Origin: Candidatus Multivoradales bacterium
GTDB taxonomy: Bacteria; Acidobacteriota; Thermoanaerobaculia; Multivoradales; J023
Assembly (NCBI GenBank): GCA_965248925.1
Contig: CBDFLE010000006.1
Coordinates: forward strand, 448,001 to 512,000
DNA length: 64,000 nucleotides
Reading direction: 5' to 3'
The position numbers and the translations under genes were made by a program. Below, in pieces: positions 1-64,000 of the stretch (positions are counted from its first letter, which is position 1; every line of letters begins with the position of its first letter). Under the pieces are notes generated by a model. The model was not told the origin of the DNA, ran no database searches, and saw only the letters and a program-made list of their open reading frames with translations.

Positions 1-364
1 GTCCCGGCGTATGCAGGGCCTTGATTTCGATCTGGCCCACTTGGAAAGTGTCGCCGTCGCGCAGTAGCCGCACATCGTAATCGTCGCCTGCCGCCCACTC
101 GGACTGCCAATCAGGGCCTCCTTCAGCCGACAAGTAGAGCTTGGCGCCGGTCTGCTCGGCCAACTCGCGGGCGCCGGACAGAAAATCAGCGTGAATATGC
201 GTCTCGGCGATCGCCGTCAACCGCAGCCCTTCCTGGCGGACCAGCTCGATATAGCGGTCAACATCTCGCTCAGGGTCGATGATCAACGCCTCGCCGGTGC
301 GTTGACAGCCGATCAGGTAAGAGTATTGGGCCAGCTTGGGGTCGAAGATCTGCCGTAGAAGCAT
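1..364 (-). CDS. MBL-fold metallo-hydrolase (persulfide dioxygenase/glyoxalase II-like), 3' end outside window
   Basis: Manual translation from ATG at 364: MLLRQIFDPKLAQYSYLIGCQRTGEALIIDPERDVDRY...ETHIHADFLSGARELA...LHTPG; THxHAD and HTPG motifs. Confidence 0.9.
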   Translation of the reverse strand, partial: MLLRQIFDPKLAQYSYLIGCQRTGEALIIDPERDVDRYIELVRQEGLRLTAIAETHIHADFLSGARELAEQTGAKLYLSAEGGPDWQSEWAAGDDYDVRLLRDGDTFQVGQIEIKALHTPG

Positions 365-499
365 GCTCTATCCTCCGAGTTTTCGATGGGGTCGCTGCGA
401 GGTTACGAGGCAGTGTAGTACGGAGCGATCCAGTAAGAGGCAATCCAGTAGGAGGCGACCCGATCACATCCGGTCCGTTACCGAGGGACTGAAGATCTT

Positions 500-512
500 C
501 CCCCCCCCCCCC
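500..512. repeat. poly-C homopolymer (C13) abutting FNR-type box
   Basis: Run of 13 C read directly. Confidence 0.85.
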
Positions 513-513
513 A

Positions 514-527
514 TTGACCTGGGTCAA
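514..527. promoter_or_regulatory. FNR/DNR-type binding site
   Basis: TTGAC-CTGG-GTCAA, palindromic arms matching TTGAT-N4-ATCAA consensus, upstream of porin. Confidence 0.7.
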
Positions 528-662
528 GGAAACCGCGGACCCCGGTCAATAGCCTCCCTCCGAACACCGCGGCGCAGCCCCAGTGTTGTTGGTTGATCTC
601 TGCGCCCAGTCGGTCGATCCTGGCCAGAGAACCACTCCCTGAAGACTAATGAGGTCCCTGAG

Positions 663-1877
663 ATGATACAGAAAGCACTCCTACCAGCGGCTCTGGCCGC
701 CTTTCTGCTAGCCAGCCCAATCTTGGCGGCGGATCCCCCCGCGACGGTAGATGAGCGCCTGGAGCGTCTGGAACGGATGTTCGACAAGTTGGCCAGCGAG
801 AACGAGAGGCTGCGCCAAGAGAACGCCGAGCTGAAGGCCAAACAAGAGGACACCGACGAGAAGATCGAAGCCGTGGCCGACGCTCAACTCGCAGGCGGAA
901 GCAGCGCTGGCGCGGCCGAGAAGAGGCTGCACCTCGGTGGCTATGGCGAATTGCACTACAACAACCTCGACAGTAAAGAAGAGATCGACTTGCACCGCTT
1001 CGTAACCTACCTCGGCTACGACTTCTCCGACAGAACTCGGTTCTTCTCGGAACTCGAGGTCGAGCACTCGATCGCCGGTGACGGCAAGGCCGGCGAGGTC
1101 GAAGTGGAACAGGCCTACATCGAGCATGATCTCGATGACGACTCCAGCGTCAGATTCGGTCTGTTTCTGATTCCTGTTGGCATCGTCAACGAGACCCACG
1201 AGCCGCCGACCTTCTACGGCGTGGAACGTAACCCGGTAGAGAAAGACATCATCCCCGCCACCTGGTGGGAGGGTGGTGCCGGCTACACCCGGCGCTTTGC
1301 TGAAGGCTTGACCCTGGATCTGGCGCTGACCTCGGGTTTGAACACTCCGACCTCGGGCGGCAATGCATTCAAGATCCGCAACGGTCGACAGAAAGTGGGC
1401 AAGGCCAAGGCACAGAACTTCGCCTTCACCAGCCGACTGAAGTGGAGTGCAATCCCCGGCGTCGAAGTTGCCGCTACTTGCCAATACCAGGATGACCTCA
1501 CCCAAGGAGCGCTCGACGTCGACGCCACCCTCTTCGAGGTCCACACCGCCATCCAGAAAGGGGGCTTCGGTCTCCGCGCGCTCTACGCATTCTGGGATCT
1601 GAGCGGAGCCGAGCCGGAAGCGATTGGCCGCGACGAGCAAGAAGGCTTCTACATCGAGCCTTCGTTCAAGTTCGGCGACAAGTTTGGCATCTTCGCCCGC
1701 TACTCCGAATGGGACAACAACTCTGGCAGTCCGGCCGACACGACCAAAGAACAGACCGATTTCGGCTTCAACTACTGGCTCAACCCCAGCGTGGTGCTGA
1801 AGGCTGACTACATGGACCAGGGAGGCGCCGCCAACGACAGCGGCTTCAACCTGGGCGTCGGCTACAGCTTCCCCTGA
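663..1877 (+). CDS. outer-membrane beta-barrel porin (OprO/P-like) with N-terminal coiled coil
   Basis: Signal peptide, coiled coil, GGYGELHYNN, EVEVEQAY, HEPPTFYGVERN motifs, C-terminal LGVGYSF. Confidence 0.8.
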   Translation: MIQKALLPAALAAFLLASPILAADPPATVDERLERLERMFDKLASENERLRQENAELKAKQEDTDEKIEAVADAQLAGGSSAGAAEKRLHLGGYGELHYNNLDSKEEIDLHRFVTYLGYDFSDRTRFFSELEVEHSIAGDGKAGEVEVEQAYIEHDLDDDSSVRFGLFLIPVGIVNETHEPPTFYGVERNPVEKDIIPATWWEGGAGYTRRFAEGLTLDLALTSGLNTPTSGGNAFKIRNGRQKVGKAKAQNFAFTSRLKWSAIPGVEVAATCQYQDDLTQGALDVDATLFEVHTAIQKGGFGLRALYAFWDLSGAEPEAIGRDEQEGFYIEPSFKFGDKFGIFARYSEWDNNSGSPADTTKEQTDFGFNYWLNPSVVLKADYMDQGGAANDSGFNLGVGYSFP

Positions 1878-2216
1878 GACTGACGGCAGAAATTATCCAG
1901 CTAGACAGGTGACTGGCACCCTAGCTGAATAGTCCGAGCCATCACCAAGACGCCAAAGCAATCACCGCCTGGATCATCGCAACCCCGACCAAGTACTGTT
2001 GCTGCCTGAGCCGGGAATCGCTCGCCACCCTGTCGACCAAACTGCGGATCTCCCCCGCCAGCCGCAACTGGCCTGAAGCGTCCAATCCAAAGCTGAGCGT
2101 GCCAAAGATCAGACCGAACTTGCGACAACAAGGACAGAGCACCAACACATGATCTTCCCCAAAACGACCGATCTGGTCCGCGTCCGGGGTTGAGTCAGCA
2201 ACAGCCTGTTCTTCTA

Positions 2217-2340
2217 TTATCGCCGGTAGCGCAGAGAAATCGCCGCGTTGCGGCCGGGGCTGGTGTAGCGATCGAGAGACGACGAGTCCTGCTGCCTACC
2301 CAGGACGTTGAACCACTGCCAATGGGAGTTCCGCCGACGA
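2217..2340 (-). pseudogene. remnant C-terminus of a TonB-dependent haem/haemoglobin receptor
   Basis: ...HWQWFNVLGRQQDSSSLDRYTSPGRNAAISLRY resembles the terminal YWxWxxV..LDxYTxPGRN..SLxY motif; rest of gene absent. Confidence 0.45.
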
Positions 2341-2416
2341 CTACCGAACGAGTGGTTTGCTGCGTGCTTGCCGGTAGCGGCAAAGAGAAAGGACACGGGA
2401 TTTCTCCCGAAGGGCT

Positions 2417-3193
2417 TTACCGAAGGGGCGACACATCTGCCTGCGGGCCAGGACAGCCCCAGGAGCGTCCGCCGCAGAGGTTGCAGCATTTCTCGATCTC
2501 GAGGCTCTTGCGGTCGACAATGGCGATTGCCTCTCCGTCGAATCGGATGACGCTTCTGGCCCGCAAGCGGGCCAGCACTCGCGACAGGGTTTCTGGCTTG
2601 ATGGTCAATCGTGACGCCAGAATGTGCTTGGGTACTCCCAGAGTGAACCGATCACCGGCTTGAGCAATGTCGGCTTGCTGAAGCAAGTAGGCCAGTACCC
2701 TCTGGGTGGCGGTCTGGAGGGTGATCTGCTCGATCTCGTCCAGCAAAAAGCTCTCGCGGCGACGCAGCGTCGCCATCAGCTTGAAGCACAGCTCAACAGA
2801 GTCATTCATCAGCAAACGCAACTGCTGGTTGTCAAAGGCCATCAACGAACAGTCCGCCACCGCCCTGGCATTCAGCGTGTAGCGCCCGTCGGGAATGAAG
2901 ACTGGCCCTTCACCAAAAGTCTCTCCAGGCTCGATGACCGCGAAGATCTTCTCCTCGCCAGCCTCCGACTCGCGAAACAAGACAATACGGCCGCTGCTGA
3001 CGACATAAAACCGCTCGGCCAAGTCACCCTGGGCGTACAACCACTCGCCACGGCGTAGCTCGACCGGCCGCATCGAGCCCAACATCTTCTGCCTCTGCTC
3101 GCCATCAAGATCTTCGAAGAGGTAAATGTCGTGGCTCAGATCGGCGGTGCCGCCAATGCCCTCCACCTCCAAGGCTAGAGGTTGTCGGGACAT
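2417..3193 (-). CDS. Crp/Fnr family transcriptional regulator (Dnr-like) with C-terminal Cys cluster; start uncertain (ORF extends to 3313)
   Basis: cNMP-binding fold (LYAQGD..FYVVSSG, PGETFGE), HTH LASRLTIKPETLSRVL, tail CCNLCGGRSWGC. Confidence 0.88.
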   Translation of the reverse strand: MSRQPLALEVEGIGGTADLSHDIYLFEDLDGEQRQKMLGSMRPVELRRGEWLYAQGDLAERFYVVSSGRIVLFRESEAGEEKIFAVIEPGETFGEGPVFIPDGRYTLNARAVADCSLMAFDNQQLRLLMNDSVELCFKLMATLRRRESFLLDEIEQITLQTATQRVLAYLLQQADIAQAGDRFTLGVPKHILASRLTIKPETLSRVLARLRARSVIRFDGEAIAIVDRKSLEIEKCCNLCGGRSWGCPGPQADVSPLR

Positions 3194-3315
3194 CGTGCCG
3201 GCAGCCTCTAGCATCGGCCTGCCCCCTCTGCCACGGTAGAGCCTTGACCGGGAGCGGTGCGCTGGGACTTGAAGGTTGGTCGCATGGTTGGCGTAGTCCA
3301 GGTTCTCGAACAATT

Positions 3316-3334
3316 ATTGAGAATTAGTCTCAAT
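3316..3334. promoter_or_regulatory. Fur-family box
   Basis: ATTGAGA-ATTAG-TCTCAAT 19-bp AT-rich palindrome upstream of the Crp/Fnr gene. Confidence 0.55.
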
Positions 3335-3598
3335 TGATAGCCAAAACAAAAGGCCGCGGGCGGCGCTGGTGGTCATCGGCGAGCCGCAGCAGGGCACGGA
3401 ACTCACCCTGCGGCTGGCAACGGTGGCGCTCACAGATGGTTCTTGGGCCGGTGGCTTGATCACGATGGGATGGCTTCAAAATAGGCATGGTGTCAGAGAG
3501 ATTTCATTCTGAAACGATGCGGTCGTGTTTGTCAAATCCGACTATTGGGAGTCGCGCCCGCTAGAGATGTCACTAGCGGTCTGAGTAGGGATATGACT

Positions 3599-3653
3599 GG
3601 CACCCCACTTCGGCACCCCACTTCGGCAGCACCCCACCTCGGCACCCCACCTC
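3599..3653. repeat. short tandem repeat, about 4 x GGCACCCCAC(T/C)TC
   Basis: ggcaccccacttcggcaccccacttcggcagcaccccacctcggcaccccacctc. Confidence 0.8.
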
Positions 3654-3690
3654 CTTCGCCAACAAGCCATCCCGAGAAGGGGCCACTCTC

Positions 3691-3704
3691 TTGACCTGGA
3701 TCAA
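3691..3704. promoter_or_regulatory. FNR/DNR-type binding site
   Basis: TTGAC-CTGG-ATCAA, 13/14 identical to the box at 514. Confidence 0.7.
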
Positions 3705-3784
3705 GGGAACAGCGATCAGTCGGTAGTAGTTTCTCTCTAAGTCGACCCAGAGACTGCTAACGTCCCGCTGGTAAAGTCCGGAAT

Positions 3785-4345
3785 GTGAGTTCGCCTATGT
3801 ACCGCTACTTCTTCAGCATCTGCACGATCCTGGCCCTGGCTCTTGCCGTGGCCGCCAAGCCTGCCGGGTCGGGGCAGGGTATTTATCAAGAACCTACGGA
3901 TTTCCTGGACGAGGTCTTCGCGGGTGAGCCGCCGGCTTCGGAGGTTCTGTGGATCACCAAGGCGCTGCGCCCGGAGGTCGAACGTATCCTCGGACATGGC
4001 TTGGGAGCGCTGCGCGTGCGCTACTGGCGCCACGCCGAACGCACCGCTTGGATTCTCGATGAGGTCGGCAAGGACAAGCCCATCACCACCGGGGTCGTAG
4101 TCCATCAGGGGCAGATCGAACGCACCAAGGTGCTGGTTTTTCGCGAGTCTCGGGGCTGGGAGGTTCGCTACCCAGCTTTCGTGGCGCAATTCAGCGGCGC
4201 CAAGTTGGCAGTGGGCGGACTGGATCGCCATATCGACGGCATTACCGGCGCCACACTGTCGGTGCGGGCGGTGAGCAAGGTAGCGCACCTCGCCCTGTAC
4301 TTCCATCAGCGAGTCACCGCTCCGCGGGACGCTGTATCGGGATGA
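3785..4345 (+). CDS. FMN-binding (flavinylated) extracytoplasmic protein
   Basis: Signal peptide; GKDKPIT, FRESRGWEV and flavinylation motif DGITGATLS. Confidence 0.85.
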   Translation: MSSPMYRYFFSICTILALALAVAAKPAGSGQGIYQEPTDFLDEVFAGEPPASEVLWITKALRPEVERILGHGLGALRVRYWRHAERTAWILDEVGKDKPITTGVVVHQGQIERTKVLVFRESRGWEVRYPAFVAQFSGAKLAVGGLDRHIDGITGATLSVRAVSKVAHLALYFHQRVTAPRDAVSG

Positions 4346-5136
4346 TCCTCCGCCCACGAGGCTACCGCTCGAACTATCGCTCCAAGCGCCGCACCTTCCG
4401 CCGGCTACATCGCTACGCCGGTCTGACGGCCGCTCTGCTGGTGGTGCTGCTGGCGACTACCGGCCTGCTGCTCAACCACAGCGCGCGGCTGCGACTCGGC
4501 TCTCGCCACATCGGATTCGCGCCTCTCCTCGCTTGGTACAACCTCGACGATACGCCGGAAATCAAGAGCTTCGGCCTAGGCAAGAGCTGGGTGAGCTGTG
4601 TCGGCGGGGCGATCTTCATCGGTCGCCAGCCGCTGCAGGCGGTCGCTGGCTGTCCAGTCGGAGTGGTCAAGGCGGCCGAGATGTGGGTTGTGGCGACTCC
4701 GCATGAGCTTGTCCTGCTGACCGCCGACGGGGAATTGATCGAGCGCCTGGGCTCGGCCACCGGGGTGCCCCAAGGAATCTCGGCCCTGGGAACTCTCCCA
4801 GGTGCAACTCTGGCGCTGGCCACCACCAACGGCTGGCACAGCGCCGACCTTGAACTGCTGCACTGGCAACATCTGGACTCGGACGCGAAGGTGATCTGGA
4901 GCCGGCCAGGCAGCACCCCGACAGAACTCCGGGACGAGTTGCTCGAAACTTACCGCGGTCCTGGTTTGACCCTCGAGCGCTTGGTTCAGGATCTCCACAG
5001 TGGCCGGCTTTTCGGCCGCTGGGGCACGCTGGTGATGGACGCCACCGCCGTGCTCTGTCTGATCCTGGTGGTCAGCGGGCTAGTGCTGTGGCGTCAAGGC
5101 GGCGGCGCCATGAAACCGCCGCCACCCAGCTTCTAA
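4342..5136 (+). CDS. PepSY-associated TM helix protein
   Basis: RRLHRYAGL..ATTGLLLNH and DLHSGRLFG motifs; ATGA overlap with upstream gene. Confidence 0.85.
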   Translation: MILRPRGYRSNYRSKRRTFRRLHRYAGLTAALLVVLLATTGLLLNHSARLRLGSRHIGFAPLLAWYNLDDTPEIKSFGLGKSWVSCVGGAIFIGRQPLQAVAGCPVGVVKAAEMWVVATPHELVLLTADGELIERLGSATGVPQGISALGTLPGATLALATTNGWHSADLELLHWQHLDSDAKVIWSRPGSTPTELRDELLETYRGPGLTLERLVQDLHSGRLFGRWGTLVMDATAVLCLILVVSGLVLWRQGGGAMKPPPPSF

Positions 5137-5227
5137 GACTCCACGGCGGCGGCGGACAATGCGCCGAAACCACCCCCTCGGCAAAGTAGTCCAACCTCTC
5201 TGAAACCCACCCCCGGTAGCCGGATAT

Positions 5228-6007
5228 TCAACTGCCGGCCGAATCGCGAAAATAGTGCCCAGGAGCCTCGCCAAGGAGGCGTCGGAACATGGCGATGAAG
5301 GCGCTGGTACCACTGAAGCCGACAGCCAGCGCGATCGAGGTCACCGACTCGCCAGCGGCGAGCCGTCGCAGAGCCTCGAGCAGTCGCACCTGCTGGCGCC
5401 AGCGACCGAAAGTCATCCTGGTCTCGCGGCGGAAGAGCCGCTCCAGGGTTCGCGCGCTAGCCCCGCTTCCTGGCGCCAGATCGAGCAGAGACCCAGCCCA
5501 CGCCGGATCGGCGACAACCATCTTCGCGACGAACCGAGCACGAGGGTCGCGAGGCCAGGTGATGAGTAACGGCTCCTCGGGAGTCAGCCGGATCTGATCC
5601 ACCAGCACCGCCGCCAGGCGCCCCTGCTCCACCATGTCGTCGCGCAGCATGCCGAGTCGGATGACTTCGAGCAACAACTCTCGGAGCAGCGCCGACACCG
5701 ACAAGATAGAGCAGGTCTGGGGCAGAGCCACGCCAAGGTCAGGGCGCAGGTAAAGCGTTCGCAAGCGGACGCTGCCGGTGGTCGCGATCCCGTGCTGGGT
5801 TCCACCAGGCACCCAGGCTGCCCGGTGTGAGGGGACAACCCAGGAGCCGACCTCGGTTTCAACCGTCATTACGCCTTCGGTGGCATAAACCAACTGGCCC
5901 CACGGATGGCGATGGTTGTCTATGCGATAGCCGGCAGGCAGACGGAGGGCTAGCGAGCGAACCATGATCCGCTCTTCTGGTCCTTCGGACTGTCGTTCTT
6001 GCGACAT
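5228..6007 (-). CDS. AraC family transcriptional regulator (cupin + HTH)
   Basis: HRHPWGQL, ASARTLERLF..FGRWRQQ, SAFIAMFRR. Confidence 0.93.
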   Translation of the reverse strand: MSQERQSEGPEERIMVRSLALRLPAGYRIDNHRHPWGQLVYATEGVMTVETEVGSWVVPSHRAAWVPGGTQHGIATTGSVRLRTLYLRPDLGVALPQTCSILSVSALLRELLLEVIRLGMLRDDMVEQGRLAAVLVDQIRLTPEEPLLITWPRDPRARFVAKMVVADPAWAGSLLDLAPGSGASARTLERLFRRETRMTFGRWRQQVRLLEALRRLAAGESVTSIALAVGFSGTSAFIAMFRRLLGEAPGHYFRDSAGS

Positions 6008-6095
6008 AACTTGGCAGAATAGCGCAAGTCAGCCAACACTGCTAAACCCTACAATGCCAAGGAACCCTCCGACAAGCCCGGCAGAGGAGCCATCG

Positions 6096-6470
6096 ATGCC
6101 CAATGACATAGCCCATTTCGCTATTCACGCCGACGATTGCCAGCGCGCCAAAACCTTCTACGAATCGGTCTTTGGTTGGACCTTCGAGCCCTGGGGACCG
6201 CCCAACTTCTGGCGCATCCACACCAGCCCAGGAGCGATTCACGGTGCCCTCCAGGAACGCCGGCAACCCGTCTCTGGGCCGGGCATGATCGGCTACGAGT
6301 GCTCGATCTCAGTGACCGACGTCAAGAACATCGCCAAGGCGATCAACGCCCATGGCGACCAAACCACTATGCCACCCTGCGAAATCGAGGGAGTAGGAAC
6401 CTTGGTCATGTTCCAAGACACCGAAGGCAACGTGGCGGGCGCGATGCAATACTTGGCGGGGGTACTCTGA
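6096..6470 (+). CDS. VOC/glyoxalase family protein
   Basis: HFAIHADD..RAKTFYESVFGW, FQDTEGN; GAGGAG RBS. Confidence 0.9.
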   Translation: MPNDIAHFAIHADDCQRAKTFYESVFGWTFEPWGPPNFWRIHTSPGAIHGALQERRQPVSGPGMIGYECSISVTDVKNIAKAINAHGDQTTMPPCEIEGVGTLVMFQDTEGNVAGAMQYLAGVL

Positions 6471-6819
6471 AGCGATCGCGAACTTCACGAGATCACCACC
6501 CCATCCTGACCCGAGGCTCACCGACCCTTGGCCGCTGTAAGTCCTACGATGCTTCCTGCCCCCCGGCCAGAAGGGCTACGTCAGCTGCTACGGGTCGACT
6601 TCCGGATGGGCCTATGTGGCCTGCGGTTCCTGCCCGTCGGACAGCTGCAACAAGAAAAGTAGCTAGAACTTTGGTTTGGGCGGCAGCGGCCAGCAGGTCC
6701 GCCACCGCAACCCTTGTTCATCGGGTAGAGCCTGCCATTGGCGCCCTGAGTCACAATCGCCCGGGGCGCACAGTTTCGTGCCTGTGCCAGGTGAGTCAGA
6801 CCCGATCCGCAGAGCTTCC

Positions 6820-7443
6820 CTACCGCTGACGGCAATCAGCGCAGAAGGTCTTGCCAGTGCGCACATGGTAGACCGCGACCTGCCCCGCATCGATCGCCGC
6901 GGCACAACCATCGCAGAGGGTACCGACGGTCAGTTTGGTGCTCTCGTAGCCCTCGAAAGGCACTTCCACACCAGCAACTCGGCGGGCATTCGGCCGATCC
7001 TTGACAATCGCCCGGCGGAAAATCTCGTCAAGGTCACGAATACGGCGGGCCATCTCGGGCGCGACGCCGTGACTTAACAGACAGTCGCGCATCACATCTT
7101 CCCGGTAGTCGAAGAGTTCGTCAGAAATCACCATCCAGTGGTGCGCGTTGCGCGGATGGTTGCCCAGGTAATTGCGCGCACCGGTGAAGGTGGAGTGCAT
7201 AAAGTTGAATTGCTTGTCGATCGCCCAGCTGATCTGCACCCCTTCAAAGAAGGGTGCGAGGCGGTCATCGGCATAGACCCGGCGGTAAAAATCCTCAAGA
7301 ATGCGGCGCAGCCCAGAGCGGCCTCCCAGAGCCTCCAGCAGCTCGGGATCCGGCGCCAGCCGTCCGCCGCGGGTTTTACCCTGCCAGGCCGCGGGGTCAC
7401 CAGGGTCGGGAATCGAGAATGTCTCGGGGGTAGCTGATTTCAT
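6820..7443 (-). CDS. group 1 truncated haemoglobin with C-terminal CxxC..CxxC domain
   Basis: LGG..GLRRILEDFYRRVYADDRLAPFF, KQ, HHWMVIS; CDGC and CADC. Confidence 0.8.
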   Translation of the reverse strand: MKSATPETFSIPDPGDPAAWQGKTRGGRLAPDPELLEALGGRSGLRRILEDFYRRVYADDRLAPFFEGVQISWAIDKQFNFMHSTFTGARNYLGNHPRNAHHWMVISDELFDYREDVMRDCLLSHGVAPEMARRIRDLDEIFRRAIVKDRPNARRVAGVEVPFEGYESTKLTVGTLCDGCAAAIDAGQVAVYHVRTGKTFCADCRQR

Positions 7444-7815
7444 AGCAGACGCATCATACCGCAGCAGACAACAATGATCGACCCGTCCCACGGCGCTGAT
7501 CAGCGGCACGGTCGGCGGCACTGCCGACTTTGGCCGTTCGCGGGCCGATGTCGATGATGCTGTGGTACTGATCGAGAAAGGCAGGATTACCGCCTTTGGC
7601 TCAGTGCGATCACTCGCACTTGGTACTTTCAATCAGCGGTTTCATGGCCTCGAACCGCCGTAGCTCGGCAGCACAATACGATCACAAATGGCCGCGAAAA
7701 AACTTGAACGGGCGCCGAGCCATTTTCTTGGTTGATACCTCAGCATGGACAAATGAGCGGCAAGGGACTCTCCTGAAAGTCCTACCTCGAAGCCCAAGCC
7801 ACTGTCGACATAAAC

Positions 7816-10182
7816 TCAGAACGACCACTTCAACATCAGGCTGAGGTCGCGACCGGGCAACGGCGCGACATTCTTCAGCAACGAAGTATGGCTGCGAGCC
7901 TGCTGATCACTGAGATTGCGCCCGCGCAGCAGCAGGTCAACAATCTGCTGGCGCAACACCAAGCGATAACCCAGGCTGGCGTTGAGCGAGGTGTAGCCGC
8001 GACTGGGATCTTCGTTTTCGGCCACGGCAGTCTGGGAATCGACCCAACGAACCTCCGCCGTCGCGTTCCACAACTCGCTGTGGTAGTGCAGGCTGCCACC
8101 CAGCCGCAGAGGCGGGATGCGTGGCAAATTGCCACCACGGTCAAGCTCGGCGTCCACCAGATCGCCAACCAGCTCCAGGTGCAGGTGGTGCTGGTCTCGC
8201 TCCCAGAGTTCTAACCGGGCTTTCATCTCAGCTCCGCTGAAACGGGCATCGGCCTGGCTGAAAAGCACCACCGGCAGGCCCTCCTCAACCGCGCCGGTGA
8301 AAGCCTGAAAAATGAAGTCGTCGAAGTTCTGGCGAAAGAGAGTGAGCTCTCCCGATCCGCGCTCGGTCTCTACCCGAAATGACAGGTCGAGCCCCAGGCC
8401 AACCTCTTTAGTGAGCCGCGGATCGCCGATCTCAAAAGTCTGAGTGGCCGCGTGCAAACCCCGCGAGTAGAGCTCTTCGGCGGCCGCCAATTTGATCGAT
8501 CGGGAGGCCGAGAGAGCTAGCGAAAATACCTCGTTGGTCCGCCAAACCAGACCCAAGGAGGCGCTTAGGCCATCCTGCGAACGAGCCGGCAAGAGAGAGG
8601 CCGCTGTCGGCTTCGCGTCTTGCTGCTCGAAGCGGCCGCCGAACTGCCAAGTCAGCGGGCCGCTGTCGATCTCTTGCAAAACGAACAACGCCCAACGCTC
8701 GGTGGTGGTGCGGGGCAGAAATGCCTCGTCGCCGATCGCTTCGAAATCGCTGTCGGTGAAGTGCAGGCCAAAGGAGCCGCTGTACCTCCGTCCACCGACG
8801 GCGACCCGGGCCTGCTGCACGAGTTCCAAGCGAGCCTCCACAGAATCGTTGAAGAAGAAAGTGCCTTCCCGATCTCCTTCGAGCTCGACATGCTCATAGT
8901 CGGTGATACCAAGACGGACCTTCAGGCCCTCGAAACCGGTGCAGGGCTGCTTGAGCTGGGCGCGGAGGTCGAAGCGGCGTTGTTGCATGTCGATGCGCAC
9001 CGTTTCCTCACCTGCGCCTGGCGCCGACCTGCCGGGTAGACCGTAGGAGGAGTCGAAGCTGCTCAGCGCCACGCCCGCAAAGCCCCGATCACCAAAGAAT
9101 CGAGTCATCCCGAGGCGCCCGCCCTGGCTGTCGAGATCAGTGTTGGGCACAGAGCCGAAAGGGGGCTCCTCGGCACCGTTCCGGCCCAGCCGGGCAGCGC
9201 CGGGAATCTTGTAGTCGTCGGCCTGGCGAGCGATCAAATCAGCATGCCAGGCCCAGCTGCCCCGGCCGCCATCGAGCTTGGCCGACCCCAGCCGCTCGTC
9301 GCTGACCGTGCCAGCCCGCAGCTCGACCCCGCCGTGAAGGCCGGTGCTGCGACTTGAGGGAATCCGCTGGTCAATCACGTTAATCACCCCGCCGACGGCG
9401 CTCGAACCATAAAGCAGGGTGGCCGGTCCCCGCACCACCTCGATACGTTCAGCCGATCCTGGATCGGTGGCGACGGCGTGGTCGGCACTCACCCCGGAAG
9501 CGTCGCCGGTGCCAATACCTCCCTCGAGCATCCGTACCCGGTCGCCCCCCAAACCGCGAATGATCGGCCGACTGGCACCGGGACCGAAGAAGGTCGAGCT
9601 GATGCCAGGCTCGCCGGATAGGGTCTCGCCAAGGCTCGATTGGCTGCGCAGAGCGAGTGCCTGACCGCTCAGACTGGTGACCGGCGCGGCGAGCTCTAAC
9701 GGATCGCGGGCATTGGCCGAGGCCGAAACCACGATCTCCTCGAAATGGCTGCCCGGCTTGAGCTTGATCTCGATCACGGTTTCCTCGCCGGCCCGCACTT
9801 CGAGCCGCTCAACGGCGGTGCCAAGGCTCGGTATCCGCACCTCTAGTAAGTAGGCGCCCGGACGGACGGCAGGAAAGTGGAAAGAACCATCCGCCGCCAC
9901 CTCTACCTTCAGCGCCAGGTCGGGAATCGCGGCGGTGGCCAGCACCAGGTCATGGTCATGAGTCGGCTTCACCCGGCCCGCTACCGAGCCAGCCCGCGAA
10001 CCCACCACGGGCAAGCCAATCACCGGCCGGACGAGAGCCGCGAAAGAGAGAGCAAGCAACAGATAGGCGAGCGATGAAGCTCGCCGCGGCGATTTCAGAG
10101 TAGAGCTATTCATCATTTGAGTTCCCAGGCGAGAAGGTCTCGCATCTATTCGAAGTGGCCGCCACCGATGGGCATCGGTCAA
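7816..10182 (-). CDS. TonB-dependent receptor, ZnuD-like (start uncertain)
   Basis: SLGETL..PGISSTFFGPGASRPIIRGL, DHAV, IEVVRGPATLLYGS, PLPGR..W-x-F terminus. Confidence 0.92.
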   Translation of the reverse strand: MTDAHRWRPLRIDARPSRLGTQMMNSSTLKSPRRASSLAYLLLALSFAALVRPVIGLPVVGSRAGSVAGRVKPTHDHDLVLATAAIPDLALKVEVAADGSFHFPAVRPGAYLLEVRIPSLGTAVERLEVRAGEETVIEIKLKPGSHFEEIVVSASANARDPLELAAPVTSLSGQALALRSQSSLGETLSGEPGISSTFFGPGASRPIIRGLGGDRVRMLEGGIGTGDASGVSADHAVATDPGSAERIEVVRGPATLLYGSSAVGGVINVIDQRIPSSRSTGLHGGVELRAGTVSDERLGSAKLDGGRGSWAWHADLIARQADDYKIPGAARLGRNGAEEPPFGSVPNTDLDSQGGRLGMTRFFGDRGFAGVALSSFDSSYGLPGRSAPGAGEETVRIDMQQRRFDLRAQLKQPCTGFEGLKVRLGITDYEHVELEGDREGTFFFNDSVEARLELVQQARVAVGGRRYSGSFGLHFTDSDFEAIGDEAFLPRTTTERWALFVLQEIDSGPLTWQFGGRFEQQDAKPTAASLLPARSQDGLSASLGLVWRTNEVFSLALSASRSIKLAAAEELYSRGLHAATQTFEIGDPRLTKEVGLGLDLSFRVETERGSGELTLFRQNFDDFIFQAFTGAVEEGLPVVLFSQADARFSGAEMKARLELWERDQHHLHLELVGDLVDAELDRGGNLPRIPPLRLGGSLHYHSELWNATAEVRWVDSQTAVAENEDPSRGYTSLNASLGYRLVLRQQIVDLLLRGRNLSDQQARSHTSLLKNVAPLPGRDLSLMLKWSF

Positions 10183-10259
10183 CGCGACAGCTAGGGATCA
10201 GGCAATACCTCGCGAGGTCGGGAAAGACCGCGAAGCCAGGACGTAGGCTAGGAAACTCG

Positions 10260-10625
10260 TCAGGCGGGAGGACCGCGTAAGCTCAGGCTGCTGGGCAGCT
10301 CCTGCCACTGCGGCAGCAACACCGTAATCCGCGCTGGCGTGATGCGGGGTAGGAGACCACTGAGCAGGTAGGTTGCGCACTCGACTAGCGAGCGGTCGCC
10401 CCAGGCCATGCAGGCAACGCAATCATGGCGGTGCCGATCACCGTTGCCATATAGGCCAGGGCCACTAGCAGAGCCCCGGACAGCGGCGTCCACGAGGTGT
10501 TCGGCCTCGCATTCGTAACCGCCAAGCTGCCTTTCGGCACCGTGCTCGTGGGCTGTCCAGCCGGCCAGCAAGACCGGTATCAGGGTCAGCAACAGAGCTG
10601 GAGCGATGGTGTACAGGCGCCTCAT
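10260..10625 (-). CDS. small His/Cys-rich exported/membrane protein (DUF2946-like) upstream of the TonB receptor
   Basis: Hydrophobic N-terminus, HEH, HRHDCVAC, C-terminal RGPP. Confidence 0.6.
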   Translation of the reverse strand: MRRLYTIAPALLLTLIPVLLAGWTAHEHGAERQLGGYECEAEHLVDAAVRGSASGPGLYGNGDRHRHDCVACMAWGDRSLVECATYLLSGLLPRITPARITVLLPQWQELPSSLSLRGPPA

Positions 10626-10640
10626 GCGTTGGCATTATAC

Positions 10641-10659
10641 ATGAGAACTCATTCTCAAC
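10641..10659. promoter_or_regulatory. Fur/Zur-family box
   Basis: ATGAGAACTCATTCTCAAC immediately upstream of the DUF2946-like/TonB receptor unit. Confidence 0.6.
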
Positions 10660-10858
10660 TAAAGAAACCAAACAGGGTGCGACAGGGTGCTGAACGGGGT
10701 GCCCCGGCGAGTGCCATCCACATCGGGCGATTTTCTCTCCAGGACTCTACTTTCGATCTTGGGCCCGCCGACGTCGTTTGAGCGGCGATCAAGAGACCGG
10801 TCTAATTCCGCCTCCGCAGCCCCCGCCGCAGAAGGGCCGCCTCTCAGCCAAAAAGTAT

Positions 10859-10885
10859 GGTGTACAATACACGCGACTGTACACC
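10859..10885. promoter_or_regulatory. vapBC operator palindrome
   Basis: GGTGTACA-N11-TGTACACC just upstream of vapB. Confidence 0.55.
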
Positions 10886-10901
10886 TCTTCTGGGAGCCGC
10901 C

Positions 10902-11114
10902 ATGAGAACCAATGTAGTCTTGAACGATCGACTGGTCGAAGAAGCTTTCTCCTTGACCGGTGTAAGAACCAAGCGGGAACTCCTCGATCTGGCGCTCCAG
11001 GAGCTGGTTCGGGTGCGGCGGAAGAAGGACTTGACCGAACTCGCTGGCCGGCTTCAGCTTCGCGACGACTTCGATCACAAGGCGATGCGGGCGCTGAGCC
11101 GTGATCCTGGTTGA
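10902..11114 (+). CDS. vapB: VapB antitoxin
   Basis: MRTNVVLNDRLVEEA..TKRELLDLAL; overlaps PIN gene. Confidence 0.9.
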   Translation: MRTNVVLNDRLVEEAFSLTGVRTKRELLDLALQELVRVRRKKDLTELAGRLQLRDDFDHKAMRALSRDPG

Positions 11115-11502
11115 TACCTCCGTCTGGATAGATATCTTCCGTGATCCGAGCGGCAGCAGAGGAGCATCTCTGACCGAGTTCCTCGGCGATCATGAGGCCG
11201 TCCTCTGCCGTTTCACTCAGCTGGAACTGCTCCAGGGCTGCCGCGATGAACGGGAGTGGACGCTCCTGAAGTCTTACCTTGACACCCAAGACTACGTCGA
11301 AACCGGTACCTCGACTTGGGAAGCCGCAGCACGAATCTTCTTCGACCTTCGCCGCGGCGGTTTGACAGTACGCAGCCCGATCGACTGCTGCATCGCCCAA
11401 CTGGCCATCGCAGCCGATTTGACGCTCTTTCACCGCGATCGAGACTTCACCAACATTGCCAGCCGGTACCCTCTGCGGCAACTCCGGATCGACTGGGACT
11501 AA
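11101..11502 (+). CDS. vapC: VapC PIN-domain toxin
   Basis: MILVDTSVWID, ELLQG, IDCCIA, HRDRDF. Confidence 0.93.
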   Translation: MILVDTSVWIDIFRDPSGSRGASLTEFLGDHEAVLCRFTQLELLQGCRDEREWTLLKSYLDTQDYVETGTSTWEAAARIFFDLRRGGLTVRSPIDCCIAQLAIAADLTLFHRDRDFTNIASRYPLRQLRIDWD

Positions 11503-11521
11503 CGGTCGTTGCGGCAGGGGC

Positions 11522-11564
11522 TTGACAGGCGACTCTAGTTTTTCTAAACTAAACGATCGTTCCG
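11522..11564 (+). promoter_or_regulatory. sigma70 promoter and TetR operator
   Basis: TTGACA (11522) 17 bp TAAACT (11545); AACGATCGTT palindrome, similar copy CTGAACGTTCGTTCCG at 12200-12215. Confidence 0.6.
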
Positions 11565-11582
11565 AAATAAGAGCCCTGGACC

Positions 11583-12176
11583 ATGCCGCGACAAAAGAAT
11601 TTTGACCCTGACGAAGCCCTAGCCAAAGCCACGGAGGTGTTTTGGACTCAGGGCTATGAGGCGACTTCGGTGCAAGACTTGGTCGATGCCATGGGCATCA
11701 ACCGCTTTTCCCTCTACGACACCTTTGGTGACAAGCACTCCTTGTTCCTGGCCGCCCTCGGTCGCTATCGCGCCGAAATTGCTGGGGCTACCTTTGAGAA
11801 ACTCGAATCGGCTGAAGACGGAGTCGCGGCTATCCGCTCATTCTTTCGCCATCAGGTGCGCCACCTCGCCGGGGAGGGTGCTTTTCAGGGCTGCATGCTC
11901 ACCAATTGCACGGCTGAGCTAGCCGCCCGAGACGAGCAAGCCGCGGGCCTGGTGCGCCGAGGCATCGCCCGCTCCGAACGCGCCTTCCGCAGCGCACTAC
12001 AAAAGGCTCAAGCCGCCGGAGACCTCGCCCCCAGCCTTGACATCGATGACCTGGCCCGTTTCTTCGCCACCTCCGCCAACGGCCTCGCTCTGGTCGCCCG
12101 AGCTAGGCCAGGGCAGGACTTTCTCGACAGCACGGTAAGGGTGATCCTGGCGGCTCTTGATGGACCAAGCGGGTAG
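11583..12176 (+). CDS. TetR/AcrR family regulator (NemR/ComR-like)
   Basis: MPRQKNFD..FWTQGYEATSVQDL..MGINRFSLYDTFGDK, GCMLTN. Confidence 0.93.
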   Translation: MPRQKNFDPDEALAKATEVFWTQGYEATSVQDLVDAMGINRFSLYDTFGDKHSLFLAALGRYRAEIAGATFEKLESAEDGVAAIRSFFRHQVRHLAGEGAFQGCMLTNCTAELAARDEQAAGLVRRGIARSERAFRSALQKAQAAGDLAPSLDIDDLARFFATSANGLALVARARPGQDFLDSTVRVILAALDGPSG

Positions 12177-12252
12177 CGTGCCCCTTTTTTATCCCATTAC
12201 TGAACGTTCGTTCCGATAACTGCCAACCAACCCATAAATTGGAGACCTCAAA

Positions 12253-12660
12253 ATGACTCAGTCCAACCCTTCCCAGCTACAAGAGAAAGTAGCCGTCGTC
12301 ACCGGTGGCAACAGCGGCATTGGCCTGGCCACCGCGCTGCGCTTCCGCGACGAGGGCGCCTCCATCGTCCTGGTCTCCTCGACCCTCAACCATCTGGGAC
12401 TGGAGGGATTCTCGGTCTACTCCGCCACCAAGGCGGCCTTGAGGTCCCTTGCCCGCACTTTCGCCAACGAGCTCAAGGGCCGCGGAATCAGAGTCAACCT
12501 GCTCTCCCTGGGCCCCGTCGAAACCCCTCTCTGCGGCCGCTTGGGCCTACCGCAATAGGCGGTAGAAGACTTTGGTGCCGGCATTGCCGAGCAGGTGCCC
12601 TTGGGCCGCTTCGGCAGCTCCGAGGAAATGGCCGCCGCCGCCGACTTGTTGGCTTCGATG
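12253..12660 (+). pseudogene. SDR oxidoreductase pseudogene (internal deletion and nonsense)
   Basis: TGGNSGIG then jumps from RDEGA to SIVLVSS..YSATK; TAG at 12556 followed in frame by AVEDFGAGIAEQVPLGRFGSSEE. Confidence 0.85.
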
Positions 12661-12697
12661 CTCCGCACACAACGCACCTATGGGTAACACTCCGCCC

Positions 12698-12983
12698 ATG
12701 GATACGACCATACGCAATCTCGACAATGAGATCTATCGCCAGCTCAAGGCGCATGCGGCGCGAACGGGTCGGACGATCGGCGAGGCGATCAACGAGGCAA
12801 TGCGGTTCTACTGCGCTGAGCCGAATCCCATTGATCGCTGAGGAAGCCTCTTCGATCTCGAGCCCGAACGCTCTCCCCTAGGCAGCGAGAGGTCGAGTGA
12901 GAACATCGACCAGGTGGTCTACGGAATCGATCGGTGGTCGTCCTCGACTCCGGTTTCCTGATCGCTTTTCACAACCAGCGGCT
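12698..12983 (+). pseudogene. decayed antitoxin + PIN toxin pair
   Basis: MDTTIRNLDNEIYRQLKAHAA.. with TGA at 12839 then SENIDQVVYG; PIN start MVVLDSGFLIA at 12934 loses similarity after about 16 aa. Confidence 0.7.
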
Positions 12984-13136
12984 TGACCGCGGTCCCCGAG
13001 CCAGCCGGCTAGCCCGGATCCAAGGTCGAAAAAGGTGCCCGTACGAGTGCCAGGTCATCTGCTTGACAAGGTTATCGACCCGGCGGACGAGGACGGCATC
13101 TTCTAGTTACTGTGATAGCGTGAGGAAACTCTTGTA

Positions 13137-13736
13137 TTGGGCTTGCTTGGCGGGATCTTGGCGGGCCTGGAATCTTGGTGGGTTTGGAAAATGCTGTCGG
13201 CTGAAGTTGACGTCCCCTTCAATGAGCTGTTTATCCAAGCCTATCCGCGAATTGTCGGATTCTTCAAGCGCTATCCGAGAAACTCCGCAGAAGACAGCCG
13301 TGACTTAGCGCAGGAGACCTTTCTGCGGCTCTATCGAAAATGGCGAAACGAGGGTACCGAGAAGGTGCTTTCGGAAAGGTTGCTGATCACCATCGCCCTC
13401 AATATCCAGCGCAACCGGCTACGGGAATTCGCCGGGCCGCGGCATCCGATCGGTCAGATACCGCTCGAGGATGTCCACGCCGCGACCGGCCCCGGACCGG
13501 TCAAAGAAACGCTGGACCGGGAGAGCCTCGAACTGACCCGTCTGGCACTCAAGGAGCTGTCGGAACGCCAGCGCCAAACGCTGCTCTTGCAAGTCCAAGG
13601 ACATAGCCTCGATGAGATCTCCCGCATCCTACAGATCAAGCCGGGAAGCGTCGGGCACCATATCTTTCAAGCTCGAAAGAAGTTGAAGGATGCCTTGGGA
13701 GCACTCTCACCATGGGTGACAGGAGACTCGTCATGA
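13137..13736 (+). CDS. ECF RNA polymerase sigma factor (likely ATG start 13191)
   Basis: DLAQETFLRLY region 2; LSERQRQTLLL..GHSLDEISRIL..GSVGHHIFQARKKL region 4. Confidence 0.9.
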   Translation: MGLLGGILAGLESWWVWKMLSAEVDVPFNELFIQAYPRIVGFFKRYPRNSAEDSRDLAQETFLRLYRKWRNEGTEKVLSERLLITIALNIQRNRLREFAGPRHPIGQIPLEDVHAATGPGPVKETLDRESLELTRLALKELSERQRQTLLLQVQGHSLDEISRILQIKPGSVGHHIFQARKKLKDALGALSPWVTGDSS

Positions 13737-14479
13737 GCGGATTTTCCGGATCTCAAGACACACTGCTGAAAGAAATCATCCATCAAGAGCAGGCGCAGGG
13801 AGGCGCCCATCTGCGGGGTGCAGAAGTTGTCGCTTATCACGAGCAGCGCCTGGGGCCGGAGGAGCAGTCCGCAGCCCGCGAGCACCTGGTGCGCTGCCCT
13901 GAATGTCGCCACCTGCTCCTCGCCCTAGGGGATACAGCAGAGGATGTCACCTCGGCCCCAACCCCCGCCGAGCCGACCCGCGAGGCGCTGGCGGAGTTTC
14001 ATGCCAAGGTGCGAACCGCGGGAACAGAGTTACCTACTCGATCCCAGCCGATCGGCTGGTGGAAGATCGCAGCGATTGTTTTGGCGACCTCGAACTTGCT
14101 CCTCCTCGGCTGGATCAGCCTCCGCGAGCCCCCGCCCACGGCGGTCGCCGGCAATCTACTGATCGAGGACATCTACCCCATCGACGACCCCTGGCGAGAC
14201 GGCAGTCCAACGGTGATTCAGCTCAATCCCGAGGTCGAGCAGATAGGTTTTCTACTCCATCTCGGCAGCGACGCGGCGAACTCCCGACGCGAGATCCAGC
14301 TGCTGAACAGTGCTGGCGAAGTGCTGTGGCGTAGCGAGTCACTCACCGTCGACGCCCACGGAATCGCCAGCGTTGCGGTGCCCGCGGCACTGTTGCCCGC
14401 CGCTCGGTACCGGCTGCGACTCGGCGGCGACTCAGCGCAAGAATTCGCGGTGACGATCGAGACCTTCGCCCGGCCATGA
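13733..14479 (+). CDS. zf-HC2 anti-sigma factor, single TM, extracytoplasmic domain
   Basis: HL..EHLVRCPECR (H-x3-C-x2-C), TM WWKIAAIVLATSNLLLLGWI; ATGA overlap. Confidence 0.85.
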   Translation: MSGFSGSQDTLLKEIIHQEQAQGGAHLRGAEVVAYHEQRLGPEEQSAAREHLVRCPECRHLLLALGDTAEDVTSAPTPAEPTREALAEFHAKVRTAGTELPTRSQPIGWWKIAAIVLATSNLLLLGWISLREPPPTAVAGNLLIEDIYPIDDPWRDGSPTVIQLNPEVEQIGFLLHLGSDAANSRREIQLLNSAGEVLWRSESLTVDAHGIASVAVPAALLPAARYRLRLGGDSAQEFAVTIETFARP

Positions 14480-17355
14480 GGGAACGCTGGCGCCGCTGGA
14501 CAGTGGTGGGCGTGGTGCTGGTCGGGACGGTGTGGGCTGGCCTCGTCTGCGGTCCGGGGTCGCGAGAAGACAGCGGAGAAATACAGGGCCTACCGGTGCG
14601 CGGGGAGTCGAAAAGACTCACTCTAGAGGGCGGCGCGACGGCCGTGTACCGAGTTGCTCTGCCGGTGAATCGCTATCTCGAGGTCGCGGTCGATCAGCAA
14701 GGGGCCGACGTGCTGATCGAGGTCTACGATCCCGAGGGTCTGAGAGTCCTTGAGGTCGACAGCCCCAACGGCACCGACGGCCGGGAAAACATCTCGCTGC
14801 TCAGTGAGACTAGCGGCGACTATCTCTTCGAACTACGATCCCTCAATCCGCCGGGTCGCTCGGGTAGCTTCACTTTGAGCCGTCAGGTGGACCGCGACGC
14901 CAGTGAAAAGGATCGTGCCCGCTTCGCGGTGGAGCGTGCTTTCGCCGCTGCCGAAGAGTTGTTTCGGCGCGGTACCGCCGCCGATCTGACCACTGCCCGC
15001 GAACGCTTTGGCTCGCTGTTGACTCAGTGGCAGAACCTCGGCCTGGCGGCACGGGAAGCGAACACGCAGATGCGGCGAGGCGATACTGAACGAGCCCTTG
15101 GCCTGCACTCAGAGTCGCTGACGGACTATCGTGCGGCCCTCAAACTCGCCGAGTCCCTGGGGGACACCCAGCTCCAAGTGAGTCTCTTTCTGCGCCTCGG
15201 TATAGTGCATTTTAAGATCGGCGAAGCAGAACTGGCAGACGGGTTTTTCCAGCGCTCGCTCGCCGGAGCACGGCAGATATCCTCACCGGCGGACGAGGCC
15301 GCTACGCTTCACAATCTGGCCCTCGCCGCCACCTCGAACGGCCGTTTCCGCCACGCGGTCGAACTCTACCGCCAGGCCCTGGGAATCTTCGATCGTCTCC
15401 AGCTGACCGCCGATCAGGCAAGAGCTTGGAGCAACTTGGGAGAGGTCTACAGCCGGCTTGGCGAGACCCGGCCGGCGGCTCTAGCATTCGAGCGTGCCCT
15501 CGAGCGCTTCCGTTGGCTCGGCGACCGGCGCGGCGAGGGCATTGCCCTCAACAATCTCGGCCTGCTGCACGCACGCGGTGGTGAGCTGGCGACCGCCGAG
15601 CAGATCTTCAGCGAAGCCCTGCAACTCATGCGACAAGTGGGTGACACCGCCAGTGAGGCCCGGACCGAGAACAATCTTGGCTGGATCGCGGGCCTACGTG
15701 GCGCCTTGGACGAGGCCACCTTCCACTACCAGCGAGCCCTAGGAATCGCCCAACGCCTCGGCAATCCGCGCACTGAGGCCAATCTGCTGCTCAATCTCGG
15801 CTGGCTGGCCGGAGCACGGAAGAATCTGGAAGAGTCCCTCCGACTGCACCGCGACGCCCTGGCCCGCTTCCAGGCCCTTGGCGATCCAGTCCAGCAAGCA
15901 CAGGCTCTCTATGGCATCGCCATGGCAGAACATCAAGCGGCAAGAGAAGTCCTGGCACAGGCGGCCTGCGAAGCCGCCATCGAGCAAGTCGAAACAGTCC
16001 GCCAATACATGGCCGGAGATACCCTCGGCATGGCTTTCTTTGCCACCCGCCAAGACCTCTACGACTTCTACATCGACCTGCTGATGACCCGTCACCAGCT
16101 CGACGGTGGCACCACCTACAGCCGCGCCGCCTTCGCGGCTAGCGAACGCTCCCGAGCGCGCGGCTTTCTCGACCTTCTGGCGACTGCGGAACAGGCCTGG
16201 TCGGCCGCATCACCGGTCGGTCTCGAGGCGATCCGTCAGCAGATTCTGGACGACGAGACCGCGCTCCTGCACTACCATTTGGGGTCGCCCCACAGCTACG
16301 TTTGGGTGATGACTCGGAGCAGCTTCGAAGTGCGGATCCTGCCGCGATCGGCCGCCCTCGAAGCTGTGGCGCGGCCCGCCTTGCAGCTGCTCGAGAACAG
16401 CCATCAACGTCGCTACCGGGAAGAGGCGCAGACTCGGCTTCGTCAACTGGCTTCGGCAGTCCTGTGGCCCGCCCTCGAAGGAGTGAAGGCGAACCGACTG
16501 CTGATCGTCGCCGATGGCGCGCTGGCCCGCCTGCCCTTTGCCGCCCTACCGATCCGCGGCGAGTGGCCAGGCGACCGGCCTCTGCTGGCCGCCTACGAAG
16601 TGGTCCATTTGCACTCCGCCTCGACCCTGCTGGCACTCCGTCGCGCCCGCGCTGGCCGACCTCCCGCCAAGGCTCGCCTCGCGGTGCTCGCCGACCCGGT
16701 CTACGCTCCTTCTGACCCTCGCCTGCCGGCACCGCTGGCCACCACCACTCCACCATCGGGCTCTGAGTTCCCGCGGCTGGTGGCGGCCAGCGCCGAGGCG
16801 GCCGCGATCAGCGCCTGGATCCCGGCTGATCAGCGCCTGGTCGCCACCGGAGCCGAAGCCTCCCGACAATTGGTCCTCAGCGGGCGGCTGGCCGATTTTC
16901 GGGTGCTCCACTTCGCCGTCCACAGCGTGCTCGACAGCCAGAGCCCGGATCGCTCATCCCTAGTGCTCTCGCGCTGGGACGCCGAGGGCCGGCCGGTTGA
17001 CGGATTCCTTCGCTTGCGGGACCTGCGGAACCTGAACCTACGAGCCGACACAGTGGTGCTGAGCGGCTGCAGGACAGCTTTGGGCCGGATCTGGGACGGC
17101 GAAGGCATTGTCGGCTTGCCGCAGGCGTTTCTGCTGGCCGGAGCTCGCCAAGTGATCGTCTCGCTGTTTCGCGTTCGCGACCGGGCAACGGCCGAGCTGA
17201 TGGGTCGTTTCTACCAGCGCCACTTCGGCGCCGGCATGCCGGCAGCAGCGGCCCTGCGACATGCTCAGCTTTCGATGGCCGGCGACCCGCGGTGGCAAGC
17301 ACCCGCGGATTGGGCCGGATTCGTCCTCGAAGGCGATTTTTCCCTCTCCCCCTAA
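14476..17355 (+). CDS. TPR-repeat CHAT-domain protease
   Basis: N-terminal TM/signal, PPC-like domain (VDQQGADV..VDSPNG), about 9 TPRs, SERSRAR, LLIVADGALARLPFAAL, VLHFAVH, VVLSGCRT, WAGFVLEG. Confidence 0.93.
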   Translation: MRERWRRWTVVGVVLVGTVWAGLVCGPGSREDSGEIQGLPVRGESKRLTLEGGATAVYRVALPVNRYLEVAVDQQGADVLIEVYDPEGLRVLEVDSPNGTDGRENISLLSETSGDYLFELRSLNPPGRSGSFTLSRQVDRDASEKDRARFAVERAFAAAEELFRRGTAADLTTARERFGSLLTQWQNLGLAAREANTQMRRGDTERALGLHSESLTDYRAALKLAESLGDTQLQVSLFLRLGIVHFKIGEAELADGFFQRSLAGARQISSPADEAATLHNLALAATSNGRFRHAVELYRQALGIFDRLQLTADQARAWSNLGEVYSRLGETRPAALAFERALERFRWLGDRRGEGIALNNLGLLHARGGELATAEQIFSEALQLMRQVGDTASEARTENNLGWIAGLRGALDEATFHYQRALGIAQRLGNPRTEANLLLNLGWLAGARKNLEESLRLHRDALARFQALGDPVQQAQALYGIAMAEHQAAREVLAQAACEAAIEQVETVRQYMAGDTLGMAFFATRQDLYDFYIDLLMTRHQLDGGTTYSRAAFAASERSRARGFLDLLATAEQAWSAASPVGLEAIRQQILDDETALLHYHLGSPHSYVWVMTRSSFEVRILPRSAALEAVARPALQLLENSHQRRYREEAQTRLRQLASAVLWPALEGVKANRLLIVADGALARLPFAALPIRGEWPGDRPLLAAYEVVHLHSASTLLALRRARAGRPPAKARLAVLADPVYAPSDPRLPAPLATTTPPSGSEFPRLVAASAEAAAISAWIPADQRLVATGAEASRQLVLSGRLADFRVLHFAVHSVLDSQSPDRSSLVLSRWDAEGRPVDGFLRLRDLRNLNLRADTVVLSGCRTALGRIWDGEGIVGLPQAFLLAGARQVIVSLFRVRDRATAELMGRFYQRHFGAGMPAAAALRHAQLSMAGDPRWQAPADWAGFVLEGDFSLSP

Positions 17356-17488
17356 AGAAAGACCTCCTGACCGGGTTCTTGAAGGTCGAGGCGCCACAGC
17401 ACGGGGCGCCCAATGGACCGCCCTGGACGACGCCGACCTGTGGTCCACGTCCGAGGGGCTCTACCGAGACCACCTCAAGGGAGCCTTC

Positions 17489-17692
17489 ATGAGCGAGATC
17501 GAGAGACCCGCTGAGACCCACTCCGAGAGCCGACTGACCACGGAGCACCCACCATCCAACAGCAGCCCCAGTGGCCTGCCAAAGGCCCAAAGGGGCTCCA
17601 TTGGCACCGGGGGAAACACGCCGCAGGAACCTGGCGTGGAAAATGGCCCCCTCACTTCGCCGATCTCCGAACCGCCGGACGGTGGGGATTGA
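17489..17692 (+). CDS. small 67-aa acidic Pro/Ser-rich peptide
   Basis: AAGGGAG RBS then ATG; fills the gap between CHAT and C25 genes; contains RGSIGTGG. Confidence 0.55.
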   Translation: MSEIERPAETHSESRLTTEHPPSNSSPSGLPKAQRGSIGTGGNTPQEPGVENGPLTSPISEPPDGGD

Positions 17693-17732
17693 GCTGAGTT
17701 GGAAAATCGTCCCAATGTACGCGAAGCACACC

Positions 17733-19091
17733 ATGTCCAACGCTGTCGATGCCACCACCGGCTGCTCCCTCCACCCTCGGCCTCGCCGCTGCGCCTGGCG
17801 CTGGTTGTTGCGCCGAAATCCGGCAAGGGCTCTCGGCCTGCCGCTCGAGGAGCTGGCGCAGGCGATGGCCTTGCCGGCGGGACTCGATACTCGGGATCTG
17901 GCCGACACCGGTTGGGCGGTGGTGTTCCCCGAGGGTTGTGAACCGGAGCGCCGCCGGGCGCTCGCGCCCTTGCTCAACCTACGCCGGGAGCAGGCTGGGT
18001 GCCGCTATCGAGAGCTGATCTACCGACCGCGAGAAGGGGCCGGCGCTTTTCTCGCCCGCCATGGCGTCGCGCCGGGCCAGGGGCCGGTGGAGCCGCAGCG
18101 CCTGCCCTACTATCTCCTGCTCGCCGGCGACCCGCAGGAGATTCCTTTCGCGGTACAGCATTGCCTCGATCTGCGCTATGCCGTCGGCCGATTGCATTTT
18201 CCGCGGCGCTCGGGGGCAGGGGCCGACGATGAAGCTCTGTCCCGCTACGCGCACACAGTTCTGGCAGTGCAACTCGGCAACCTCCATCGCGGTCGCAGGG
18301 CGGCACTATTCGCACCCAGGTTTGGCGATCTGGTCAGCGAATTGATCAGTGATGAGCTGGTACCACCGCTCACGGCAGAGCTGAAGGCCAGCTGCTGGAA
18401 GGTGGACACACTGCTCGCAGCCGATGCCAGCAAGCACCGCCTCCGCGACCTCTTCCAAGTCGAGGCCGCACCGGCCTTGCTATTCGCCGCCACCCACGGT
18501 CTTAACTTTCCCCCCGCTCATGCCCAGCAGCTGAGACGCCAGGGTGCCCTGGTTTGCCAGGGTTGGCGATCCGGAGAAGCACCTCGTGGAGATCAAGTTC
18601 TCGCCGCCAGCGACCTCGGCGCCCCGGCGGGCGGCCTGGTGGCACTGCTCTTTGCCTGCTTTAGCGCCGGCACGCCACGGCAAGATCGTTTCTCTCTCCT
18701 CCGTCAGCCACCACGGCTGGCAAGGCAAGATTTCCTCGCCCGCCTGCCCCTCGACTTGCTGGGCGCCGAAAATGGCGCCCAGGCGGTCTTGGGCCACGTC
18801 GATCGGGCCTGGACCTTCTCCTTTCGCTGGGCCGAGGGCTTTCCCCTGGTCACTATGTTCCGAGATGTCGTCCACCGGATGCTGGCCGGCGAGCCGGTGG
18901 GCGCCGCCATGGAGGCCATCGGCCGCCGTACTGCGGGTCTCGCCGCCGACCTCCTCGACCCGGCGATGCGCGAGGACGCTGAAGCTCTCGAGTCGCTGTG
19001 GACGGCCTATCACGATTGCCGGAGCTTCGTTCTCCTCGGCGATCCGGCGATTCGCTTGGCAGCTGCGAGCGATGCCGAGGGAGACCCATGA
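17733..19091 (+). CDS. peptidase C25 (gingipain-like) domain protein, no signal peptide
   Basis: YYLLLAGDP..IPF, YAVGRL, ATHG (His), LFACFSAG (Cys), LGHVDRAW, terminal FVLLGDPAIRL. Confidence 0.75.
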   Translation: MSNAVDATTGCSLHPRPRRCAWRWLLRRNPARALGLPLEELAQAMALPAGLDTRDLADTGWAVVFPEGCEPERRRALAPLLNLRREQAGCRYRELIYRPREGAGAFLARHGVAPGQGPVEPQRLPYYLLLAGDPQEIPFAVQHCLDLRYAVGRLHFPRRSGAGADDEALSRYAHTVLAVQLGNLHRGRRAALFAPRFGDLVSELISDELVPPLTAELKASCWKVDTLLAADASKHRLRDLFQVEAAPALLFAATHGLNFPPAHAQQLRRQGALVCQGWRSGEAPRGDQVLAASDLGAPAGGLVALLFACFSAGTPRQDRFSLLRQPPRLARQDFLARLPLDLLGAENGAQAVLGHVDRAWTFSFRWAEGFPLVTMFRDVVHRMLAGEPVGAAMEAIGRRTAGLAADLLDPAMREDAEALESLWTAYHDCRSFVLLGDPAIRLAAASDAEGDP

Positions 19092-21097
19092 GCGCCAGGC
19101 GCCCATGGGGCCGGCACAGCCGCTTCGATCGGGGCCGGGCGCTGCTGGTGACCGTTGCCAAGGCGACAGATCCGCCTTGGCTCGGCAGAGTTCTGAGGGA
19201 GGGCGGCAAAGCCTTGCAGGACGTGCTGGTAGATAGCCAACGCTGTGCCTACCACCCCGGCAACGTGATGCGCCTCGACGGCCCCGGCGCCAGCCTCAAG
19301 ATGGTGGACACCGAGCTCGAGCGTCTGGTTGAAGAAGCACGGCAAGGAGACACGGTGATTTTCTATTTCGCTGGTCATGGGAAGCGGGAACTCAACAATG
19401 GAGCCATGGCGCTATCCCTCTGCCTGCACGGCGGCCAACTCCTTTCACCGAGCGCCTTGCAGGCAAAGTTGGATTCCCTGGCCGAGAGGCTGGTCGGCGG
19501 CAAGTTGGTCATCATTCTCGATTGTTGCTGGGCCGGGGCATTGAACCTTCCAGCACCTCCTTTGCCAGGAGCGGCTAGCCCGCCAGCGATTCAGATCCTC
19601 TTCGAGCCTATAGAAAGGGGAGGGGGCCGGGTCGTGTTGGCCGCGGTGAGCGCCGATCAGCAGGCGATGGTGCCTGCCCGTCGCCCGCAGAGCCTGATGA
19701 CCGGCTTTCTTGTCGATGGACTGCGGGGCCAGGCCGGTGGAGCGCTTAGCGGGCGGCTCGGTAGTTGTGTGATCGAAGTCCTCTCCTGGATGCGGTGGCT
19801 GAACGGGTGGAGTCGCCGCTTGCAGGATCGGGGTTGGGGAACGGTGCGGGTCTTCGAACTCTTCGAGTTCGTCAGCCGCCAGGTCGAGAGAGAAGCCCAT
19901 CGGCAAGGCCTGGCGATTCACACGGTGGTGCTCAAGGCGGACGTGCGCCGCAACTTCGCCCTCGCCCTGCGACTCCCGAGCCTCTGGCTCTGTCTGCTAA
20001 TCCTAGCGGTCTTGGCTGCCGCTCTGGCCCTGCTCTACTGTCCCGAAGTAGAGCTCGGGCTGCGCGGCCCGCCGGTGGCCACCCTCGGAGCCCAAGTGTT
20101 GATCGAAGTGCGCGCCGATCGCTGTGTTGGCGGTGAGCTTGGCCTGGTCGCTCGCGCCGCGGCGGGAGGCGGCTGGTATCTCATCGGCACCCGCCGCATC
20201 ACGACCGCGGGGGTCTACCCCTTCGCCTTTGAGCCCGCCACCGAAACTCTGCAGGGAGAAGACTCCTATCAGCTGCGGGCCGTGCTCAGCCAACAGGCGC
20301 TGCCTCCAGGACCGTTCTCCCTGCCCCCGACCGCCGGTCGCTGGCGCCGATTGCTGATCCGACTGGCGCAAGTTGCCGGGGTCGACCCTCCGCCACCGGC
20401 CAGCATCTCCCCACCTACGGAGTTGCGCCTGGGGGCGATAGAAATCCTCAGCATCAACGGACAAGACCGAGCAGCCGCCCAACCGTCTCAGGCGGTGCCG
20501 GCGCTCGCCAGCGTCGCTGGCGTGGCCCACAACTTAGAGGGACAGCGGGTCGAGCTGCGGATCCGAGCACCAGGAGCCTCCGCGGTAGAGAGTCGGAGGG
20601 TAGCGCTGGTCGAAGGCGGCCGCTGGCAAGTCGCCTCTGTGCCACTGCGCGACGCCTACGCCTGGCATCCCCAAGATGTCGCCCTCGAGGCACGGATCGA
20701 GCTTGTCGGCGTCGAACCCTTCGTCTCCGCGGCCTGGAATCTCCGACTCGAGCCGCCGCGAGCTTGGATCATTGCTGCCGCCGACTGGACGCGCGGCGAG
20801 CAAGACTGTCGGCTACCCCCTTGGAGTAGCTTCGAGATCCGCGGCAGGGCACTGCATGTCCTCCCAGGAGAGGAGGCTTGTGTGGCGATCCTCGGCGAGG
20901 GTAAGACTACCCAAACCGGGCTGTGGTGCCGGCGGGCGGAGATAGACCCGGGCGGTCGCTGGGAGACGCGCATCGAAATCGCCGATGGCGAGCGTTTCCA
21001 GCTCTTCGCCGCGGTGTGCGCGAGGTGCCCGGATCGCCGCGGCCTGGCCACCCTGGGGACGGCGCAGCTCTGTCGGGCGAAAGGCAGCGGGCGATGA
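19088..21097 (+). CDS. caspase-like (peptidase C14) protein with TM helix and C-terminal beta-rich repeats
   Basis: FYFAGHG and IILDCCWAG dyad motifs, SLMTGFLVDGLRG, TM LWLCLLILAVLAAALALLYC. Confidence 0.85.
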   Translation: MSARRPWGRHSRFDRGRALLVTVAKATDPPWLGRVLREGGKALQDVLVDSQRCAYHPGNVMRLDGPGASLKMVDTELERLVEEARQGDTVIFYFAGHGKRELNNGAMALSLCLHGGQLLSPSALQAKLDSLAERLVGGKLVIILDCCWAGALNLPAPPLPGAASPPAIQILFEPIERGGGRVVLAAVSADQQAMVPARRPQSLMTGFLVDGLRGQAGGALSGRLGSCVIEVLSWMRWLNGWSRRLQDRGWGTVRVFELFEFVSRQVEREAHRQGLAIHTVVLKADVRRNFALALRLPSLWLCLLILAVLAAALALLYCPEVELGLRGPPVATLGAQVLIEVRADRCVGGELGLVARAAAGGGWYLIGTRRITTAGVYPFAFEPATETLQGEDSYQLRAVLSQQALPPGPFSLPPTAGRWRRLLIRLAQVAGVDPPPPASISPPTELRLGAIEILSINGQDRAAAQPSQAVPALASVAGVAHNLEGQRVELRIRAPGASAVESRRVALVEGGRWQVASVPLRDAYAWHPQDVALEARIELVGVEPFVSAAWNLRLEPPRAWIIAAADWTRGEQDCRLPPWSSFEIRGRALHVLPGEEACVAILGEGKTTQTGLWCRRAEIDPGGRWETRIEIADGERFQLFAAVCARCPDRRGLATLGTAQLCRAKGSGR

Positions 21098-22821
21098 CGT
21101 TCCGAGGCGAGAGTCCAACCCGGATGGGAGCGGCACTGCTGCGCCGGCTCGGCGTTTCTCGATTGCGGCTCCCCTGCCGACTGAAGAGGGTGTTGGCGGT
21201 GCTGTGGCCGCTCCTGATGCCGCTGCCCCTGGTCGCCGGGGCGCCAGTTTCCTCACCGGTCAAGGTAGAGATCGTCTCTATCGCCGGGCGGAAGGTGCGG
21301 CAGGTGGTGGAAGTAGAGGCACAGGAGGATATGGCCGGCACCCTGGCCACCATCTCTTCCGGTCTGCCCGAATCCACCTGGGTGCTACAGATTGCCCGCC
21401 GTGAAGTGGGGCAACAGGACTGGCACATCTTGCGCCCTCTGGCCAAGCTCGAGGTAGCGCAACGGGAAATCCAGTGGCGGCTCACCGGGGTGGATTTCGG
21501 TAGCGGCCTGGCCTTTGGCGGCTGTGGTCGCGACTTCGAAGTGATGGCGGTCGCAGCTACCCACCCCCTGCCCCTATCGGCCTTCGGCGAGATGGCCTTG
21601 AGCGCCGCCGCCGCGCTCTCCGCGCCGGTCAAAGTGCACCGCCAGGCGTGCCGCCTGCCGCCGCTACCGGCTCCACAGCCCAACATCCGTATCGCCGAAA
21701 TCGGCACGCGTGCGGTAGATCCCGACAGCAGGTACGAGGTCCGCCTGCAAGAGACCCTCCACGGCGAAGTCATAAAAACGGCCGAAACGGTCGTCAGATT
21801 AGTGGTACAGCCGCTCAACGTGACCGCGAGGTGGGTGATGGAAATGGATCCGCAGATCAGCGGACCACGGTGGACCGGACAGGCTCTGTTCGGGCGCCAA
21901 GGGTTGGATGAGTGGGTGGATTTTCTGGTCTTTGCGGTAGTGACGGATCCGCGCCTACCGACCGGCCGAGGCATCAAACCCGACGAGTGGCGCCGCCTGC
22001 AGCGCCAGTTCTTCCTGGCCACCTCGCCTGCCATCCTGGTGCGCCGGGTCGAGTTGCCCGAGGGAGAGCAAGGCACCCTCGAGATTCTGGCCATCGAAGG
22101 TAAGAGCGTGGCGGAACCCGGCCTCTACTTGGTCGATCGGCTCAGCGGCATTGTCGGCATCCTGCAAGGACATTCCCGATCGCGCAATGAGGATGTTTGG
22201 GTGCTGGCCATGGAGCGACACGGTGACGATGTGTGGCGGGTGCTCGGCAAGGCCTCCATCCGTGACCATCGCTTCTGGCAACTTCCACCCACCACCCTGG
22301 GCAAGCCGGGAGCGCTTATCGACCTGGTCGCCGTGCTGTCGCCACAACCGATTGTCACTTTGGGCTCCGATGCAATAAATCACGAGATATCGATCTCCCA
22401 GCGGGTGCAGGTGATCCTCGACGACCGGTCGCCGGTGGAGCTGCTTTGGACTTGTGTTGGCGGCCAGCAGGCCGCCGAGCTGGAAACCTTGACGGTACCG
22501 CCGTTCGGTGATTTGGCAGGACTGGTCGGCGGACGCCCGCTGGCGCCTGAAGAGCAAGTCACGATCTTCAAGCGGCGGCCTGACAAGGGGCCCTGGCAGC
22601 TCCTCCGTCATGCCAGCTTCGACAGCGAGCAACGCAGCCATTGGTCGGTCTTGCCGGTGGAGCTCGGCCGACCCGGCGAAAGCTTGCTGCTGCTGGCGGC
22701 GATCACCCGTGGCGAGGTGCGCGACCCGGAGAGCGCCGATCCTGGCGCCATCGTACGCCTCTCCCACCTGCTCGAAATCAAGATCAGGAAGACCCGCGGA
22801 GCCTACGGCAGATGCCGGTGA
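21094..22821 (+). CDS. exported protein with about 4 beta-rich repeats
   Basis: ATGA-coupled; hydrophobic leader; repeated I..I.G..V..G..VWV..W..W..LG..L.AV pattern. Confidence 0.7.
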   Translation: MTFRGESPTRMGAALLRRLGVSRLRLPCRLKRVLAVLWPLLMPLPLVAGAPVSSPVKVEIVSIAGRKVRQVVEVEAQEDMAGTLATISSGLPESTWVLQIARREVGQQDWHILRPLAKLEVAQREIQWRLTGVDFGSGLAFGGCGRDFEVMAVAATHPLPLSAFGEMALSAAAALSAPVKVHRQACRLPPLPAPQPNIRIAEIGTRAVDPDSRYEVRLQETLHGEVIKTAETVVRLVVQPLNVTARWVMEMDPQISGPRWTGQALFGRQGLDEWVDFLVFAVVTDPRLPTGRGIKPDEWRRLQRQFFLATSPAILVRRVELPEGEQGTLEILAIEGKSVAEPGLYLVDRLSGIVGILQGHSRSRNEDVWVLAMERHGDDVWRVLGKASIRDHRFWQLPPTTLGKPGALIDLVAVLSPQPIVTLGSDAINHEISISQRVQVILDDRSPVELLWTCVGGQQAAELETLTVPPFGDLAGLVGGRPLAPEEQVTIFKRRPDKGPWQLLRHASFDSEQRSHWSVLPVELGRPGESLLLLAAITRGEVRDPESADPGAIVRLSHLLEIKIRKTRGAYGRCR

Positions 22822-25322
22822 GAGCCCTGATATTTCTGGCTCTGCTGGGCTGGCCCGGCCTGGGGCAAGGCCAGCAGCCGATCGCCGGTGGACCAGCGCC
22901 CGCGGCGACTTCGATACATCCCAGCTACGGCCCGCTGATCCATCTTCGGCGCCTCGGCGGGCTCGCCCTCGAGCCTGGGTCGCCGCCGCTTCGCTTGGAT
23001 GCTTACCGCGCCTGGGCGGGGCTCGACGCCGACCTCGAAATCTGGCCACCTTCAGTGCCTGCCGGAAGTGTCTGGGTGATGGTCCAGGGCCGCAGTAGCG
23101 ACACTTGGCTAGCCTACGGGCCCGCCAACCACAGCCAAGGAAGGTGGATCGTGCCCGGCGTTCGTCTCGGTGAAGGCATCGACCAGGGGCGCAGCTACCA
23201 ACTACGGGCGGCGATCCTGCCCGAAGATCTGGTGCCACGCTCCGGTCATCCAGTGGTGGGTTGGCTGGCACGGGCGCTGGTGTTTTCGCCGGCAGTGTCG
23301 ATCAGCGTCGAGCATCGTGCGGTCATACCCCTGCAACCCGCTGGCGCGGCCCGCTTGTGGATCTCGACCATCGATCACCGCACACCAGCAGTGCTCGAGC
23401 CGATGGCAACGGCCGCGGTCGTCGAGGTCGAGGGAACACTCGCTCTTCCAGATGACCTGGCCACAGCAGCAGTGAGCGGCGAATCGCCCCAAGTCTATGT
23501 GGTGGTAAGGCCCGCTGGCGGCAGCGGGCGGCGGGTCTTCGGCCCCGCCGGGATCAGTGGCGGGACCTGGCGGCAGGCCGAAGTAGCGGTGGCGGAAGCT
23601 GGAGAACGGCATTGGCTGCACTACCGGCTCCATGCCGTCTTGGCCTCAGAACCACCGCCGGGGGATCTCGAGAACGATGCCGCCTACAGCCGTTGGCGAC
23701 ACGGTGCAAGGGCGGCTTCCCGCTCCATCGATCTCACCATTCGGCCACGAGAGACACCGCCTAGTCTGCCGGCTCCAGAGATCTACCTCGAGGCAGTGAA
23801 GACCGCCCAAGGCGAAATCCTCGGCGACCAACAACCTGTCTTCGTGCGCACCGACGACCCGATTGTCGAGATCAGCGGCCGGGTGGAGGGCGCGCCTCAA
23901 GGCGCCTATGTCTGGGTGCTCGTTCATTCGCCGAACACCCCGGTCTGGGAGACCCTGGGGCCGGCCCTGCTCGAGCCTCCGCGCTGGCGGCTACCGCTTG
24001 CCGCCGGCAGTCCCCGGAGCCCCGCCACCGGTTCGCGAATGATGGCCATCTTGACCACCGAGGCCCAATTGACAGGCTGGGTGAGGTACGCCTCCTGGCG
24101 GCGCCGGGCTCTGGCGGTTTCAGAAAGCCTGAGCTTGCAGTTCGTGGGCGCTGGCGAAACGCGAGACCAGGGATCTGCCGAATCCAGCCTTAGGATCCGC
24201 CGTGTCGCGGGGACGGTAGTCGGCAAGGCGCCGGCCGAGGCGGCATTGAGCGACGATCCGTCGGTACAAGGTTCCGTCACTGGCCTGCCCGCGGATGCCG
24301 GAGTGTGGGTGGCCAGCCGCCCCCTCAAGGCGCAGCAGTGGGCCCTCAGCGGCCCGGCGCTGATCCACGGCGACCACTGGTACTTGCCACAGGCGCGCTT
24401 TGCCGACGGCACAGAGGCGACCGATCGCCCGGGGGAGTTTGACCTTGTTGCCCTCGTCGCCACCGGTGAGCCACCGGCACCAGCCATCGCCCAGACCGAC
24501 CTACGCTGGCTGGCCCGCGCCACCTCACCGGTAGTGCGGATCCGTGATCTCGATGCCAAGCCGCGGACCCGACAGCGGCGAACATTCACTTTCTGGAGGG
24601 CCTTGCCGATGGATCTATGGCTGCTACCCCTGGCGATCGTGCTGCTGCTGGTTGTCCTGCTCACCCTGGCCTCCCTATTCGAGACGTTCGCTCGCCTCTG
24701 CCTGGACCTCGCCCAGAATGTAGATCGGCTCAGCGTCTACCTGCACCGGCAGTTTGCCTACCTCCCTAGAACTCGGGCCGACGCCTCGGTGATCGGACTC
24801 ATCGTGCTCGCCATAGCTCTCTTTGCCATCTCCGTCTACCTACCCGTTTACACCCAAGTCCTGGCAACCACCTTCAAATTGACCGAAGAGGTGGCGAAAA
24901 GCCTTGCCTTGATGCTGGTCTGCGCCACCGGCCTGGCCGGCATCCTCATTCACTTATCGCTCGAATTCGAAGACCAGGAACGGGCGGGATTTCTGTCCAA
25001 TTTTCTCGCTAGCCTGTGCATGTGCGTGACCCCACTCCTGTGGTTCTTCCAGGCGGTGGTCTACCACCACTTCTACTCGCAACAGCTCGGTTCCGCCGGG
25101 GAGGCGTCCCTGCCCTTCGCCATGGCCCTGGCGGCGTTCTTTATCTCCTTTATCGAAACCCTCGCTTTCTTCTGGGCGACCCGTCTCGGGCTCGGCGTGA
25201 TTACCTGGCTTTGCGTACATCTGCTACTCGCTCCATTGCACCTACTAGCCCGCCTGGCAGAGTTGGCCGGGAAGTCTCGGCAACCTGGCGACATCCACAA
25301 CAAAAGTGAGGCAAGCCCATGA
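22812..25322 (+). CDS. membrane protein: signal peptide, 4 beta-rich repeats, about 5 C-terminal TM helices
   Basis: MPVRALIFLALLGWPG; repeats VWV...W...GPA...W; hydrophobic C-terminal third. Confidence 0.75.
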   Translation: MPVRALIFLALLGWPGLGQGQQPIAGGPAPAATSIHPSYGPLIHLRRLGGLALEPGSPPLRLDAYRAWAGLDADLEIWPPSVPAGSVWVMVQGRSSDTWLAYGPANHSQGRWIVPGVRLGEGIDQGRSYQLRAAILPEDLVPRSGHPVVGWLARALVFSPAVSISVEHRAVIPLQPAGAARLWISTIDHRTPAVLEPMATAAVVEVEGTLALPDDLATAAVSGESPQVYVVVRPAGGSGRRVFGPAGISGGTWRQAEVAVAEAGERHWLHYRLHAVLASEPPPGDLENDAAYSRWRHGARAASRSIDLTIRPRETPPSLPAPEIYLEAVKTAQGEILGDQQPVFVRTDDPIVEISGRVEGAPQGAYVWVLVHSPNTPVWETLGPALLEPPRWRLPLAAGSPRSPATGSRMMAILTTEAQLTGWVRYASWRRRALAVSESLSLQFVGAGETRDQGSAESSLRIRRVAGTVVGKAPAEAALSDDPSVQGSVTGLPADAGVWVASRPLKAQQWALSGPALIHGDHWYLPQARFADGTEATDRPGEFDLVALVATGEPPAPAIAQTDLRWLARATSPVVRIRDLDAKPRTRQRRTFTFWRALPMDLWLLPLAIVLLLVVLLTLASLFETFARLCLDLAQNVDRLSVYLHRQFAYLPRTRADASVIGLIVLAIALFAISVYLPVYTQVLATTFKLTEEVAKSLALMLVCATGLAGILIHLSLEFEDQERAGFLSNFLASLCMCVTPLLWFFQAVVYHHFYSQQLGSAGEASLPFAMALAAFFISFIETLAFFWATRLGLGVITWLCVHLLLAPLHLLARLAELAGKSRQPGDIHNKSEASP

Positions 25323-26137
25323 AAATGTTTCTCGTCGCTCCTATTGTGCTCATCCTGATCGCCTGCATTATTTGGTATCTTGTCAAACCAGATCCCTGGA
25401 AACCAGAGGGGGAGACCTATCGACGCGACATCTTCCTACTGATTGACCAGACTCCGTCGATAAGCGAAGAGGAATTCGGACTGCTCAAAGACCTAGCCTT
25501 GAAAAAAATAATAAAGCATCTTGGTCCGGGTGATCGGCTCTCTTGCTTCAGCGTTGATGTGGAGTTCACAGAAGCAGATGACCTGATCTTCGAGGCCGCG
25601 GGAGAGTTGCCGAAGCTGCCAGACAACTATCCGGTCGAAGAAACTGATCCATGGCCGGAACGAGCGCGATTGGACCTTGCCCGCCGGTGGGCGTCGTTCG
25701 AGCCCATCCGGGCGGACTGGGTCGAAAAGATTACCGCACTCGAACTCTTACCTCCCACCAAGAGCAGCGACTATTTCCCGGCCATCGAGTATCTGGGCGG
25801 GCTGATGACGACGAGATGCAAAGCCGCCGAGTGCTGGCTGATCGTCCTGGGAGATCTCAAGCATGAGCCCTTGTCTGATCTCGAATCCATGGCCGACGAC
25901 CTAGCCACCCCGAGCTTGTTCACCGGGGTCAAGGCGCGACTGGTGTCGCCTTACGGCACAAACTCCGACGCAGAGCAAAAGAAAATCGAAGGCGCCTGGG
26001 AGAAGTTCTTCCCTCACCCAGACGACCAAGACCATCTATTCAATTCGCTTGTCGGTTTCTCCGGCCTACCCGAAACCAGCGCACCGCGTCCCGAATCCCT
26101 AGCCAAAAACCCTACTGAACCGCAAGGGGGTCCATGA
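25319..26137 (+). CDS. membrane-anchored vWA-like protein
   Basis: N-terminal TM, IFLLIDQTPS (MIDAS-like DxTxS), GPGDRL, SDY, LIVLGDL. Confidence 0.6.
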   Translation: MKMFLVAPIVLILIACIIWYLVKPDPWKPEGETYRRDIFLLIDQTPSISEEEFGLLKDLALKKIIKHLGPGDRLSCFSVDVEFTEADDLIFEAAGELPKLPDNYPVEETDPWPERARLDLARRWASFEPIRADWVEKITALELLPPTKSSDYFPAIEYLGGLMTTRCKAAECWLIVLGDLKHEPLSDLESMADDLATPSLFTGVKARLVSPYGTNSDAEQKKIEGAWEKFFPHPDDQDHLFNSLVGFSGLPETSAPRPESLAKNPTEPQGGP

Positions 26138-26643
26138 TGTCCACAATTCCGAATTCTCCGATCCGTACTCTGGCCAAGACCTCGACCAGGCGCGGCGGGC
26201 CTCGCGGGTCGGCAAAGTTGTTGGGGCTTGCGTTGCTAGTTCTCACCGCTGGTGGCTGCGCTTCAGCCCCTGCGGCCCTCGACGTACAGCCGCGGACCGA
26301 GTTGGTCGCTTGGCAGTTCGACCCCTCGTGTGCTGAGACGCAGCCCTGTCCACGGGTCTACATTCGCGGACGGGCGCCCGCCGGGCTGGCCGTCTTCGTG
26401 GCGGTGGCTCCCCTCACCGCGGCTCCCAAGATGTGGATCCAGCCGCCCATCCTAGTCCGCAGAGACGGCTCTTTCGAAGGTCTTGCCTATCTCGGGTCCG
26501 AAACCCAAGGCGCTGGCCAGAGGTTCCAACTGCTGGTCCTGGCACATCGGGACCCGCAGCGTTTTCGCACCGAGGAAATCTTGACCGACGTCCCCCTCGA
26601 CTGCACGGTCAGCGATCCTGTGACCGTCCAACGAGTCCACTAG
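26134..26643 (+). CDS. lipoprotein with one beta-rich repeat
   Basis: LLVLTAGGC lipobox; VFVAVAP..WIQPP..DGSFEG.AYLG..GQRFQLLVL. Confidence 0.7.
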   Translation: MMSTIPNSPIRTLAKTSTRRGGPRGSAKLLGLALLVLTAGGCASAPAALDVQPRTELVAWQFDPSCAETQPCPRVYIRGRAPAGLAVFVAVAPLTAAPKMWIQPPILVRRDGSFEGLAYLGSETQGAGQRFQLLVLAHRDPQRFRTEEILTDVPLDCTVSDPVTVQRVH

Positions 26644-26656
26644 AAGGGAGGTCAGA

Positions 26657-26755
26657 ATGAAAGTCTTCTGGATCTGTACCCTGCTCAGCGGGTGTTGGGC
26701 CGCGGAGGCCTTCGGTCAAGAAGAGAGCCGACTCGGCCTGAGACAAGAACCCTAG
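26657..26755 (+). CDS. 32-aa signal-peptide-like ORF (peptide or truncated last operon gene)
   Basis: GGGAGG RBS; MKVFWICTLLSGCWAAEAFGQEESRLGLRQEP. Confidence 0.35.
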   Translation: MKVFWICTLLSGCWAAEAFGQEESRLGLRQEP

Positions 26756-26758
26756 TTA

Positions 26759-27298
26759 TCAATCGATCAGCTTGGCAAGCCGTAGGCCGAGGGCTTCGAG
26801 TTCTTCGGGCGCTGCCTCGGGCCATAACACCTGACCGCCGACGAACGCCGCGTACTCGATGCGGGCCAGCTTGCGGCAAGAACTCGGATCAGCCGAGCTG
26901 CGACTGCCGCGCAGCTCGGCGAGGTAGTCGATGCGGGCTTCATCGACCCGGCGAACCTCCGCTCTGACCTGCGATTCTACCGCCCCGAGATTCCGCATCC
27001 CCAGCTCAACAGCACCGTTGAGGCGCACCGCGAGATGATTCAGCCGTTGCAACCGCGAGCCAACATCGCCCTCGGCGGTAGCTAGAATCAGTGCCGCGGT
27101 GTTGCGCTGCCGCCAGAGGTCGGTCATTGCCGCGACGAACTCCGAATGCTCGCGAAAGTGGTGGTAGAAGCTGCCGCGAGTACGATCCGCCGCCGCGCAC
27201 AAGCTCTCGAGGGTCAGCCCGGCCGGCCCTTGGCCGGCGAGCTGCCGCAGCCCCAATTCCAGCCAATCCCGCCGGGCGAAGCGCTGCCGCGCTTTCAT
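26759..27298 (-). CDS. TetR family regulator
   Basis: RDWLELGL..LTLESLCAAADRTRGSFYHHF. Confidence 0.9.
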   Translation of the reverse strand: MKARQRFARRDWLELGLRQLAGQGPAGLTLESLCAAADRTRGSFYHHFREHSEFVAAMTDLWRQRNTAALILATAEGDVGSRLQRLNHLAVRLNGAVELGMRNLGAVESQVRAEVRRVDEARIDYLAELRGSRSSADPSSCRKLARIEYAAFVGGQVLWPEAAPEELEALGLRLAKLID

Positions 27299-27669
27299 CG
27301 CCAGAGACCGAACAGGCCGAGCACCGTCACCGGAAGAAACAGCGCCCACTGCGGTAGGTGCAGAGGCTTCTGCTGCTTCCACACCACCAGCGCGCCGCTC
27401 CACACCGTGAAGGCAGCGGCCAGAGCGGTCATCAGCACCGCCAACTCGATCGCTTCGGGCCAACGCGCCGCCCAGGCAAAGCTCACCGGCATCGCCACCA
27501 AGACGAGGGTGACGATGTGCCAGCAATAGTAGTTGGTGTACTTCGCCACCGGATGCAGGTAGCGCGCCCGCAGCAGCGGCCGAGCACTAGTCGGCCCACC
27601 GAGGAAAACGTGCAGGCCGCAAACCACCGCTGAGACCGCAGCGGCACCATATAGAAACTGACTAGCCAT
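27295..27669 (-). CDS. small 4-TM membrane protein
   Basis: LHVFLGGP, YYCWHIVT, LPQWALF; coupled to tetR. Confidence 0.8.
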   Translation of the reverse strand: MASQFLYGAAAVSAVVCGLHVFLGGPTSARPLLRARYLHPVAKYTNYYCWHIVTLVLVAMPVSFAWAARWPEAIELAVLMTALAAAFTVWSGALVVWKQQKPLHLPQWALFLPVTVLGLFGLWR

Positions 27670-27694
27670 CACTCTTGCTCCTCTGAGTCGTTCG

Positions 27695-27716
27695 AAACAT
27701 ACCACATGGTATGTTT
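27695..27716. promoter_or_regulatory. TetR operator palindrome
   Basis: AAACATACCA-CA-TGGTATGTTT, perfect 10-bp arms. Confidence 0.7.
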
Positions 27717-27789
27717 GTGAAGACTGCTAGTCGCCCCGCTATGGGCCGCGCCTACGAGCGGGAGATGCCGCAGCGGAAGTCCTTCGGGG

Positions 27790-28278
27790 TCACTCTCCCC
27801 TGAGGCGCAGGGTCACAGTCGTCCTCTCCCCTTCTATAAACGTCACTTCCACCGGATCGATATCACCGGCGGAACTCCGCCCCTTGACTCGATAGCGCCC
27901 TGGCGCCGCCAGCCGCGGTACCCCCGGTCGTAGAATCCCGCCGCTGTAGATCTGCCCGTCAAGGGGCTGGATGAAAGCGCGGTCAGGCTCTCTCGAATAG
28001 TTCACCGAGGGTGCGTAGTTGACCACGAGCCAGCCCATCGCCGCCGCCTCGAAGGTCACCCTCACGGTCTTGCCGCTAACGATCTCGATCTCCCGCGGCT
28101 CGAAGGTGCTGGCGGCGGCTTGACCGACAACCTGGTAACGGCCCGGCACCAGCATTTTGGGTGCCCTAAGATCGCCATGAATGCTGTCCTTGCGATCTAG
28201 CGCGGTAGCATTGTACCGATCAGGCATTCGCCGATGGTCGGGAACTTCGCAATCGTCAGCTTCAGGTAAGGCAGGCAC
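27790..28278 (-). CDS. hypothetical protein, probably C-terminal fragment with two PGRYxV beta repeats
   Basis: PGRYQVV / PGRYRVK repeats; no clear N-terminus. Confidence 0.45.
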   Translation of the reverse strand: MPALPEADDCEVPDHRRMPDRYNATALDRKDSIHGDLRAPKMLVPGRYQVVGQAAASTFEPREIEIVSGKTVRVTFEAAAMGWLVVNYAPSVNYSREPDRAFIQPLDGQIYSGGILRPGVPRLAAPGRYRVKGRSSAGDIDPVEVTFIEGERTTVTLRLRGE

Positions 28279-28368
28279 GCTCTCCGGTGATTGAGTTGAA
28301 CTTATCGACTAGCGACCGCCGATACCGCTTCGCGTACACCTTCTGCCGAGCAGCAGCCTACTTGGCGC

Positions 28369-29145
28369 TCAGCGCACCCATCTGCGGACCCAGAAGGTCA
28401 GCTGATCGAGGGCGGTCACGACGCCGACAATGGCCAGTAGCAGCACTGCTACTTTCTCGTATTGAAAGCCGCGCACGTAGAGCTGAATATAGTAGCCGAT
28501 CCCGCCGGCACCGACCAGGCCGAGCACCGCGGCGTCACGGAAATTGAGTTCCATGCGGTAGACCGAGAAGGCGACCAGCTGGGGTATCGACTGCGGCAGC
28601 AAGCCAAAGCGCAGGGTCTGCGCCCAACCCGCGCCGGTGCCGCCCACCGCCGCCAAGATCCCCTCGTCCGCGGTCTCGAACTCCTCGGCGAAGAACTTCC
28701 CCAGCATGCCGATCGAGTGAAAGGCGATCGCCAACGTGCCGGGGAAGGGACCCAGGCCGACGGCCGACACAAAGAGGATCGCCACCACGATCAAGGGCAC
28801 CGAGCGGATGGCGCCAAAGAACAGCTTCACCGGCTGGTGAATCCACGGCGAGGTGATGTTGCTCGCCGCCAGAAAACCCAGTGGCAGTGCGATCACGATG
28901 CCGACAGCGGTACCGGCCAGAGCGATCATCAGAGTCTCGAGGGTCGACCGCCAAACCACTCCGGCGACGCTCCAATCGGGAGGCACTAGACGGCCGAAGA
29001 ATTCAGCGAACCTCGGACCTGAGCGCAACAGGGCACCCAGATCAACTTCCGACTGGACCAGCGCCCAGACGACCAGAGCACTACCGACCAACCAGCCGAA
29101 GTTTTGCAGCAGCACTCGCCGAATCCAGCGGCGGCGCAGAGTCAT
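28369..29145 (-). CDS. phnE: phosphonate/phosphate ABC permease
   Basis: PPDW, LETLMIA, GMLGKFFAE, ELNFRDAAVLGLVGAGGIG. Confidence 0.92.
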   Translation of the reverse strand: MTLRRRWIRRVLLQNFGWLVGSALVVWALVQSEVDLGALLRSGPRFAEFFGRLVPPDWSVAGVVWRSTLETLMIALAGTAVGIVIALPLGFLAASNITSPWIHQPVKLFFGAIRSVPLIVVAILFVSAVGLGPFPGTLAIAFHSIGMLGKFFAEEFETADEGILAAVGGTGAGWAQTLRFGLLPQSIPQLVAFSVYRMELNFRDAAVLGLVGAGGIGYYIQLYVRGFQYEKVAVLLLAIVGVVTALDQLTFWVRRWVR

Positions 29146-29926
29146 CGCTCTTCTCCTCTTCTTCCAATGCAGGTTCTTCCGCCGCTGGCCGACCGCGGTA
29201 GACCAGTTCGGCATCAGCAGCGGTGAAATCTTGCGGCTGGCCGTCAAAAACGATCTTGCCGTTGGCCAGGCCGACGAAACGGCTGGCGAAACGCCGCGCC
29301 AGCTCCGGCTGGTGCAGGTTGACCAGCAAAGTCACGCCGCGCCGCGCAACACAATCGACGAACAGTTCCAAGGCGTCCTCAGCCAATTCGGGGTCGAGGT
29401 TCGATACCGGCTCATCGGCGAGCACGATATCCGCCTCCTGCATCAGGGTGCGAGCAATCGTGGTCCGCTGGCGCTGCCCTCCAGACAGCGATTCAACCCG
29501 CCGTTCGCCAAGACCGTCGAGGCCCACTTCGGCCAAGATCGCCTCGGCCCGTTGCCACTCGGCAGCCGGAAAGATCCCCGCCAGACTGGCCAGCCGACCG
29601 ACCCGGCCGAGGCAGCCGGTGAGGACGTTGCCGATCACTGACAAACGCGGCACCAGGTGGAACTCCTGGTCGATCATCGCCACTTGCCGTTCCCGGCTCC
29701 GGCGCTGGGCGCTGCCACAGGGATCCTGGCCCAACACTTCGACCTTGCCGGTCGACGGCCGCAGCCGCCCTTTGATCAACCGCGACAAAGTGGTCTTGCC
29801 GGAGCCGCTGTGGCCGAGCACAAAGACCCGCTCGCCAGCTTGGATTTCCAGCGACTCGATATCGAGAGCGCAGGTCGAGCCATAGAGTACATGGACCTCG
29901 CGCAGGCGAATGACCGTCTTGCTCAC
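29081..29926 (-). CDS. phnC: phosphonate ABC ATP-binding protein
   Basis: GHSGSGKT, LSGGQRQR, LADEPVSNLDP, NLHQ. Confidence 0.92.
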   Translation of the reverse strand: MSKTVIRLREVHVLYGSTCALDIESLEIQAGERVFVLGHSGSGKTTLSRLIKGRLRPSTGKVEVLGQDPCGSAQRRSRERQVAMIDQEFHLVPRLSVIGNVLTGCLGRVGRLASLAGIFPAAEWQRAEAILAEVGLDGLGERRVESLSGGQRQRTTIARTLMQEADIVLADEPVSNLDPELAEDALELFVDCVARRGVTLLVNLHQPELARRFASRFVGLANGKIVFDGQPQDFTAADAELVYRGRPAAEEPALEEEEKSDDSAPPLDSASAAAKLRLVGR

Positions 29927-30819
29927 GGCTGGCCTCTTGGCGGTCGTAGGAAGCCGCTGGCCAGTGCCAACTTCTCCACTTCGGCGAAAGTGTCATGATC
30001 GACTTCGACATAGCCATCCACCCCGTAGAGGTTGTTCAGCAGGGACTTGTCGGGTCCTCCAGCGAGGGCTAGTAGGGCCTGTTTCATCTTGTCGATCAAC
30101 TCCCGCTCGAGCCCGTCGCGAACGACAATGCAATGCGAGGGGATGCGAGGGGAATCTCCAATCTTGAGGATCTGGTCACGCTCCTCGGGCCGCAGCAGGT
30201 CGAAGGCAAATTCACCGATGCCGGCAGCGTCTACAAAACCATTCAGCACCGCCCGCAAGGCTTGTTCGTCGCCACCGGCGAAGTAAACATTGTCGAAGAA
30301 CGACTCGGCCTCGTCACGATGCTTGATCAGCCCCTCCTCGATGAAGATCTGCAACGGGTAGAGATAGCCCGAGGAGGAGATCGGATCGACAAAGGCAATG
30401 GTCTTCTGCTCTAGATCTGCCGGGTTCTTGAAGCCCGAATCGCGGCGTACGAAGAGGTTGCTCTGATACCAAGGCCGGCCGCCATAGACCTCACCCAAAA
30501 CCACCTCGGCAGCGGCTTCGCGGTGGGCGATGACGTACTGCAACGGACCCATGAAGCCCATGTCGGCGGAGCCATTCTTGAACGCTTCGACCACCCCGGC
30601 GTAATCGGTGGCGACAAAAGCCCGCACCGAGCGACCGAGCTTGCCTTCCAAGAAAGAAACCACTGGCTCGACATCCTCGATCAACTGATTCGGGTTCTCG
30701 TAGGCGATGAAGACCACCCGGAAAGGCTCCTCTTTCGCCTGAGCCGGCGCTGCCCCCGGTAGCAGTGCAAACACAGCGAAAACGGCCAGGGCTGCTAAAG
30801 CACGGTCCCAGCGACTCAT
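29923..30819 (-). CDS. phnD: phosphate/phosphite/phosphonate ABC substrate-binding protein
   Basis: TDYAGVVEA, GPLQYV, FVDPISSSGYLYP, FAGGD. Confidence 0.9.
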   Translation of the reverse strand: MSRWDRALAALAVFAVFALLPGAAPAQAKEEPFRVVFIAYENPNQLIEDVEPVVSFLEGKLGRSVRAFVATDYAGVVEAFKNGSADMGFMGPLQYVIAHREAAAEVVLGEVYGGRPWYQSNLFVRRDSGFKNPADLEQKTIAFVDPISSSGYLYPLQIFIEEGLIKHRDEAESFFDNVYFAGGDEQALRAVLNGFVDAAGIGEFAFDLLRPEERDQILKIGDSPRIPSHCIVVRDGLERELIDKMKQALLALAGGPDKSLLNNLYGVDGYVEVDHDTFAEVEKLALASGFLRPPRGQP

Positions 30820-32729
30820 TTCAACACCTCCCGATGCTCGGTGTAGAGGGACTTGTAAGCGGCCAAATGAGCCTCGGCCTGCGGCATCTTGCCGGCGACA
30901 AACGCCGTGCCGGCCTGATCGATGAAGCCGGCCAGGCGATCGAGCACCCCGAGTTGGCTACGATCTTGGACATCCCACTTGTGGGCGCGGATCTCGTCCG
31001 CCACCGTCCGCATGGTAATGGCGACCAGCCGCTCTTCGCCACGATCAACCAGAAAATCCCAGGTCGAGAGGAAGAAGGAAAACTCCTCGAGTTCGGCCTC
31101 CAAGGTGTAGATGGTGTCCTCATAGGCATCGACGCCGCTGCCCACCAACTCGAGATAGGCGGTCAGGTCGTCGACCTCAAAAGCCGCCAGAGCGAGGTCA
31201 AAGCGATCGTCGAACCACTCGACCACGGCGCGCAAGGTCGCCAGCGAGCCATCGTGGAAGTAAGGCGCGGTGGTCGTCGAGGAGAGCAGGGTTGGGGTGT
31301 CGAGAGCACCGTCCCGCGAACCTTCGGCGGCTCCCGCCACCGAACCGATATCGTGCCGCTGACGGTCGAGAAAATGATCGGAAGCCACATGGCAGGTGGC
31401 GCAGGAGCGATTCCCCATGCCGGCAAAGGAACGGCGGAAAAGCTGCTCCCCGCGCCGCGCCGCGGCTGATGTGCCGGCGATCAGCGAACCATCGTCCGCC
31501 AGCTCCGGGTTGGGCAAGAAGTCGAATTGCAGCATGTAGGCGATCAGGCCGTCGAGCATCACCGGCTCTGGCTCGGCGCCGTTGAATTCGTTGACGATCA
31601 CGTTGCGGGTGAACTCCCGCAAGCTGGCGAAGCGTCCGTCGCGGCCATAGGGGGCGGTGAAACGAATGCCCCTAAGATCGGGCACATCCAGTGGATCGAA
31701 AACCCCGTCGTTAGCGTGGGGAGCGAAAAAGGCGTTGTCGACATCGATGCCTCCGGAGCGACTCGATAGACCGGGGATAAACAGCTGTGGATTGGTGATC
31801 GACTTGTTGTGGCAGGTATTGCACGAGATCGCCAGCGAGCGGGCCGGATCGCCGAAGATCTGCGGGCTGTCGAAAGCCATGTCGCCGAGGGCGATCAAAT
31901 TCGTCGCGCTCTCATCGACCCCCCGCAGCACCATGTTCAGAACCTGCCGCGGTCGCGGTAGCTGCTTGTTGAGCTGGGTTCCCGGCGGCAGATATGGCAC
32001 CAGCCGCGCCTCCTCCTCGAAGGTCGGGCTGGCGATCGGCAGCGGCAGCTTCAGCCGTCGCGCCGCGGTCGGCCGTTCGATGTAGCTCAGCCGCAAGTAG
32101 CGCACGATCTCCTCGGACTCCTCGACAAACCTGGCACCGTCGACCGGCACTCCAGCCGCCGCGCCCAGCCCCGGGCTACCTAGAGAGTCATAGAGTTCGA
32201 GCCAGCAGAGGCCGAGGCGAACGAACGCCTGATGGTCGCTGAGCCGGATCTCACGCTCGAAAGCGCTCCACAGCTGACGCGCCTCGTCGAGTTCGGCGGC
32301 GACCAAGTCGCGGTCCGTCAATGCCCCTCGGGCACGCTCCAAGTGGTGAGACAGCAGGCTGGCAACCGCCCGCGTAGAAGCTTCGAAGATCTCCGCCGCC
32401 GCCTGCTGGCGCGCGCCAGATCCGGCCTCGCGCCCCCGCGTCACGGCCCGCTGAACCGCCGCCTCGAAGACCTTCGCCTGGTCCTCGGCAACTCTCCCTA
32501 GAGCCTTAGCGATCACTTGGGTATCAGCAATCACAAGGTCCCAAAGAACCGGATTGAGGGCCAGCACGAAGCCGTTACGCCGGTAGCTTTCCGCCACCGG
32601 ATGGAGCTGCTCCGGCGGCACGATATGGGCCACCGCGGAACTCGCCACGAGCCAGCAAGCCAGGGTAACCAGCAGCCGCGAGCCCGCGGACTTTCGCGAG
32701 TGTCTGTGAGTTTGATTCATGGGCTTCAC
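30816..32729 (-). CDS. exported di-haem cytochrome c peroxidase/MauG-like protein
   Basis: Two CxxCH (CNTCH, CATCH), PDLRG..TAPYGRDG, DTPTL..TAPYFHDGS; signal peptide. Confidence 0.85.
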   Translation of the reverse strand: MKPMNQTHRHSRKSAGSRLLVTLACWLVASSAVAHIVPPEQLHPVAESYRRNGFVLALNPVLWDLVIADTQVIAKALGRVAEDQAKVFEAAVQRAVTRGREAGSGARQQAAAEIFEASTRAVASLLSHHLERARGALTDRDLVAAELDEARQLWSAFEREIRLSDHQAFVRLGLCWLELYDSLGSPGLGAAAGVPVDGARFVEESEEIVRYLRLSYIERPTAARRLKLPLPIASPTFEEEARLVPYLPPGTQLNKQLPRPRQVLNMVLRGVDESATNLIALGDMAFDSPQIFGDPARSLAISCNTCHNKSITNPQLFIPGLSSRSGGIDVDNAFFAPHANDGVFDPLDVPDLRGIRFTAPYGRDGRFASLREFTRNVIVNEFNGAEPEPVMLDGLIAYMLQFDFLPNPELADDGSLIAGTSAAARRGEQLFRRSFAGMGNRSCATCHVASDHFLDRQRHDIGSVAGAAEGSRDGALDTPTLLSSTTTAPYFHDGSLATLRAVVEWFDDRFDLALAAFEVDDLTAYLELVGSGVDAYEDTIYTLEAELEEFSFFLSTWDFLVDRGEERLVAITMRTVADEIRAHKWDVQDRSQLGVLDRLAGFIDQAGTAFVAGKMPQAEAHLAAYKSLYTEHREVLK

Positions 32730-33079
32730 CTATGGCGCCTGACGAGCAGGCAAAGTTTTATTTTTGACTAATCGAAATTATAGGATCACCCAGCCCTAAA
32801 AGTCAAGGCTTTGGAGTGAGATATGCCTCCCAAAAACTCCGTCCACCCATGAAATCAACTACTTGCAGGCGGCCACTAATTTTCGTCTCGGTGCAGATGA
32901 GGCCATGAACCAGGCATGCTTCGGTCGGTTCCCCACGCCCGCGCGCCGCCTGAGCGGTGGATCTTCCAGGACAGCTAGCAGGCTTGCCGACCGGGAGTCG
33001 GCTACTGCCCTCGTGCTCACCTTGACCGCACTCAGCCAACCGGAAGGGCGTCCAGGTCGCGCGGATAGACTTCTAGGGA

Positions 33080-33161
33080 GGCACAGCGGCATCAACTCAC
33101 CCAGAGCGGCTTGATCCCCCTCGCCCCAAGCGACTAGCAGCGCGCTGAGATCTTTGTCCAT
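33080..33161 (-). pseudogene. N-terminal remnant of an ECF sigma factor (TIGR02999-like)
   Basis: MDKDLSALLVAWGEGDQAALGELMPL, then similarity lost. Confidence 0.6.
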
Positions 33162-33257
33162 CTCAGTTCCCGGTGGCTCTTGCCCAAAAACACCGAGCTG
33201 ACCGGCGCTCCTCTGCCGCCAGCAATGGGCTCAGAAGGAACGACCGGGGCCTTCAAC

Positions 33258-34760
33258 TCAGCGGCATAGTTCGCCCACCGGCGTCGCCTGATAGCCAACG
33301 CTGAATCTGCCCTCGGCGCTGAGCAGCGTTAGCACCTGGCTTTGGATCGGCTCAATCACCGGCACGCCGATGATCGGGTTGAAGAACTGCGCACTGACTT
33401 CTATCAACCCCGCCTGCTGATCGATGTTCAGGGCTGGATCGTCGATCGGCAAGCGAAACACACAGGCTGCCAGTCCCTGCAAGAAGTCGTAGTTCGGTAG
33501 GTGGCCCTCTTCGTCAGTGGCCCTGAAGTTCAAGTTATTGGAGGGAAAAGGCACCTCGCCGCAGGTCAGTCCGCCATTGCCAAAACAATCCATCCAGACC
33601 AGGAGTTCAGCGCCGCCGGCAAAAGCACCGCCGTTTAGGAAACGACTCTGATAAGTGCTGGGCAACGCTGAACGTGCACTGTAGAGGTTCTTGTAAAACG
33701 ACTGTGCGTTGGCTGGCGCTTCATTGTCGCCCGCCGGCCCGGCGGCCAAGACGATGGCCTCGAAGCCCGAGGCCGATTCTTGACTTGGATCAACCAACAG
33801 AAAATCGCCCCACAGAGCATTGGCGTTTCTGGCCACGCCCGCACCCTCGGCGGCAAAGTAGCCCACTTCGATCGGATAGAGGACTTCCGACGAGCAGTCG
33901 TTCAGCACATCGACGGTCATGAATCCCACCGCGGTGGCTGATTCACCGCGATCGGCCGCGTAACACAGACCATCGTCGAGATCGGGCTGGCCGGTAAGGC
34001 GCGCATGCAAGCGAGCGAGTTCGTCCCCGCCCAGCACGGGGAGAGTCAGCGGGGCCGTGCAGACTGGGAAATTGAGTAGTGAAAGCTCGGCGCCGGTCTG
34101 CGGCAGCTGGCCACGAACCAGTACGTCGTATAGATTGATCGGCACTACATCGTGGCCCTCGAGATAGAGATCGAACGCCAGCAAAGGCCGTCCCCAATCG
34201 CTCCAGATCACCGCTCGGGCCAAAGTCGGCTCGGCTGAAGCGTTGATCACCGAGACCAGAGTGGTGAGCTGACTCGGGTGGTCGAGGTCAACCTCGAGAA
34301 AGGGAAAGAGCAGGGTCGCCCCAGCGCTGCGCCCAACCCTACAGCCGGGTCCCTCGACGTCGAGATCGATGGTGCCCCCCAACTCCGCCGGGCCACCGGG
34401 TTCGAAGTAGAAGATCTCAATGGTGTTGGTTCCAGCCGGCAAGCGGCCGAGGGGAATATCGAGAGTGTAGTCCGCAGTGCCTGATTGTCCATGATCCGGT
34501 GCCTCGAGGAAAACCTGCGTCGCCGCGCCGGCTTGGTGTAGATAGAGGAAACTTGGCCCAGAGTTGAAGAGGTGGCAAATGCCGCTCACCCGCAGAATCA
34601 CGTCGCTAGCGCTGTTCGGCTCGGCCAAGACCCGAGTTTCGGCCTCGTCGACCGTGCAGGGGACCGCGCCGATCACCGGCGTGGCAACAACATATAAGAT
34701 GGCGACGGCGACCCATCTATGCATCAAAGGTAGGCGCAGCGGCTGTCGAAAAATCTTCAT
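33258..34760 (-). CDS. secreted hypothetical protein
   Basis: Signal peptide; GATLLFPFLEVDL..TTLVSVINAS..WSDWG..YLEGHDV..NL, NALWGDF, EGRFSVG. Confidence 0.75.
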   Translation of the reverse strand: MKIFRQPLRLPLMHRWVAVAILYVVATPVIGAVPCTVDEAETRVLAEPNSASDVILRVSGICHLFNSGPSFLYLHQAGAATQVFLEAPDHGQSGTADYTLDIPLGRLPAGTNTIEIFYFEPGGPAELGGTIDLDVEGPGCRVGRSAGATLLFPFLEVDLDHPSQLTTLVSVINASAEPTLARAVIWSDWGRPLLAFDLYLEGHDVVPINLYDVLVRGQLPQTGAELSLLNFPVCTAPLTLPVLGGDELARLHARLTGQPDLDDGLCYAADRGESATAVGFMTVDVLNDCSSEVLYPIEVGYFAAEGAGVARNANALWGDFLLVDPSQESASGFEAIVLAAGPAGDNEAPANAQSFYKNLYSARSALPSTYQSRFLNGGAFAGGAELLVWMDCFGNGGLTCGEVPFPSNNLNFRATDEEGHLPNYDFLQGLAACVFRLPIDDPALNIDQQAGLIEVSAQFFNPIIGVPVIEPIQSQVLTLLSAEGRFSVGYQATPVGELCR

Positions 34761-34846
34761 CGCGGTGTCCTCACAAGTGGGTTGATATCTCAGATAGATG
34801 CTACCGTAGCATTTACAGCCCCCTTTGAGAACCCCGCCTCCTCAGC

Positions 34847-35283
34847 TCACCTCGTGCCGTCGGCCCGCAGGCTGGTTTCGGCCCGGGCCACGATCTCGCA
34901 GATCTCGCGGATCAAATCGAGAGTGGCGAACATCTCCTGACAGCGCCCGCAGAGATCCTCGGACGGTACCTTGAACGGCACCCCCCGATCGAGAGACTCC
35001 TGCTTCGCTTGCAGCAGATCCAGGCAGAGCTGGCGCGAGTGGTCCGCAGCCGGGACATCCTGCGTCGGCGAGTCGCGAGCGAACTCGCGGCGCAGTAACA
35101 AGCGGCCGCGATGCACCCGCGTCTTGACCGTGGCGGGCCGCAGGCCGAGGATCGCAGCCACTTTGGCGATCGGCAACTCGACAATCTCTTTCAACACCAG
35201 AGGCATGCGGAAATGCAACGGCAACTTGGCGATACCCCGCTCGACGGCTTGCTGAGTGTCACGCCGTAGCTGGGAATCCATCG
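34847..35283 (-). pseudogene. C-terminal fragment of ECF sigma factor (region 4 + Cys-rich tail)
   Basis: LPLHFRMPLVLKEI..VAAILGLRPATVKTRVHRGR; region 2 missing. Confidence 0.7.
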
Positions 35284-35432
35284 CAAGAAAGCTCGGTGAG
35301 GGAAACGCGGAGGACCGGCCTCGCCGGGCAACATGATATTCAACGACCCTAAAATCGTAAACCCCGGCCAAGCTGATCCGCCCGCCCCGGATCTTCGTCC
35401 CCGCCGCTAGCGGCGAGATAGAGTGCCGGGCC

Positions 35433-36296
35433 ATGACCGATCCATCAGCCGCCATCACCGCTCTCGACGGCCATCCGCTGGCCTCCACCCTTTTTGAACC
35501 AACGACCGGCAACTGCCGAGCAACCTTGGTGATCGCCAGCGCGACCGGCGTGCGCCGGAGTTACTACCGGCCGTTCGCCGAATTCCTGACCGGCCACGGC
35601 CTGCGGGTGATCACCTTCGACTATCGCGGCATCGGCGGCTCGGCGCCTCCCAGCCTGCGGGGCTTCGAGGCCAGCATGGCAGATTGGGCCCAGCAAGACA
35701 CCGACGGCGTGTTGGCCATGGCACAACAGCGTTGGCCCGAGCAGCCCCTGCTGTATGTGGGCCACAGTTTCGGCGGCCAGGCTCTCGGCCTGCTGCGCCA
35801 TGCAGGCTGCCTACGCGGTGCGGTCCTGGTGGCTTCACAGAGCGGCTACTGGCGCCATTGGAGTGGCCTGGCGCGGCTGCGCATGTTGGCGCTCTGGTAC
35901 GTCGTGATCCCGCTGCTGACCACGGTCTTCGGCTACCTTCCAGCCCGCCGCCTGGGCCTGGGCGAAGACCAACCACGGGGAGTCGCCCGCCAGTGGGCCT
36001 GCTGGGGCCGCCATCGCGATTACATCTTGAGCGCCGATAGTGAGACTCGCCAACGCTTCGCTGAGCTTACCCTACCGATTCGCGCCTACAGCCTGGCCGA
36101 CGACAGCTTCGCTCCCCGGCCAGCGGTCACGGCACTGCTCGCCGCCTTCCGCAATGCTGAGATGGATCACCGCCATCTCGAACCTGGGGCGGTCAGACAG
36201 CAGCGAATCGGCCACTTCGGCTTCTTCCGGGAGCCCCTGCGCGATACGCTGTGGGGAGACGTTGCCAACTGGTTGCTGCGTCGTGTTGGTGGGTAG
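35433..36296 (+). CDS. alpha/beta hydrolase
   Basis: ATGV..YY..FA, FDYRGIG, GHSFGG nucleophile, DD, GHFGFF. Confidence 0.92.
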   Translation: MTDPSAAITALDGHPLASTLFEPTTGNCRATLVIASATGVRRSYYRPFAEFLTGHGLRVITFDYRGIGGSAPPSLRGFEASMADWAQQDTDGVLAMAQQRWPEQPLLYVGHSFGGQALGLLRHAGCLRGAVLVASQSGYWRHWSGLARLRMLALWYVVIPLLTTVFGYLPARRLGLGEDQPRGVARQWACWGRHRDYILSADSETRQRFAELTLPIRAYSLADDSFAPRPAVTALLAAFRNAEMDHRHLEPGAVRQQRIGHFGFFREPLRDTLWGDVANWLLRRVGG

Positions 36297-36831
36297 CTCC
36301 CAGTAGTCGGCCAGCCTTCAGAGCAGACCCCAAAACTACAAAGCTGTGGCGCCTCGGCAGGACACAGATGGCCTTGAATGCGGTGTCGAGGTCGCCACTC
36401 AGCTGACCACGGTTGAAAGCTGATCCCAGCGTAAACCGCTGATAACAAGCAGGTACGGGTTGGGTGGCACCTTCTCGGGCGGGTCTGTGTCGTGCATGGC
36501 CAAGCCTCCTGTTTTGAGTGACTTCGGCAGGCTGTTGCCCGTCCGGTGGTCTAGGAGTAAGGCGTGGCACGTCGGATGGTCAACCAGGATCGCGCGGAAA
36601 GCTGCGCGAAATCTTGGGATTCTTGGAAGTCCTCGGGATGGCCAACCGATAGCCGTGGGGAGTGGCTGAGTTGAGCCAACTGCAAGGCCAGCCAGAGGCC
36701 CCAGAATGCCCTCAGAGGGCCGATCTCCGGTCCTCGGCAGCACCACCGACTCGGCGAGATCATGCCTTGAAAGGCCAGTTCAAAGTCGGAGCCAAAGAGG
36801 GGCGGAAACGGTTGGGTGGTACCATCAGGCA

Positions 36832-37080
36832 ATGAGCGAAGGAACATCACAGATCCTCAGCCACGCCTTGAAACTCTCGACGGGCGAGCGGGCAGAACTC
36901 GCGGCAGAACTTCTCGCGAGCCTAGATGGTGAACCCGACGGCAAGATCGAGTCCGCCTGGGCAGCCGAGATCGAGAGCCGTGCAGCTCGTGTCAGGTCCG
37001 GTAAGGCACAAGCCCGACCCTGGAACGAGATTCGCGCTCGGTTTGGTACTGTCAGGTTGAGCCCCGGCGTGCCAGAGTAG
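36832..37080 (+). CDS. addiction-module antitoxin (TIGR02574-like), 3' end clipped by IS6
   Basis: ALKLSTGERAELAAELLASLD..AWAAEIESR..PW. Confidence 0.8.
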   Translation: MSEGTSQILSHALKLSTGERAELAAELLASLDGEPDGKIESAWAAEIESRAARVRSGKAQARPWNEIRARFGTVRLSPGVPE

Positions 37081-37848
37081 GCCCATGAATGAGCCTGCTC
37101 CCAGCTACCGAGGCTACCGTTTTCCGCCCGAGATCATCATCCACGCCGTTTGGCTCTACTACCGCTTCTGCCTGAGCTTCCGCGACGTCGAAGATCTACT
37201 CGCTGAACGTGGCGTCATTGTATCCTACGAGACGATTCGCCAGTGGTGCATGAAGTTTGGCGGCGAGTATGCTCGGCGGCTGAAGCGGAAGCAGGGGCGG
37301 TTCGGTGATTTCTAGTACCTTGACGAAGTGTTCATAAAGATCCAAGGTAAACGGCAGTACCTATGGCGAGCGGTAGATCAGGACGGAAACACTATCGACA
37401 TCTTGGTCCAGTCTCGCCGGGACAGCCGTGCCGCTAAGCGCTTCTTTTGTAAGCTCTTGAAGGGTCAAGGTCGGGAACCGAATCGCTTGGTCACTGACAA
37501 ACTCGGAAGCTACGGGGTCGCTCACCGAGAGCTGCTTTCGTCTGTCCCACATGTGACCCAACGCTGGGTGAACAATCGAGCCGAGGTTTCGCATGAAGCC
37601 GTCCGGTTTCGAGAACGACAGATGAGGAGATTCAAGACGCCTGGGCACTGCCAGAGATTTCTCTCTGTCCACAGCGTAGTTGGGAATCTGTTCCGGGTCG
37701 GTCGTCAGAAGGTCAGTGCAAAGAATTTCAGGCTCCAGCGGGATCGGGCGTTCGGGACCTGGCAGCAGGTGAGCTGCGCCTGACTAGGGCCGGCATAGCT
37801 CGTTCTGGCGGCCAGACTCGCGTTGACCTCGGGTAAGTTGGCAATACC
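37045..37848 (+). mobile_element. IS6 family insertion sequence
   Basis: Imperfect IRs GGTACTGTCAGGTT (37045) and AAGTTGGCAATACC (37835-37848) flanking transposase. Confidence 0.8.
37085..37783 (+). pseudogene. IS6 transposase with in-frame TAG at 37313
   Basis: YRFPPEII.HAVWLY.RF.LS.RDVE, DF*YLDEV, YLWRAVDQDG, TDKL.SY, NNRAE. Confidence 0.9.
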
Positions 37849-38109
37849 ATTACGAGGCTCTGTCAATCTATCGTTTTCGTGGACACCGGTGTGCTTCCCA
37901 GGGACGGGAACCTCTTTACGGATGTCGAGCAAGTGCTTCATGCCGAGCTAAGGCGCCTTGGCTACTGAAGCGATGACCAAGCGTGAATTGTCACCTGAGC
38001 GCGGTGCCCAGCAATGCACGATCAAGCCGTGATTCGCGAACCCGACGGCCCAGCAGAGTTCGAAATTGGGCTCAAAAAACCACGGGGCTTTGATGAAGCC
38101 GAACGAGCC

Positions 38110-38409
38110 TCACCGTCGCTGTTTCCAGTGACGAGGATCACGAGATAAGTGGCTGATCGACAGAACCCGAATCCGATACCGCTCGATCCGATAGAAGACC
38201 CCGTACGGGAACCGACCGACAGTCGCCCTCCGGACGTCACGATAAATCGCCTGGACAAGACGGGGATTGCCGGCGACCGCTTCGAGCGTACCTTCCACGG
38301 CGTCGATGAATCGACGACCGAGACCTGTTCGCTGCTGCTCGTACCACCCGGAGGCTTCGATAAATTCGTCACGAGCCTCGTCGAGGAGGATCGGCGGCAA
38401 CCGGGTCAT
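38110..38409 (-). CDS. RelE/ParE family toxin
   Basis: EARDEFIEASGWYEQQR.GLG..F, RFPYGVFY, HLSRDPRHW. Confidence 0.9.
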   Translation of the reverse strand: MTRLPPILLDEARDEFIEASGWYEQQRTGLGRRFIDAVEGTLEAVAGNPRLVQAIYRDVRRATVGRFPYGVFYRIERYRIRVLSISHLSRDPRHWKQRR

Positions 38410-38627
38410 AGAGCCTTTAGAGCCTGCTTCTTGACCTCCGGCCATGGAGTCCCAGCCTCGGGGTTGAAATCGGCCACAGCAATTCTCTCGTCCAGGAGAT
38501 TTCGCTGCCACTCAGGCAGTGGCGGCTCGACGGATTCGCCCAAGCTCTCCCAGATTGCCTCTACGACTTCAAGCTGATCCTCGACCGGTAGCTCAAGAAT
38601 CTCTTCCTGGAGTTGTGCCTTCGTCAT
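38406..38627 (-). CDS. addiction-module antitoxin
   Basis: ILELPVEDQLEVVEAIWESL..LPEWQRNLLDER..PWPEVK. Confidence 0.9.
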   Translation of the reverse strand: MTKAQLQEEILELPVEDQLEVVEAIWESLGESVEPPLPEWQRNLLDERIAVADFNPEAGTPWPEVKKQALKAL

Positions 38628-38666
38628 GGTACGCCCAGTCTAACCTACTCATCATCGAGGATCTCG

Positions 38667-39020
38667 TCATTGTCCGGAGAACTCCACCCCCCGCCGCTCC
38701 CACCTCTTCCCCATTGCCAGCTCAAACACCCGAGAAAACGCCCCCGGCTGCGCCAGTCCCTCCTGACTCGCCTCCCTCTCCCACGCCGGCACAGCCCCGA
38801 ACGCCCGACTCACCGCCACCATCGCCAGAACGAGCCCAAGGTCAACGCAGACATCCAACGCACAGAGATCGCAGATCGGCTCATCATCCCGATAGGCCAC
38901 CGGCCCGACCCCCGTCGGGCACTCACAGATCGCACACGGCACCCCGGGTTTCTCGGCAACGCGAATGCTGTAGCGGTGATCAACGGCAGGGCTCTCACTC
39001 GACTTCGACTTGGCAACCAT
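38667..39020 (-). CDS. hypothetical CxxC..CxxC protein
   Basis: GGAGAG RBS; CAIC, CDLC. Confidence 0.55.
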   Translation of the reverse strand: MVAKSKSSESPAVDHRYSIRVAEKPGVPCAICECPTGVGPVAYRDDEPICDLCALDVCVDLGLVLAMVAVSRAFGAVPAWEREASQEGLAQPGAFSRVFELAMGKRWERRGVEFSGQ

Positions 39021-39340
39021 GATGCTCTCTCCTCTCGGTCTGTCTAACCAGCCCAGGCCGCCAACTGGCAACCAGTCCGGTCTGTTGCAGGGAGCCACAC
39101 CAGGGCTCACCAGCTTTCAGAATTGGGAGGAGTAAGTACCTCGGGATCGCCGAGGAAGTCAACGGAGGGGCTGACCTACTGATTCCCAGACCCAACCGGC
39201 CCGGAATCCGACGTCAGGCTATTTCAGGGAGGTGCATCAAGTTGCGGTCGCAGAGGACCCAATATGGACCCAAGTAGCCGTTTTGGGTCATATTACGGAT
39301 TGAGGTAAAATCCGTAAACTCTGATTCTAAAGAGGAAATC

Positions 39341-39388
39341 TGGAGCCGATGAGCGGATTTGAACCGCTGACCTGCTGATTACGAATCA
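39341..39388 (-). other. 3' half of tRNA-Thr(CGT), attachment-site duplication
   Basis: Minus strand TGATTCGTAATCAGCAGGTCAGCGGTTCAAATCCGCTCATCGGCTCCA (anticodon CGT, T-arm, CCA); D-arm/5' acceptor absent; next to integrase. Confidence 0.88.
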
Positions 39389-39495
39389 CAGATTCGATGT
39401 TTCGTCACAGCACTACATGTCGCCTTAAGTGTTGCGATTCAAACAGTTAACTGGCATACTTCGTCTCATGGATTGCGACCAAATACCCCTGAGTT

Positions 39496-39524
39496 TGGTT
39501 ACTTCTGGTTACTCAGTGGTTACT
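39496..39524. repeat. 3 x TGGTTACT, putative integrase arm-type sites
   Basis: Direct repeats at 39496, 39506, 39517 between att and int start. Confidence 0.6.
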
Positions 39525-39541
39525 TGACGGAGAGGTCTGGC

Positions 39542-40705
39542 ATGAGGCTCACCAAGCGCGGGATCGACGCTGCTGACTACGAGGGCGGGACCGACTACCG
39601 CTGGGATGATGTTGTCTCTGGATTCGGGATGCGGCTCTACCCGAGTGGCAAGAAGGCTTTCGTGGTGGCCTATCGGGTGCTCGGTCGCAAGCGGATCATG
39701 GTGCTTGGTCGCTATGGAGTGCTGACGCTCGATCAGGCGAGAACGCGGGCGCGCAAGGTGCTGGCGCAAGCTTCCGAGGGTCTGGACCCGAGCAGAGACC
39801 GCCAGGCTCTCCTCAAGGCGCCAACGGTGGTCGATCTCGCCACCCGCTTCCTGGCCGATCATGGCCCGAAGAAGAAGGCGAGCAGCATCAGGAATGATCA
39901 GCGGATGTGGAAGCAGAACATTCTTCCCCGCCTTGGTCAGCGGAAGGTCGTCGATGTCACGCGGTCGGATATCGACCGTCTGCACTCTCAGATGCGGAAG
40001 ACCCCTTACGCCGCCAACCGGGTCCTCGCGCTCCTCTCCAAGGCTTTCAATCTCGCCGAGGTCTGGGGCTGGCGGCCAGCTCCCTCGAACCCCTGTCGTC
40101 ACGTCAAGCCGTACAAAGAAGAGAAGCGGGAGCGGTACCTCAGCCCGGCCGAGATCTCCCGGCTCGGTGTCGTTCTCGAAGAAGTCGAGCACGAGCGGGT
40201 CGAACTCCCCGGCGTGGCCACCGCCATCCGTCTCCTCCTCCTCACCGGCTGTCGTCTGAACGAGATCCTCTCGCTTCGGTGGCAGGATGTGGACTTCGAG
40301 AGTGGCTGCCTTCGTCTCGCCGACAGCAAGACCGGGAAGCGCCTGGTGCTTCTCAGTGGCGGAGCCCTGGAGCTGCTCGCGGCCACAGAGCGAGTCGAAG
40401 GGAACCCCTACGTCGTTCCGGGGAAACGAGAGGGCCAGCACCTGGTCAATCTCTCCAAGCCCTGGCGGCGTATCCGCGAGCGGGCTGGCTTCGACGATGT
40501 GAGGCTCCATGATCTGCGGCACACCTTCGGGAGCTTCGGCGCCGGCGCCGGCCTCTCTCTGCCGCTCATCGGCAAGATGCTCGGGCACAGCCAGCCGGCG
40601 ACCACGGCTCGATACGCTCACCTGGCGAACGATCCTCTTCGCCGGGCGGTGGAACTCGTTGGTTCTGAGATCTCCACGGCACTGACCGGCGACTTGCCGG
40701 AATAG
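39542..40705 (+). CDS. int: tyrosine integrase with arm-binding domain
   Basis: LTKRGID, GFGMRLYPSGKK; TGCR, DSKTG, HDLRH, LGH, RY catalytic residues. Confidence 0.95.
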   Translation: MRLTKRGIDAADYEGGTDYRWDDVVSGFGMRLYPSGKKAFVVAYRVLGRKRIMVLGRYGVLTLDQARTRARKVLAQASEGLDPSRDRQALLKAPTVVDLATRFLADHGPKKKASSIRNDQRMWKQNILPRLGQRKVVDVTRSDIDRLHSQMRKTPYAANRVLALLSKAFNLAEVWGWRPAPSNPCRHVKPYKEEKRERYLSPAEISRLGVVLEEVEHERVELPGVATAIRLLLLTGCRLNEILSLRWQDVDFESGCLRLADSKTGKRLVLLSGGALELLAATERVEGNPYVVPGKREGQHLVNLSKPWRRIRERAGFDDVRLHDLRHTFGSFGAGAGLSLPLIGKMLGHSQPATTARYAHLANDPLRRAVELVGSEISTALTGDLPE

Positions 40706-40950
40706 CCGCCTCTCTTCAAAGCCGCCGGCTCTTCCTCCCCACTTTCCGATAGCGCTCAAGCTGAGCCACTTCTTCTTCAAAACTCGCCTTCGTAGATCAG
40801 CAGGTCGATTCTTCGCTTTCGGAGTCTCGATCGAACGTCCTCGGCCTGCCAAGAAGTCCGAGTTGTGGGATGTCCCCGCACTTCATTCAGTCTTTGATTT
40901 CTGGGGCAAACTCCAGCTGAGACCAGCCAAGATTGCCGAAGGGAGAATCC

Positions 40951-43053
40951 ATGCATGAATCTCGTACATACATTCGGTCAGCCATCTCTCTTCTAATCAT
41001 TGCAGTCGTCACTTCACCGACATTGCATGCCGACCAAGAGACTGTCGTAAGGGGTAAGCAGCTTTGGAAGCACTACAGAATGGCGCTCTCAAAACCGGAG
41101 TTGGGACCCTCTCAGATGCTGCATGTAGCGGAACTACTAGAAGCTCCTCTCAATCAGTATGAGACTGCCGCGACGCTTTACTATTCACTCCGAAATAACG
41201 AGGAATCGTCCCAAGAAACAGCTCGTCGAGCAGGAGAAGGGTATAAAAGATGTCTTCAGGGAATATTCAACTCTATCGAGAGCCACAAGTACTCCCTTCG
41301 AGCATTCGTCAAGCAAGGCACGCCCTTCTTCGCTCAGCGAGACGAGAAGAGCATTGGGAAGACAAGAAAGGATGTGGGATTCACGGTTCTTGGCTTCGCT
41401 GGAGGCTTCTGCCATGTCGAGCTGCCCGAAGAGCTTAAAGGTGAAGTCTTCCCGTTCCTGCCCGCGCCTCCACCGAGCAAGCATGAGGACTCCATCATCG
41501 GAGATATCCTCAAGAGAAATCCGACCCTTGCTCCGACTGAAGAAGTACGTGGTTGGATCAAGCTCAAAGGCATTCAAGAAGTACGAGCGGTCGCAAGCGA
41601 TCCCCTCAAGCACTACCCTAAGCTCAATGCGTACCGCGACTTCATAAGGCGTCCAGAGATTGATGCCTATAGAGAAGAAGTAAGGGCTCGACTGGATGAC
41701 CTGGAATTCCAGAAGGCTTCGGAGTTGACCTATCACTCTCTCGAGGCTCTCGATGCATACCTGAACGACTATCCAACTGGACGGCACGTTGACGCAGCGA
41801 GAATAAAGCGGGAGGAGGTATTTTGGCAGAGTTCTACAGGCGGATCTCGACCTTGGGAAGAGTACTTGGAAGAATATCCCAATGGTCGATACGCTCAGGA
41901 GGCGTTGAGGAGAATTGAGGTTAGAGACTTCGCTGTTGCTCGCGAAGATGGGACGGAAGACTCCCTTCAGAAGTTTCTGACTCTTCATCCTGACGGTGCT
42001 CACTCGCAAGAAGGAAGGATAGAGCTTGAGAGGATTCGCTTCGAGTCTGCAATCGACGATGGAAGCAAACGCTCCCTCCAAGGGTTTCTTGATCAATATC
42101 CATCTAGCTCCCGCGCGAATCAAGTTCGAGCTGCGCTTCGCGAGCGTTCCGCGGCAGACGCACTCGCTGTTTCCTCCAGTCATGACGACCTAAGGCGCAT
42201 TGCGAGAATCTATGCTGACACAAGAGCGGGCGACACCGCTTGGCGGAAAATAGAAGCAGAAGACTACCGAAAAGCTAGGCAATCTGAAGGCTTCGATGCT
42301 CTCATGGATTTCGCTAATCGTTATTCTGGAGACTCAAGAGCGTCAACGCACGTAAGTTGGGCAAGGACAAGGGCCAGGTACATCGAAGTGCTTCATTCTG
42401 ACTCCTACGAAGAACTTCGTTCATTCTGGAGACAATATTCGGTCGAGCGCTCTATCCTCTCTGACGACGAGGAGCGCCGATTGGCGGGCTTGCTCCTCTC
42501 AGAGGCCAAATCAAGAAACGACTTTGATGCATTAGTTTCGATTTTCGACGACTACCGAACAGCAAGCATCTTGGACGATCTTAAGAAACTCGTCCAGTCG
42601 AAGCATCAAGAAGCAGCTCTCGTTTCGCGGATGCCGACTTCGTTTTTTAGACTTGGTTCGGGAAAGATGGGTACAGAATACAGTGGCGCCGCCATTTCCT
42701 TGCTGCTCAACCAGACAAAGACGGCAAAGCCCAAGGTCTCTCTACCAGTACGATCGGCAGCTCAGCATGGCACGTACTATGTCGAAGCAGTTATCACGGT
42801 GAAACTTACTTTTCGGAAGGAATATTCTGGCCTACTGGCCCGAGATCGAATTGAATACGAAACAAAAACAGTGACCACTGGCGCTAGCGTTGTACTCGGT
42901 CCAGGTGGATCGGGGACCTTTCATTTCGAACTACCCAAGGTGACTGGATTCGACGAGACTGGTGCCAAGATCGTCGCCAAGGTAGTGACAAGGTTCGTCG
43001 AAGATGACTCAAAGATCGAATCGGTGGAATTTACTAAGGCGTCGTTACGGTGA
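40951..43053 (+). CDS. secreted protein with tandem helical 'YL..YP.G' repeats
   Basis: Signal peptide; YLNDYPTGRH, YLEEYPNGRY, FLTLHPDGAH, FLDQYPSS, FANRYSGD. Confidence 0.75.
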   Translation: MHESRTYIRSAISLLIIAVVTSPTLHADQETVVRGKQLWKHYRMALSKPELGPSQMLHVAELLEAPLNQYETAATLYYSLRNNEESSQETARRAGEGYKRCLQGIFNSIESHKYSLRAFVKQGTPFFAQRDEKSIGKTRKDVGFTVLGFAGGFCHVELPEELKGEVFPFLPAPPPSKHEDSIIGDILKRNPTLAPTEEVRGWIKLKGIQEVRAVASDPLKHYPKLNAYRDFIRRPEIDAYREEVRARLDDLEFQKASELTYHSLEALDAYLNDYPTGRHVDAARIKREEVFWQSSTGGSRPWEEYLEEYPNGRYAQEALRRIEVRDFAVAREDGTEDSLQKFLTLHPDGAHSQEGRIELERIRFESAIDDGSKRSLQGFLDQYPSSSRANQVRAALRERSAADALAVSSSHDDLRRIARIYADTRAGDTAWRKIEAEDYRKARQSEGFDALMDFANRYSGDSRASTHVSWARTRARYIEVLHSDSYEELRSFWRQYSVERSILSDDEERRLAGLLLSEAKSRNDFDALVSIFDDYRTASILDDLKKLVQSKHQEAALVSRMPTSFFRLGSGKMGTEYSGAAISLLLNQTKTAKPKVSLPVRSAAQHGTYYVEAVITVKLTFRKEYSGLLARDRIEYETKTVTTGASVVLGPGGSGTFHFELPKVTGFDETGAKIVAKVVTRFVEDDSKIESVEFTKASLR

Positions 43054-43417
43054 GAGTGCCCTCATCAACTCAGTGAGTCTAGGCGGATGGATGCCATGTT
43101 TCTCACTTTCCGATCCTCATCTTTGGCAAGAGGCAGCAACAGCAGCCGGCACTTCTTGGCATCAGTACCAGGTACAGCGCCAACAGCAGCCAGCCGAACT
43201 TTCGGGGAAGTATCGGTCAGCAACCTGGCTACTGATTTTGGAAAAAGATCTACAGCTACGCTGTTTTTAACAGCAGACTGGCGAACACTGGGGGCAGTGT
43301 CCCCGAAGAGTTGTTTCATGATTTCAGGAAATAGAAGAGGTATTTCAGGATTCCTAGCCAAGCCAGACCTCACCGCCTTATCTGTATCGGAGTGAGCAGC
43401 GCGTATCCAGTCAGGGT

Positions 43418-44690
43418 CACTGCTGTCCCGTTAACTTCGCAGAAAAATAGGCTCAAACCTCCCTGGTCTTGATAGAATCAGTCATCGCTAAACGGCTGAA
43501 TCAAAGGGAGATCTGAGCCTTGGCACATCATAGCACCGTCTTCGCCCAGCTACTGCAACTGATTTCGAGACATGAATTCGAGGCCCTCGCAAAACGCCAC
43601 CACGCCGGTCGCCAGTTCCGCACTGCGAGCCGCTGGTCGCAGCTGGTGGCTCTGATGATGGCCCAGCTGTCCGGGCGTTCTAGCTTGCGCGACATCGTTG
43701 ACAATCTACGAGCGCAGCGGCACAAGCTCTACCATCTCGGCTGCCGAGTCCTGTCGCGATCTAACTTGGCACGGATCAACGAAGAGAAGCCCTATCTCCT
43801 TTTTGAAGAGCTATTTGGGAGACTTCTGGGGCATGCTCAGGCAGTGGCGCCCAAGCATACGTTCCGGTTCAAGAACCGCTTGTTCTCGCTTGACGCCTCG
43901 GTGATAGACCTCTGTCTGTCGATATTCCCATGGGCGAAGTTTCGTACGACCAAGGGAGCGATCAAGCTGCATGTGGGGTTGGATCACGGTGGCTACTTGC
44001 CTGCCTTCGTTGCGATCTCGGATGGAAAAACAGGTGACATCGCGGGCTGCAAGAGCCTGACGCTGCCACGAGGAAGCATCGTAGCTTGTGATCGTGGTTA
44101 CAACAGCTACAGCTGGTTTCGTCAGCTGAGCGAGAAGGGTCTTTTCTTTGTGACCCGTCTGAAGCGCGGGGCCAAGTACCGCGTGACCGAACGTCGAAGA
44201 GTCAATCGTTCCAAGGGTTTGATGAGCGACCAAACGATCGAATGGACCGGTGTGAAGGCGTGTCGTGACTGCCCGATGCCTCTGCGGAGAGTAGGCTATC
44301 GCGACCCTGAGACCGGCAAGATCTACTATTTCTTGACGAACCTGTTCCGCCTGTCACCTCAGACCATTGCCGATATCTACCACGAACGTTGGCAAATTGA
44401 ACTCTTCTTCAAGTGGATCAAGCAGAATCTGAAGATCAAGACTTTCGTCGGCACCAGCCGCAACGCCGTGCTGACTCAGCTTTGGATCGCCATGTGCGTC
44501 TACCTATTGCTCGCTTTCATCAAGCACAAGCACCGTCTTTCCAGTAGTTTACGGGAGGCCTTGCGCCTCCTTCAATTGAACCTCTTTGAGCGCCGCGACC
44601 TCATGGCCCTCTTGAAACGAGAGCCGCCGCCGATCCCAGGACTAGACGAAAGACAACTGGTAATCGTCGGAAGTTAACGGGACAGCAGTG
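43418..44690 (+). mobile_element. IS4 family insertion sequence
   Basis: Perfect 21-bp IRs CACTGCTGTCCCGTTAACTTC; 9-bp TSD AGTCAGGGT at 43409 and 44691. Confidence 0.95.
43520..44677 (+). CDS. IS4 family transposase
   Basis: SLRDI, LDASVIDL, KLHVGLD, DRGY, Y.ERWQIELFFKWIKQNL. Confidence 0.95.
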   Translation: MAHHSTVFAQLLQLISRHEFEALAKRHHAGRQFRTASRWSQLVALMMAQLSGRSSLRDIVDNLRAQRHKLYHLGCRVLSRSNLARINEEKPYLLFEELFGRLLGHAQAVAPKHTFRFKNRLFSLDASVIDLCLSIFPWAKFRTTKGAIKLHVGLDHGGYLPAFVAISDGKTGDIAGCKSLTLPRGSIVACDRGYNSYSWFRQLSEKGLFFVTRLKRGAKYRVTERRRVNRSKGLMSDQTIEWTGVKACRDCPMPLRRVGYRDPETGKIYYFLTNLFRLSPQTIADIYHERWQIELFFKWIKQNLKIKTFVGTSRNAVLTQLWIAMCVYLLLAFIKHKHRLSSSLREALRLLQLNLFERRDLMALLKREPPPIPGLDERQLVIVGS

Positions 44691-45398
44691 AGTCAGGGTA
44701 CAGGCGTGCTACGGCCGGATTCTCGGCGAGAGCCATGCGAATGCGTGGGTCACGATCGTCTTTAAGCATTCGGAACTCAATTGGAAAGAAATAGGGAATG
44801 ACTCTGTTTTTGGCAAGCGCCTGTCGAACTTCTGGACTAGGATCCCTCATCATCTTGTCTACATACGGTTTCCATCCTGAGCCGAATCCGAAGAACACTT
44901 GTTGACAGGCGGCAGCTCGAACTGTGGGCTCCGGATCGTCCAGAAGCCGCGAACAGTGCGGGTGGAATGATGGTGCCGATCTTGCGGCTGTCGCCCGAAC
45001 GACCGGATTGGAGTCAAGATAGAACTGATCCATCAGACGTGGGAAGATGGAATGCCACTCGTACCAGGCAACCTGATGGATTGCCTCCAGCTTGTCGGGT
45101 GGAGCCATACCACTGTAGCGAGATGTAAGTGCGTCTTCAAGGCGTTCTTGGTCGTGGTCTCCGAGATTCATCGCGAACATGAGCACCACAGATAGCCCGT
45201 CGCCTTCATCCAGTCGCTGCATTAGAGATTCAGGAGTGTCGCTTAGTAGAGATTCGTCCACTTCCTCTTGGAGGTTTGCCAAAGAGACGTGAAATTCCGG
45301 CTCGTGCTCTTCCGGAAGGAACACTGGTTCAGGGGTGGTTTCTTGCATTTGGCTAGTGAAAAATCTCACAATTATATCATGATTGACAGCTGAAAGAA

Positions 45399-46706
45399 AT
45401 GGAAAATCCCTGGCTCATCCTCGTCGGCCTGGTCGCCACCTTCCTCGGGTTCTCGAACCTGGAGAATGCGAGGCGTGGATTGATTTTCCGGCCGATGACC
45501 ATCTTCTGGTCACTCGTCGCGGGCTATTTCTGCTACCGCAACTTCCTCGATCTCTACCACGCTGGCGATCTCTACGTCTTGGCAGGGTTCGGTCTGTTGT
45601 TCGCGGCAGTGAGCCCGATCCTCGGCTGGCTCTGGTGGGGTCACGATGGCCAGATCCGCAAACGACTCTTCAGGACTTTTCTATTTCTTGTCCTCACCGC
45701 TGTTGGTTTCGTGGTGTGGCCGCTCTTCCCCGGAGTCGAAGCTGGAACCATCGTGGCAGGCCTTTCGTTGCTCACCGCCAGTCTCCCGTTTCTGGGGATG
45801 CGCAAGCGGCTGCGACTAGCCCGCTGGCAAGCACGGTCACGGCGAGATCGGCGCAGGGAGCGGCAAGAAGCCCGAAGACAGGAGCTTCGGGTTCAACAGC
45901 AGGACCAAGCGGTCGTCCGCGATCAAAACCGGACGGCCCAGTTGGAACGAGATCTGGAGTCGAGAGATCTGAGGATCGCCAAGCTAAAGAGCGGTGAGAA
46001 GAAACGTATCGCTGACCTCGCTCGCCAAAGGAAGGAAATCGCCGAGCAGATCCGCTTACTTCGGGAAGAGGAAGTAGGGCGAATCCGTCAGGGAAGTGGA
46101 AGTCTGCGTTTCCATCCCCACCACGGCTTTCTGATGGCAGAAGCGTGGCGGGTCCTTCGAGCCCAGATCGCTCGTGGCGATCGAATTCCTGCTGCCGAGC
46201 ACGATGCCTTTTTCTTCCAGGTGGTTGAGGAGCTGCTGGGGCCGAACGATTTCGAGGATCGGTACTTCCATACAAAGGGCAGAGCCGCCATTGGTGCGGT
46301 CAATCGGTATCTGGGAGGGCGAGATGCCTTGTCAACCGTTCGGAGTGCCGTCGCCCAGCTGCAACTCGACCCTGACCTCTTGGCGCCAGAACCACTCCCA
46401 GCCTACGACGGCCATGCTCTCCTAGAAGCCTGGCTGGTTCCGCATCGCCGATTCCAGCATCGTCTCTGGGAGGATTTTCAGGGAGGACTCCACCCCCAGC
46501 AGGAGGCAGTCATTCGATACCTCCGCAACCAGAATCTCGGCCTTCCGTCACCAGAGGAGTGGAGGAAACTCTGGGATGAGAATCCGCGGATCTTCGCCGC
46601 CAGCATCGACCCAGGATCGACCCCTACCCCAATTGCCATCGATGGAGCACAGCGGTTATGGAGAAGAGTGGTTTCGAGTATCTGGAACAACGCCAAGGTC
46701 AGATAG
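45399..46706 (+). CDS. membrane protein (about 5 TM) with coiled coil, upstream of T4CP
   Basis: Hydrophobic N-terminal third, Arg/Glu-rich coil. Confidence 0.7.
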   Translation: MENPWLILVGLVATFLGFSNLENARRGLIFRPMTIFWSLVAGYFCYRNFLDLYHAGDLYVLAGFGLLFAAVSPILGWLWWGHDGQIRKRLFRTFLFLVLTAVGFVVWPLFPGVEAGTIVAGLSLLTASLPFLGMRKRLRLARWQARSRRDRRRERQEARRQELRVQQQDQAVVRDQNRTAQLERDLESRDLRIAKLKSGEKKRIADLARQRKEIAEQIRLLREEEVGRIRQGSGSLRFHPHHGFLMAEAWRVLRAQIARGDRIPAAEHDAFFFQVVEELLGPNDFEDRYFHTKGRAAIGAVNRYLGGRDALSTVRSAVAQLQLDPDLLAPEPLPAYDGHALLEAWLVPHRRFQHRLWEDFQGGLHPQQEAVIRYLRNQNLGLPSPEEWRKLWDENPRIFAASIDPGSTPTPIAIDGAQRLWRRVVSSIWNNAKVR

Positions 46707-48586
46707 ACCACGGCGTCCTGGCGGGGCTTGATGAACAGCGAAGGGCCGTCCTCCTGACGGAATCAGATCGCTCCGTCCACACCTACATCTGCGGTGTCTC
46801 CGGATCGGGCAAGAGCCGGTTCCTTCAGAATCTGCTCTTCCAGGACATCAGCAAGGGCCACCCTGTCTGCCTCATCGATCCGATGGGAGATCTCTACCGA
46901 GCATCGTTGGACTTCATCGCCGCTGGGCTTGATCGGGCCAGCGATCACGGATTCCAGCGCCGCGAACTGCTCCAGCGCTACCTCTTCCTGGACGGGACTG
47001 ATGACGACAATCCCCTGCGGATCAATCCGCTGGAACCACACGCCAACGAGAGCAGTGAGCAGCAAGTCGATGACCTCATGCGTGCTCTCGAACGACTTCT
47101 GGGTGGCAACCTCGAAGACCAGCGACGCCTTCGCAACGTCCTTCGAGCCGCCTTCATGATGCTGGCAGAACTCAACCGCCTTCCTCGGGAGGATCGACCT
47201 TCCCTCCCTGGGCTGACAGCAGAGAACTTCCCTCTTCAAATCTCCCACGCTGCCGACCTCCTCAAGATGCCGGATCAACACCGGAAGGTGCTGCTCGATG
47301 CTCTCCCAAAAACGGCGCGGATGCACTTCCACCAGCAGTATTGGGAGTTCCTGGCGCTCAATAGCCAGCGCGACAAGAACCAGCTCATTCAGTCGAGCTG
47401 GAATGTCTTGCAGTACCTTCTCGCCGACGATCTCGTGCTCCGCGTGTTCGACACCAAGCACAGCACCTTCCAACCGAGTGAGGTGCTCCGACAGGGCCAG
47501 AGCCTCTTCTGCTTTCTGCCCAAGAACGAGAACCTGGCGGGCGCTCGATTCCTCGGTAAGTTCCTGACCACCAAGCTCCAGCATGCAGCCTATCGCCGAC
47601 CGGAAGCGGAGTGGAGCCGTCCCTGCTATCTCTACCTCGACGAGTTCCATCAGTTCGTCGATCAGCCATTCGCGGACGCCATGACCAATCTGCGGAAATT
47701 CGGGGTGCGGGTGACCAATGCCCACCAGTCGCAATCCCAGCCGCCATTCGACACGCCGGAGGGGCAATCCCTGCTGCGGACGATCACTGCGAATTCGCGG
47801 GTCAAGGTCTTGTTCCGGCTGGACCGACCCGATGCTGAGCGCATGAGTCGGGAGCTGTTCTCACTCAGCCAGCGGCGACCGAACTTCACTGCTATTGACG
47901 TGACAGTTGGCAAGAATGAGCAGCAGACTTCCAGTGTTGCTCGGTCCTCCGGTCAGACAACCGGGACCGGGCACAGCTCAATGACGTCTCTCGCCTCGGG
48001 GTCCAGCAGCGGGTCGGCCAGTCGGGAGCAAAGCGCTGGGAGCGATCTGGGGAGCGCATCCAGTTCGACCAGCAACACCGTTCGCCGTGATCAAGGCGAG
48101 TCTCGCCAGAGTTCCCATTCGACGGGTGAGCAAACCACCGATGGTCAGTCCCATGGAAAGTCTCGATCGGCCACCCTGCGAGACGTTCACTACACCCTGG
48201 ATGGGGAGCGGGAGCTGCTCATCAACGCCTTGCAGCGTCTGGGAGATCGTCAGTGTCTGCTCTCTACCGTCGCGCTCGAAGCCCGCCTCGTCGAGACGCC
48301 GTACGTCCCGGATTCCTTCTACGCCTACGTCGTCGAGAACCTGCCGGCGGTTCTCCTGGCGATGCAGCGGGATCGACTTTTCAGGTCGGGAGAGCAGGTG
48401 GTGCGTCTCGAACCGGTCCGGCTCTTGCCTGCCGCACCTCCAGCAGTTGCACTCGATCAGGAAGTGATCGATGTTGAACCTGTCGAGCGGGATGGAGAGG
48501 TGGTTTTGCCAGCGAAGGAAGCAGACGAGCGGGAGGTCATCGTCGTCAGGCCCGCGCAGGATGATGACGATCCGTTTTTGGATTGA
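46658..48586 (+). CDS. type IV coupling protein, TraD/TrwB-like ATPase
   Basis: HTYICGVSGSGKS, IDPMGD, INPL, YLYLDEFH, LRKFG..AHQ; Ser/Thr-rich insert. Confidence 0.85.
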   Translation: MEKSGFEYLEQRQGQIDHGVLAGLDEQRRAVLLTESDRSVHTYICGVSGSGKSRFLQNLLFQDISKGHPVCLIDPMGDLYRASLDFIAAGLDRASDHGFQRRELLQRYLFLDGTDDDNPLRINPLEPHANESSEQQVDDLMRALERLLGGNLEDQRRLRNVLRAAFMMLAELNRLPREDRPSLPGLTAENFPLQISHAADLLKMPDQHRKVLLDALPKTARMHFHQQYWEFLALNSQRDKNQLIQSSWNVLQYLLADDLVLRVFDTKHSTFQPSEVLRQGQSLFCFLPKNENLAGARFLGKFLTTKLQHAAYRRPEAEWSRPCYLYLDEFHQFVDQPFADAMTNLRKFGVRVTNAHQSQSQPPFDTPEGQSLLRTITANSRVKVLFRLDRPDAERMSRELFSLSQRRPNFTAIDVTVGKNEQQTSSVARSSGQTTGTGHSSMTSLASGSSSGSASREQSAGSDLGSASSSTSNTVRRDQGESRQSSHSTGEQTTDGQSHGKSRSATLRDVHYTLDGERELLINALQRLGDRQCLLSTVALEARLVETPYVPDSFYAYVVENLPAVLLAMQRDRLFRSGEQVVRLEPVRLLPAAPPAVALDQEVIDVEPVERDGEVVLPAKEADEREVIVVRPAQDDDDPFLD

Positions 48587-48652
48587 TAGGATTCCCACAA
48601 CTTGGATCGCTCATTTTGCCTTGCCTCCATATCGCTTCAATGATATAATGCT

Positions 48653-49318
48653 ATGAACTCTCATCCCCACCTCATGCACCAATCAATCTCCCGTGAGCGA
48701 CGCCTCGTCTTCCAGGAAGTTCCCCGTTCAGAGGAGCAACTCCCGCAGCAGCAGTCTCAGCTTCCCGAGCAAAAAGAGCAGCTTGCAGCCCGATATGGTC
48801 CCCGGTTGCAAGAGGCTATCGACAAGCTGTTGCCCCGCGATGAAGGTCAGCTGAAGGAGTGGAGAGAGCGGACCCATGAGCCGTTCACGTACGATGGTAA
48901 GACGTACCAGATCAAGTTCCTCGACAAGGAGGCTGGCGAAGGGAAAAGGCTCATCGGACTGAATCTTTCCACCGACCATGAGGTTCGCATCCAGAACCAA
49001 AATAGGAGCATAAATATAGTGGTCTCGCGTGATCATTTCATGAAGTCCTTGCTCAACGAGCAGATCTCGATCTACCGAATCGACAGGAATGCCCCAGAAC
49101 GTTCTGGAGGGAGCGACCCCTCGCTCTATCAGGTCGTCTTCGACCCCCTGAAGATCACCGTAGAGTTCGATACGAAAAGTGGCGAACTGTTCGGCGATAC
49201 CAGAGGGAAATCATCGACCGCTGCCGAACTCCAGCAAGTCTTGGCCTTTGTCGAGACAGAGCTACCGAAGATCACTTTGGCGGCGAAGGTTGAGGGAACT
49301 TCGAAGGAAGATCTCTAG
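48653..49318 (+). CDS. hypothetical protein
   Basis: 221-aa ORF; TATAAT directly before start, no RBS. Confidence 0.65.
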   Translation: MNSHPHLMHQSISRERRLVFQEVPRSEEQLPQQQSQLPEQKEQLAARYGPRLQEAIDKLLPRDEGQLKEWRERTHEPFTYDGKTYQIKFLDKEAGEGKRLIGLNLSTDHEVRIQNQNRSINIVVSRDHFMKSLLNEQISIYRIDRNAPERSGGSDPSLYQVVFDPLKITVEFDTKSGELFGDTRGKSSTAAELQQVLAFVETELPKITLAAKVEGTSKEDL

Positions 49319-49351
49319 GACGATGAACCTGCACCGAGGAAATGAGGTTCG

Positions 49352-49993
49352 ATGATGCGAAACTGGAAACGGCATACTCGGCTTGTCGCTCTTTTCTGTG
49401 TCCTGCTCATTCTGGTGCCTGGACAAGCCAGTGCGGGACTGGGGATCTCCTTTGACCTCGTGTCAGTTGGTCCGTTTTCATTGGGGATCGGTATCCCGCT
49501 CAGAGGGGCATTGCCGCTGCTGGGAATCTTGGCAGCAGGAGCAGTTGTTGTCTCATTCTTTTCCGGAAGCGGACACCGCTCCTACAGCACCTCCTATCGC
49601 GGCGGGGAGTCTGTGACGGCTGTTCGCCAGACCATATCTGTGAGTCCGGATGATCATCTTCGGGGACGTTCACTCAGAATGAGACTCAGCGAATACCCAT
49701 GGTTTGAAGGAGAATGGTTCGAAGAAAGACGCATACCGCTTCCAGGCGCAGCGTATCTAGAGATTCAGGAGAACGGTCGGATGACGTTTAGGGAGTGCGG
49801 GTTTGAGGGATACGTCTACTGGCTCTACGATGGTTCCTTCACCGTTTGGGATGAGGCAGGCAAGCCAGTGTTGATACTGAAACCAAACTGGACGGCAGAA
49901 GGCAGCGATGAGCCATTCACCTTACTTCTTCTTGAGCAGTCAACTCGGAGTGCACAGGTCTTGAATTTGCTGTTCGGAAGGGAGGTCTCTTGA
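49352..49993 (+). CDS. hypothetical exported/membrane protein
   Basis: Signal peptide plus TM. Confidence 0.6.
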   Translation: MMRNWKRHTRLVALFCVLLILVPGQASAGLGISFDLVSVGPFSLGIGIPLRGALPLLGILAAGAVVVSFFSGSGHRSYSTSYRGGESVTAVRQTISVSPDDHLRGRSLRMRLSEYPWFEGEWFEERRIPLPGAAYLEIQENGRMTFRECGFEGYVYWLYDGSFTVWDEAGKPVLILKPNWTAEGSDEPFTLLLLEQSTRSAQVLNLLFGREVS

Positions 49994-50655
49994 TGAAAAC
50001 GATAGCGCAGACTCTAATACTCCTGGCACTTTCCCCGGCAGTCGTCGCGGCGGAGCAGGCGACTACTCCTACTGAGGCTGAACTGCCCTGTAAAAAGCGG
50101 ATCATTGCTGTCTGTTCAGAGACCGAGCAAGGGTCGCCGATCTGCGAGATAATCCGCTCGAAGCGTGAACTTACTCCAGCGAAGTTCAGTGACTTCCTTC
50201 GACATGTCGGTAGCCTCAGCGACGAACAAACAAGAGAGGATCTTTCCTGTGCGAGGCTCATGGGTGTGCAGGAATTCACTGACTTTCCGCTTTCTCACGA
50301 ATACCACCCTTCACCCAACGACGACCATATCGATCTACGCGTAAGATACTCAGACGAGTACATGGACAAGTTCTTCAGCAATATTCGCGAGCTAGACAAT
50401 GTTGGCATGTCAAGGTATCGCCCGAAGTGGGCCGGTGGAAGAGCCTCTTTCAAAGGATTTATTAGCAAGGTAGAGTTTCGGGACGCAGGATATTTATTCT
50501 ATCAGGCGGTAATACATGTTGACATCCTGAGTGTAGACTCCATCTCCATGGATATCCATGGCAGCTCGAAAGAAGCCGTGACGGGAAGCTCCCGAGAGTG
50601 GGCGCGAATTACCAGTGAGTCACTGAAGAAGGCGTACCAGGAACTGATGAACTGA
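49990..50655 (+). CDS. hypothetical secreted protein
   Basis: GGAGG RBS, signal peptide. Confidence 0.65.
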   Translation: MMKTIAQTLILLALSPAVVAAEQATTPTEAELPCKKRIIAVCSETEQGSPICEIIRSKRELTPAKFSDFLRHVGSLSDEQTREDLSCARLMGVQEFTDFPLSHEYHPSPNDDHIDLRVRYSDEYMDKFFSNIRELDNVGMSRYRPKWAGGRASFKGFISKVEFRDAGYLFYQAVIHVDILSVDSISMDIHGSSKEAVTGSSREWARITSESLKKAYQELMN

Positions 50656-51183
50656 AGAATCTACGACGGCGGCAGTCTCCTCGCCAACGCCCTCCCTGCC
50701 CCCATGGCATTGGTCCAAATCGGATCAAACACCAGATTCCGCTCCTTCACTGCTTCGATGGTGGTGATCGCCGCCAACTCGAACCCCAGCTTCTCCGAGA
50801 GTGCTCGAACCAGCGTAGCAGCTCGCCGGTCGTCGGTGGTCACGAGCAGAACGCGGAAGTCGCGCATGTCCCCATAGCGCTGCCAGAGAAATCGCGACGA
50901 ATCGTTGGGGTGTTAGCGGCTACGGGAAAGCGTACGTAGTTGGTGTAGAGCGCAGACCAGCACCATTCTCTAGATCCCGCCCAACGGAATCATCATCCCC
51001 GCCGCAGGCGGGTCCGTGATCTTGCAGAATAGGGCTGTGGACGGAAGAGACGAAGGTCCAGGGGCAATTTGACTAGGCGGTCGAAACCCCTGGACCTCCC
51101 CAAGAAGCGCGACCGATAGGCCGGCTCGCGCTAAGTATCTTCGGAAATCATCGTCTCGTCTACCCTCTGTCCAGCTGGAGACG

Positions 51184-51606
51184 GTGCGCGAGGACTACCG
51201 GTGGTATTTCTGTGCTGGGTGTCGAGCCTCGGTCGAGATCTGCTCGCACTGTGACCGGGGGCAGATTTACTGTGGCCAGGAGTGCTCCAGCGCCGCCCGC
51301 CGCGAGTCCTTGCGAGTTGCTGGTTGGCGCTACTGCCAGACCCCTCAAGGTCGCCGAAATCAGGCCGAGCGGCAGGCCCGATGGCGTCAGCGCCAGCAGG
51401 CCGAAGCGCAGAAAGTAACGCATCAGGGTACCCCACCCCCAGAGCCCCCAGTCATCCTCACTACGCCACCCCCGAGTGGGTCCAAGGACCGCCTTGCCCC
51501 GCTCGGCGAGCCGCGATGCTGCTTCTGTGGCGTTCTCTGCCGTCCATTCGTCCGTCTGGATCCCCTCAGACGACGACGGCGGCGCAAACGGAGAGATCGA
51601 AGATGA
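51184..51606 (+). CDS. Cys-rich zinc-finger-like protein upstream of istA
   Basis: CAGC..CSHCDRGQIYC..C, RQARWR, VTHQG, CCFC; ATGA-coupled to istA. Confidence 0.7.
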   Translation: MREDYRWYFCAGCRASVEICSHCDRGQIYCGQECSSAARRESLRVAGWRYCQTPQGRRNQAERQARWRQRQQAEAQKVTHQGTPPPEPPVILTTPPPSGSKDRLAPLGEPRCCFCGVLCRPFVRLDPLRRRRRRKRRDRR

Positions 51607-53102
51607 TTTCAGAAGAGAAGAAACAGGAGATCCTGCGCTACCACTTCGTGGAGAAATGGCGGCCGGGCACGATCAGCCGGCAGCTCGGAGTTCACTACGA
51701 GACGGTGCAGCGAGCCCTGCGGGATGCCGGGGCGCCGACGGCGATTTCGACCCGCAGCTCGATAGTTGATCCTTACCAGCCCTTCATGCACCAGACCTTG
51801 GAGAAGTTCCCGAGCCTCCCGGCGAGTCGGCTCTACCAGATGGTCAAGGAGCGCGGCTACTCAGGAGGTGAGGATCATTTCCGTCACCTGGTGGCTCGAA
51901 TAAGACCTCGTCGCAAGGCTGAGGCTTACCTGCGCCTGACCACCTTGGCTGGCGAGCAAGGGCAAGTGGATTGGGGCCATTTCGGCTCTATCAAGGTGGG
52001 AGGCGCGGAGCACAGCCTGATGGGCTTCGTTCTGGTAGCGAGCTACTCGCGTCGGATCTTCCTCCGGTTCTTCCTCAACGCGCGGATGGAGAATTTTCTG
52101 CGCGGTCATGTGGCCACCTTCGAGAGATGGCAAGGTGTCTTCAAGATCTTGCTCTACGACAATCTGAAAAGTGTGGTGCTCGAACGCCGGGGCGAGGCGA
52201 TTCGCTACAACCCCAAGTTCCAGGAATTTGCCGGCCACTACCGATTCGAGCCACGGCCAGTAGCGATCGCTCGGGGCAACGAGAAAGGACGTGTAGAGCG
52301 CGCCATTCGCTATATCCGAACTTCGTTCTTCGCCGGTCGGGAGTTCAAGGATCTCGACGATTTGAATCGTCAAGCCGAGGCATGGTGTGAGGGCTGGGCA
52401 GATCGTCGGAAATGGCATCAGGACCCCAGCAGAACGGTCAGCGAAGCCTTCGAGGACGAGAGGTCCTACCTGATCGAGCTGCCCACCGAGCCGTTTCGGA
52501 CCGAGGAGCGCGGCGAGGCTCACATTGGCAAGACGCCGTATGCACGCTTTGATCGCAACGATTACTCGGTGCCGTTCGATCGGGTGCGCCGCACTCTGAC
52601 GGTGCGCGCCAGCCTCTTAGAGGTACGCATCTTCGACGGTCACAAGGTCGTGGCGTGCCATCCCAGATCCTTCGATCGCAGCCAGCAGATCGAGAACCCC
52701 GAGCATATCCAGGAGCTTGTCGATCACAAACACCGGGCGAAGAAACATCGGGGGCTCGATCGTCTCAGGCGCGCGGCTCCAAGGTGCGAGGCGCTGTTGC
52801 AGCGACTCGCCGAGAGAGGGCTGCCTCTGGGAACCGCTACCGCAGCACTCCTGCGTTTGCTCGACCACTACGGCACCGAGGCTCTCACCTCGGCCGTCGA
52901 AGAGGCGCTCGGCAACCACTCCTGCGACGTCCAGGCCGTTCGCCTGGTGCTCGAGCGCCGTGAGCGCGAGCGTCAGGCCACGCCGATGCTTCCTCTCCGC
53001 CTACCCAAAGATCCCAGAATCCGGGATCTCGACGTGCGCCCTCATGATCTCAACGACTACGACCGTCTCAGCCGCCAGGAGGATCCTCATGACGACGACT
53101 GA
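51603..53102 (+). CDS. istA: IS21 transposase IstA
   Basis: HTH, GEQGQVDWG, YDNLKS, EKGRVER, NDYSVP. Confidence 0.95.
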   Translation: MISEEKKQEILRYHFVEKWRPGTISRQLGVHYETVQRALRDAGAPTAISTRSSIVDPYQPFMHQTLEKFPSLPASRLYQMVKERGYSGGEDHFRHLVARIRPRRKAEAYLRLTTLAGEQGQVDWGHFGSIKVGGAEHSLMGFVLVASYSRRIFLRFFLNARMENFLRGHVATFERWQGVFKILLYDNLKSVVLERRGEAIRYNPKFQEFAGHYRFEPRPVAIARGNEKGRVERAIRYIRTSFFAGREFKDLDDLNRQAEAWCEGWADRRKWHQDPSRTVSEAFEDERSYLIELPTEPFRTEERGEAHIGKTPYARFDRNDYSVPFDRVRRTLTVRASLLEVRIFDGHKVVACHPRSFDRSQQIENPEHIQELVDHKHRAKKHRGLDRLRRAAPRCEALLQRLAERGLPLGTATAALLRLLDHYGTEALTSAVEEALGNHSCDVQAVRLVLERRERERQATPMLPLRLPKDPRIRDLDVRPHDLNDYDRLSRQEDPHDDD

Positions 53103-53853
53103 AGATCTGCTCATCCGGGCCAAGAAGCTCGGGCTGCACGGTCTGGTCGAAGATTGGAGTCAACTTCAGAACCAGCCTTGGGTGCTGCCTTTGATCGACC
53201 GAGAGGAGATAGTGCGACACCAGAGGAGCCTCGAGAGGCGAATCCGCAACGCACACATCGGCACCTTCAAGCCGATGGCCGACTTCGACTACAAGTGGCC
53301 ACGAAAGATCGATCGCCTGATGGTGGAAGACCTCTTCAACTTCCAATGGCTCGAAGAAGGAGCCAACGTCATCCTCTTCGGTCCCAACGGCGTCGGCAAG
53401 TCGATGATCGTTCAGAATCTCACCTACCAGGCCTTGTTGCGTGGCGCCACCGGACGCATGCTCACCGCCAGCGAACTGCTCAACGACCTCGCGGCACAAG
53501 AGAGTTCCAGGGCTCTGCAGCGGCGCCTGGCCCTCTACACCCGGCCCGATCTGCTGGCCATTGACGAGCTAGGCTACCTGTCCTACGACCATCGCCACGC
53601 CGACCTCCTCTTCGAGGTGGTAAGCCGGAGGTATCAGAAGAAATCTATTCTGCTGACCACCAACAAACCCTTCTCCGAGTGGCAGAGCGTCTTCGCCTCG
53701 GCCACCTGCGTGGTCACCCTTGTCGATCGGCTCGTACATCACGCCGAGATCGTCACCATCGAAGGCGACTCCTATCGGCGCAAAGAAGCAGAAGAGGAAA
53801 AGAAACGGCGAGCACAAGACCGCGCGCGGCGGCGAAAGGCGAAGGTGTCATGA
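53089..53853 (+). CDS. istB: IS21 helper ATPase IstB
   Basis: GPNGVGKS, IDELGY, TTNKPF.EW, DRLVHH, GDSYR. Confidence 0.95.
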   Translation: MTTTEDLLIRAKKLGLHGLVEDWSQLQNQPWVLPLIDREEIVRHQRSLERRIRNAHIGTFKPMADFDYKWPRKIDRLMVEDLFNFQWLEEGANVILFGPNGVGKSMIVQNLTYQALLRGATGRMLTASELLNDLAAQESSRALQRRLALYTRPDLLAIDELGYLSYDHRHADLLFEVVSRRYQKKSILLTTNKPFSEWQSVFASATCVVTLVDRLVHHAEIVTIEGDSYRRKEAEEEKKRRAQDRARRRKAKVS

Positions 53854-54191
53854 GCAAGTGCGACTACGTCCAGGCGATTCTCAGAGCTTACCTTGAGCAG
53901 CAGGAGACCCCTGCTCAGGCAAGACCCACTGACCGCGTACTCGCTCTTGATCTCTACCAGCAGCAAGTCTCCATCGATCAGATCAGAGCAGCCATTCTCC
54001 TCGCAGCCGGTCGACGAATCCAGCGATCTCCAGAGGCACCCAAGCTAGCCAAGATCCGATCCCTCGCCTACTTTGCGCCGGTGATTCGAGAACTCGATGG
54101 CCTTGAAGACATCGAGGGGTATCTCAAGTATCTCCAAAGCACCGCTCGGCGCGAGCAGGGGCTGCACACCGGCTCGGATTACACCGAATAG
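53850..54191 (+). CDS. hypothetical passenger protein downstream of istB
   Basis: ATGA-coupled; YL..ETP...R..D, AILLA..RR, IRSLAYF.PVI.E. Confidence 0.7.
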   Translation: MSKCDYVQAILRAYLEQQETPAQARPTDRVLALDLYQQQVSIDQIRAAILLAAGRRIQRSPEAPKLAKIRSLAYFAPVIRELDGLEDIEGYLKYLQSTARREQGLHTGSDYTE

Positions 54192-55021
54192 ATACGTTCT
54201 TGCTCAGCCGCTAACATGGGGTCGAGGTACTCCGCGTAGTGGTGGTAGGCACGGAGCTTCTCGGCGACCTCGCGTGGACTCTCCGACCCGCGATCAGCCT
54301 CGAGGCAGTAGAGGCGGCTTACCGGACTTCCCATTGAATTCTGGTTCAGTGCGAAAACGAGATCCGGTCGGATGCGGAGCGGCTTGTCGAAGCCAGCGAC
54401 GTCCAGATTCTCTTGGCTCACAAATCGCTCGACGTGCTTCTTCTGGCGGACATCACCAACGGCATGCGTATGGTAGAAGGGCATCCCGAGAGGCGGTAAA
54501 TCGACGAGCTGGATCGCGCTCTTTCTGATGGACTCGGCGACAGTCACGGCGCACTCGCTGACCATGAGCGCGTGGTGGATCTGGCGAAGGGATTGGGCAC
54601 TACCGGCAGGGCGATAGAGCCGTTGTTGTTCGATACCGTAGCGATCACGAAGCGCCGGAAGGGCGGGCTCGTCCAGGAAGTAGATCCGCTCCCGTGTTTC
54701 CAGCAGAGTGTCGCCGGTGATGTACCCCTTCTGCCAGAGTCGCCGTAGGCGCTTGCGGACGTTGTGCAGCGACGAAACGCGGTCTTCTTCCGGCTGGTAG
54801 TAGCCAGCTCTGCGCAGCTGACCGAGGGTGAGAACGCGCAGCATCCAGAGCCAGCGGAACAGCTCGTGATCCGTATCGGTGAGGACCAGCCCTGGTGGTC
54901 TTCGGCTTCCTGATGAGGTGTGGTTTTCCATCGTCGTGCGTACATCCCTGGGGAATCGTTACCAGGCGGCGCTCGCCGATGGCCGATGCGGAGCAAGCTC
55001 CAACTTCGGCGTCCTTCGATG

Positions 55022-55258
55022 CTACTCATGACCGGGATCCGAGGTCGAGGAACGAAGGAGACTCTCGACCCAACTCTCCAGATCTTCTGGTCGGTAGCGC
55101 ACTGCCCGTGCCGATATTTTGACATACCTCGGGCCTCGACCCTGGTATCTCCATGCCTGCAATGCGCGGCGCGTAAGGTTCAGATAGGCAGCGGCATCAA
55201 CCTCTGTCAGGAGGGGGGATCTCGCGGTCAGTTTCCTGGTCTGGCTGTGTCTGTTCAT
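55022..55258 (-). CDS. excisionase-like helix-turn-helix protein
   Basis: LLTEVDAAAYL..TRRALQAWR.QGRGP.YVKI..AVRY. Confidence 0.9.
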   Translation of the reverse strand: MNRHSQTRKLTARSPLLTEVDAAAYLNLTRRALQAWRYQGRGPRYVKISARAVRYRPEDLESWVESLLRSSTSDPGHE

Positions 55259-55676
55259 GGCTCTGTTGCTCCCTTCATGGCGTGTCTTCCAGATCGTTCG
55301 GCATCGTTGCTCGGCTCCAGAAAACCCTACCGAGGAAGCGCACTCCTGACAATTTACCCGTCGATCCCACCCGCATTCTGGGCGGGGTCATCGGGTAGGG
55401 GGAGCGGGTACTCACTATCGGAGTAAGCCGTTTGTTTGCTTCATCTTAAGAATCTCAAGATTCTTCTCTAGACACACCGCCGATGCGCAGCAGAATACGG
55501 ATTCCATTAAACGAGCTGAAAATGGCGCTCGCAAGATTCACCAAATCGAGGCGGTCCGCCGCGTCAGCGTCAGGATGGTGGCCGGTGGGGAGGACGGTGG
55601 ATTCAGTCAGCAGCTGTGAGCGCGAGCAAGAAAAAAGGCCCCACTCCGCACGAGTGCGAGGCAGGGCCAGATCTCG

Positions 55677-56351
55677 CTAGAGCCGCGCCAGTCGCCGAGA
55701 AGCGATGAGGTGGTACTCCTCGTCGAGTTCGATCCCGACGAAATGCCGACCGTGGCGTACAGCCGCTTCACCGGTGGAACCCGAGCCCATAAACGGATCA
55801 AGGACAACTTCCCCAGGATTCGAGAACGCCTCGATCAGAGGCTCCAGTGCCGTCAACGGCTTCTGAGTCGGATGGAGCTTGTTGCCGCTGTAGCTCCACG
55901 GCAGCACGTCGTTCAGCAGGACGTTCGGTCGCATCAGTTTTGCGGACTTCCCTGAAAACCCTGAAGATCCCGAAGAGCCTTTCGTCAAGAGGTAGGCGCA
56001 TTCATGCGTCGAGCGCACCAGCTTCCGCGCCGAAGCGTAGCCCTTGTGCCAGACGAAATGCGCGACCGGATACAGACCGGCGCTCTTCCAGGCTTCCAAG
56101 AAGAGGTCTGCCTTGTTCCAGCCGTAGAAACTGACGCAGTAGCGCCCGGACTTCAAGACGCGAGCGATCTCCTTGAAGGCAGGCGCCAGCCAGTCGGACT
56201 GGCGGTCATTGGCGATCTGGCGGCCATCGCGTGAGCGGTAATTCACCAGATAGGGCGGATCGGTGAGAACGAAATCGACCCGCTCGGCAGGAGCATTCCT
56301 GAGGATGTCGATGCAGTTGCCGTTGATGAGTTTGATTCGCAGTGGATTCAT
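55677..56351 (-). CDS. orphan N4/N6 DNA methyltransferase (beta class, plasmid type)
   Basis: TDPPY, HPTQKP, VLDPFMGSGST, GIELD. Confidence 0.93.
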   Translation of the reverse strand: MNPLRIKLINGNCIDILRNAPAERVDFVLTDPPYLVNYRSRDGRQIANDRQSDWLAPAFKEIARVLKSGRYCVSFYGWNKADLFLEAWKSAGLYPVAHFVWHKGYASARKLVRSTHECAYLLTKGSSGSSGFSGKSAKLMRPNVLLNDVLPWSYSGNKLHPTQKPLTALEPLIEAFSNPGEVVLDPFMGSGSTGEAAVRHGRHFVGIELDEEYHLIASRRLARL

Positions 56352-56412
56352 AGGAGTGAAGAAAAAAAAGAGAGCCGATGACCGGAACCATCGACTCTTT
56401 GCTCTTGGAGGA

Positions 56413-56727
56413 TCAGATACTCAAGAGTCTGTCGCACCGAGGACACTCTCCTGCGGTGATCAACAGGGGACGCCATTGCCGACAGCACGACCAGTAGATG
56501 TACGATCGTCTGTCGCCGCCGTCTTCCCGCACAAGATCTTTAGGATCGAGATAGTCGCCACATGATGGGCACTGGATGTCAGTCACGTCAGTCTCGTCGT
56601 CATCGAGTTCGAGGCAATTGCAATCAATATGTCCGCAGCAATACGGGCAGTGCTCGCAATCGGATCCTTCCGGAAACCAGTATTCGGCTTGCAGCTGTTG
56701 GCAGTGTGGGCAGATGTAAGGGTTCAT
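56413..56727 (-). CDS. small Cys-rich zinc-ribbon protein (104 aa)
   Basis: CPHC, CEHCPYCC, CNC, CPSC, CC, CPRC. Confidence 0.7.
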   Translation of the reverse strand: MNPYICPHCQQLQAEYWFPEGSDCEHCPYCCGHIDCNCLELDDDETDVTDIQCPSCGDYLDPKDLVREDGGDRRSYIYWSCCRQWRPLLITAGECPRCDRLLSI

Positions 56728-56801
56728 AGGATGTGAAGAAAAAAAGAGAGCCCGATGCCGAGAAGACACCAGGCTCCGCTTCGGAAGATCACCGGTCGGA
56801 A

Positions 56802-56990
56802 CTAGCCGCAGCATTTCGGATCGGCAGCCACGCCATCCAGTTGGGCAAGGTGACAGTCGCAGAGAAAACCGTAACAGTCTGGACACTGATACTCAGTGGT
56901 TGAGACTCCGAGGTAAGTACCGTCGGTAGTGACCGACGCATCGTCCTGCTCTTCCTTGCAATGTGGGCAGATGTAGGAATGAGAGTTCAT
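56802..56990 (-). CDS. small Cys-rich zinc-ribbon protein (62 aa)
   Basis: YICPHC, CPDC, CDC, CC; shares N-terminus with neighbour. Confidence 0.65.
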   Translation of the reverse strand: MNSHSYICPHCKEEQDDASVTTDGTYLGVSTTEYQCPDCYGFLCDCHLAQLDGVAADPKCCG

Positions 56991-57051
56991 AGGATGTGAA
57001 GAAAAAAAGAGAGCCCGATGCCGAGAAGACACCAGGCTCCGTTTCGGAGGA

Positions 57052-57264
57052 TCACCGATCTGGCAATGCCGCATTGTCGGTCCTGGGCTCCATCAGCACG
57101 AATCGTCCATCTGGTGGCAACAGATCTAGAGAAACCGAGAGACCCTTACCGCTCTTGGTTCTCCAAGCGGCGCCGATCTTGGTCCAGTACTCATCCTTCA
57201 CATGGAAGGCGTGGTAGACCGGAGTGTTCCGGGAAGACCGAGAAGACTCTTTTGCAGAAATCAT
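57052..57264 (-). CDS. small mobile-element protein with WTKIGAAW motif (putative nucleic-acid binding)
   Basis: WTKIGAAWRTKSGKGLSVSLDLLP.DGRFVLMEP. Confidence 0.75.
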   Translation of the reverse strand: MISAKESSRSSRNTPVYHAFHVKDEYWTKIGAAWRTKSGKGLSVSLDLLPPDGRFVLMEPRTDNAALPDR

Positions 57265-57730
57265 GGGAATTGGGGAAAAAGGAAAAAATGCCGACCGAGT
57301 CCAATCCATCGCTCGACGTCTCGATACCAGCCACAGGGGTCCGCGGGTCACGGAGGAGTCGCGGGCAGGGAGAGGAATAGCCTTGGTCGATGAAGACGCG
57401 GCGTGGCTTCGTTCCATGCTGCTAGAGAAAACATCGAAGCCGTGCCGGGACTTCACCCAAGGATCTGCTCGACTGCCCGCGAAGCTCCTTGACCCGCGGC
57501 GTATTCACCCCGGTGGCTACACTGAAGAGACCTGAGCGATCCCCCTCTCCCGTCCTCATCAGATCCCGACTGCCCGCAGTTACTCGCTGTCCCGGAGCAC
57601 AACTTCGCATTGTGCGAAGTTCACGGCGACAGCCGGAACTCCTTGCACAATGTCCGGTTGTGCCTGGGGCTACTGGCAGATGCGGGATGACCAGCTTGAC
57701 GCTGCCCAACGATCGTCTATCCTTCATGGC

Positions 57731-58003
57731 ATGAAGCGTCGCCACCGCACATTCCGAGTCCATGTCGAGCCCGAGCCAGCGGGTGGCTGCACGGTGACCG
57801 TGCCGGCTCTCCCCGGCTGCATCACCTGGGGCGAGTCCTACGACGATGCCGCGGAGAAAATCCGCGAGTGCATCGAAGGATTCCTCGAAGCCCTCACCAA
57901 GGCTGGTGATCCGATCCCGGCTGGCGAGCCGGTGGAGCCGCCACGGGATGCGCTGATCCAGGTGCCTCTCCCGAGTCGTGGCGAGGACAGGCTGCGATCC
58001 TGA
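57731..58003 (+). CDS. hicB: HicB family antitoxin (no hicA seen)
   Basis: GGCTVTVPALPGCITWGESYDDA..IRECI. Confidence 0.88.
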   Translation: MKRRHRTFRVHVEPEPAGGCTVTVPALPGCITWGESYDDAAEKIRECIEGFLEALTKAGDPIPAGEPVEPPRDALIQVPLPSRGEDRLRS

Positions 58004-58029
58004 CTCTCCCGAGTAGGACAGTCGGCGGC

Positions 58030-58335
58030 TCAGCGACGCCGCTTCCAGACTCTGGGGTGTCGAGCTTGGTGGACCACGGCAAGCACGTAGAGAACCTCGC
58101 CGCCGAGCTGTGGGCGAGTGTGGTAGAAGACCGCGTACGGGAATCGGTGCAGATTGGCCCTGCGAATGTCTCCGAGAGCGACAGGAAAGCCAGTCGGGAA
58201 ATCCACCATCTGCTCGAAGACCTGCTCCAACTCCCGCTGAAATCGGAGATCGAGATCAGAAGCGAGCTGGTCGGCGTACCACTCCCTAGTGGCGGCAACA
58301 TCCTTCTGTGCAGCCGAGCTGAGCTGGATTCGCAA
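58030..58335 (-). CDS. RelE/ParE family toxin
   Basis: AAQKDV..WY, RRANLHRFPYAVFY, VHQARHP..W. Confidence 0.88.
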   Translation of the reverse strand: MRIQLSSAAQKDVAATREWYADQLASDLDLRFQRELEQVFEQMVDFPTGFPVALGDIRRANLHRFPYAVFYHTRPQLGGEVLYVLAVVHQARHPRVWKRRR

Positions 58336-58338
58336 GCG

Positions 58339-58569
58339 TCACGAACCAGTTGGCCAGATTTCCGCCTTGACCTGCTCCCACGGCTTACCGGGATCATTCT
58401 TGCTCTCTTCGAGGCGCTGTTCGAGCAAGTCTCTCTGCCATTGCGGCAGAGAGATGGCGTCAGGATAGGCGTTGGGATCCGCTACGCTCGCCCACAGGTC
58501 TTCAGCAAGGGCAAGCCGTTCTGCCTCTGGGAGTTCGAGAGCTTGGGTCGTTACTTCGGTCTTGGTCAT
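58339..58569 (-). CDS. addiction-module antitoxin
   Basis: ALELPEAERLALAEDLWASV..LPQWQRDLLEQRL..PWEQVK. Confidence 0.88.
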   Translation of the reverse strand: MTKTEVTTQALELPEAERLALAEDLWASVADPNAYPDAISLPQWQRDLLEQRLEESKNDPGKPWEQVKAEIWPTGS

Positions 58570-58644
58570 AGCTTCAGTGTATTCCAGTGCGAAGGAAATG
58601 CAAGGCGGCTCCAATCGGCAAGACCGGAGCCGCCTTCATCGTTG

Positions 58645-58872
58645 TTAGGTCGACTCCTTCGGGAGCGTCCGGATCCGTAGCTCTCCGGGAGAGGTCTCGA
58701 CGACGAATCTACGCCCTACTTCGAAGCCCAGCTGCGACAGCCATTTACCGGAAAGCCGAAGACAGGGCCGCGCCACCTCTCCGCGGTAGAGATAATGCAC
58801 CTTGGCCGTCCTGCGGTTGTCCCCTTCGACAGACTGAAGAATTCCAGTACCGGAGGTCGGTTGCTGGCTCAT
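58645..58872 (-). CDS. SymE-like toxin
   Basis: PCLRLSGKWLSQLGFEVG..VETSPGELRI. Confidence 0.8.
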   Translation of the reverse strand: MSQQPTSGTGILQSVEGDNRRTAKVHYLYRGEVARPCLRLSGKWLSQLGFEVGRRFVVETSPGELRIRTLPKEST

Positions 58873-59489
58873 GAGCCCGTCTCCGTGGCAGGGGCCGTTG
58901 GTGTCCCGTTGCCGATCGTCTCCCGGAACCGGAGCTGCCCGTCCTGAATCTCGCCGATCGCCACTTCGATCTGAAGCCGGCCGAACCGCGTGCCCGTGCA
59001 GAGGTGGATTTCAGGCGGCTCAGCAGTTGTCGAATCATCGATCTGGTGCTCCAGGCCTACTTCGGCAACGTGCAGGAACTCCCGCACCGCGACCAGGATC
59101 GAGACACAGGTTCCTGGCAGCATCTGCGCTGCCAAGATACTGGGTGCAGACGAAGCCGGCGTGAGGATGTCCCTGATTCCAGAGGCTGCGACGAGCAAGC
59201 CGCGTAGAGCCTGCTGCATGCGGAGTTGGAGTACGGGATCGGCGGGACGGGTGTCCCCGAGCCCGAGTGCCGGGTCGTCGAGATCCCCGACCAGGGTGGG
59301 CAGACGATCGAACTCGATGGAGTCCAGTGCCTGTCGGCACCCTGAGGAGGTGTCACCCCCGCCTCTGTCAGGAGACAATGTAGGACCGAGGGCGGTGAAG
59401 TTTGCCCTCGTACCGGCAGCGACTTCGGAAAGTTCTCTCAGGACCCGACTTTGGTCCTCAGGAAGAGTAGAATTCGGCTGGTCACTCAT
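58869..59489 (-). CDS. hypothetical protein coupled to symE-like gene
   Basis: GGAGGA RBS; ATGA overlap. Confidence 0.55.
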   Translation of the reverse strand: MSDQPNSTLPEDQSRVLRELSEVAAGTRANFTALGPTLSPDRGGGDTSSGCRQALDSIEFDRLPTLVGDLDDPALGLGDTRPADPVLQLRMQQALRGLLVAASGIRDILTPASSAPSILAAQMLPGTCVSILVAVREFLHVAEVGLEHQIDDSTTAEPPEIHLCTGTRFGRLQIEVAIGEIQDGQLRFRETIGNGTPTAPATETGS

Positions 59490-59649
59490 GGTGCTAATCC
59501 TCCACGGGTGGCTAGGCTCGGCGAGGTGTGACAGCACTCCGTCGGGCCGCTATTGTTTGCGGGGCATCTTCGCCCCATGTTCAAGTCACCATACCAAGCT
59601 GCACGCATACATGCAAGCGTGCACGCCGCTTAGGCTATCCTTAGGACTC

Positions 59650-59841
59650 ATGGCGAAACGGAAGACTGGACCTCGAGGAGGCAGCACGACCGTCACCGCT
59701 GGCGGAATGCTCAAGAAGACGATCTACCTCGATACCGAGGAGTGGGAAGCTCTGCGCCAAAAGAGCTTCGAAGAGAATCGGCCGATCTCGGAGATTGTCC
59801 GAGAGTTAATCAGGAACGGGCTTGAGCTGGATGAGAGCTGA
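59650..59841 (+). CDS. ribbon-helix-helix (CopG-like) protein
   Basis: KKTIYLDTEEWEALRQKS..RPISEIVRELIR. Confidence 0.8.
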   Translation: MAKRKTGPRGGSTTVTAGGMLKKTIYLDTEEWEALRQKSFEENRPISEIVRELIRNGLELDES

Positions 59842-60069
59842 TCGAAGAAACTAGGGTGATTGGAGATCGTAGCCGGAGAAGAGCTGAGCAGGACCATCGA
59901 GGATGGGCAGCGCCGCAGCCCTTCCCAATGAGCTTCCGCTTCCACGGCTGCCGTGCTGGTCTTACAGTGAGACGACTCTCTTCCTGTCTTTGTCTTCCCA
60001 AAAAAACTGCGCTCTCTTCCTCACCTGCTGGCACGTCTTCTTGGTTCGCCTTGGCGCTGGCTTCTGGGC

Positions 60070-61464
60070 ATGTTCCGCTCGCGGGTCCATGGCGATGCTC
60101 GATGGATGAGCGGACGGGAGCGGGCTCGGTTCCTGGCGCCAGAGAACAAAGGGCTCATCCTGTCTCCTCGGCATCGATTGCGGCGACAGGACTCCTTCAC
60201 GAACCTGGTGCTGGTGGCGCCAACCGGATCTGGGAAGACGACACGCTACGTGATTCCGAACGTCCTCCACGTCCAGGGATCGGTGGTCGTCACCGATCCT
60301 TCCGGAGAGATCTACCAACGGACCTCGGGACACTTGCAGAGTCGGGGGTTCGGGATACAGGTGCTGGCTCCGGGGGAGGTCGCCAAGAGTGAGCGCTTCA
60401 ACCCGCTCTCGTTCTGGTCGAAACCGCAGGAGCTGCGGCAGCTCGCGACCATTCTCGGAATGAGCGTTCAGGGTCGGAGTGCTGACCCATTTTGGTCCAC
60501 GTCGGCGATCAACTTGCTCTGGCTCGGTTTGGCAGCACTGGTGAATGTCGAGGCGGAGCAGTTCATCAACCTCGGGAATCTTCGCTGGCTGCTCAACCAT
60601 CTTGGCGGAGATCGCGGCGCCCTAGATGCCTTCATGGTTCGCCATCTTGGCGAGCAAGAGGCCGTCCTTGCAGAATACCGCGCCTTCTGCGCTCAGGATC
60701 CGAAGGTTTTGGCGTCTATCTTGTCGAGCGCCCGAGCCGCGCTCGAGATGTGGGCGGACGAAGACATTTGTCGCTTGACGGCGCGGAACACGATCGACAT
60801 CGCCGCTCTCCGCCAGAAACCGACGGCCATCTACATCGTGGTGCCAGAGCACCAGATCCAGTACTTCGGTCAGCTCGTCAACCTCTTCTACTCGGCCTGC
60901 TTCGCTCACTGTCTGACCAGCGGTGGCGATCAGGGTTCGTCCTCCTCCTCCCGAGATCTTCCCGTGTACTTCTTCCTCGACGAGTTCGGGAACCTCGGGT
61001 ACATCCACGACATCGCCTCGGTCATCACCACGCTGCGCAAACGTCGCTGCTCCGTCAGCCTGATCCTCCAAGAGCTGTCCCAGCTCCGCGCAGTCTATGG
61101 TCCCGACGCGGCACGAACGATCTTCTCCGGGGGGTGCGCCAACAAGCTCTTCTTCGCCGGCCTCGATCTGGAAACCGCTCTCTACGTCGAACAAGCACTC
61201 GGTCAGAATACCGAGTACGACACCACGTTCGGCGGGATCGATGATCGCGCGCGGACTCTGGCCGTTCCCCTCCTTCGATCCGATGAAATGCGGAGGCTGC
61301 CTGCCGAGGATGCGGTTTTGATCTCTGGTCGCCAGCGACCGGCAAGAATCGAATTGCCGCCCTATTTCCTGGTGCCTTCGCTACAGCGGCTCGCTAAGAT
61401 CCCGCCAGCACCGTTCCGCAGGTCGGATGAGGGAGAGGCGCTGCCTTTCCTTGATTTGAGCTGA
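60070..61464 (+). CDS. VirD4/TraG-like type IV coupling protein
   Basis: HGDARW, APTGSGKT..VIPN, VVTDPSGE, FNPL, DPFW, FLDEFGNLG, LQELSQL..YG. Confidence 0.9.
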   Translation: MFRSRVHGDARWMSGRERARFLAPENKGLILSPRHRLRRQDSFTNLVLVAPTGSGKTTRYVIPNVLHVQGSVVVTDPSGEIYQRTSGHLQSRGFGIQVLAPGEVAKSERFNPLSFWSKPQELRQLATILGMSVQGRSADPFWSTSAINLLWLGLAALVNVEAEQFINLGNLRWLLNHLGGDRGALDAFMVRHLGEQEAVLAEYRAFCAQDPKVLASILSSARAALEMWADEDICRLTARNTIDIAALRQKPTAIYIVVPEHQIQYFGQLVNLFYSACFAHCLTSGGDQGSSSSSRDLPVYFFLDEFGNLGYIHDIASVITTLRKRRCSVSLILQELSQLRAVYGPDAARTIFSGGCANKLFFAGLDLETALYVEQALGQNTEYDTTFGGIDDRARTLAVPLLRSDEMRRLPAEDAVLISGRQRPARIELPPYFLVPSLQRLAKIPPAPFRRSDEGEALPFLDLS

Positions 61465-61563
61465 TGCATTCTCCGACAAGGGATGTCCGACCATTCAGAA
61501 CAGAACAGAAATAGGAGGACTCGATGAACAGATCGCACGTTCTCGATCGAATTTGCCGCTATC

Positions 61564-62034
61564 TCACTGAGGTTCACGGGCCTGAATGCACGAGGATAGT
61601 TTGCTTCCGACCTCGGAAAAGCCAGACGGTCCGAATTCTACCTGCCCGCTGTACCTACCAAAGCTAGGAAAGCGCCTTCCGAACATCGGCGTATCGACTA
61701 CTCCAACAGCCATTAGGCTCCAACGACCTCCGGGTCGATCGGCAGGGAGTACGATCTCGAGTTCAAAGGGCGGCTTATCGTCAATCTCCAAGAGCCCTGC
61801 TCCCGAGAGCACTACCCGATCAGGTCGAAACCACCAACCTGTTTGTAATCGAACTTGAAACAAGTTACTGGCCTCTTCCGAGCACACCGGAGTGACACTG
61901 CTAATAAGAACCGCAGGTTCATGGAAAAGAACGCCGAGCACCATCGCAAGAGCTAAGAAGAAGACTGCCGTCAAAATCGCATTTGTTCTCTTGGACACAC
62001 GGATAGATTGATATCTTGCCAAGAAAACTACCAC
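61564..62034 (-). CDS. hypothetical membrane-anchored protein
   Basis: N-terminal TM; lower GC. Confidence 0.55.
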   Translation of the reverse strand: MVVFLARYQSIRVSKRTNAILTAVFFLALAMVLGVLFHEPAVLISSVTPVCSEEASNLFQVRLQTGWWFRPDRVVLSGAGLLEIDDKPPFELEIVLPADRPGGRWSLMAVGVVDTPMFGRRFPSFGRYSGQVEFGPSGFSEVGSKLSSCIQAREPQ

Positions 62035-62049
62035 ATGAAAGGAAAGTAG

Positions 62050-63999
62050 TCAATCCCAACTTCCCAGGTCGCCGGACTCGAAACCGTCCGCAAAAATAAA
62101 TGGCATAGTTTCCACGATGATTCTGATCTCCGAGGTGAACACACCGCTGGTCACTGTGACAAAACTCTCACCGAAAAAGTGGACAGCCAACTCCCCCTCT
62201 CCGTCGACACTCACAACTTCTGGCGCCGAACTCTCGTAGGTAGTGCCGAGAAGGCTAGACCCGACATCACGAATCACCCCGTCCGAGTACTCTCCGAGAA
62301 CATGCAATTGTCTTGGTTGACCAGGAACCACGAGCACCAACGTTTCGGAAAGCAGGCTGATCCCATTTAACTCACTGTTCGGCTGTACTATATAGGACAG
62401 AGACTCCGAACTTGCACCTACTTCCGTCTCGCTATTCCACGCCCAGGCAGTGACTTGCCAGGGGCCTGCTCGTTCTAAGGGAACTTCAGCAAAGAACTGA
62501 AACGTCCCGTTCTCGTCTCGAAGAAATATCCCAGGCCCTACAATTACAGCCTGATCCGCTTCGAGTTCCGGATCCACCACCAGCGTAAATTCGACGACTT
62601 GACCAGGCACTAGAGTCGATCCTTGAGGCGGGCCATTGATGCTCACACTACCCAAAACCACACGCGACTCGATGCCTCTAGAGAAACCTTCTCCCAAAGT
62701 CATGAGAGGCCTCCGACCTACATTCGCTACAGCGGGGAATCTACCAAACCTATTCGATGCCCTTGGGGTATTGAGTAACTCAGCAATCTCTTGACTATAG
62801 AAGGCGCTGCCCGTATTGCCTGGAACTCCTTGGCTTGGCAAACTCAGGTGAACGCCATCAAGACCGGTAATGCGGGGGCTTGCAGCAGAGTCAGCGATTC
62901 CTCCAACCTGACTGTCGATATCTACCAACCCGTCGTTCGCATTCTCCAGGCCCAAGAAAGGTCCTGCGATGCGTACTGCCTTGTACAGGCCCTCAACCGG
63001 GGTTCCTTCAACCTCTTCGGGCGTAACCCGTCCAGACAACGCATGGCCAGGGACAGGTGTGAACTCTATACTTGCCAAAGCGTCACTTCCCTCAGCTAGA
63101 TCCTCAATCGCCCCAAGAATAATTGGTTTGCCAAGTTCGTTTGCCATCTCTACGGCGAACCAGCAAAGATCCGAAAGGCAGTCAGTAAAGAGGAACAGTA
63201 GGTGGTTTGCAAGAGAGGCGCCGAGGTGTGGTGTGTCGAGAGTCACAAGCGAGTTAAAGTCTCCACCTTGATAGTTTGCATCGCGCTGATAGAAGCCTGT
63301 CTGGGCGTAGAGCCGCGCGATCAAACCTCCCATACTGTGCCCGATCACATCGACCTGCGTAACCGCAATCTCTTGCTCTCTGTAATGATTGAATACCTGA
63401 AACAGAGCCGGCACGACTGCATCTGTGTATGTGGAGAAGTGGCCCGCCGCTTGATTATCTCCTGAGTAATCGACGTGCGAGAAGTTCTGAACGAACCTAA
63501 TATCTTCGATCAATGGGAAAGACCATGTTGCCGGACCACTCCAAAGCCCATGAATGAATACGAGTGGAGGTCTCCAGATCTCCAACGGTACAGAGCTTGA
63601 AATCGTCAGCCCTGAAGCAGACTCATAGTTTACGATTACACTCAGAGGGCGCGTTCGAAGAACTTCATCTCCACCTCGATTGAAGTCATCGGGGGCTCTA
63701 TAGTGAGCAAACCCAAAGAAATCACTTTCAACCTCCACAGTAGGCACGAGCAACTCCGTCTCTCTTGCTCCTTGGCCTACGAGAGAGAAACCTCCGTCTT
63801 CAGGAGCCGAGCCGGTGTCAAGTTCGAAGCTCACCTGGCCAACCATTGGAACGCTGACGCGAAACAGGAGGCGGCTGAGGCCATCAGCTGCCACTCCATG
63901 CCTCTCGCTTCCACCATCAATGAGCGCATCTGGGCTCGTCACACCGGCGAATTGCGTCTGAACATCGACTACATCGACGCTGATTGCCGGCGGGCGCAC
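62050..63999 (-). CDS. secreted alpha/beta hydrolase (PGAP1/lipase-like) with Ig-like domains, 5' end outside window
   Basis: VFIHGLWS, GHSMGG, TPHLG, NDGLV; YESSAPEVVSVD; C-terminal IFADGFESGD. Confidence 0.8.
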   Translation of the reverse strand: MRPPAISVDVVDVQTQFAGVTSPDALIDGGSERHGVAADGLSRLLFRVSVPMVGQVSFELDTGSAPEDGGFSLVGQGARETELLVPTVEVESDFFGFAHYRAPDDFNRGGDEVLRTRPLSVIVNYESASGLTISSSVPLEIWRPPLVFIHGLWSGPATWSFPLIEDIRFVQNFSHVDYSGDNQAAGHFSTYTDAVVPALFQVFNHYREQEIAVTQVDVIGHSMGGLIARLYAQTGFYQRDANYQGGDFNSLVTLDTPHLGASLANHLLFLFTDCLSDLCWFAVEMANELGKPIILGAIEDLAEGSDALASIEFTPVPGHALSGRVTPEEVEGTPVEGLYKAVRIAGPFLGLENANDGLVDIDSQVGGIADSAASPRITGLDGVHLSLPSQGVPGNTGSAFYSQEIAELLNTPRASNRFGRFPAVANVGRRPLMTLGEGFSRGIESRVVLGSVSINGPPQGSTLVPGQVVEFTLVVDPELEADQAVIVGPGIFLRDENGTFQFFAEVPLERAGPWQVTAWAWNSETEVGASSESLSYIVQPNSELNGISLLSETLVLVVPGQPRQLHVLGEYSDGVIRDVGSSLLGTTYESSAPEVVSVDGEGELAVHFFGESFVTVTSGVFTSEIRIIVETMPFIFADGFESGDLGSWD

Positions 64000-64000
64000 A

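Follow-up and report, generated by a model that had tools for sequence, protein, structure and literature searches.

Gene content and setting of the array

A gene array with repeated structured leaders was identified on the minus strand of the window, the 64,000-nucleotide stretch of contig CBDFLE010000006.1 (Candidatus Multivoradales bacterium, positions 448,001 to 512,000) that was analysed. The first gene (57052..57264) encodes a 70-aa protein carrying the motif WTKIGAAW. It is followed by a cassette gene encoding a Cys-rich, zinc-ribbon-like protein of 62 aa (56802..56990), a cassette gene encoding a Cys-rich protein of 104 aa (56413..56727), and the gene of an orphan DNA methyltransferase (N6_N4_Mtase) with a DPPY motif (55677..56351; Pfam, 2e-34; PHROG DNA methyltransferase, 2.9e-63). 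A terminal terminator, in which GGCCC...GGGCC is followed by T6, closes the array (55631..55668, minus strand). The first approximately 11 codons of the 104-aa gene resemble those of the 62-aa gene, and profile searches with the Cys-rich proteins gave only sub-threshold zinc-ribbon matches.

The first-gene protein matches Pfam DUF736 below threshold (E 0.007, 16.7 bits, cut-off 22.1), and "DUF736-like" is used here as a label only. Two of five relatives of this protein score against DUF736 at E up to 0.1 (E 0.007 and 0.056), and 33 DUF736-like relatives are present in the protein collection. AlphaFold predicts a small beta fold for the protein (pLDDT 79.9), for which Foldseek returned nothing from the PDB at E up to 0.001; the sequence profile of the protein gave no match to PDB sequences (best E 0.26), and the Atlas returned weak leads only (DUF736, 0.78; Enc34 ssDNA-binding, 0.77).

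The genes around the array include TraG/VirD4, a T4CP-like ATPase, Replic_Relax and toxin-antitoxin genes. By this gene content, the array lies in an integrated mobile element, beside a putative relaxase operon, and its identity as a leading region is plausible. The predicted functions of the array, an orphan methyltransferase and small proteins of unassigned role, are typical of establishment regions. The only recombinase found within C6:490-552 kb is of the tyrosine type (C6:530033-531112) and lies approximately 25 kb from the array.

Structure of the modules

A sequence-only reading of this DNA had described a repeated hairpin leader, and this observation was confirmed on the minus strand. 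Three modules were identified, ahead of the 62-aa gene, the 104-aa gene and the methyltransferase gene, respectively, and the stem sequences that had been quoted for them are correct. Each is composed of a hairpin of 12-13 bp, C plus T7-8, a pyrimidine-rich spacer of 10-11 nt, and ATGA. Module 3 (56991..57051) contains a spacer after the TGA, the hairpin (57040-57010), C (57009), T7 (57008-57002) and the 11-nt spacer CTTCACATCCT (57001-56991), with the ATG at 56990. Module 2 (56728..56801) contains the hairpin (56777-56747), C (56746), T7 (56745-56739) and an 11-nt spacer (56738-56728), with the ATG at 56727. Module 1 (56352..56412) contains the hairpin (56398-56371), C (56370), T8 (56369-56362) and the 10-nt spacer CTTCACTCCT (56361-56352), with the ATG at 56351. 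The TGA of the preceding gene had been said to start the repeat in two copies; it is the true stop in copies 3 and 1, and the true upstream stop of copy 2 is a TAG located 13 nt further upstream.

All three modules were found by a terminator consensus scan, with 13, 13 and 12 pairs, and a terminator scan of the 4-kb region gave 6 sites against 2.8 +/- 1.5 in shuffles. A 20-nt core, allowing at most 3 mismatches, occurs twice in the window and 0 times in 100 shuffles; module 1 was missed by this search solely because it has one extra T. The predicted RNA folds of the modules are -26.8 kcal/mol (z -4.0), -28.1 (z -3.6) and -17.2 (z -1.6), and the last of these, that of module 1, is taken alone no better than shuffles and not significant. 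Copies 2 and 3 are identical at 57 of 58 nt, and at 89% over 92 nt with flanks. They are the product of a recent duplication or gene conversion, with copy 1 as a distinct version.

A fourth, degenerate leader had been claimed ahead of the WTKIGAAW gene. The leader is present (57290-57265, CATTTTTTCCTTTTTCCCCAATTCCC), but its local hairpin is no better than shuffles (z +1.4). This pyrimidine-rich region (57265..57300, minus strand) has no Shine-Dalgarno (SD) sequence and a mean unpaired probability of 0.89, and its segment CTCGGTCGGC(A/G)TTTTT is kept in the three loci that retain the DUF736-like gene (the window, L005 and L006). In L062, the fourth aligned locus, a full module takes the place of the degenerate first-gene leader.

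Conservation of pairing and the folding strand

Eight copies were folded individually. Their stems differ, and all of them pair (10-16 bp, -11 to -27 kcal/mol as RNA). Alignment with MAFFT and RNAalifold misaligned the stems and returned a meaningless 4-pair structure, and the copies were instead aligned with a covariance model that took copies 2 and 3 as its seed. In the resulting alignment, which is itself fitted to the structure, pairing holds in 98.5% of the cells and drops to 38-47% if the partner column is shifted, and both sides have changed in a compensatory manner in 7 of 13 pairs. The known distinct copies number seven, from five elements, and are related, so these covariation statistics overstate independence. 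Identity is 0.34-0.42 in the stem arms against 0.80 in the leader. The proposal that structure is conserved over sequence is upheld by stems of differing sequence that stay paired.

The seven distinct stems contain 21 G.U pairs against one C.A mismatch; the folding molecule is therefore the sense-strand RNA. The sense fold also beats the antisense fold by 3.5-14.5 kcal/mol in 6 of 8 copies. The T7 or T8 starts 1-2 nt past the last pair and the ATG follows the stem end by 19 nt in 8 of 8 copies; in copy 1, compared with copies 2 and 3, one T gained is balanced by one A lost. The constant 19-nt spacing could reflect shared descent, since the region is nearly free of indels and only the compensated indel pair would argue for constraint. 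A G+C-rich sense-strand stem with a U-tract at once 3' gives the module the structure of an intrinsic terminator. Rfam gave no matches at E up to 1 for 54000-59000, and none at gathering score in seven related loci.

The same features bear on a reading of the modules as RNA processing or stability elements, in which an endonuclease would cut in the U-rich stretch and the hairpins would shield the upstream 3' ends, so that separate stable mRNAs are formed from a single polycistronic RNA, in the manner of the RNase III sites in the early region of phage T7. A sense-strand RNA hairpin in every intercistronic space, an unpaired U-rich segment immediately 3' of each stem and a search that found no internal promoters are in keeping with it. 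However, homopolymeric U7-8 right after the stem in all eight copies is a signature of termination and not of a cleavage site, and typical RNase III substrates are longer than these perfect stems of 10-16 bp. Processing is considered unlikely.

Leaders and host initiation signals

The absence of a Shine-Dalgarno sequence, as previously noted, extends to all five genome copies, none of which contains GGAG, GAGG, AGGA or GGGA between the T-run and the ATG. The host 16S tail carries CCUCC, and of the first ATGs of 4614 long ORFs, 32% have GGAG or GAGG between -20 and -4, compared with a background of 11%; the host normally initiates at Shine-Dalgarno sites. An upstream 22 nt with at least 20 pyrimidines was found in 0 of the 4614 host long ORFs. 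The predicted mean unpaired probability from -18 to +3 is 0.64-0.89 in seven of eight array genes, compared with 0.43 +/- 0.10 (95th percentile, 0.59) in 200 SD-bearing host genes.

The genome contains 194 runs of T7 or longer, 83 of which have a hairpin; canonical U-tract terminators are rare in this host (83 in 8 Mb). An ORF starts 10-35 nt downstream at 23 of these 83 sites, and among the 23 start-proximal terminators only the five modules have a leader that is at least 89% pyrimidine.

Several other signals were considered and set aside. A search of the array strand within 54500-58500 gave no sigma-70-like promoter. The -12 to -7 hexamer is TCTTCA or TTCTCA, with no TANNNT, which argues against a leaderless promoter. 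A CsrA-type loop motif is present in only one of eight loops. Reading frames that cross the modules are expected where the sequence is purine-poor. The distance from stop codon to stem varies (about 4-24 nt) and shows no consistent ribosome-terminator coupling.

Distribution and cassette turnover

Five module copies are present in the 7.98 Mb genome, all within two paralogous arrays, with 65-71% identity between their proteins. The motif was sought elsewhere with the covariance model and related searches, which identified the second array and one copy each in two further genomes of the order and one metagenome contig. The description of an array of small genes, each behind the same structured leader, was borne out.

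An order-level search with the covariance model R2 gave matches in 8 of 151 genomes; five of the eight were plain terminators on inspection, one with a normal SD after it. A phylum-level DUF736-like profile search matched 2 of 401 genomes, G000 and one weak match. A methyltransferase scan of genome contigs gave 44 loci, and the full module was found only in L006 and a looser one in L007 among the 43 inspected. Two loci were obtained by a metagenome scan, L066 with the module and L067, a distant relative, without it. The 24 loci from a pattern scan of viral contigs were chance matches in A+T-rich DNA, none with a U-run hairpin and an ORF of at least 20 codons.

Turnover of cargo between repeats, another of the predictions, was observed. 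Whole Cys-rich cassettes differ among relatives, with breakpoints at the modules. In the interval between the DUF736-like gene and the methyltransferase gene, L006 and L066 contain no Cys genes, L005 contains one (with another past the methyltransferase) and the window contains two. In G066 the first gene differs (83 aa). In contigs from two other samples, X5 and X6, position 56376 is joined to 56767 (56377-56766 skipped) with the 104-aa gene absent, and position 56776 is joined to 57050 (56777-57049 skipped) with the 62-aa gene absent, respectively. The unit of module plus small ORF acts as a portable cassette, and relatives vary by whole cassettes with breaks at the modules. Such differences probably arise via recombination between repeats, for which an enzyme-specific site would be unnecessary. 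On Rhizobiales plasmids, the DUF736-like/methyltransferase pair has an ordinary SD and an overlapping stop/start (TAATG); the module is therefore a replacement particular to this lineage.

These results bear on the plainest account, in which the modules are ordinary gene-end terminators before tightly packed genes that have been spread by duplication. Copies 2 and 3 are a recent duplicate, and start-abutting terminators occur elsewhere in the genome, for example at C6:1048773. This last site was rejected as a further copy; it lies between two ordinary chromosomal genes, abuts a start codon and has a leader that differs from that of the module (CACCCGGTC). The plain account is weakened by the retention of the module in the two arrays and in three further elements, by the compensated stems and the leader identity of 80% across copies, and by a purine-poor leader that is unique among the 4614 long ORFs, and it is held to be improbable. 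The sequence-only reading had named one recent tandem duplication of a motif found nowhere else as the outcome that would count against it. The motif recurs, the stems covary and the cargo turns over, and therefore the module family is not a single recent duplication.

Cassette differences with joints at the hairpins could also point to an element acting at the DNA level. In single-stranded DNA, the short hairpins would then provide promoters or priming signals, or would be attC-like sites at which a site-specific recombinase moves cassettes in and out. The mobile-element setting agrees with this, as does the near-identity of copies 2 and 3 beside coding flanks that are by now only 74% identical. 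As DNA, however, the stems fold weakly (sense, -7 to -12 kcal/mol; antisense, which is the template strand, -3 to -8), and the G.U bias points to the sense strand, which cannot be the template. Neither a -35/-10 box nor a GTTRRRY or RYYYAAC core is present in the modules, the stems lack extrahelical bases, and the sole recombinase found is distant, as given above. The hairpin at the X5 junction is its own fully paired variant and not a crossover product of the window copies, and neither the U-tract nor the constant spacing of stem and ATG would have a role. A DNA-level function is accordingly rated very improbable, and two of the four functions that had been suggested, an ssDNA promoter in the short hairpins and a dedicated recombination site for gene shuffling, are not sustained.

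The long upstream hairpin

A conserved imperfect hairpin of about 200 nt is located upstream of the array (57310..57520, minus strand; four homologues aligned) and is a candidate for either an Frpo-like element or a structured 5' UTR. Compensatory changes include TAGCCAC/GTGGCTG in the window against TAGCAGAC/GTCTGCTG in other homologues, and in L005 the base is kept and the apex deleted. The + strand folds as ssDNA at -68.4 kcal/mol (z -7.6) and the sense RNA at -113.7 (z -5.2). The + strand arm contains TTGACC, then a looped-out stretch, and TACACT at the stem base. TTGACC/TTGAGG plus TA(C/A)A(C/A)T is present in three of four homologues, with a spacing of 15 or 23 nt.

This hairpin bears on a reading of the modules as conditional terminators, efficient on dsDNA and bypassed in a special state, so that the operon would be expressed only as a post-transfer burst. 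The bypass could occur while the incoming single strand is being transcribed from the long hairpin, or through an element-encoded antiterminator. Very strong RNA stems (-15 to -27 kcal/mol) with perfect U7-8 in three consecutive copies favour this reading. In its template-strand form the long hairpin has TTGACC in its stem and TACACT at its base, facing the array, and TA(C/A)A(C/A)T falls at one alignment position in three of four homologues. A conserved non-coding block lies by the putative relaxase operon, and entry from that side would bring in the array first, as the template strand. ssDNA promoters and leading-region methyltransferases are described in PMC11541004. Against this, the -35 and -10 boxes lie 15 nt apart in three homologues but 23 nt apart in the window, the long hairpin of L006 has no -10-like hexamer, and in dsDNA the boxes would simply drive the adjacent + strand genes as an ordinary divergent promoter. 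The hairpin has no strand bias (G.U about 11, A.C 7), and no NusG/RfaH-like or other antiterminator family was found among the scanned ORFs. Conditional termination is therefore regarded as unlikely, to the same degree as RNA processing.

Terminators may fail on ssDNA templates, and a more specific form of this reading, to which a slightly smaller chance is given, builds on this. The modules would be state-sensing terminators as well as portable expression adaptors, with an ssDNA burst starting from the long Frpo-like hairpin and termination setting in once the DNA is double-stranded. Nascent RNA unable to fold on a partnerless template would let the polymerase pass all three terminators, giving one burst of the establishment operon including the methyltransferase, and the distal genes would fall silent on the double-stranded DNA. 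With its own terminator plus landing pad for each small gene, new anti-defence cassettes could be inserted without any other signal.

Proposed function

The reading that we consider somewhat better than evenly probable is that the modules are leaky intrinsic terminators whose U-tract doubles as an unstructured, SD-independent start site, and that they also mark cassette boundaries. The hairpin plus U7-8 would act as a canonical intrinsic terminator and halt a share of the transcripts after each cistron; a stepwise fall of expression from the DUF736-like gene to the methyltransferase is therefore proposed. The intergenic spaces appear too short for any promoter. In the read-through RNA, the U-tract and the pyrimidine-rich spacer of 10-11 nt would form an unstructured start region without an SD, and the hairpin, 19-20 nt ahead of the AUG, would sit at about the closest position that does not block the 30S subunit. 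Ribosomal protein S1 is involved at U-rich leaders, and initiation here would hinge on accessibility, probably with S1, instead of anti-SD pairing. Of the four functions suggested earlier, the attenuator fits best.

Two points weigh against leaky termination. Strong hairpins with perfect U7-8 usually terminate efficiently, and three serial terminators should all but shut off the methyltransferase. High or conditional read-through would be needed to avoid this, and the leaky reading leaves that unexplained.

Anti-defence genes abound in the early or establishment regions of transferable elements, and to our knowledge almost nothing is known of the expression of such regions outside enterobacterial plasmids. 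Here one RNA module of roughly 60 nt would both close one cistron and signal the start of the following one, with no need for the usual ribosome-binding site of the host. In this environmental host, "module plus gene" units are exchanged whole among relatives. If the proposal is correct, the pattern of hairpin, U7-8, 11 nt and AUG is a search handle for small cargo genes in poorly studied phyla, the array is a natural case of SD-independent initiation within an SD-using host, and it offers a test bed for serial terminators that shape or gate post-transfer expression. If the modules are merely leaky terminators, they are a tidy, modest variation on a known design.

Comparison with known systems

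U-/pyrimidine-rich, S1-dependent translation enhancers and SD-independent initiation on unstructured leaders are known. The module leader is like these enhancers in having no SD, being nearly purine-free and being predicted as single-stranded; it differs in that its U-tract would also serve as the tail of a terminator.

Integron gene cassettes carry attC sites, which have an R''/L''-L'/R' architecture, a GTTRRRY core, extrahelical bases and an intI gene nearby. Like these cassettes, the array contains small promoterless ORFs with imperfectly conserved hairpins between them and a content that varies among relatives. Unlike them, the modules have no attC core or extrahelical bases (no GTT core was found in the window modules, and the stems are perfect) and no adjacent integrase, and the module hairpin lies upstream of the next start codon and is functionally tied to it.

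In the early region of phage T7, RNase III hairpins separate early genes, including the anti-restriction gene 0.3. Both systems have entry-phase genes on one transcript with hairpins between cistrons, whereas those of T7 are long, irregular substrates of RNase III that lack U-tracts.

The IncN CUP element is a sequence-conserved repeat with a promoter and a repressor operator upstream of leading-region genes. Operator-promoter units termed Reg576 are described for plasmid p576 in PMC6294495. In both CUP and Reg576, as in the array, copies of one regulatory sequence stand ahead of several genes that belong to the early or establishment set of a transferable element. Compared by description, those repeats are DNA-acting promoters with repressor operators, whereas the module is promoterless and RNA-acting.

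In the Frpo/ssi ssDNA promoters of plasmid leading regions (PMC11541004), a long imperfect hairpin of the transferred, template strand has -35 and -10 boxes in its stem. The locus resembles them in having establishment-type genes in one direction, namely the orphan methyltransferase with toxin-antitoxin genes nearby, and a long conserved hairpin upstream of the array. The module hairpins differ from them in being of 10-16 bp, having no promoter boxes and folding on the wrong strand. Only the 200-nt hairpin is Frpo-like in architecture, and it has no convincing -10 box and spacing.

Intra-operon partial Rho-independent terminators and attenuators share with the modules a sense-strand G+C-rich hairpin plus U7-8, a few to approximately 20 nt before an SD-less ATG. 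Unlike these attenuators, the module recurs ahead of three successive cistrons, two further cistrons have degenerate forms of it, and it occurs in a host that seldom uses U-tract terminators. Its leader is conserved, its ATG spacing is fixed, and it travels with interchangeable small genes.

Organization of the array

Four genes, all in the same sense, make up the region on the minus strand of the window. They encode a DUF736-like protein of 70 aa (57264-57052), which is first in the array, two Cys-rich proteins of 62 aa (56990-56802) and 104 aa (56727-56413), and an N6/N4 DNA methyltransferase of 224 aa (56351-55677; Pfam 2e-34). A separate minus-strand terminator (55668-55631) closes the array. 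The array of small genes with repeated hairpin leaders described in a sequence-only reading is real, and the same module lies upstream of each of the last three genes (copies 3, 2 and 1, respectively). In the window copies, this module comprises a 12-13 bp hairpin, one C, T7 or T8 and a 10-11 nt spacer, CTTCAC(A)TCCT, which is nearly all pyrimidines and is followed by ATGAA. All three modules were picked up by a consensus terminator scan, and the 20-nt module core, with 0 occurrences in 100 shuffles, would not be expected by chance. Folding is far better than in shuffled sequences for two of the three copies, but not for copy 1 on its own (z -1.6). Copy 2 matches copy 3 at 57 of 58 nt; the pair shares a 92-nt repeat that reaches into the first codons of both Cys-rich genes, and is therefore attributed to a recent duplication or conversion. 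The fourth, degenerate leader of that reading, upstream of the DUF736-like gene, is indeed looser and rich in T and C, but no significant local hairpin was found when it was folded against shuffles.

Antisense open reading frames starting MKKKREPDAEKTPGS (56733-56903 and 56996-57217, plus strand) cross modules 2 and 3; the repeat and the purine-rich antisense sequence probably produce them as artefacts.

Distribution and cassette turnover

The motif occurs five times in the entire 7.98-Mb host genome (G000), three times in the window and twice in a paralogous minus-strand array at 2.283 Mb of the same contig, C6 (G000:C6:2282300-2284200, or positions 4545-6230 of locus L005). The second array contains, in order, a DUF736-like gene, a module, a 62-aa Cys gene, a module, the methyltransferase gene and, behind a degenerate leader, a 59-aa Cys gene. 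Protein identity between the two arrays is 65-71%, and a putative relaxase pair (HTH_17, Replic_Relax) lies downstream of the second array, as in the window. With copies 2 and 3 as seed, a covariance model recovered diverged copies at E values of 4e-5 to 1e-7, and a rebuilt model (R2) was used to search 151 genomes of the order. This search added one copy in genome G053, with the same sequence as the MAG locus L006 (DUF736-like gene, module, methyltransferase), and one in genome G066, upstream of a different 83-aa gene and with the methyltransferase truncated. Another DUF736-like, module, methyltransferase arrangement is present on the metagenome contig L066. The motif thus exists outside the window's array, and a single tandem duplication does not account for five genome copies in two arrays together with those of G053/L006, G066 and L066. 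The element family is rare. The DUF736-like profile matches 2 of 401 phylum genomes, and among the 43 methyltransferase loci inspected the full module is found only in L006, with a looser version in the Sulfidibacter locus L007.

Cassette turnover occurs at the modules, as comparison of the cargo between repeats in relatives made clear. L006 and L066 have no small Cys-rich gene separating the first gene from the methyltransferase; L005 has one and the window two. Two contigs from public sequencing runs, taken from metagenome-type assemblies and placed on the window at 85% likeness, each skip one whole cassette and show the arrangement rather than the mechanism. The X5 contig (1478 nt) passes from the methyltransferase through a hairpin directly to the 62-aa gene and skips 56377-56766, the 104-aa cassette, whereas the X6 contig (445 nt) joins the module of the 104-aa gene to the end of the DUF736-like gene and skips 56777-57049, the 62-aa cassette. 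As read from 14 intervening letters, the X5 junction hairpin appears to be a version of the copy 2/3 stem in which every position pairs, with U-A in place of one U.G.

Constraints on the stem and leader

Structure is conserved over sequence, as had been proposed. A closed stem of 9-16 pairs was obtained in 8/8 copies folded one by one, although the sequences differ; the stem arms, aligned from the stem base, are 34-42% identical, against 80% for the 21 nt between the U-run and the ATG. In a model-fitted alignment, pairing holds in 98.5% of cells, whereas sliding the partner column lowers the figure to 38-47%; both partners have changed in 7 of 13 pairs. The individual folds outweigh this alignment because it leans to structure and the sequences are related. 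Across the seven distinct stems, G.U pairs number 21 against one C.A mismatch. In six of eight copies, RNA of the sense strand folds more stably than the antisense by 3.5-14.5 kcal/mol, and DNA folds of the stems are weak, the template strand giving the weakest. The folding form is therefore a sense-strand RNA hairpin, with an invariant terminator-type U-tract of 7-8 nt directly 3' of the stem.

The leader lacks an SD, is predicted to be open and stands at a fixed spacing to the ATG, which lies 19 nt from the stem end in all eight copies. An extra T in copy 1 relative to copies 2 and 3 is compensated by a missing A; this compensation speaks only modestly for constraint on spacing, as the region otherwise reflects plain inheritance. 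On the array strand, no promoter-like site was found in 54500-58500.

Comparison with host signals

The host 16S rRNA tail carries the usual CCUCC, and SD tetramers are threefold enriched upstream of long open reading frames (32% vs 11%). None of 4614 host long open reading frames has a leader as purine-free as that of the module. The predicted unpaired value of the start region is 0.64-0.89 in seven of eight array genes vs 0.43 +/- 0.10 in 200 SD-bearing host genes. Canonical U-tract terminators appear scarce in this host (62% G+C): its genome contains 194 runs of T7 or longer, 83 with a hairpin upstream, and five of the 83 are modules. Where the same DUF736-like/methyltransferase pair occurs on Rhizobiales plasmids, the signals are conventional: an ordinary SD, with the stop codon of one gene overlapping the start of the next. 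In Rhizobium plasmid NZ_CP121658 (L097 5995-6824), for example, the two genes adjoin through a TAATG overlap with a normal SD. The module has therefore replaced such signals in this lineage.

This pairing of genes is conserved between phyla. A different, strongly conserved element, TTTGCACACCCC..TTCGCCA..GGGCAGGGTTGCATGCGCAACCC, precedes the methyltransferase start by about 100 nt in Alphaproteobacteria loci (L021-L045), with compensatory variants in its second hairpin and a normal SD after it. An Rfam scan of four of these loci (L028, L037, L040, L041) gave no match.

Mobile-element setting

An IS-ridden integrated mobile element occupies the window beyond about 45 kb and extends past its end; it contains a T4CP-like ATPase, Replic_Relax, HTH_17, TraG/VirD4 and a MobA/VirD2 fragment, with a tyrosine recombinase about 25 kb from the array. 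Its toxin-antitoxin genes of HicB, ParE and SymE type include a cluster adjoining the array (57650-58872; HicB-like, ParE toxin with Unstab_antitox partner, SymE-like toxin). The array may plausibly represent a leading region. The second array has the same core, beside housekeeping genes. The element is heavily disrupted because of IS21 and IS4-like insertions, including an IS21-family element (IstA/IstB) beside Replic_Relax (51282-53853).

A second IS21 lies nearby, as do IS4-like (DUF4372 + DDE_Tnp_1) copies (window 43520-44677 and C6:521140-523472). Defence-type cargo around these elements is suggested by large CHAT-TPR and TIR-TPR proteins (window 14476-17355 and C6:524185-527709) and by a SIR2-like gene close to the second array (L072 5539-6615).

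A conserved non-coding block between the methyltransferase and the HTH_17/Replic_Relax operon (55300-55480; TACCCGC ... ACCCG.TG ... hairpin ... GGGT(A)AATTG.CAG) also occurs in L005 and L006; it may be an oriT or a promoter. A conserved inverted repeat at the far end of the upstream non-coding region (57590-57700), CATTGTGCAA...TTGCACAATGC(A/G)..GTTGTGC(TC), is also found at L005 7240-7300, L006 2320-2400 and L062 6040-6170 (a further homologue of the long upstream hairpin), and could be an oriT or operator. In L005, toxin-antitoxin-like open reading frames are inserted between this repeat and the long hairpin.

Proposed mechanism

The hairpin and U-tract would terminate part of the transcripts after each cistron, and read-through RNA would be translated from the U/C-rich landing pad without anti-SD pairing, the hairpin being positioned just outside the 30S footprint. 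Ribosomal protein S1 is a route to initiation on U-rich leaders and would probably mediate this step. The chief weak point of this scheme is that three strong terminators in a row should all but abolish expression of the methyltransferase, which keeps alive the reading that they are not always obeyed and are passed under some condition. Such bypass is considered improbable; no antiterminator family was found among the open reading frames scanned. In its favor, a conserved imperfect hairpin of about 200 nt upstream of the array (57310-57520), kept in four elements with compensatory changes and with its apex deleted in one, is very stable as template-strand ssDNA (z -7.6). On that strand (plus) the stem contains TTGACC and its base TACACT, aimed at the array. 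However, the two boxes are atypically spaced (15 or 23 nt), the -10 box is missing from one homologue, and they could instead form an ordinary divergent promoter. This hairpin is a candidate for either an Frpo-like element or a structured 5' UTR.

In Sulfidibacter corallicola L007, a ~190-nt element is present in two near-identical copies (2190-2400 and 3800-3990). It forms a long hairpin as template-strand ssDNA (z -3.9) and carries TTGACA-N14-TACAAT oriented to a DUF2958 gene, for which a short hairpin and an SD-less, T-rich leader are also present.

Comparison with known systems

A terminator hairpin with a U-run abutting an SD-less start codon is not new as a design, and the IncN CUP elements are DNA-level promoter/operator repeats before establishment genes. 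In PMC6294495, repeated regulatory units before establishment genes are likewise DNA-level promoter/operator repeats. Frpo-type ssDNA promoters, as described in PMC11541004, consist of a long hairpin with boxes, an architecture that the ~200-nt hairpin of the window resembles. In contrast to the DNA-level repeats of PMC6294495 and of CUP, the module of the window is RNA-level and iterated before successive cistrons. What sets this case apart is one RNA module repeated serially within an operon, before the last three of four genes, with compensated stems, a conserved leader and fixed spacing, in a host with SD sites and few U-tract terminators, where the module bounds exchangeable gene cassettes.
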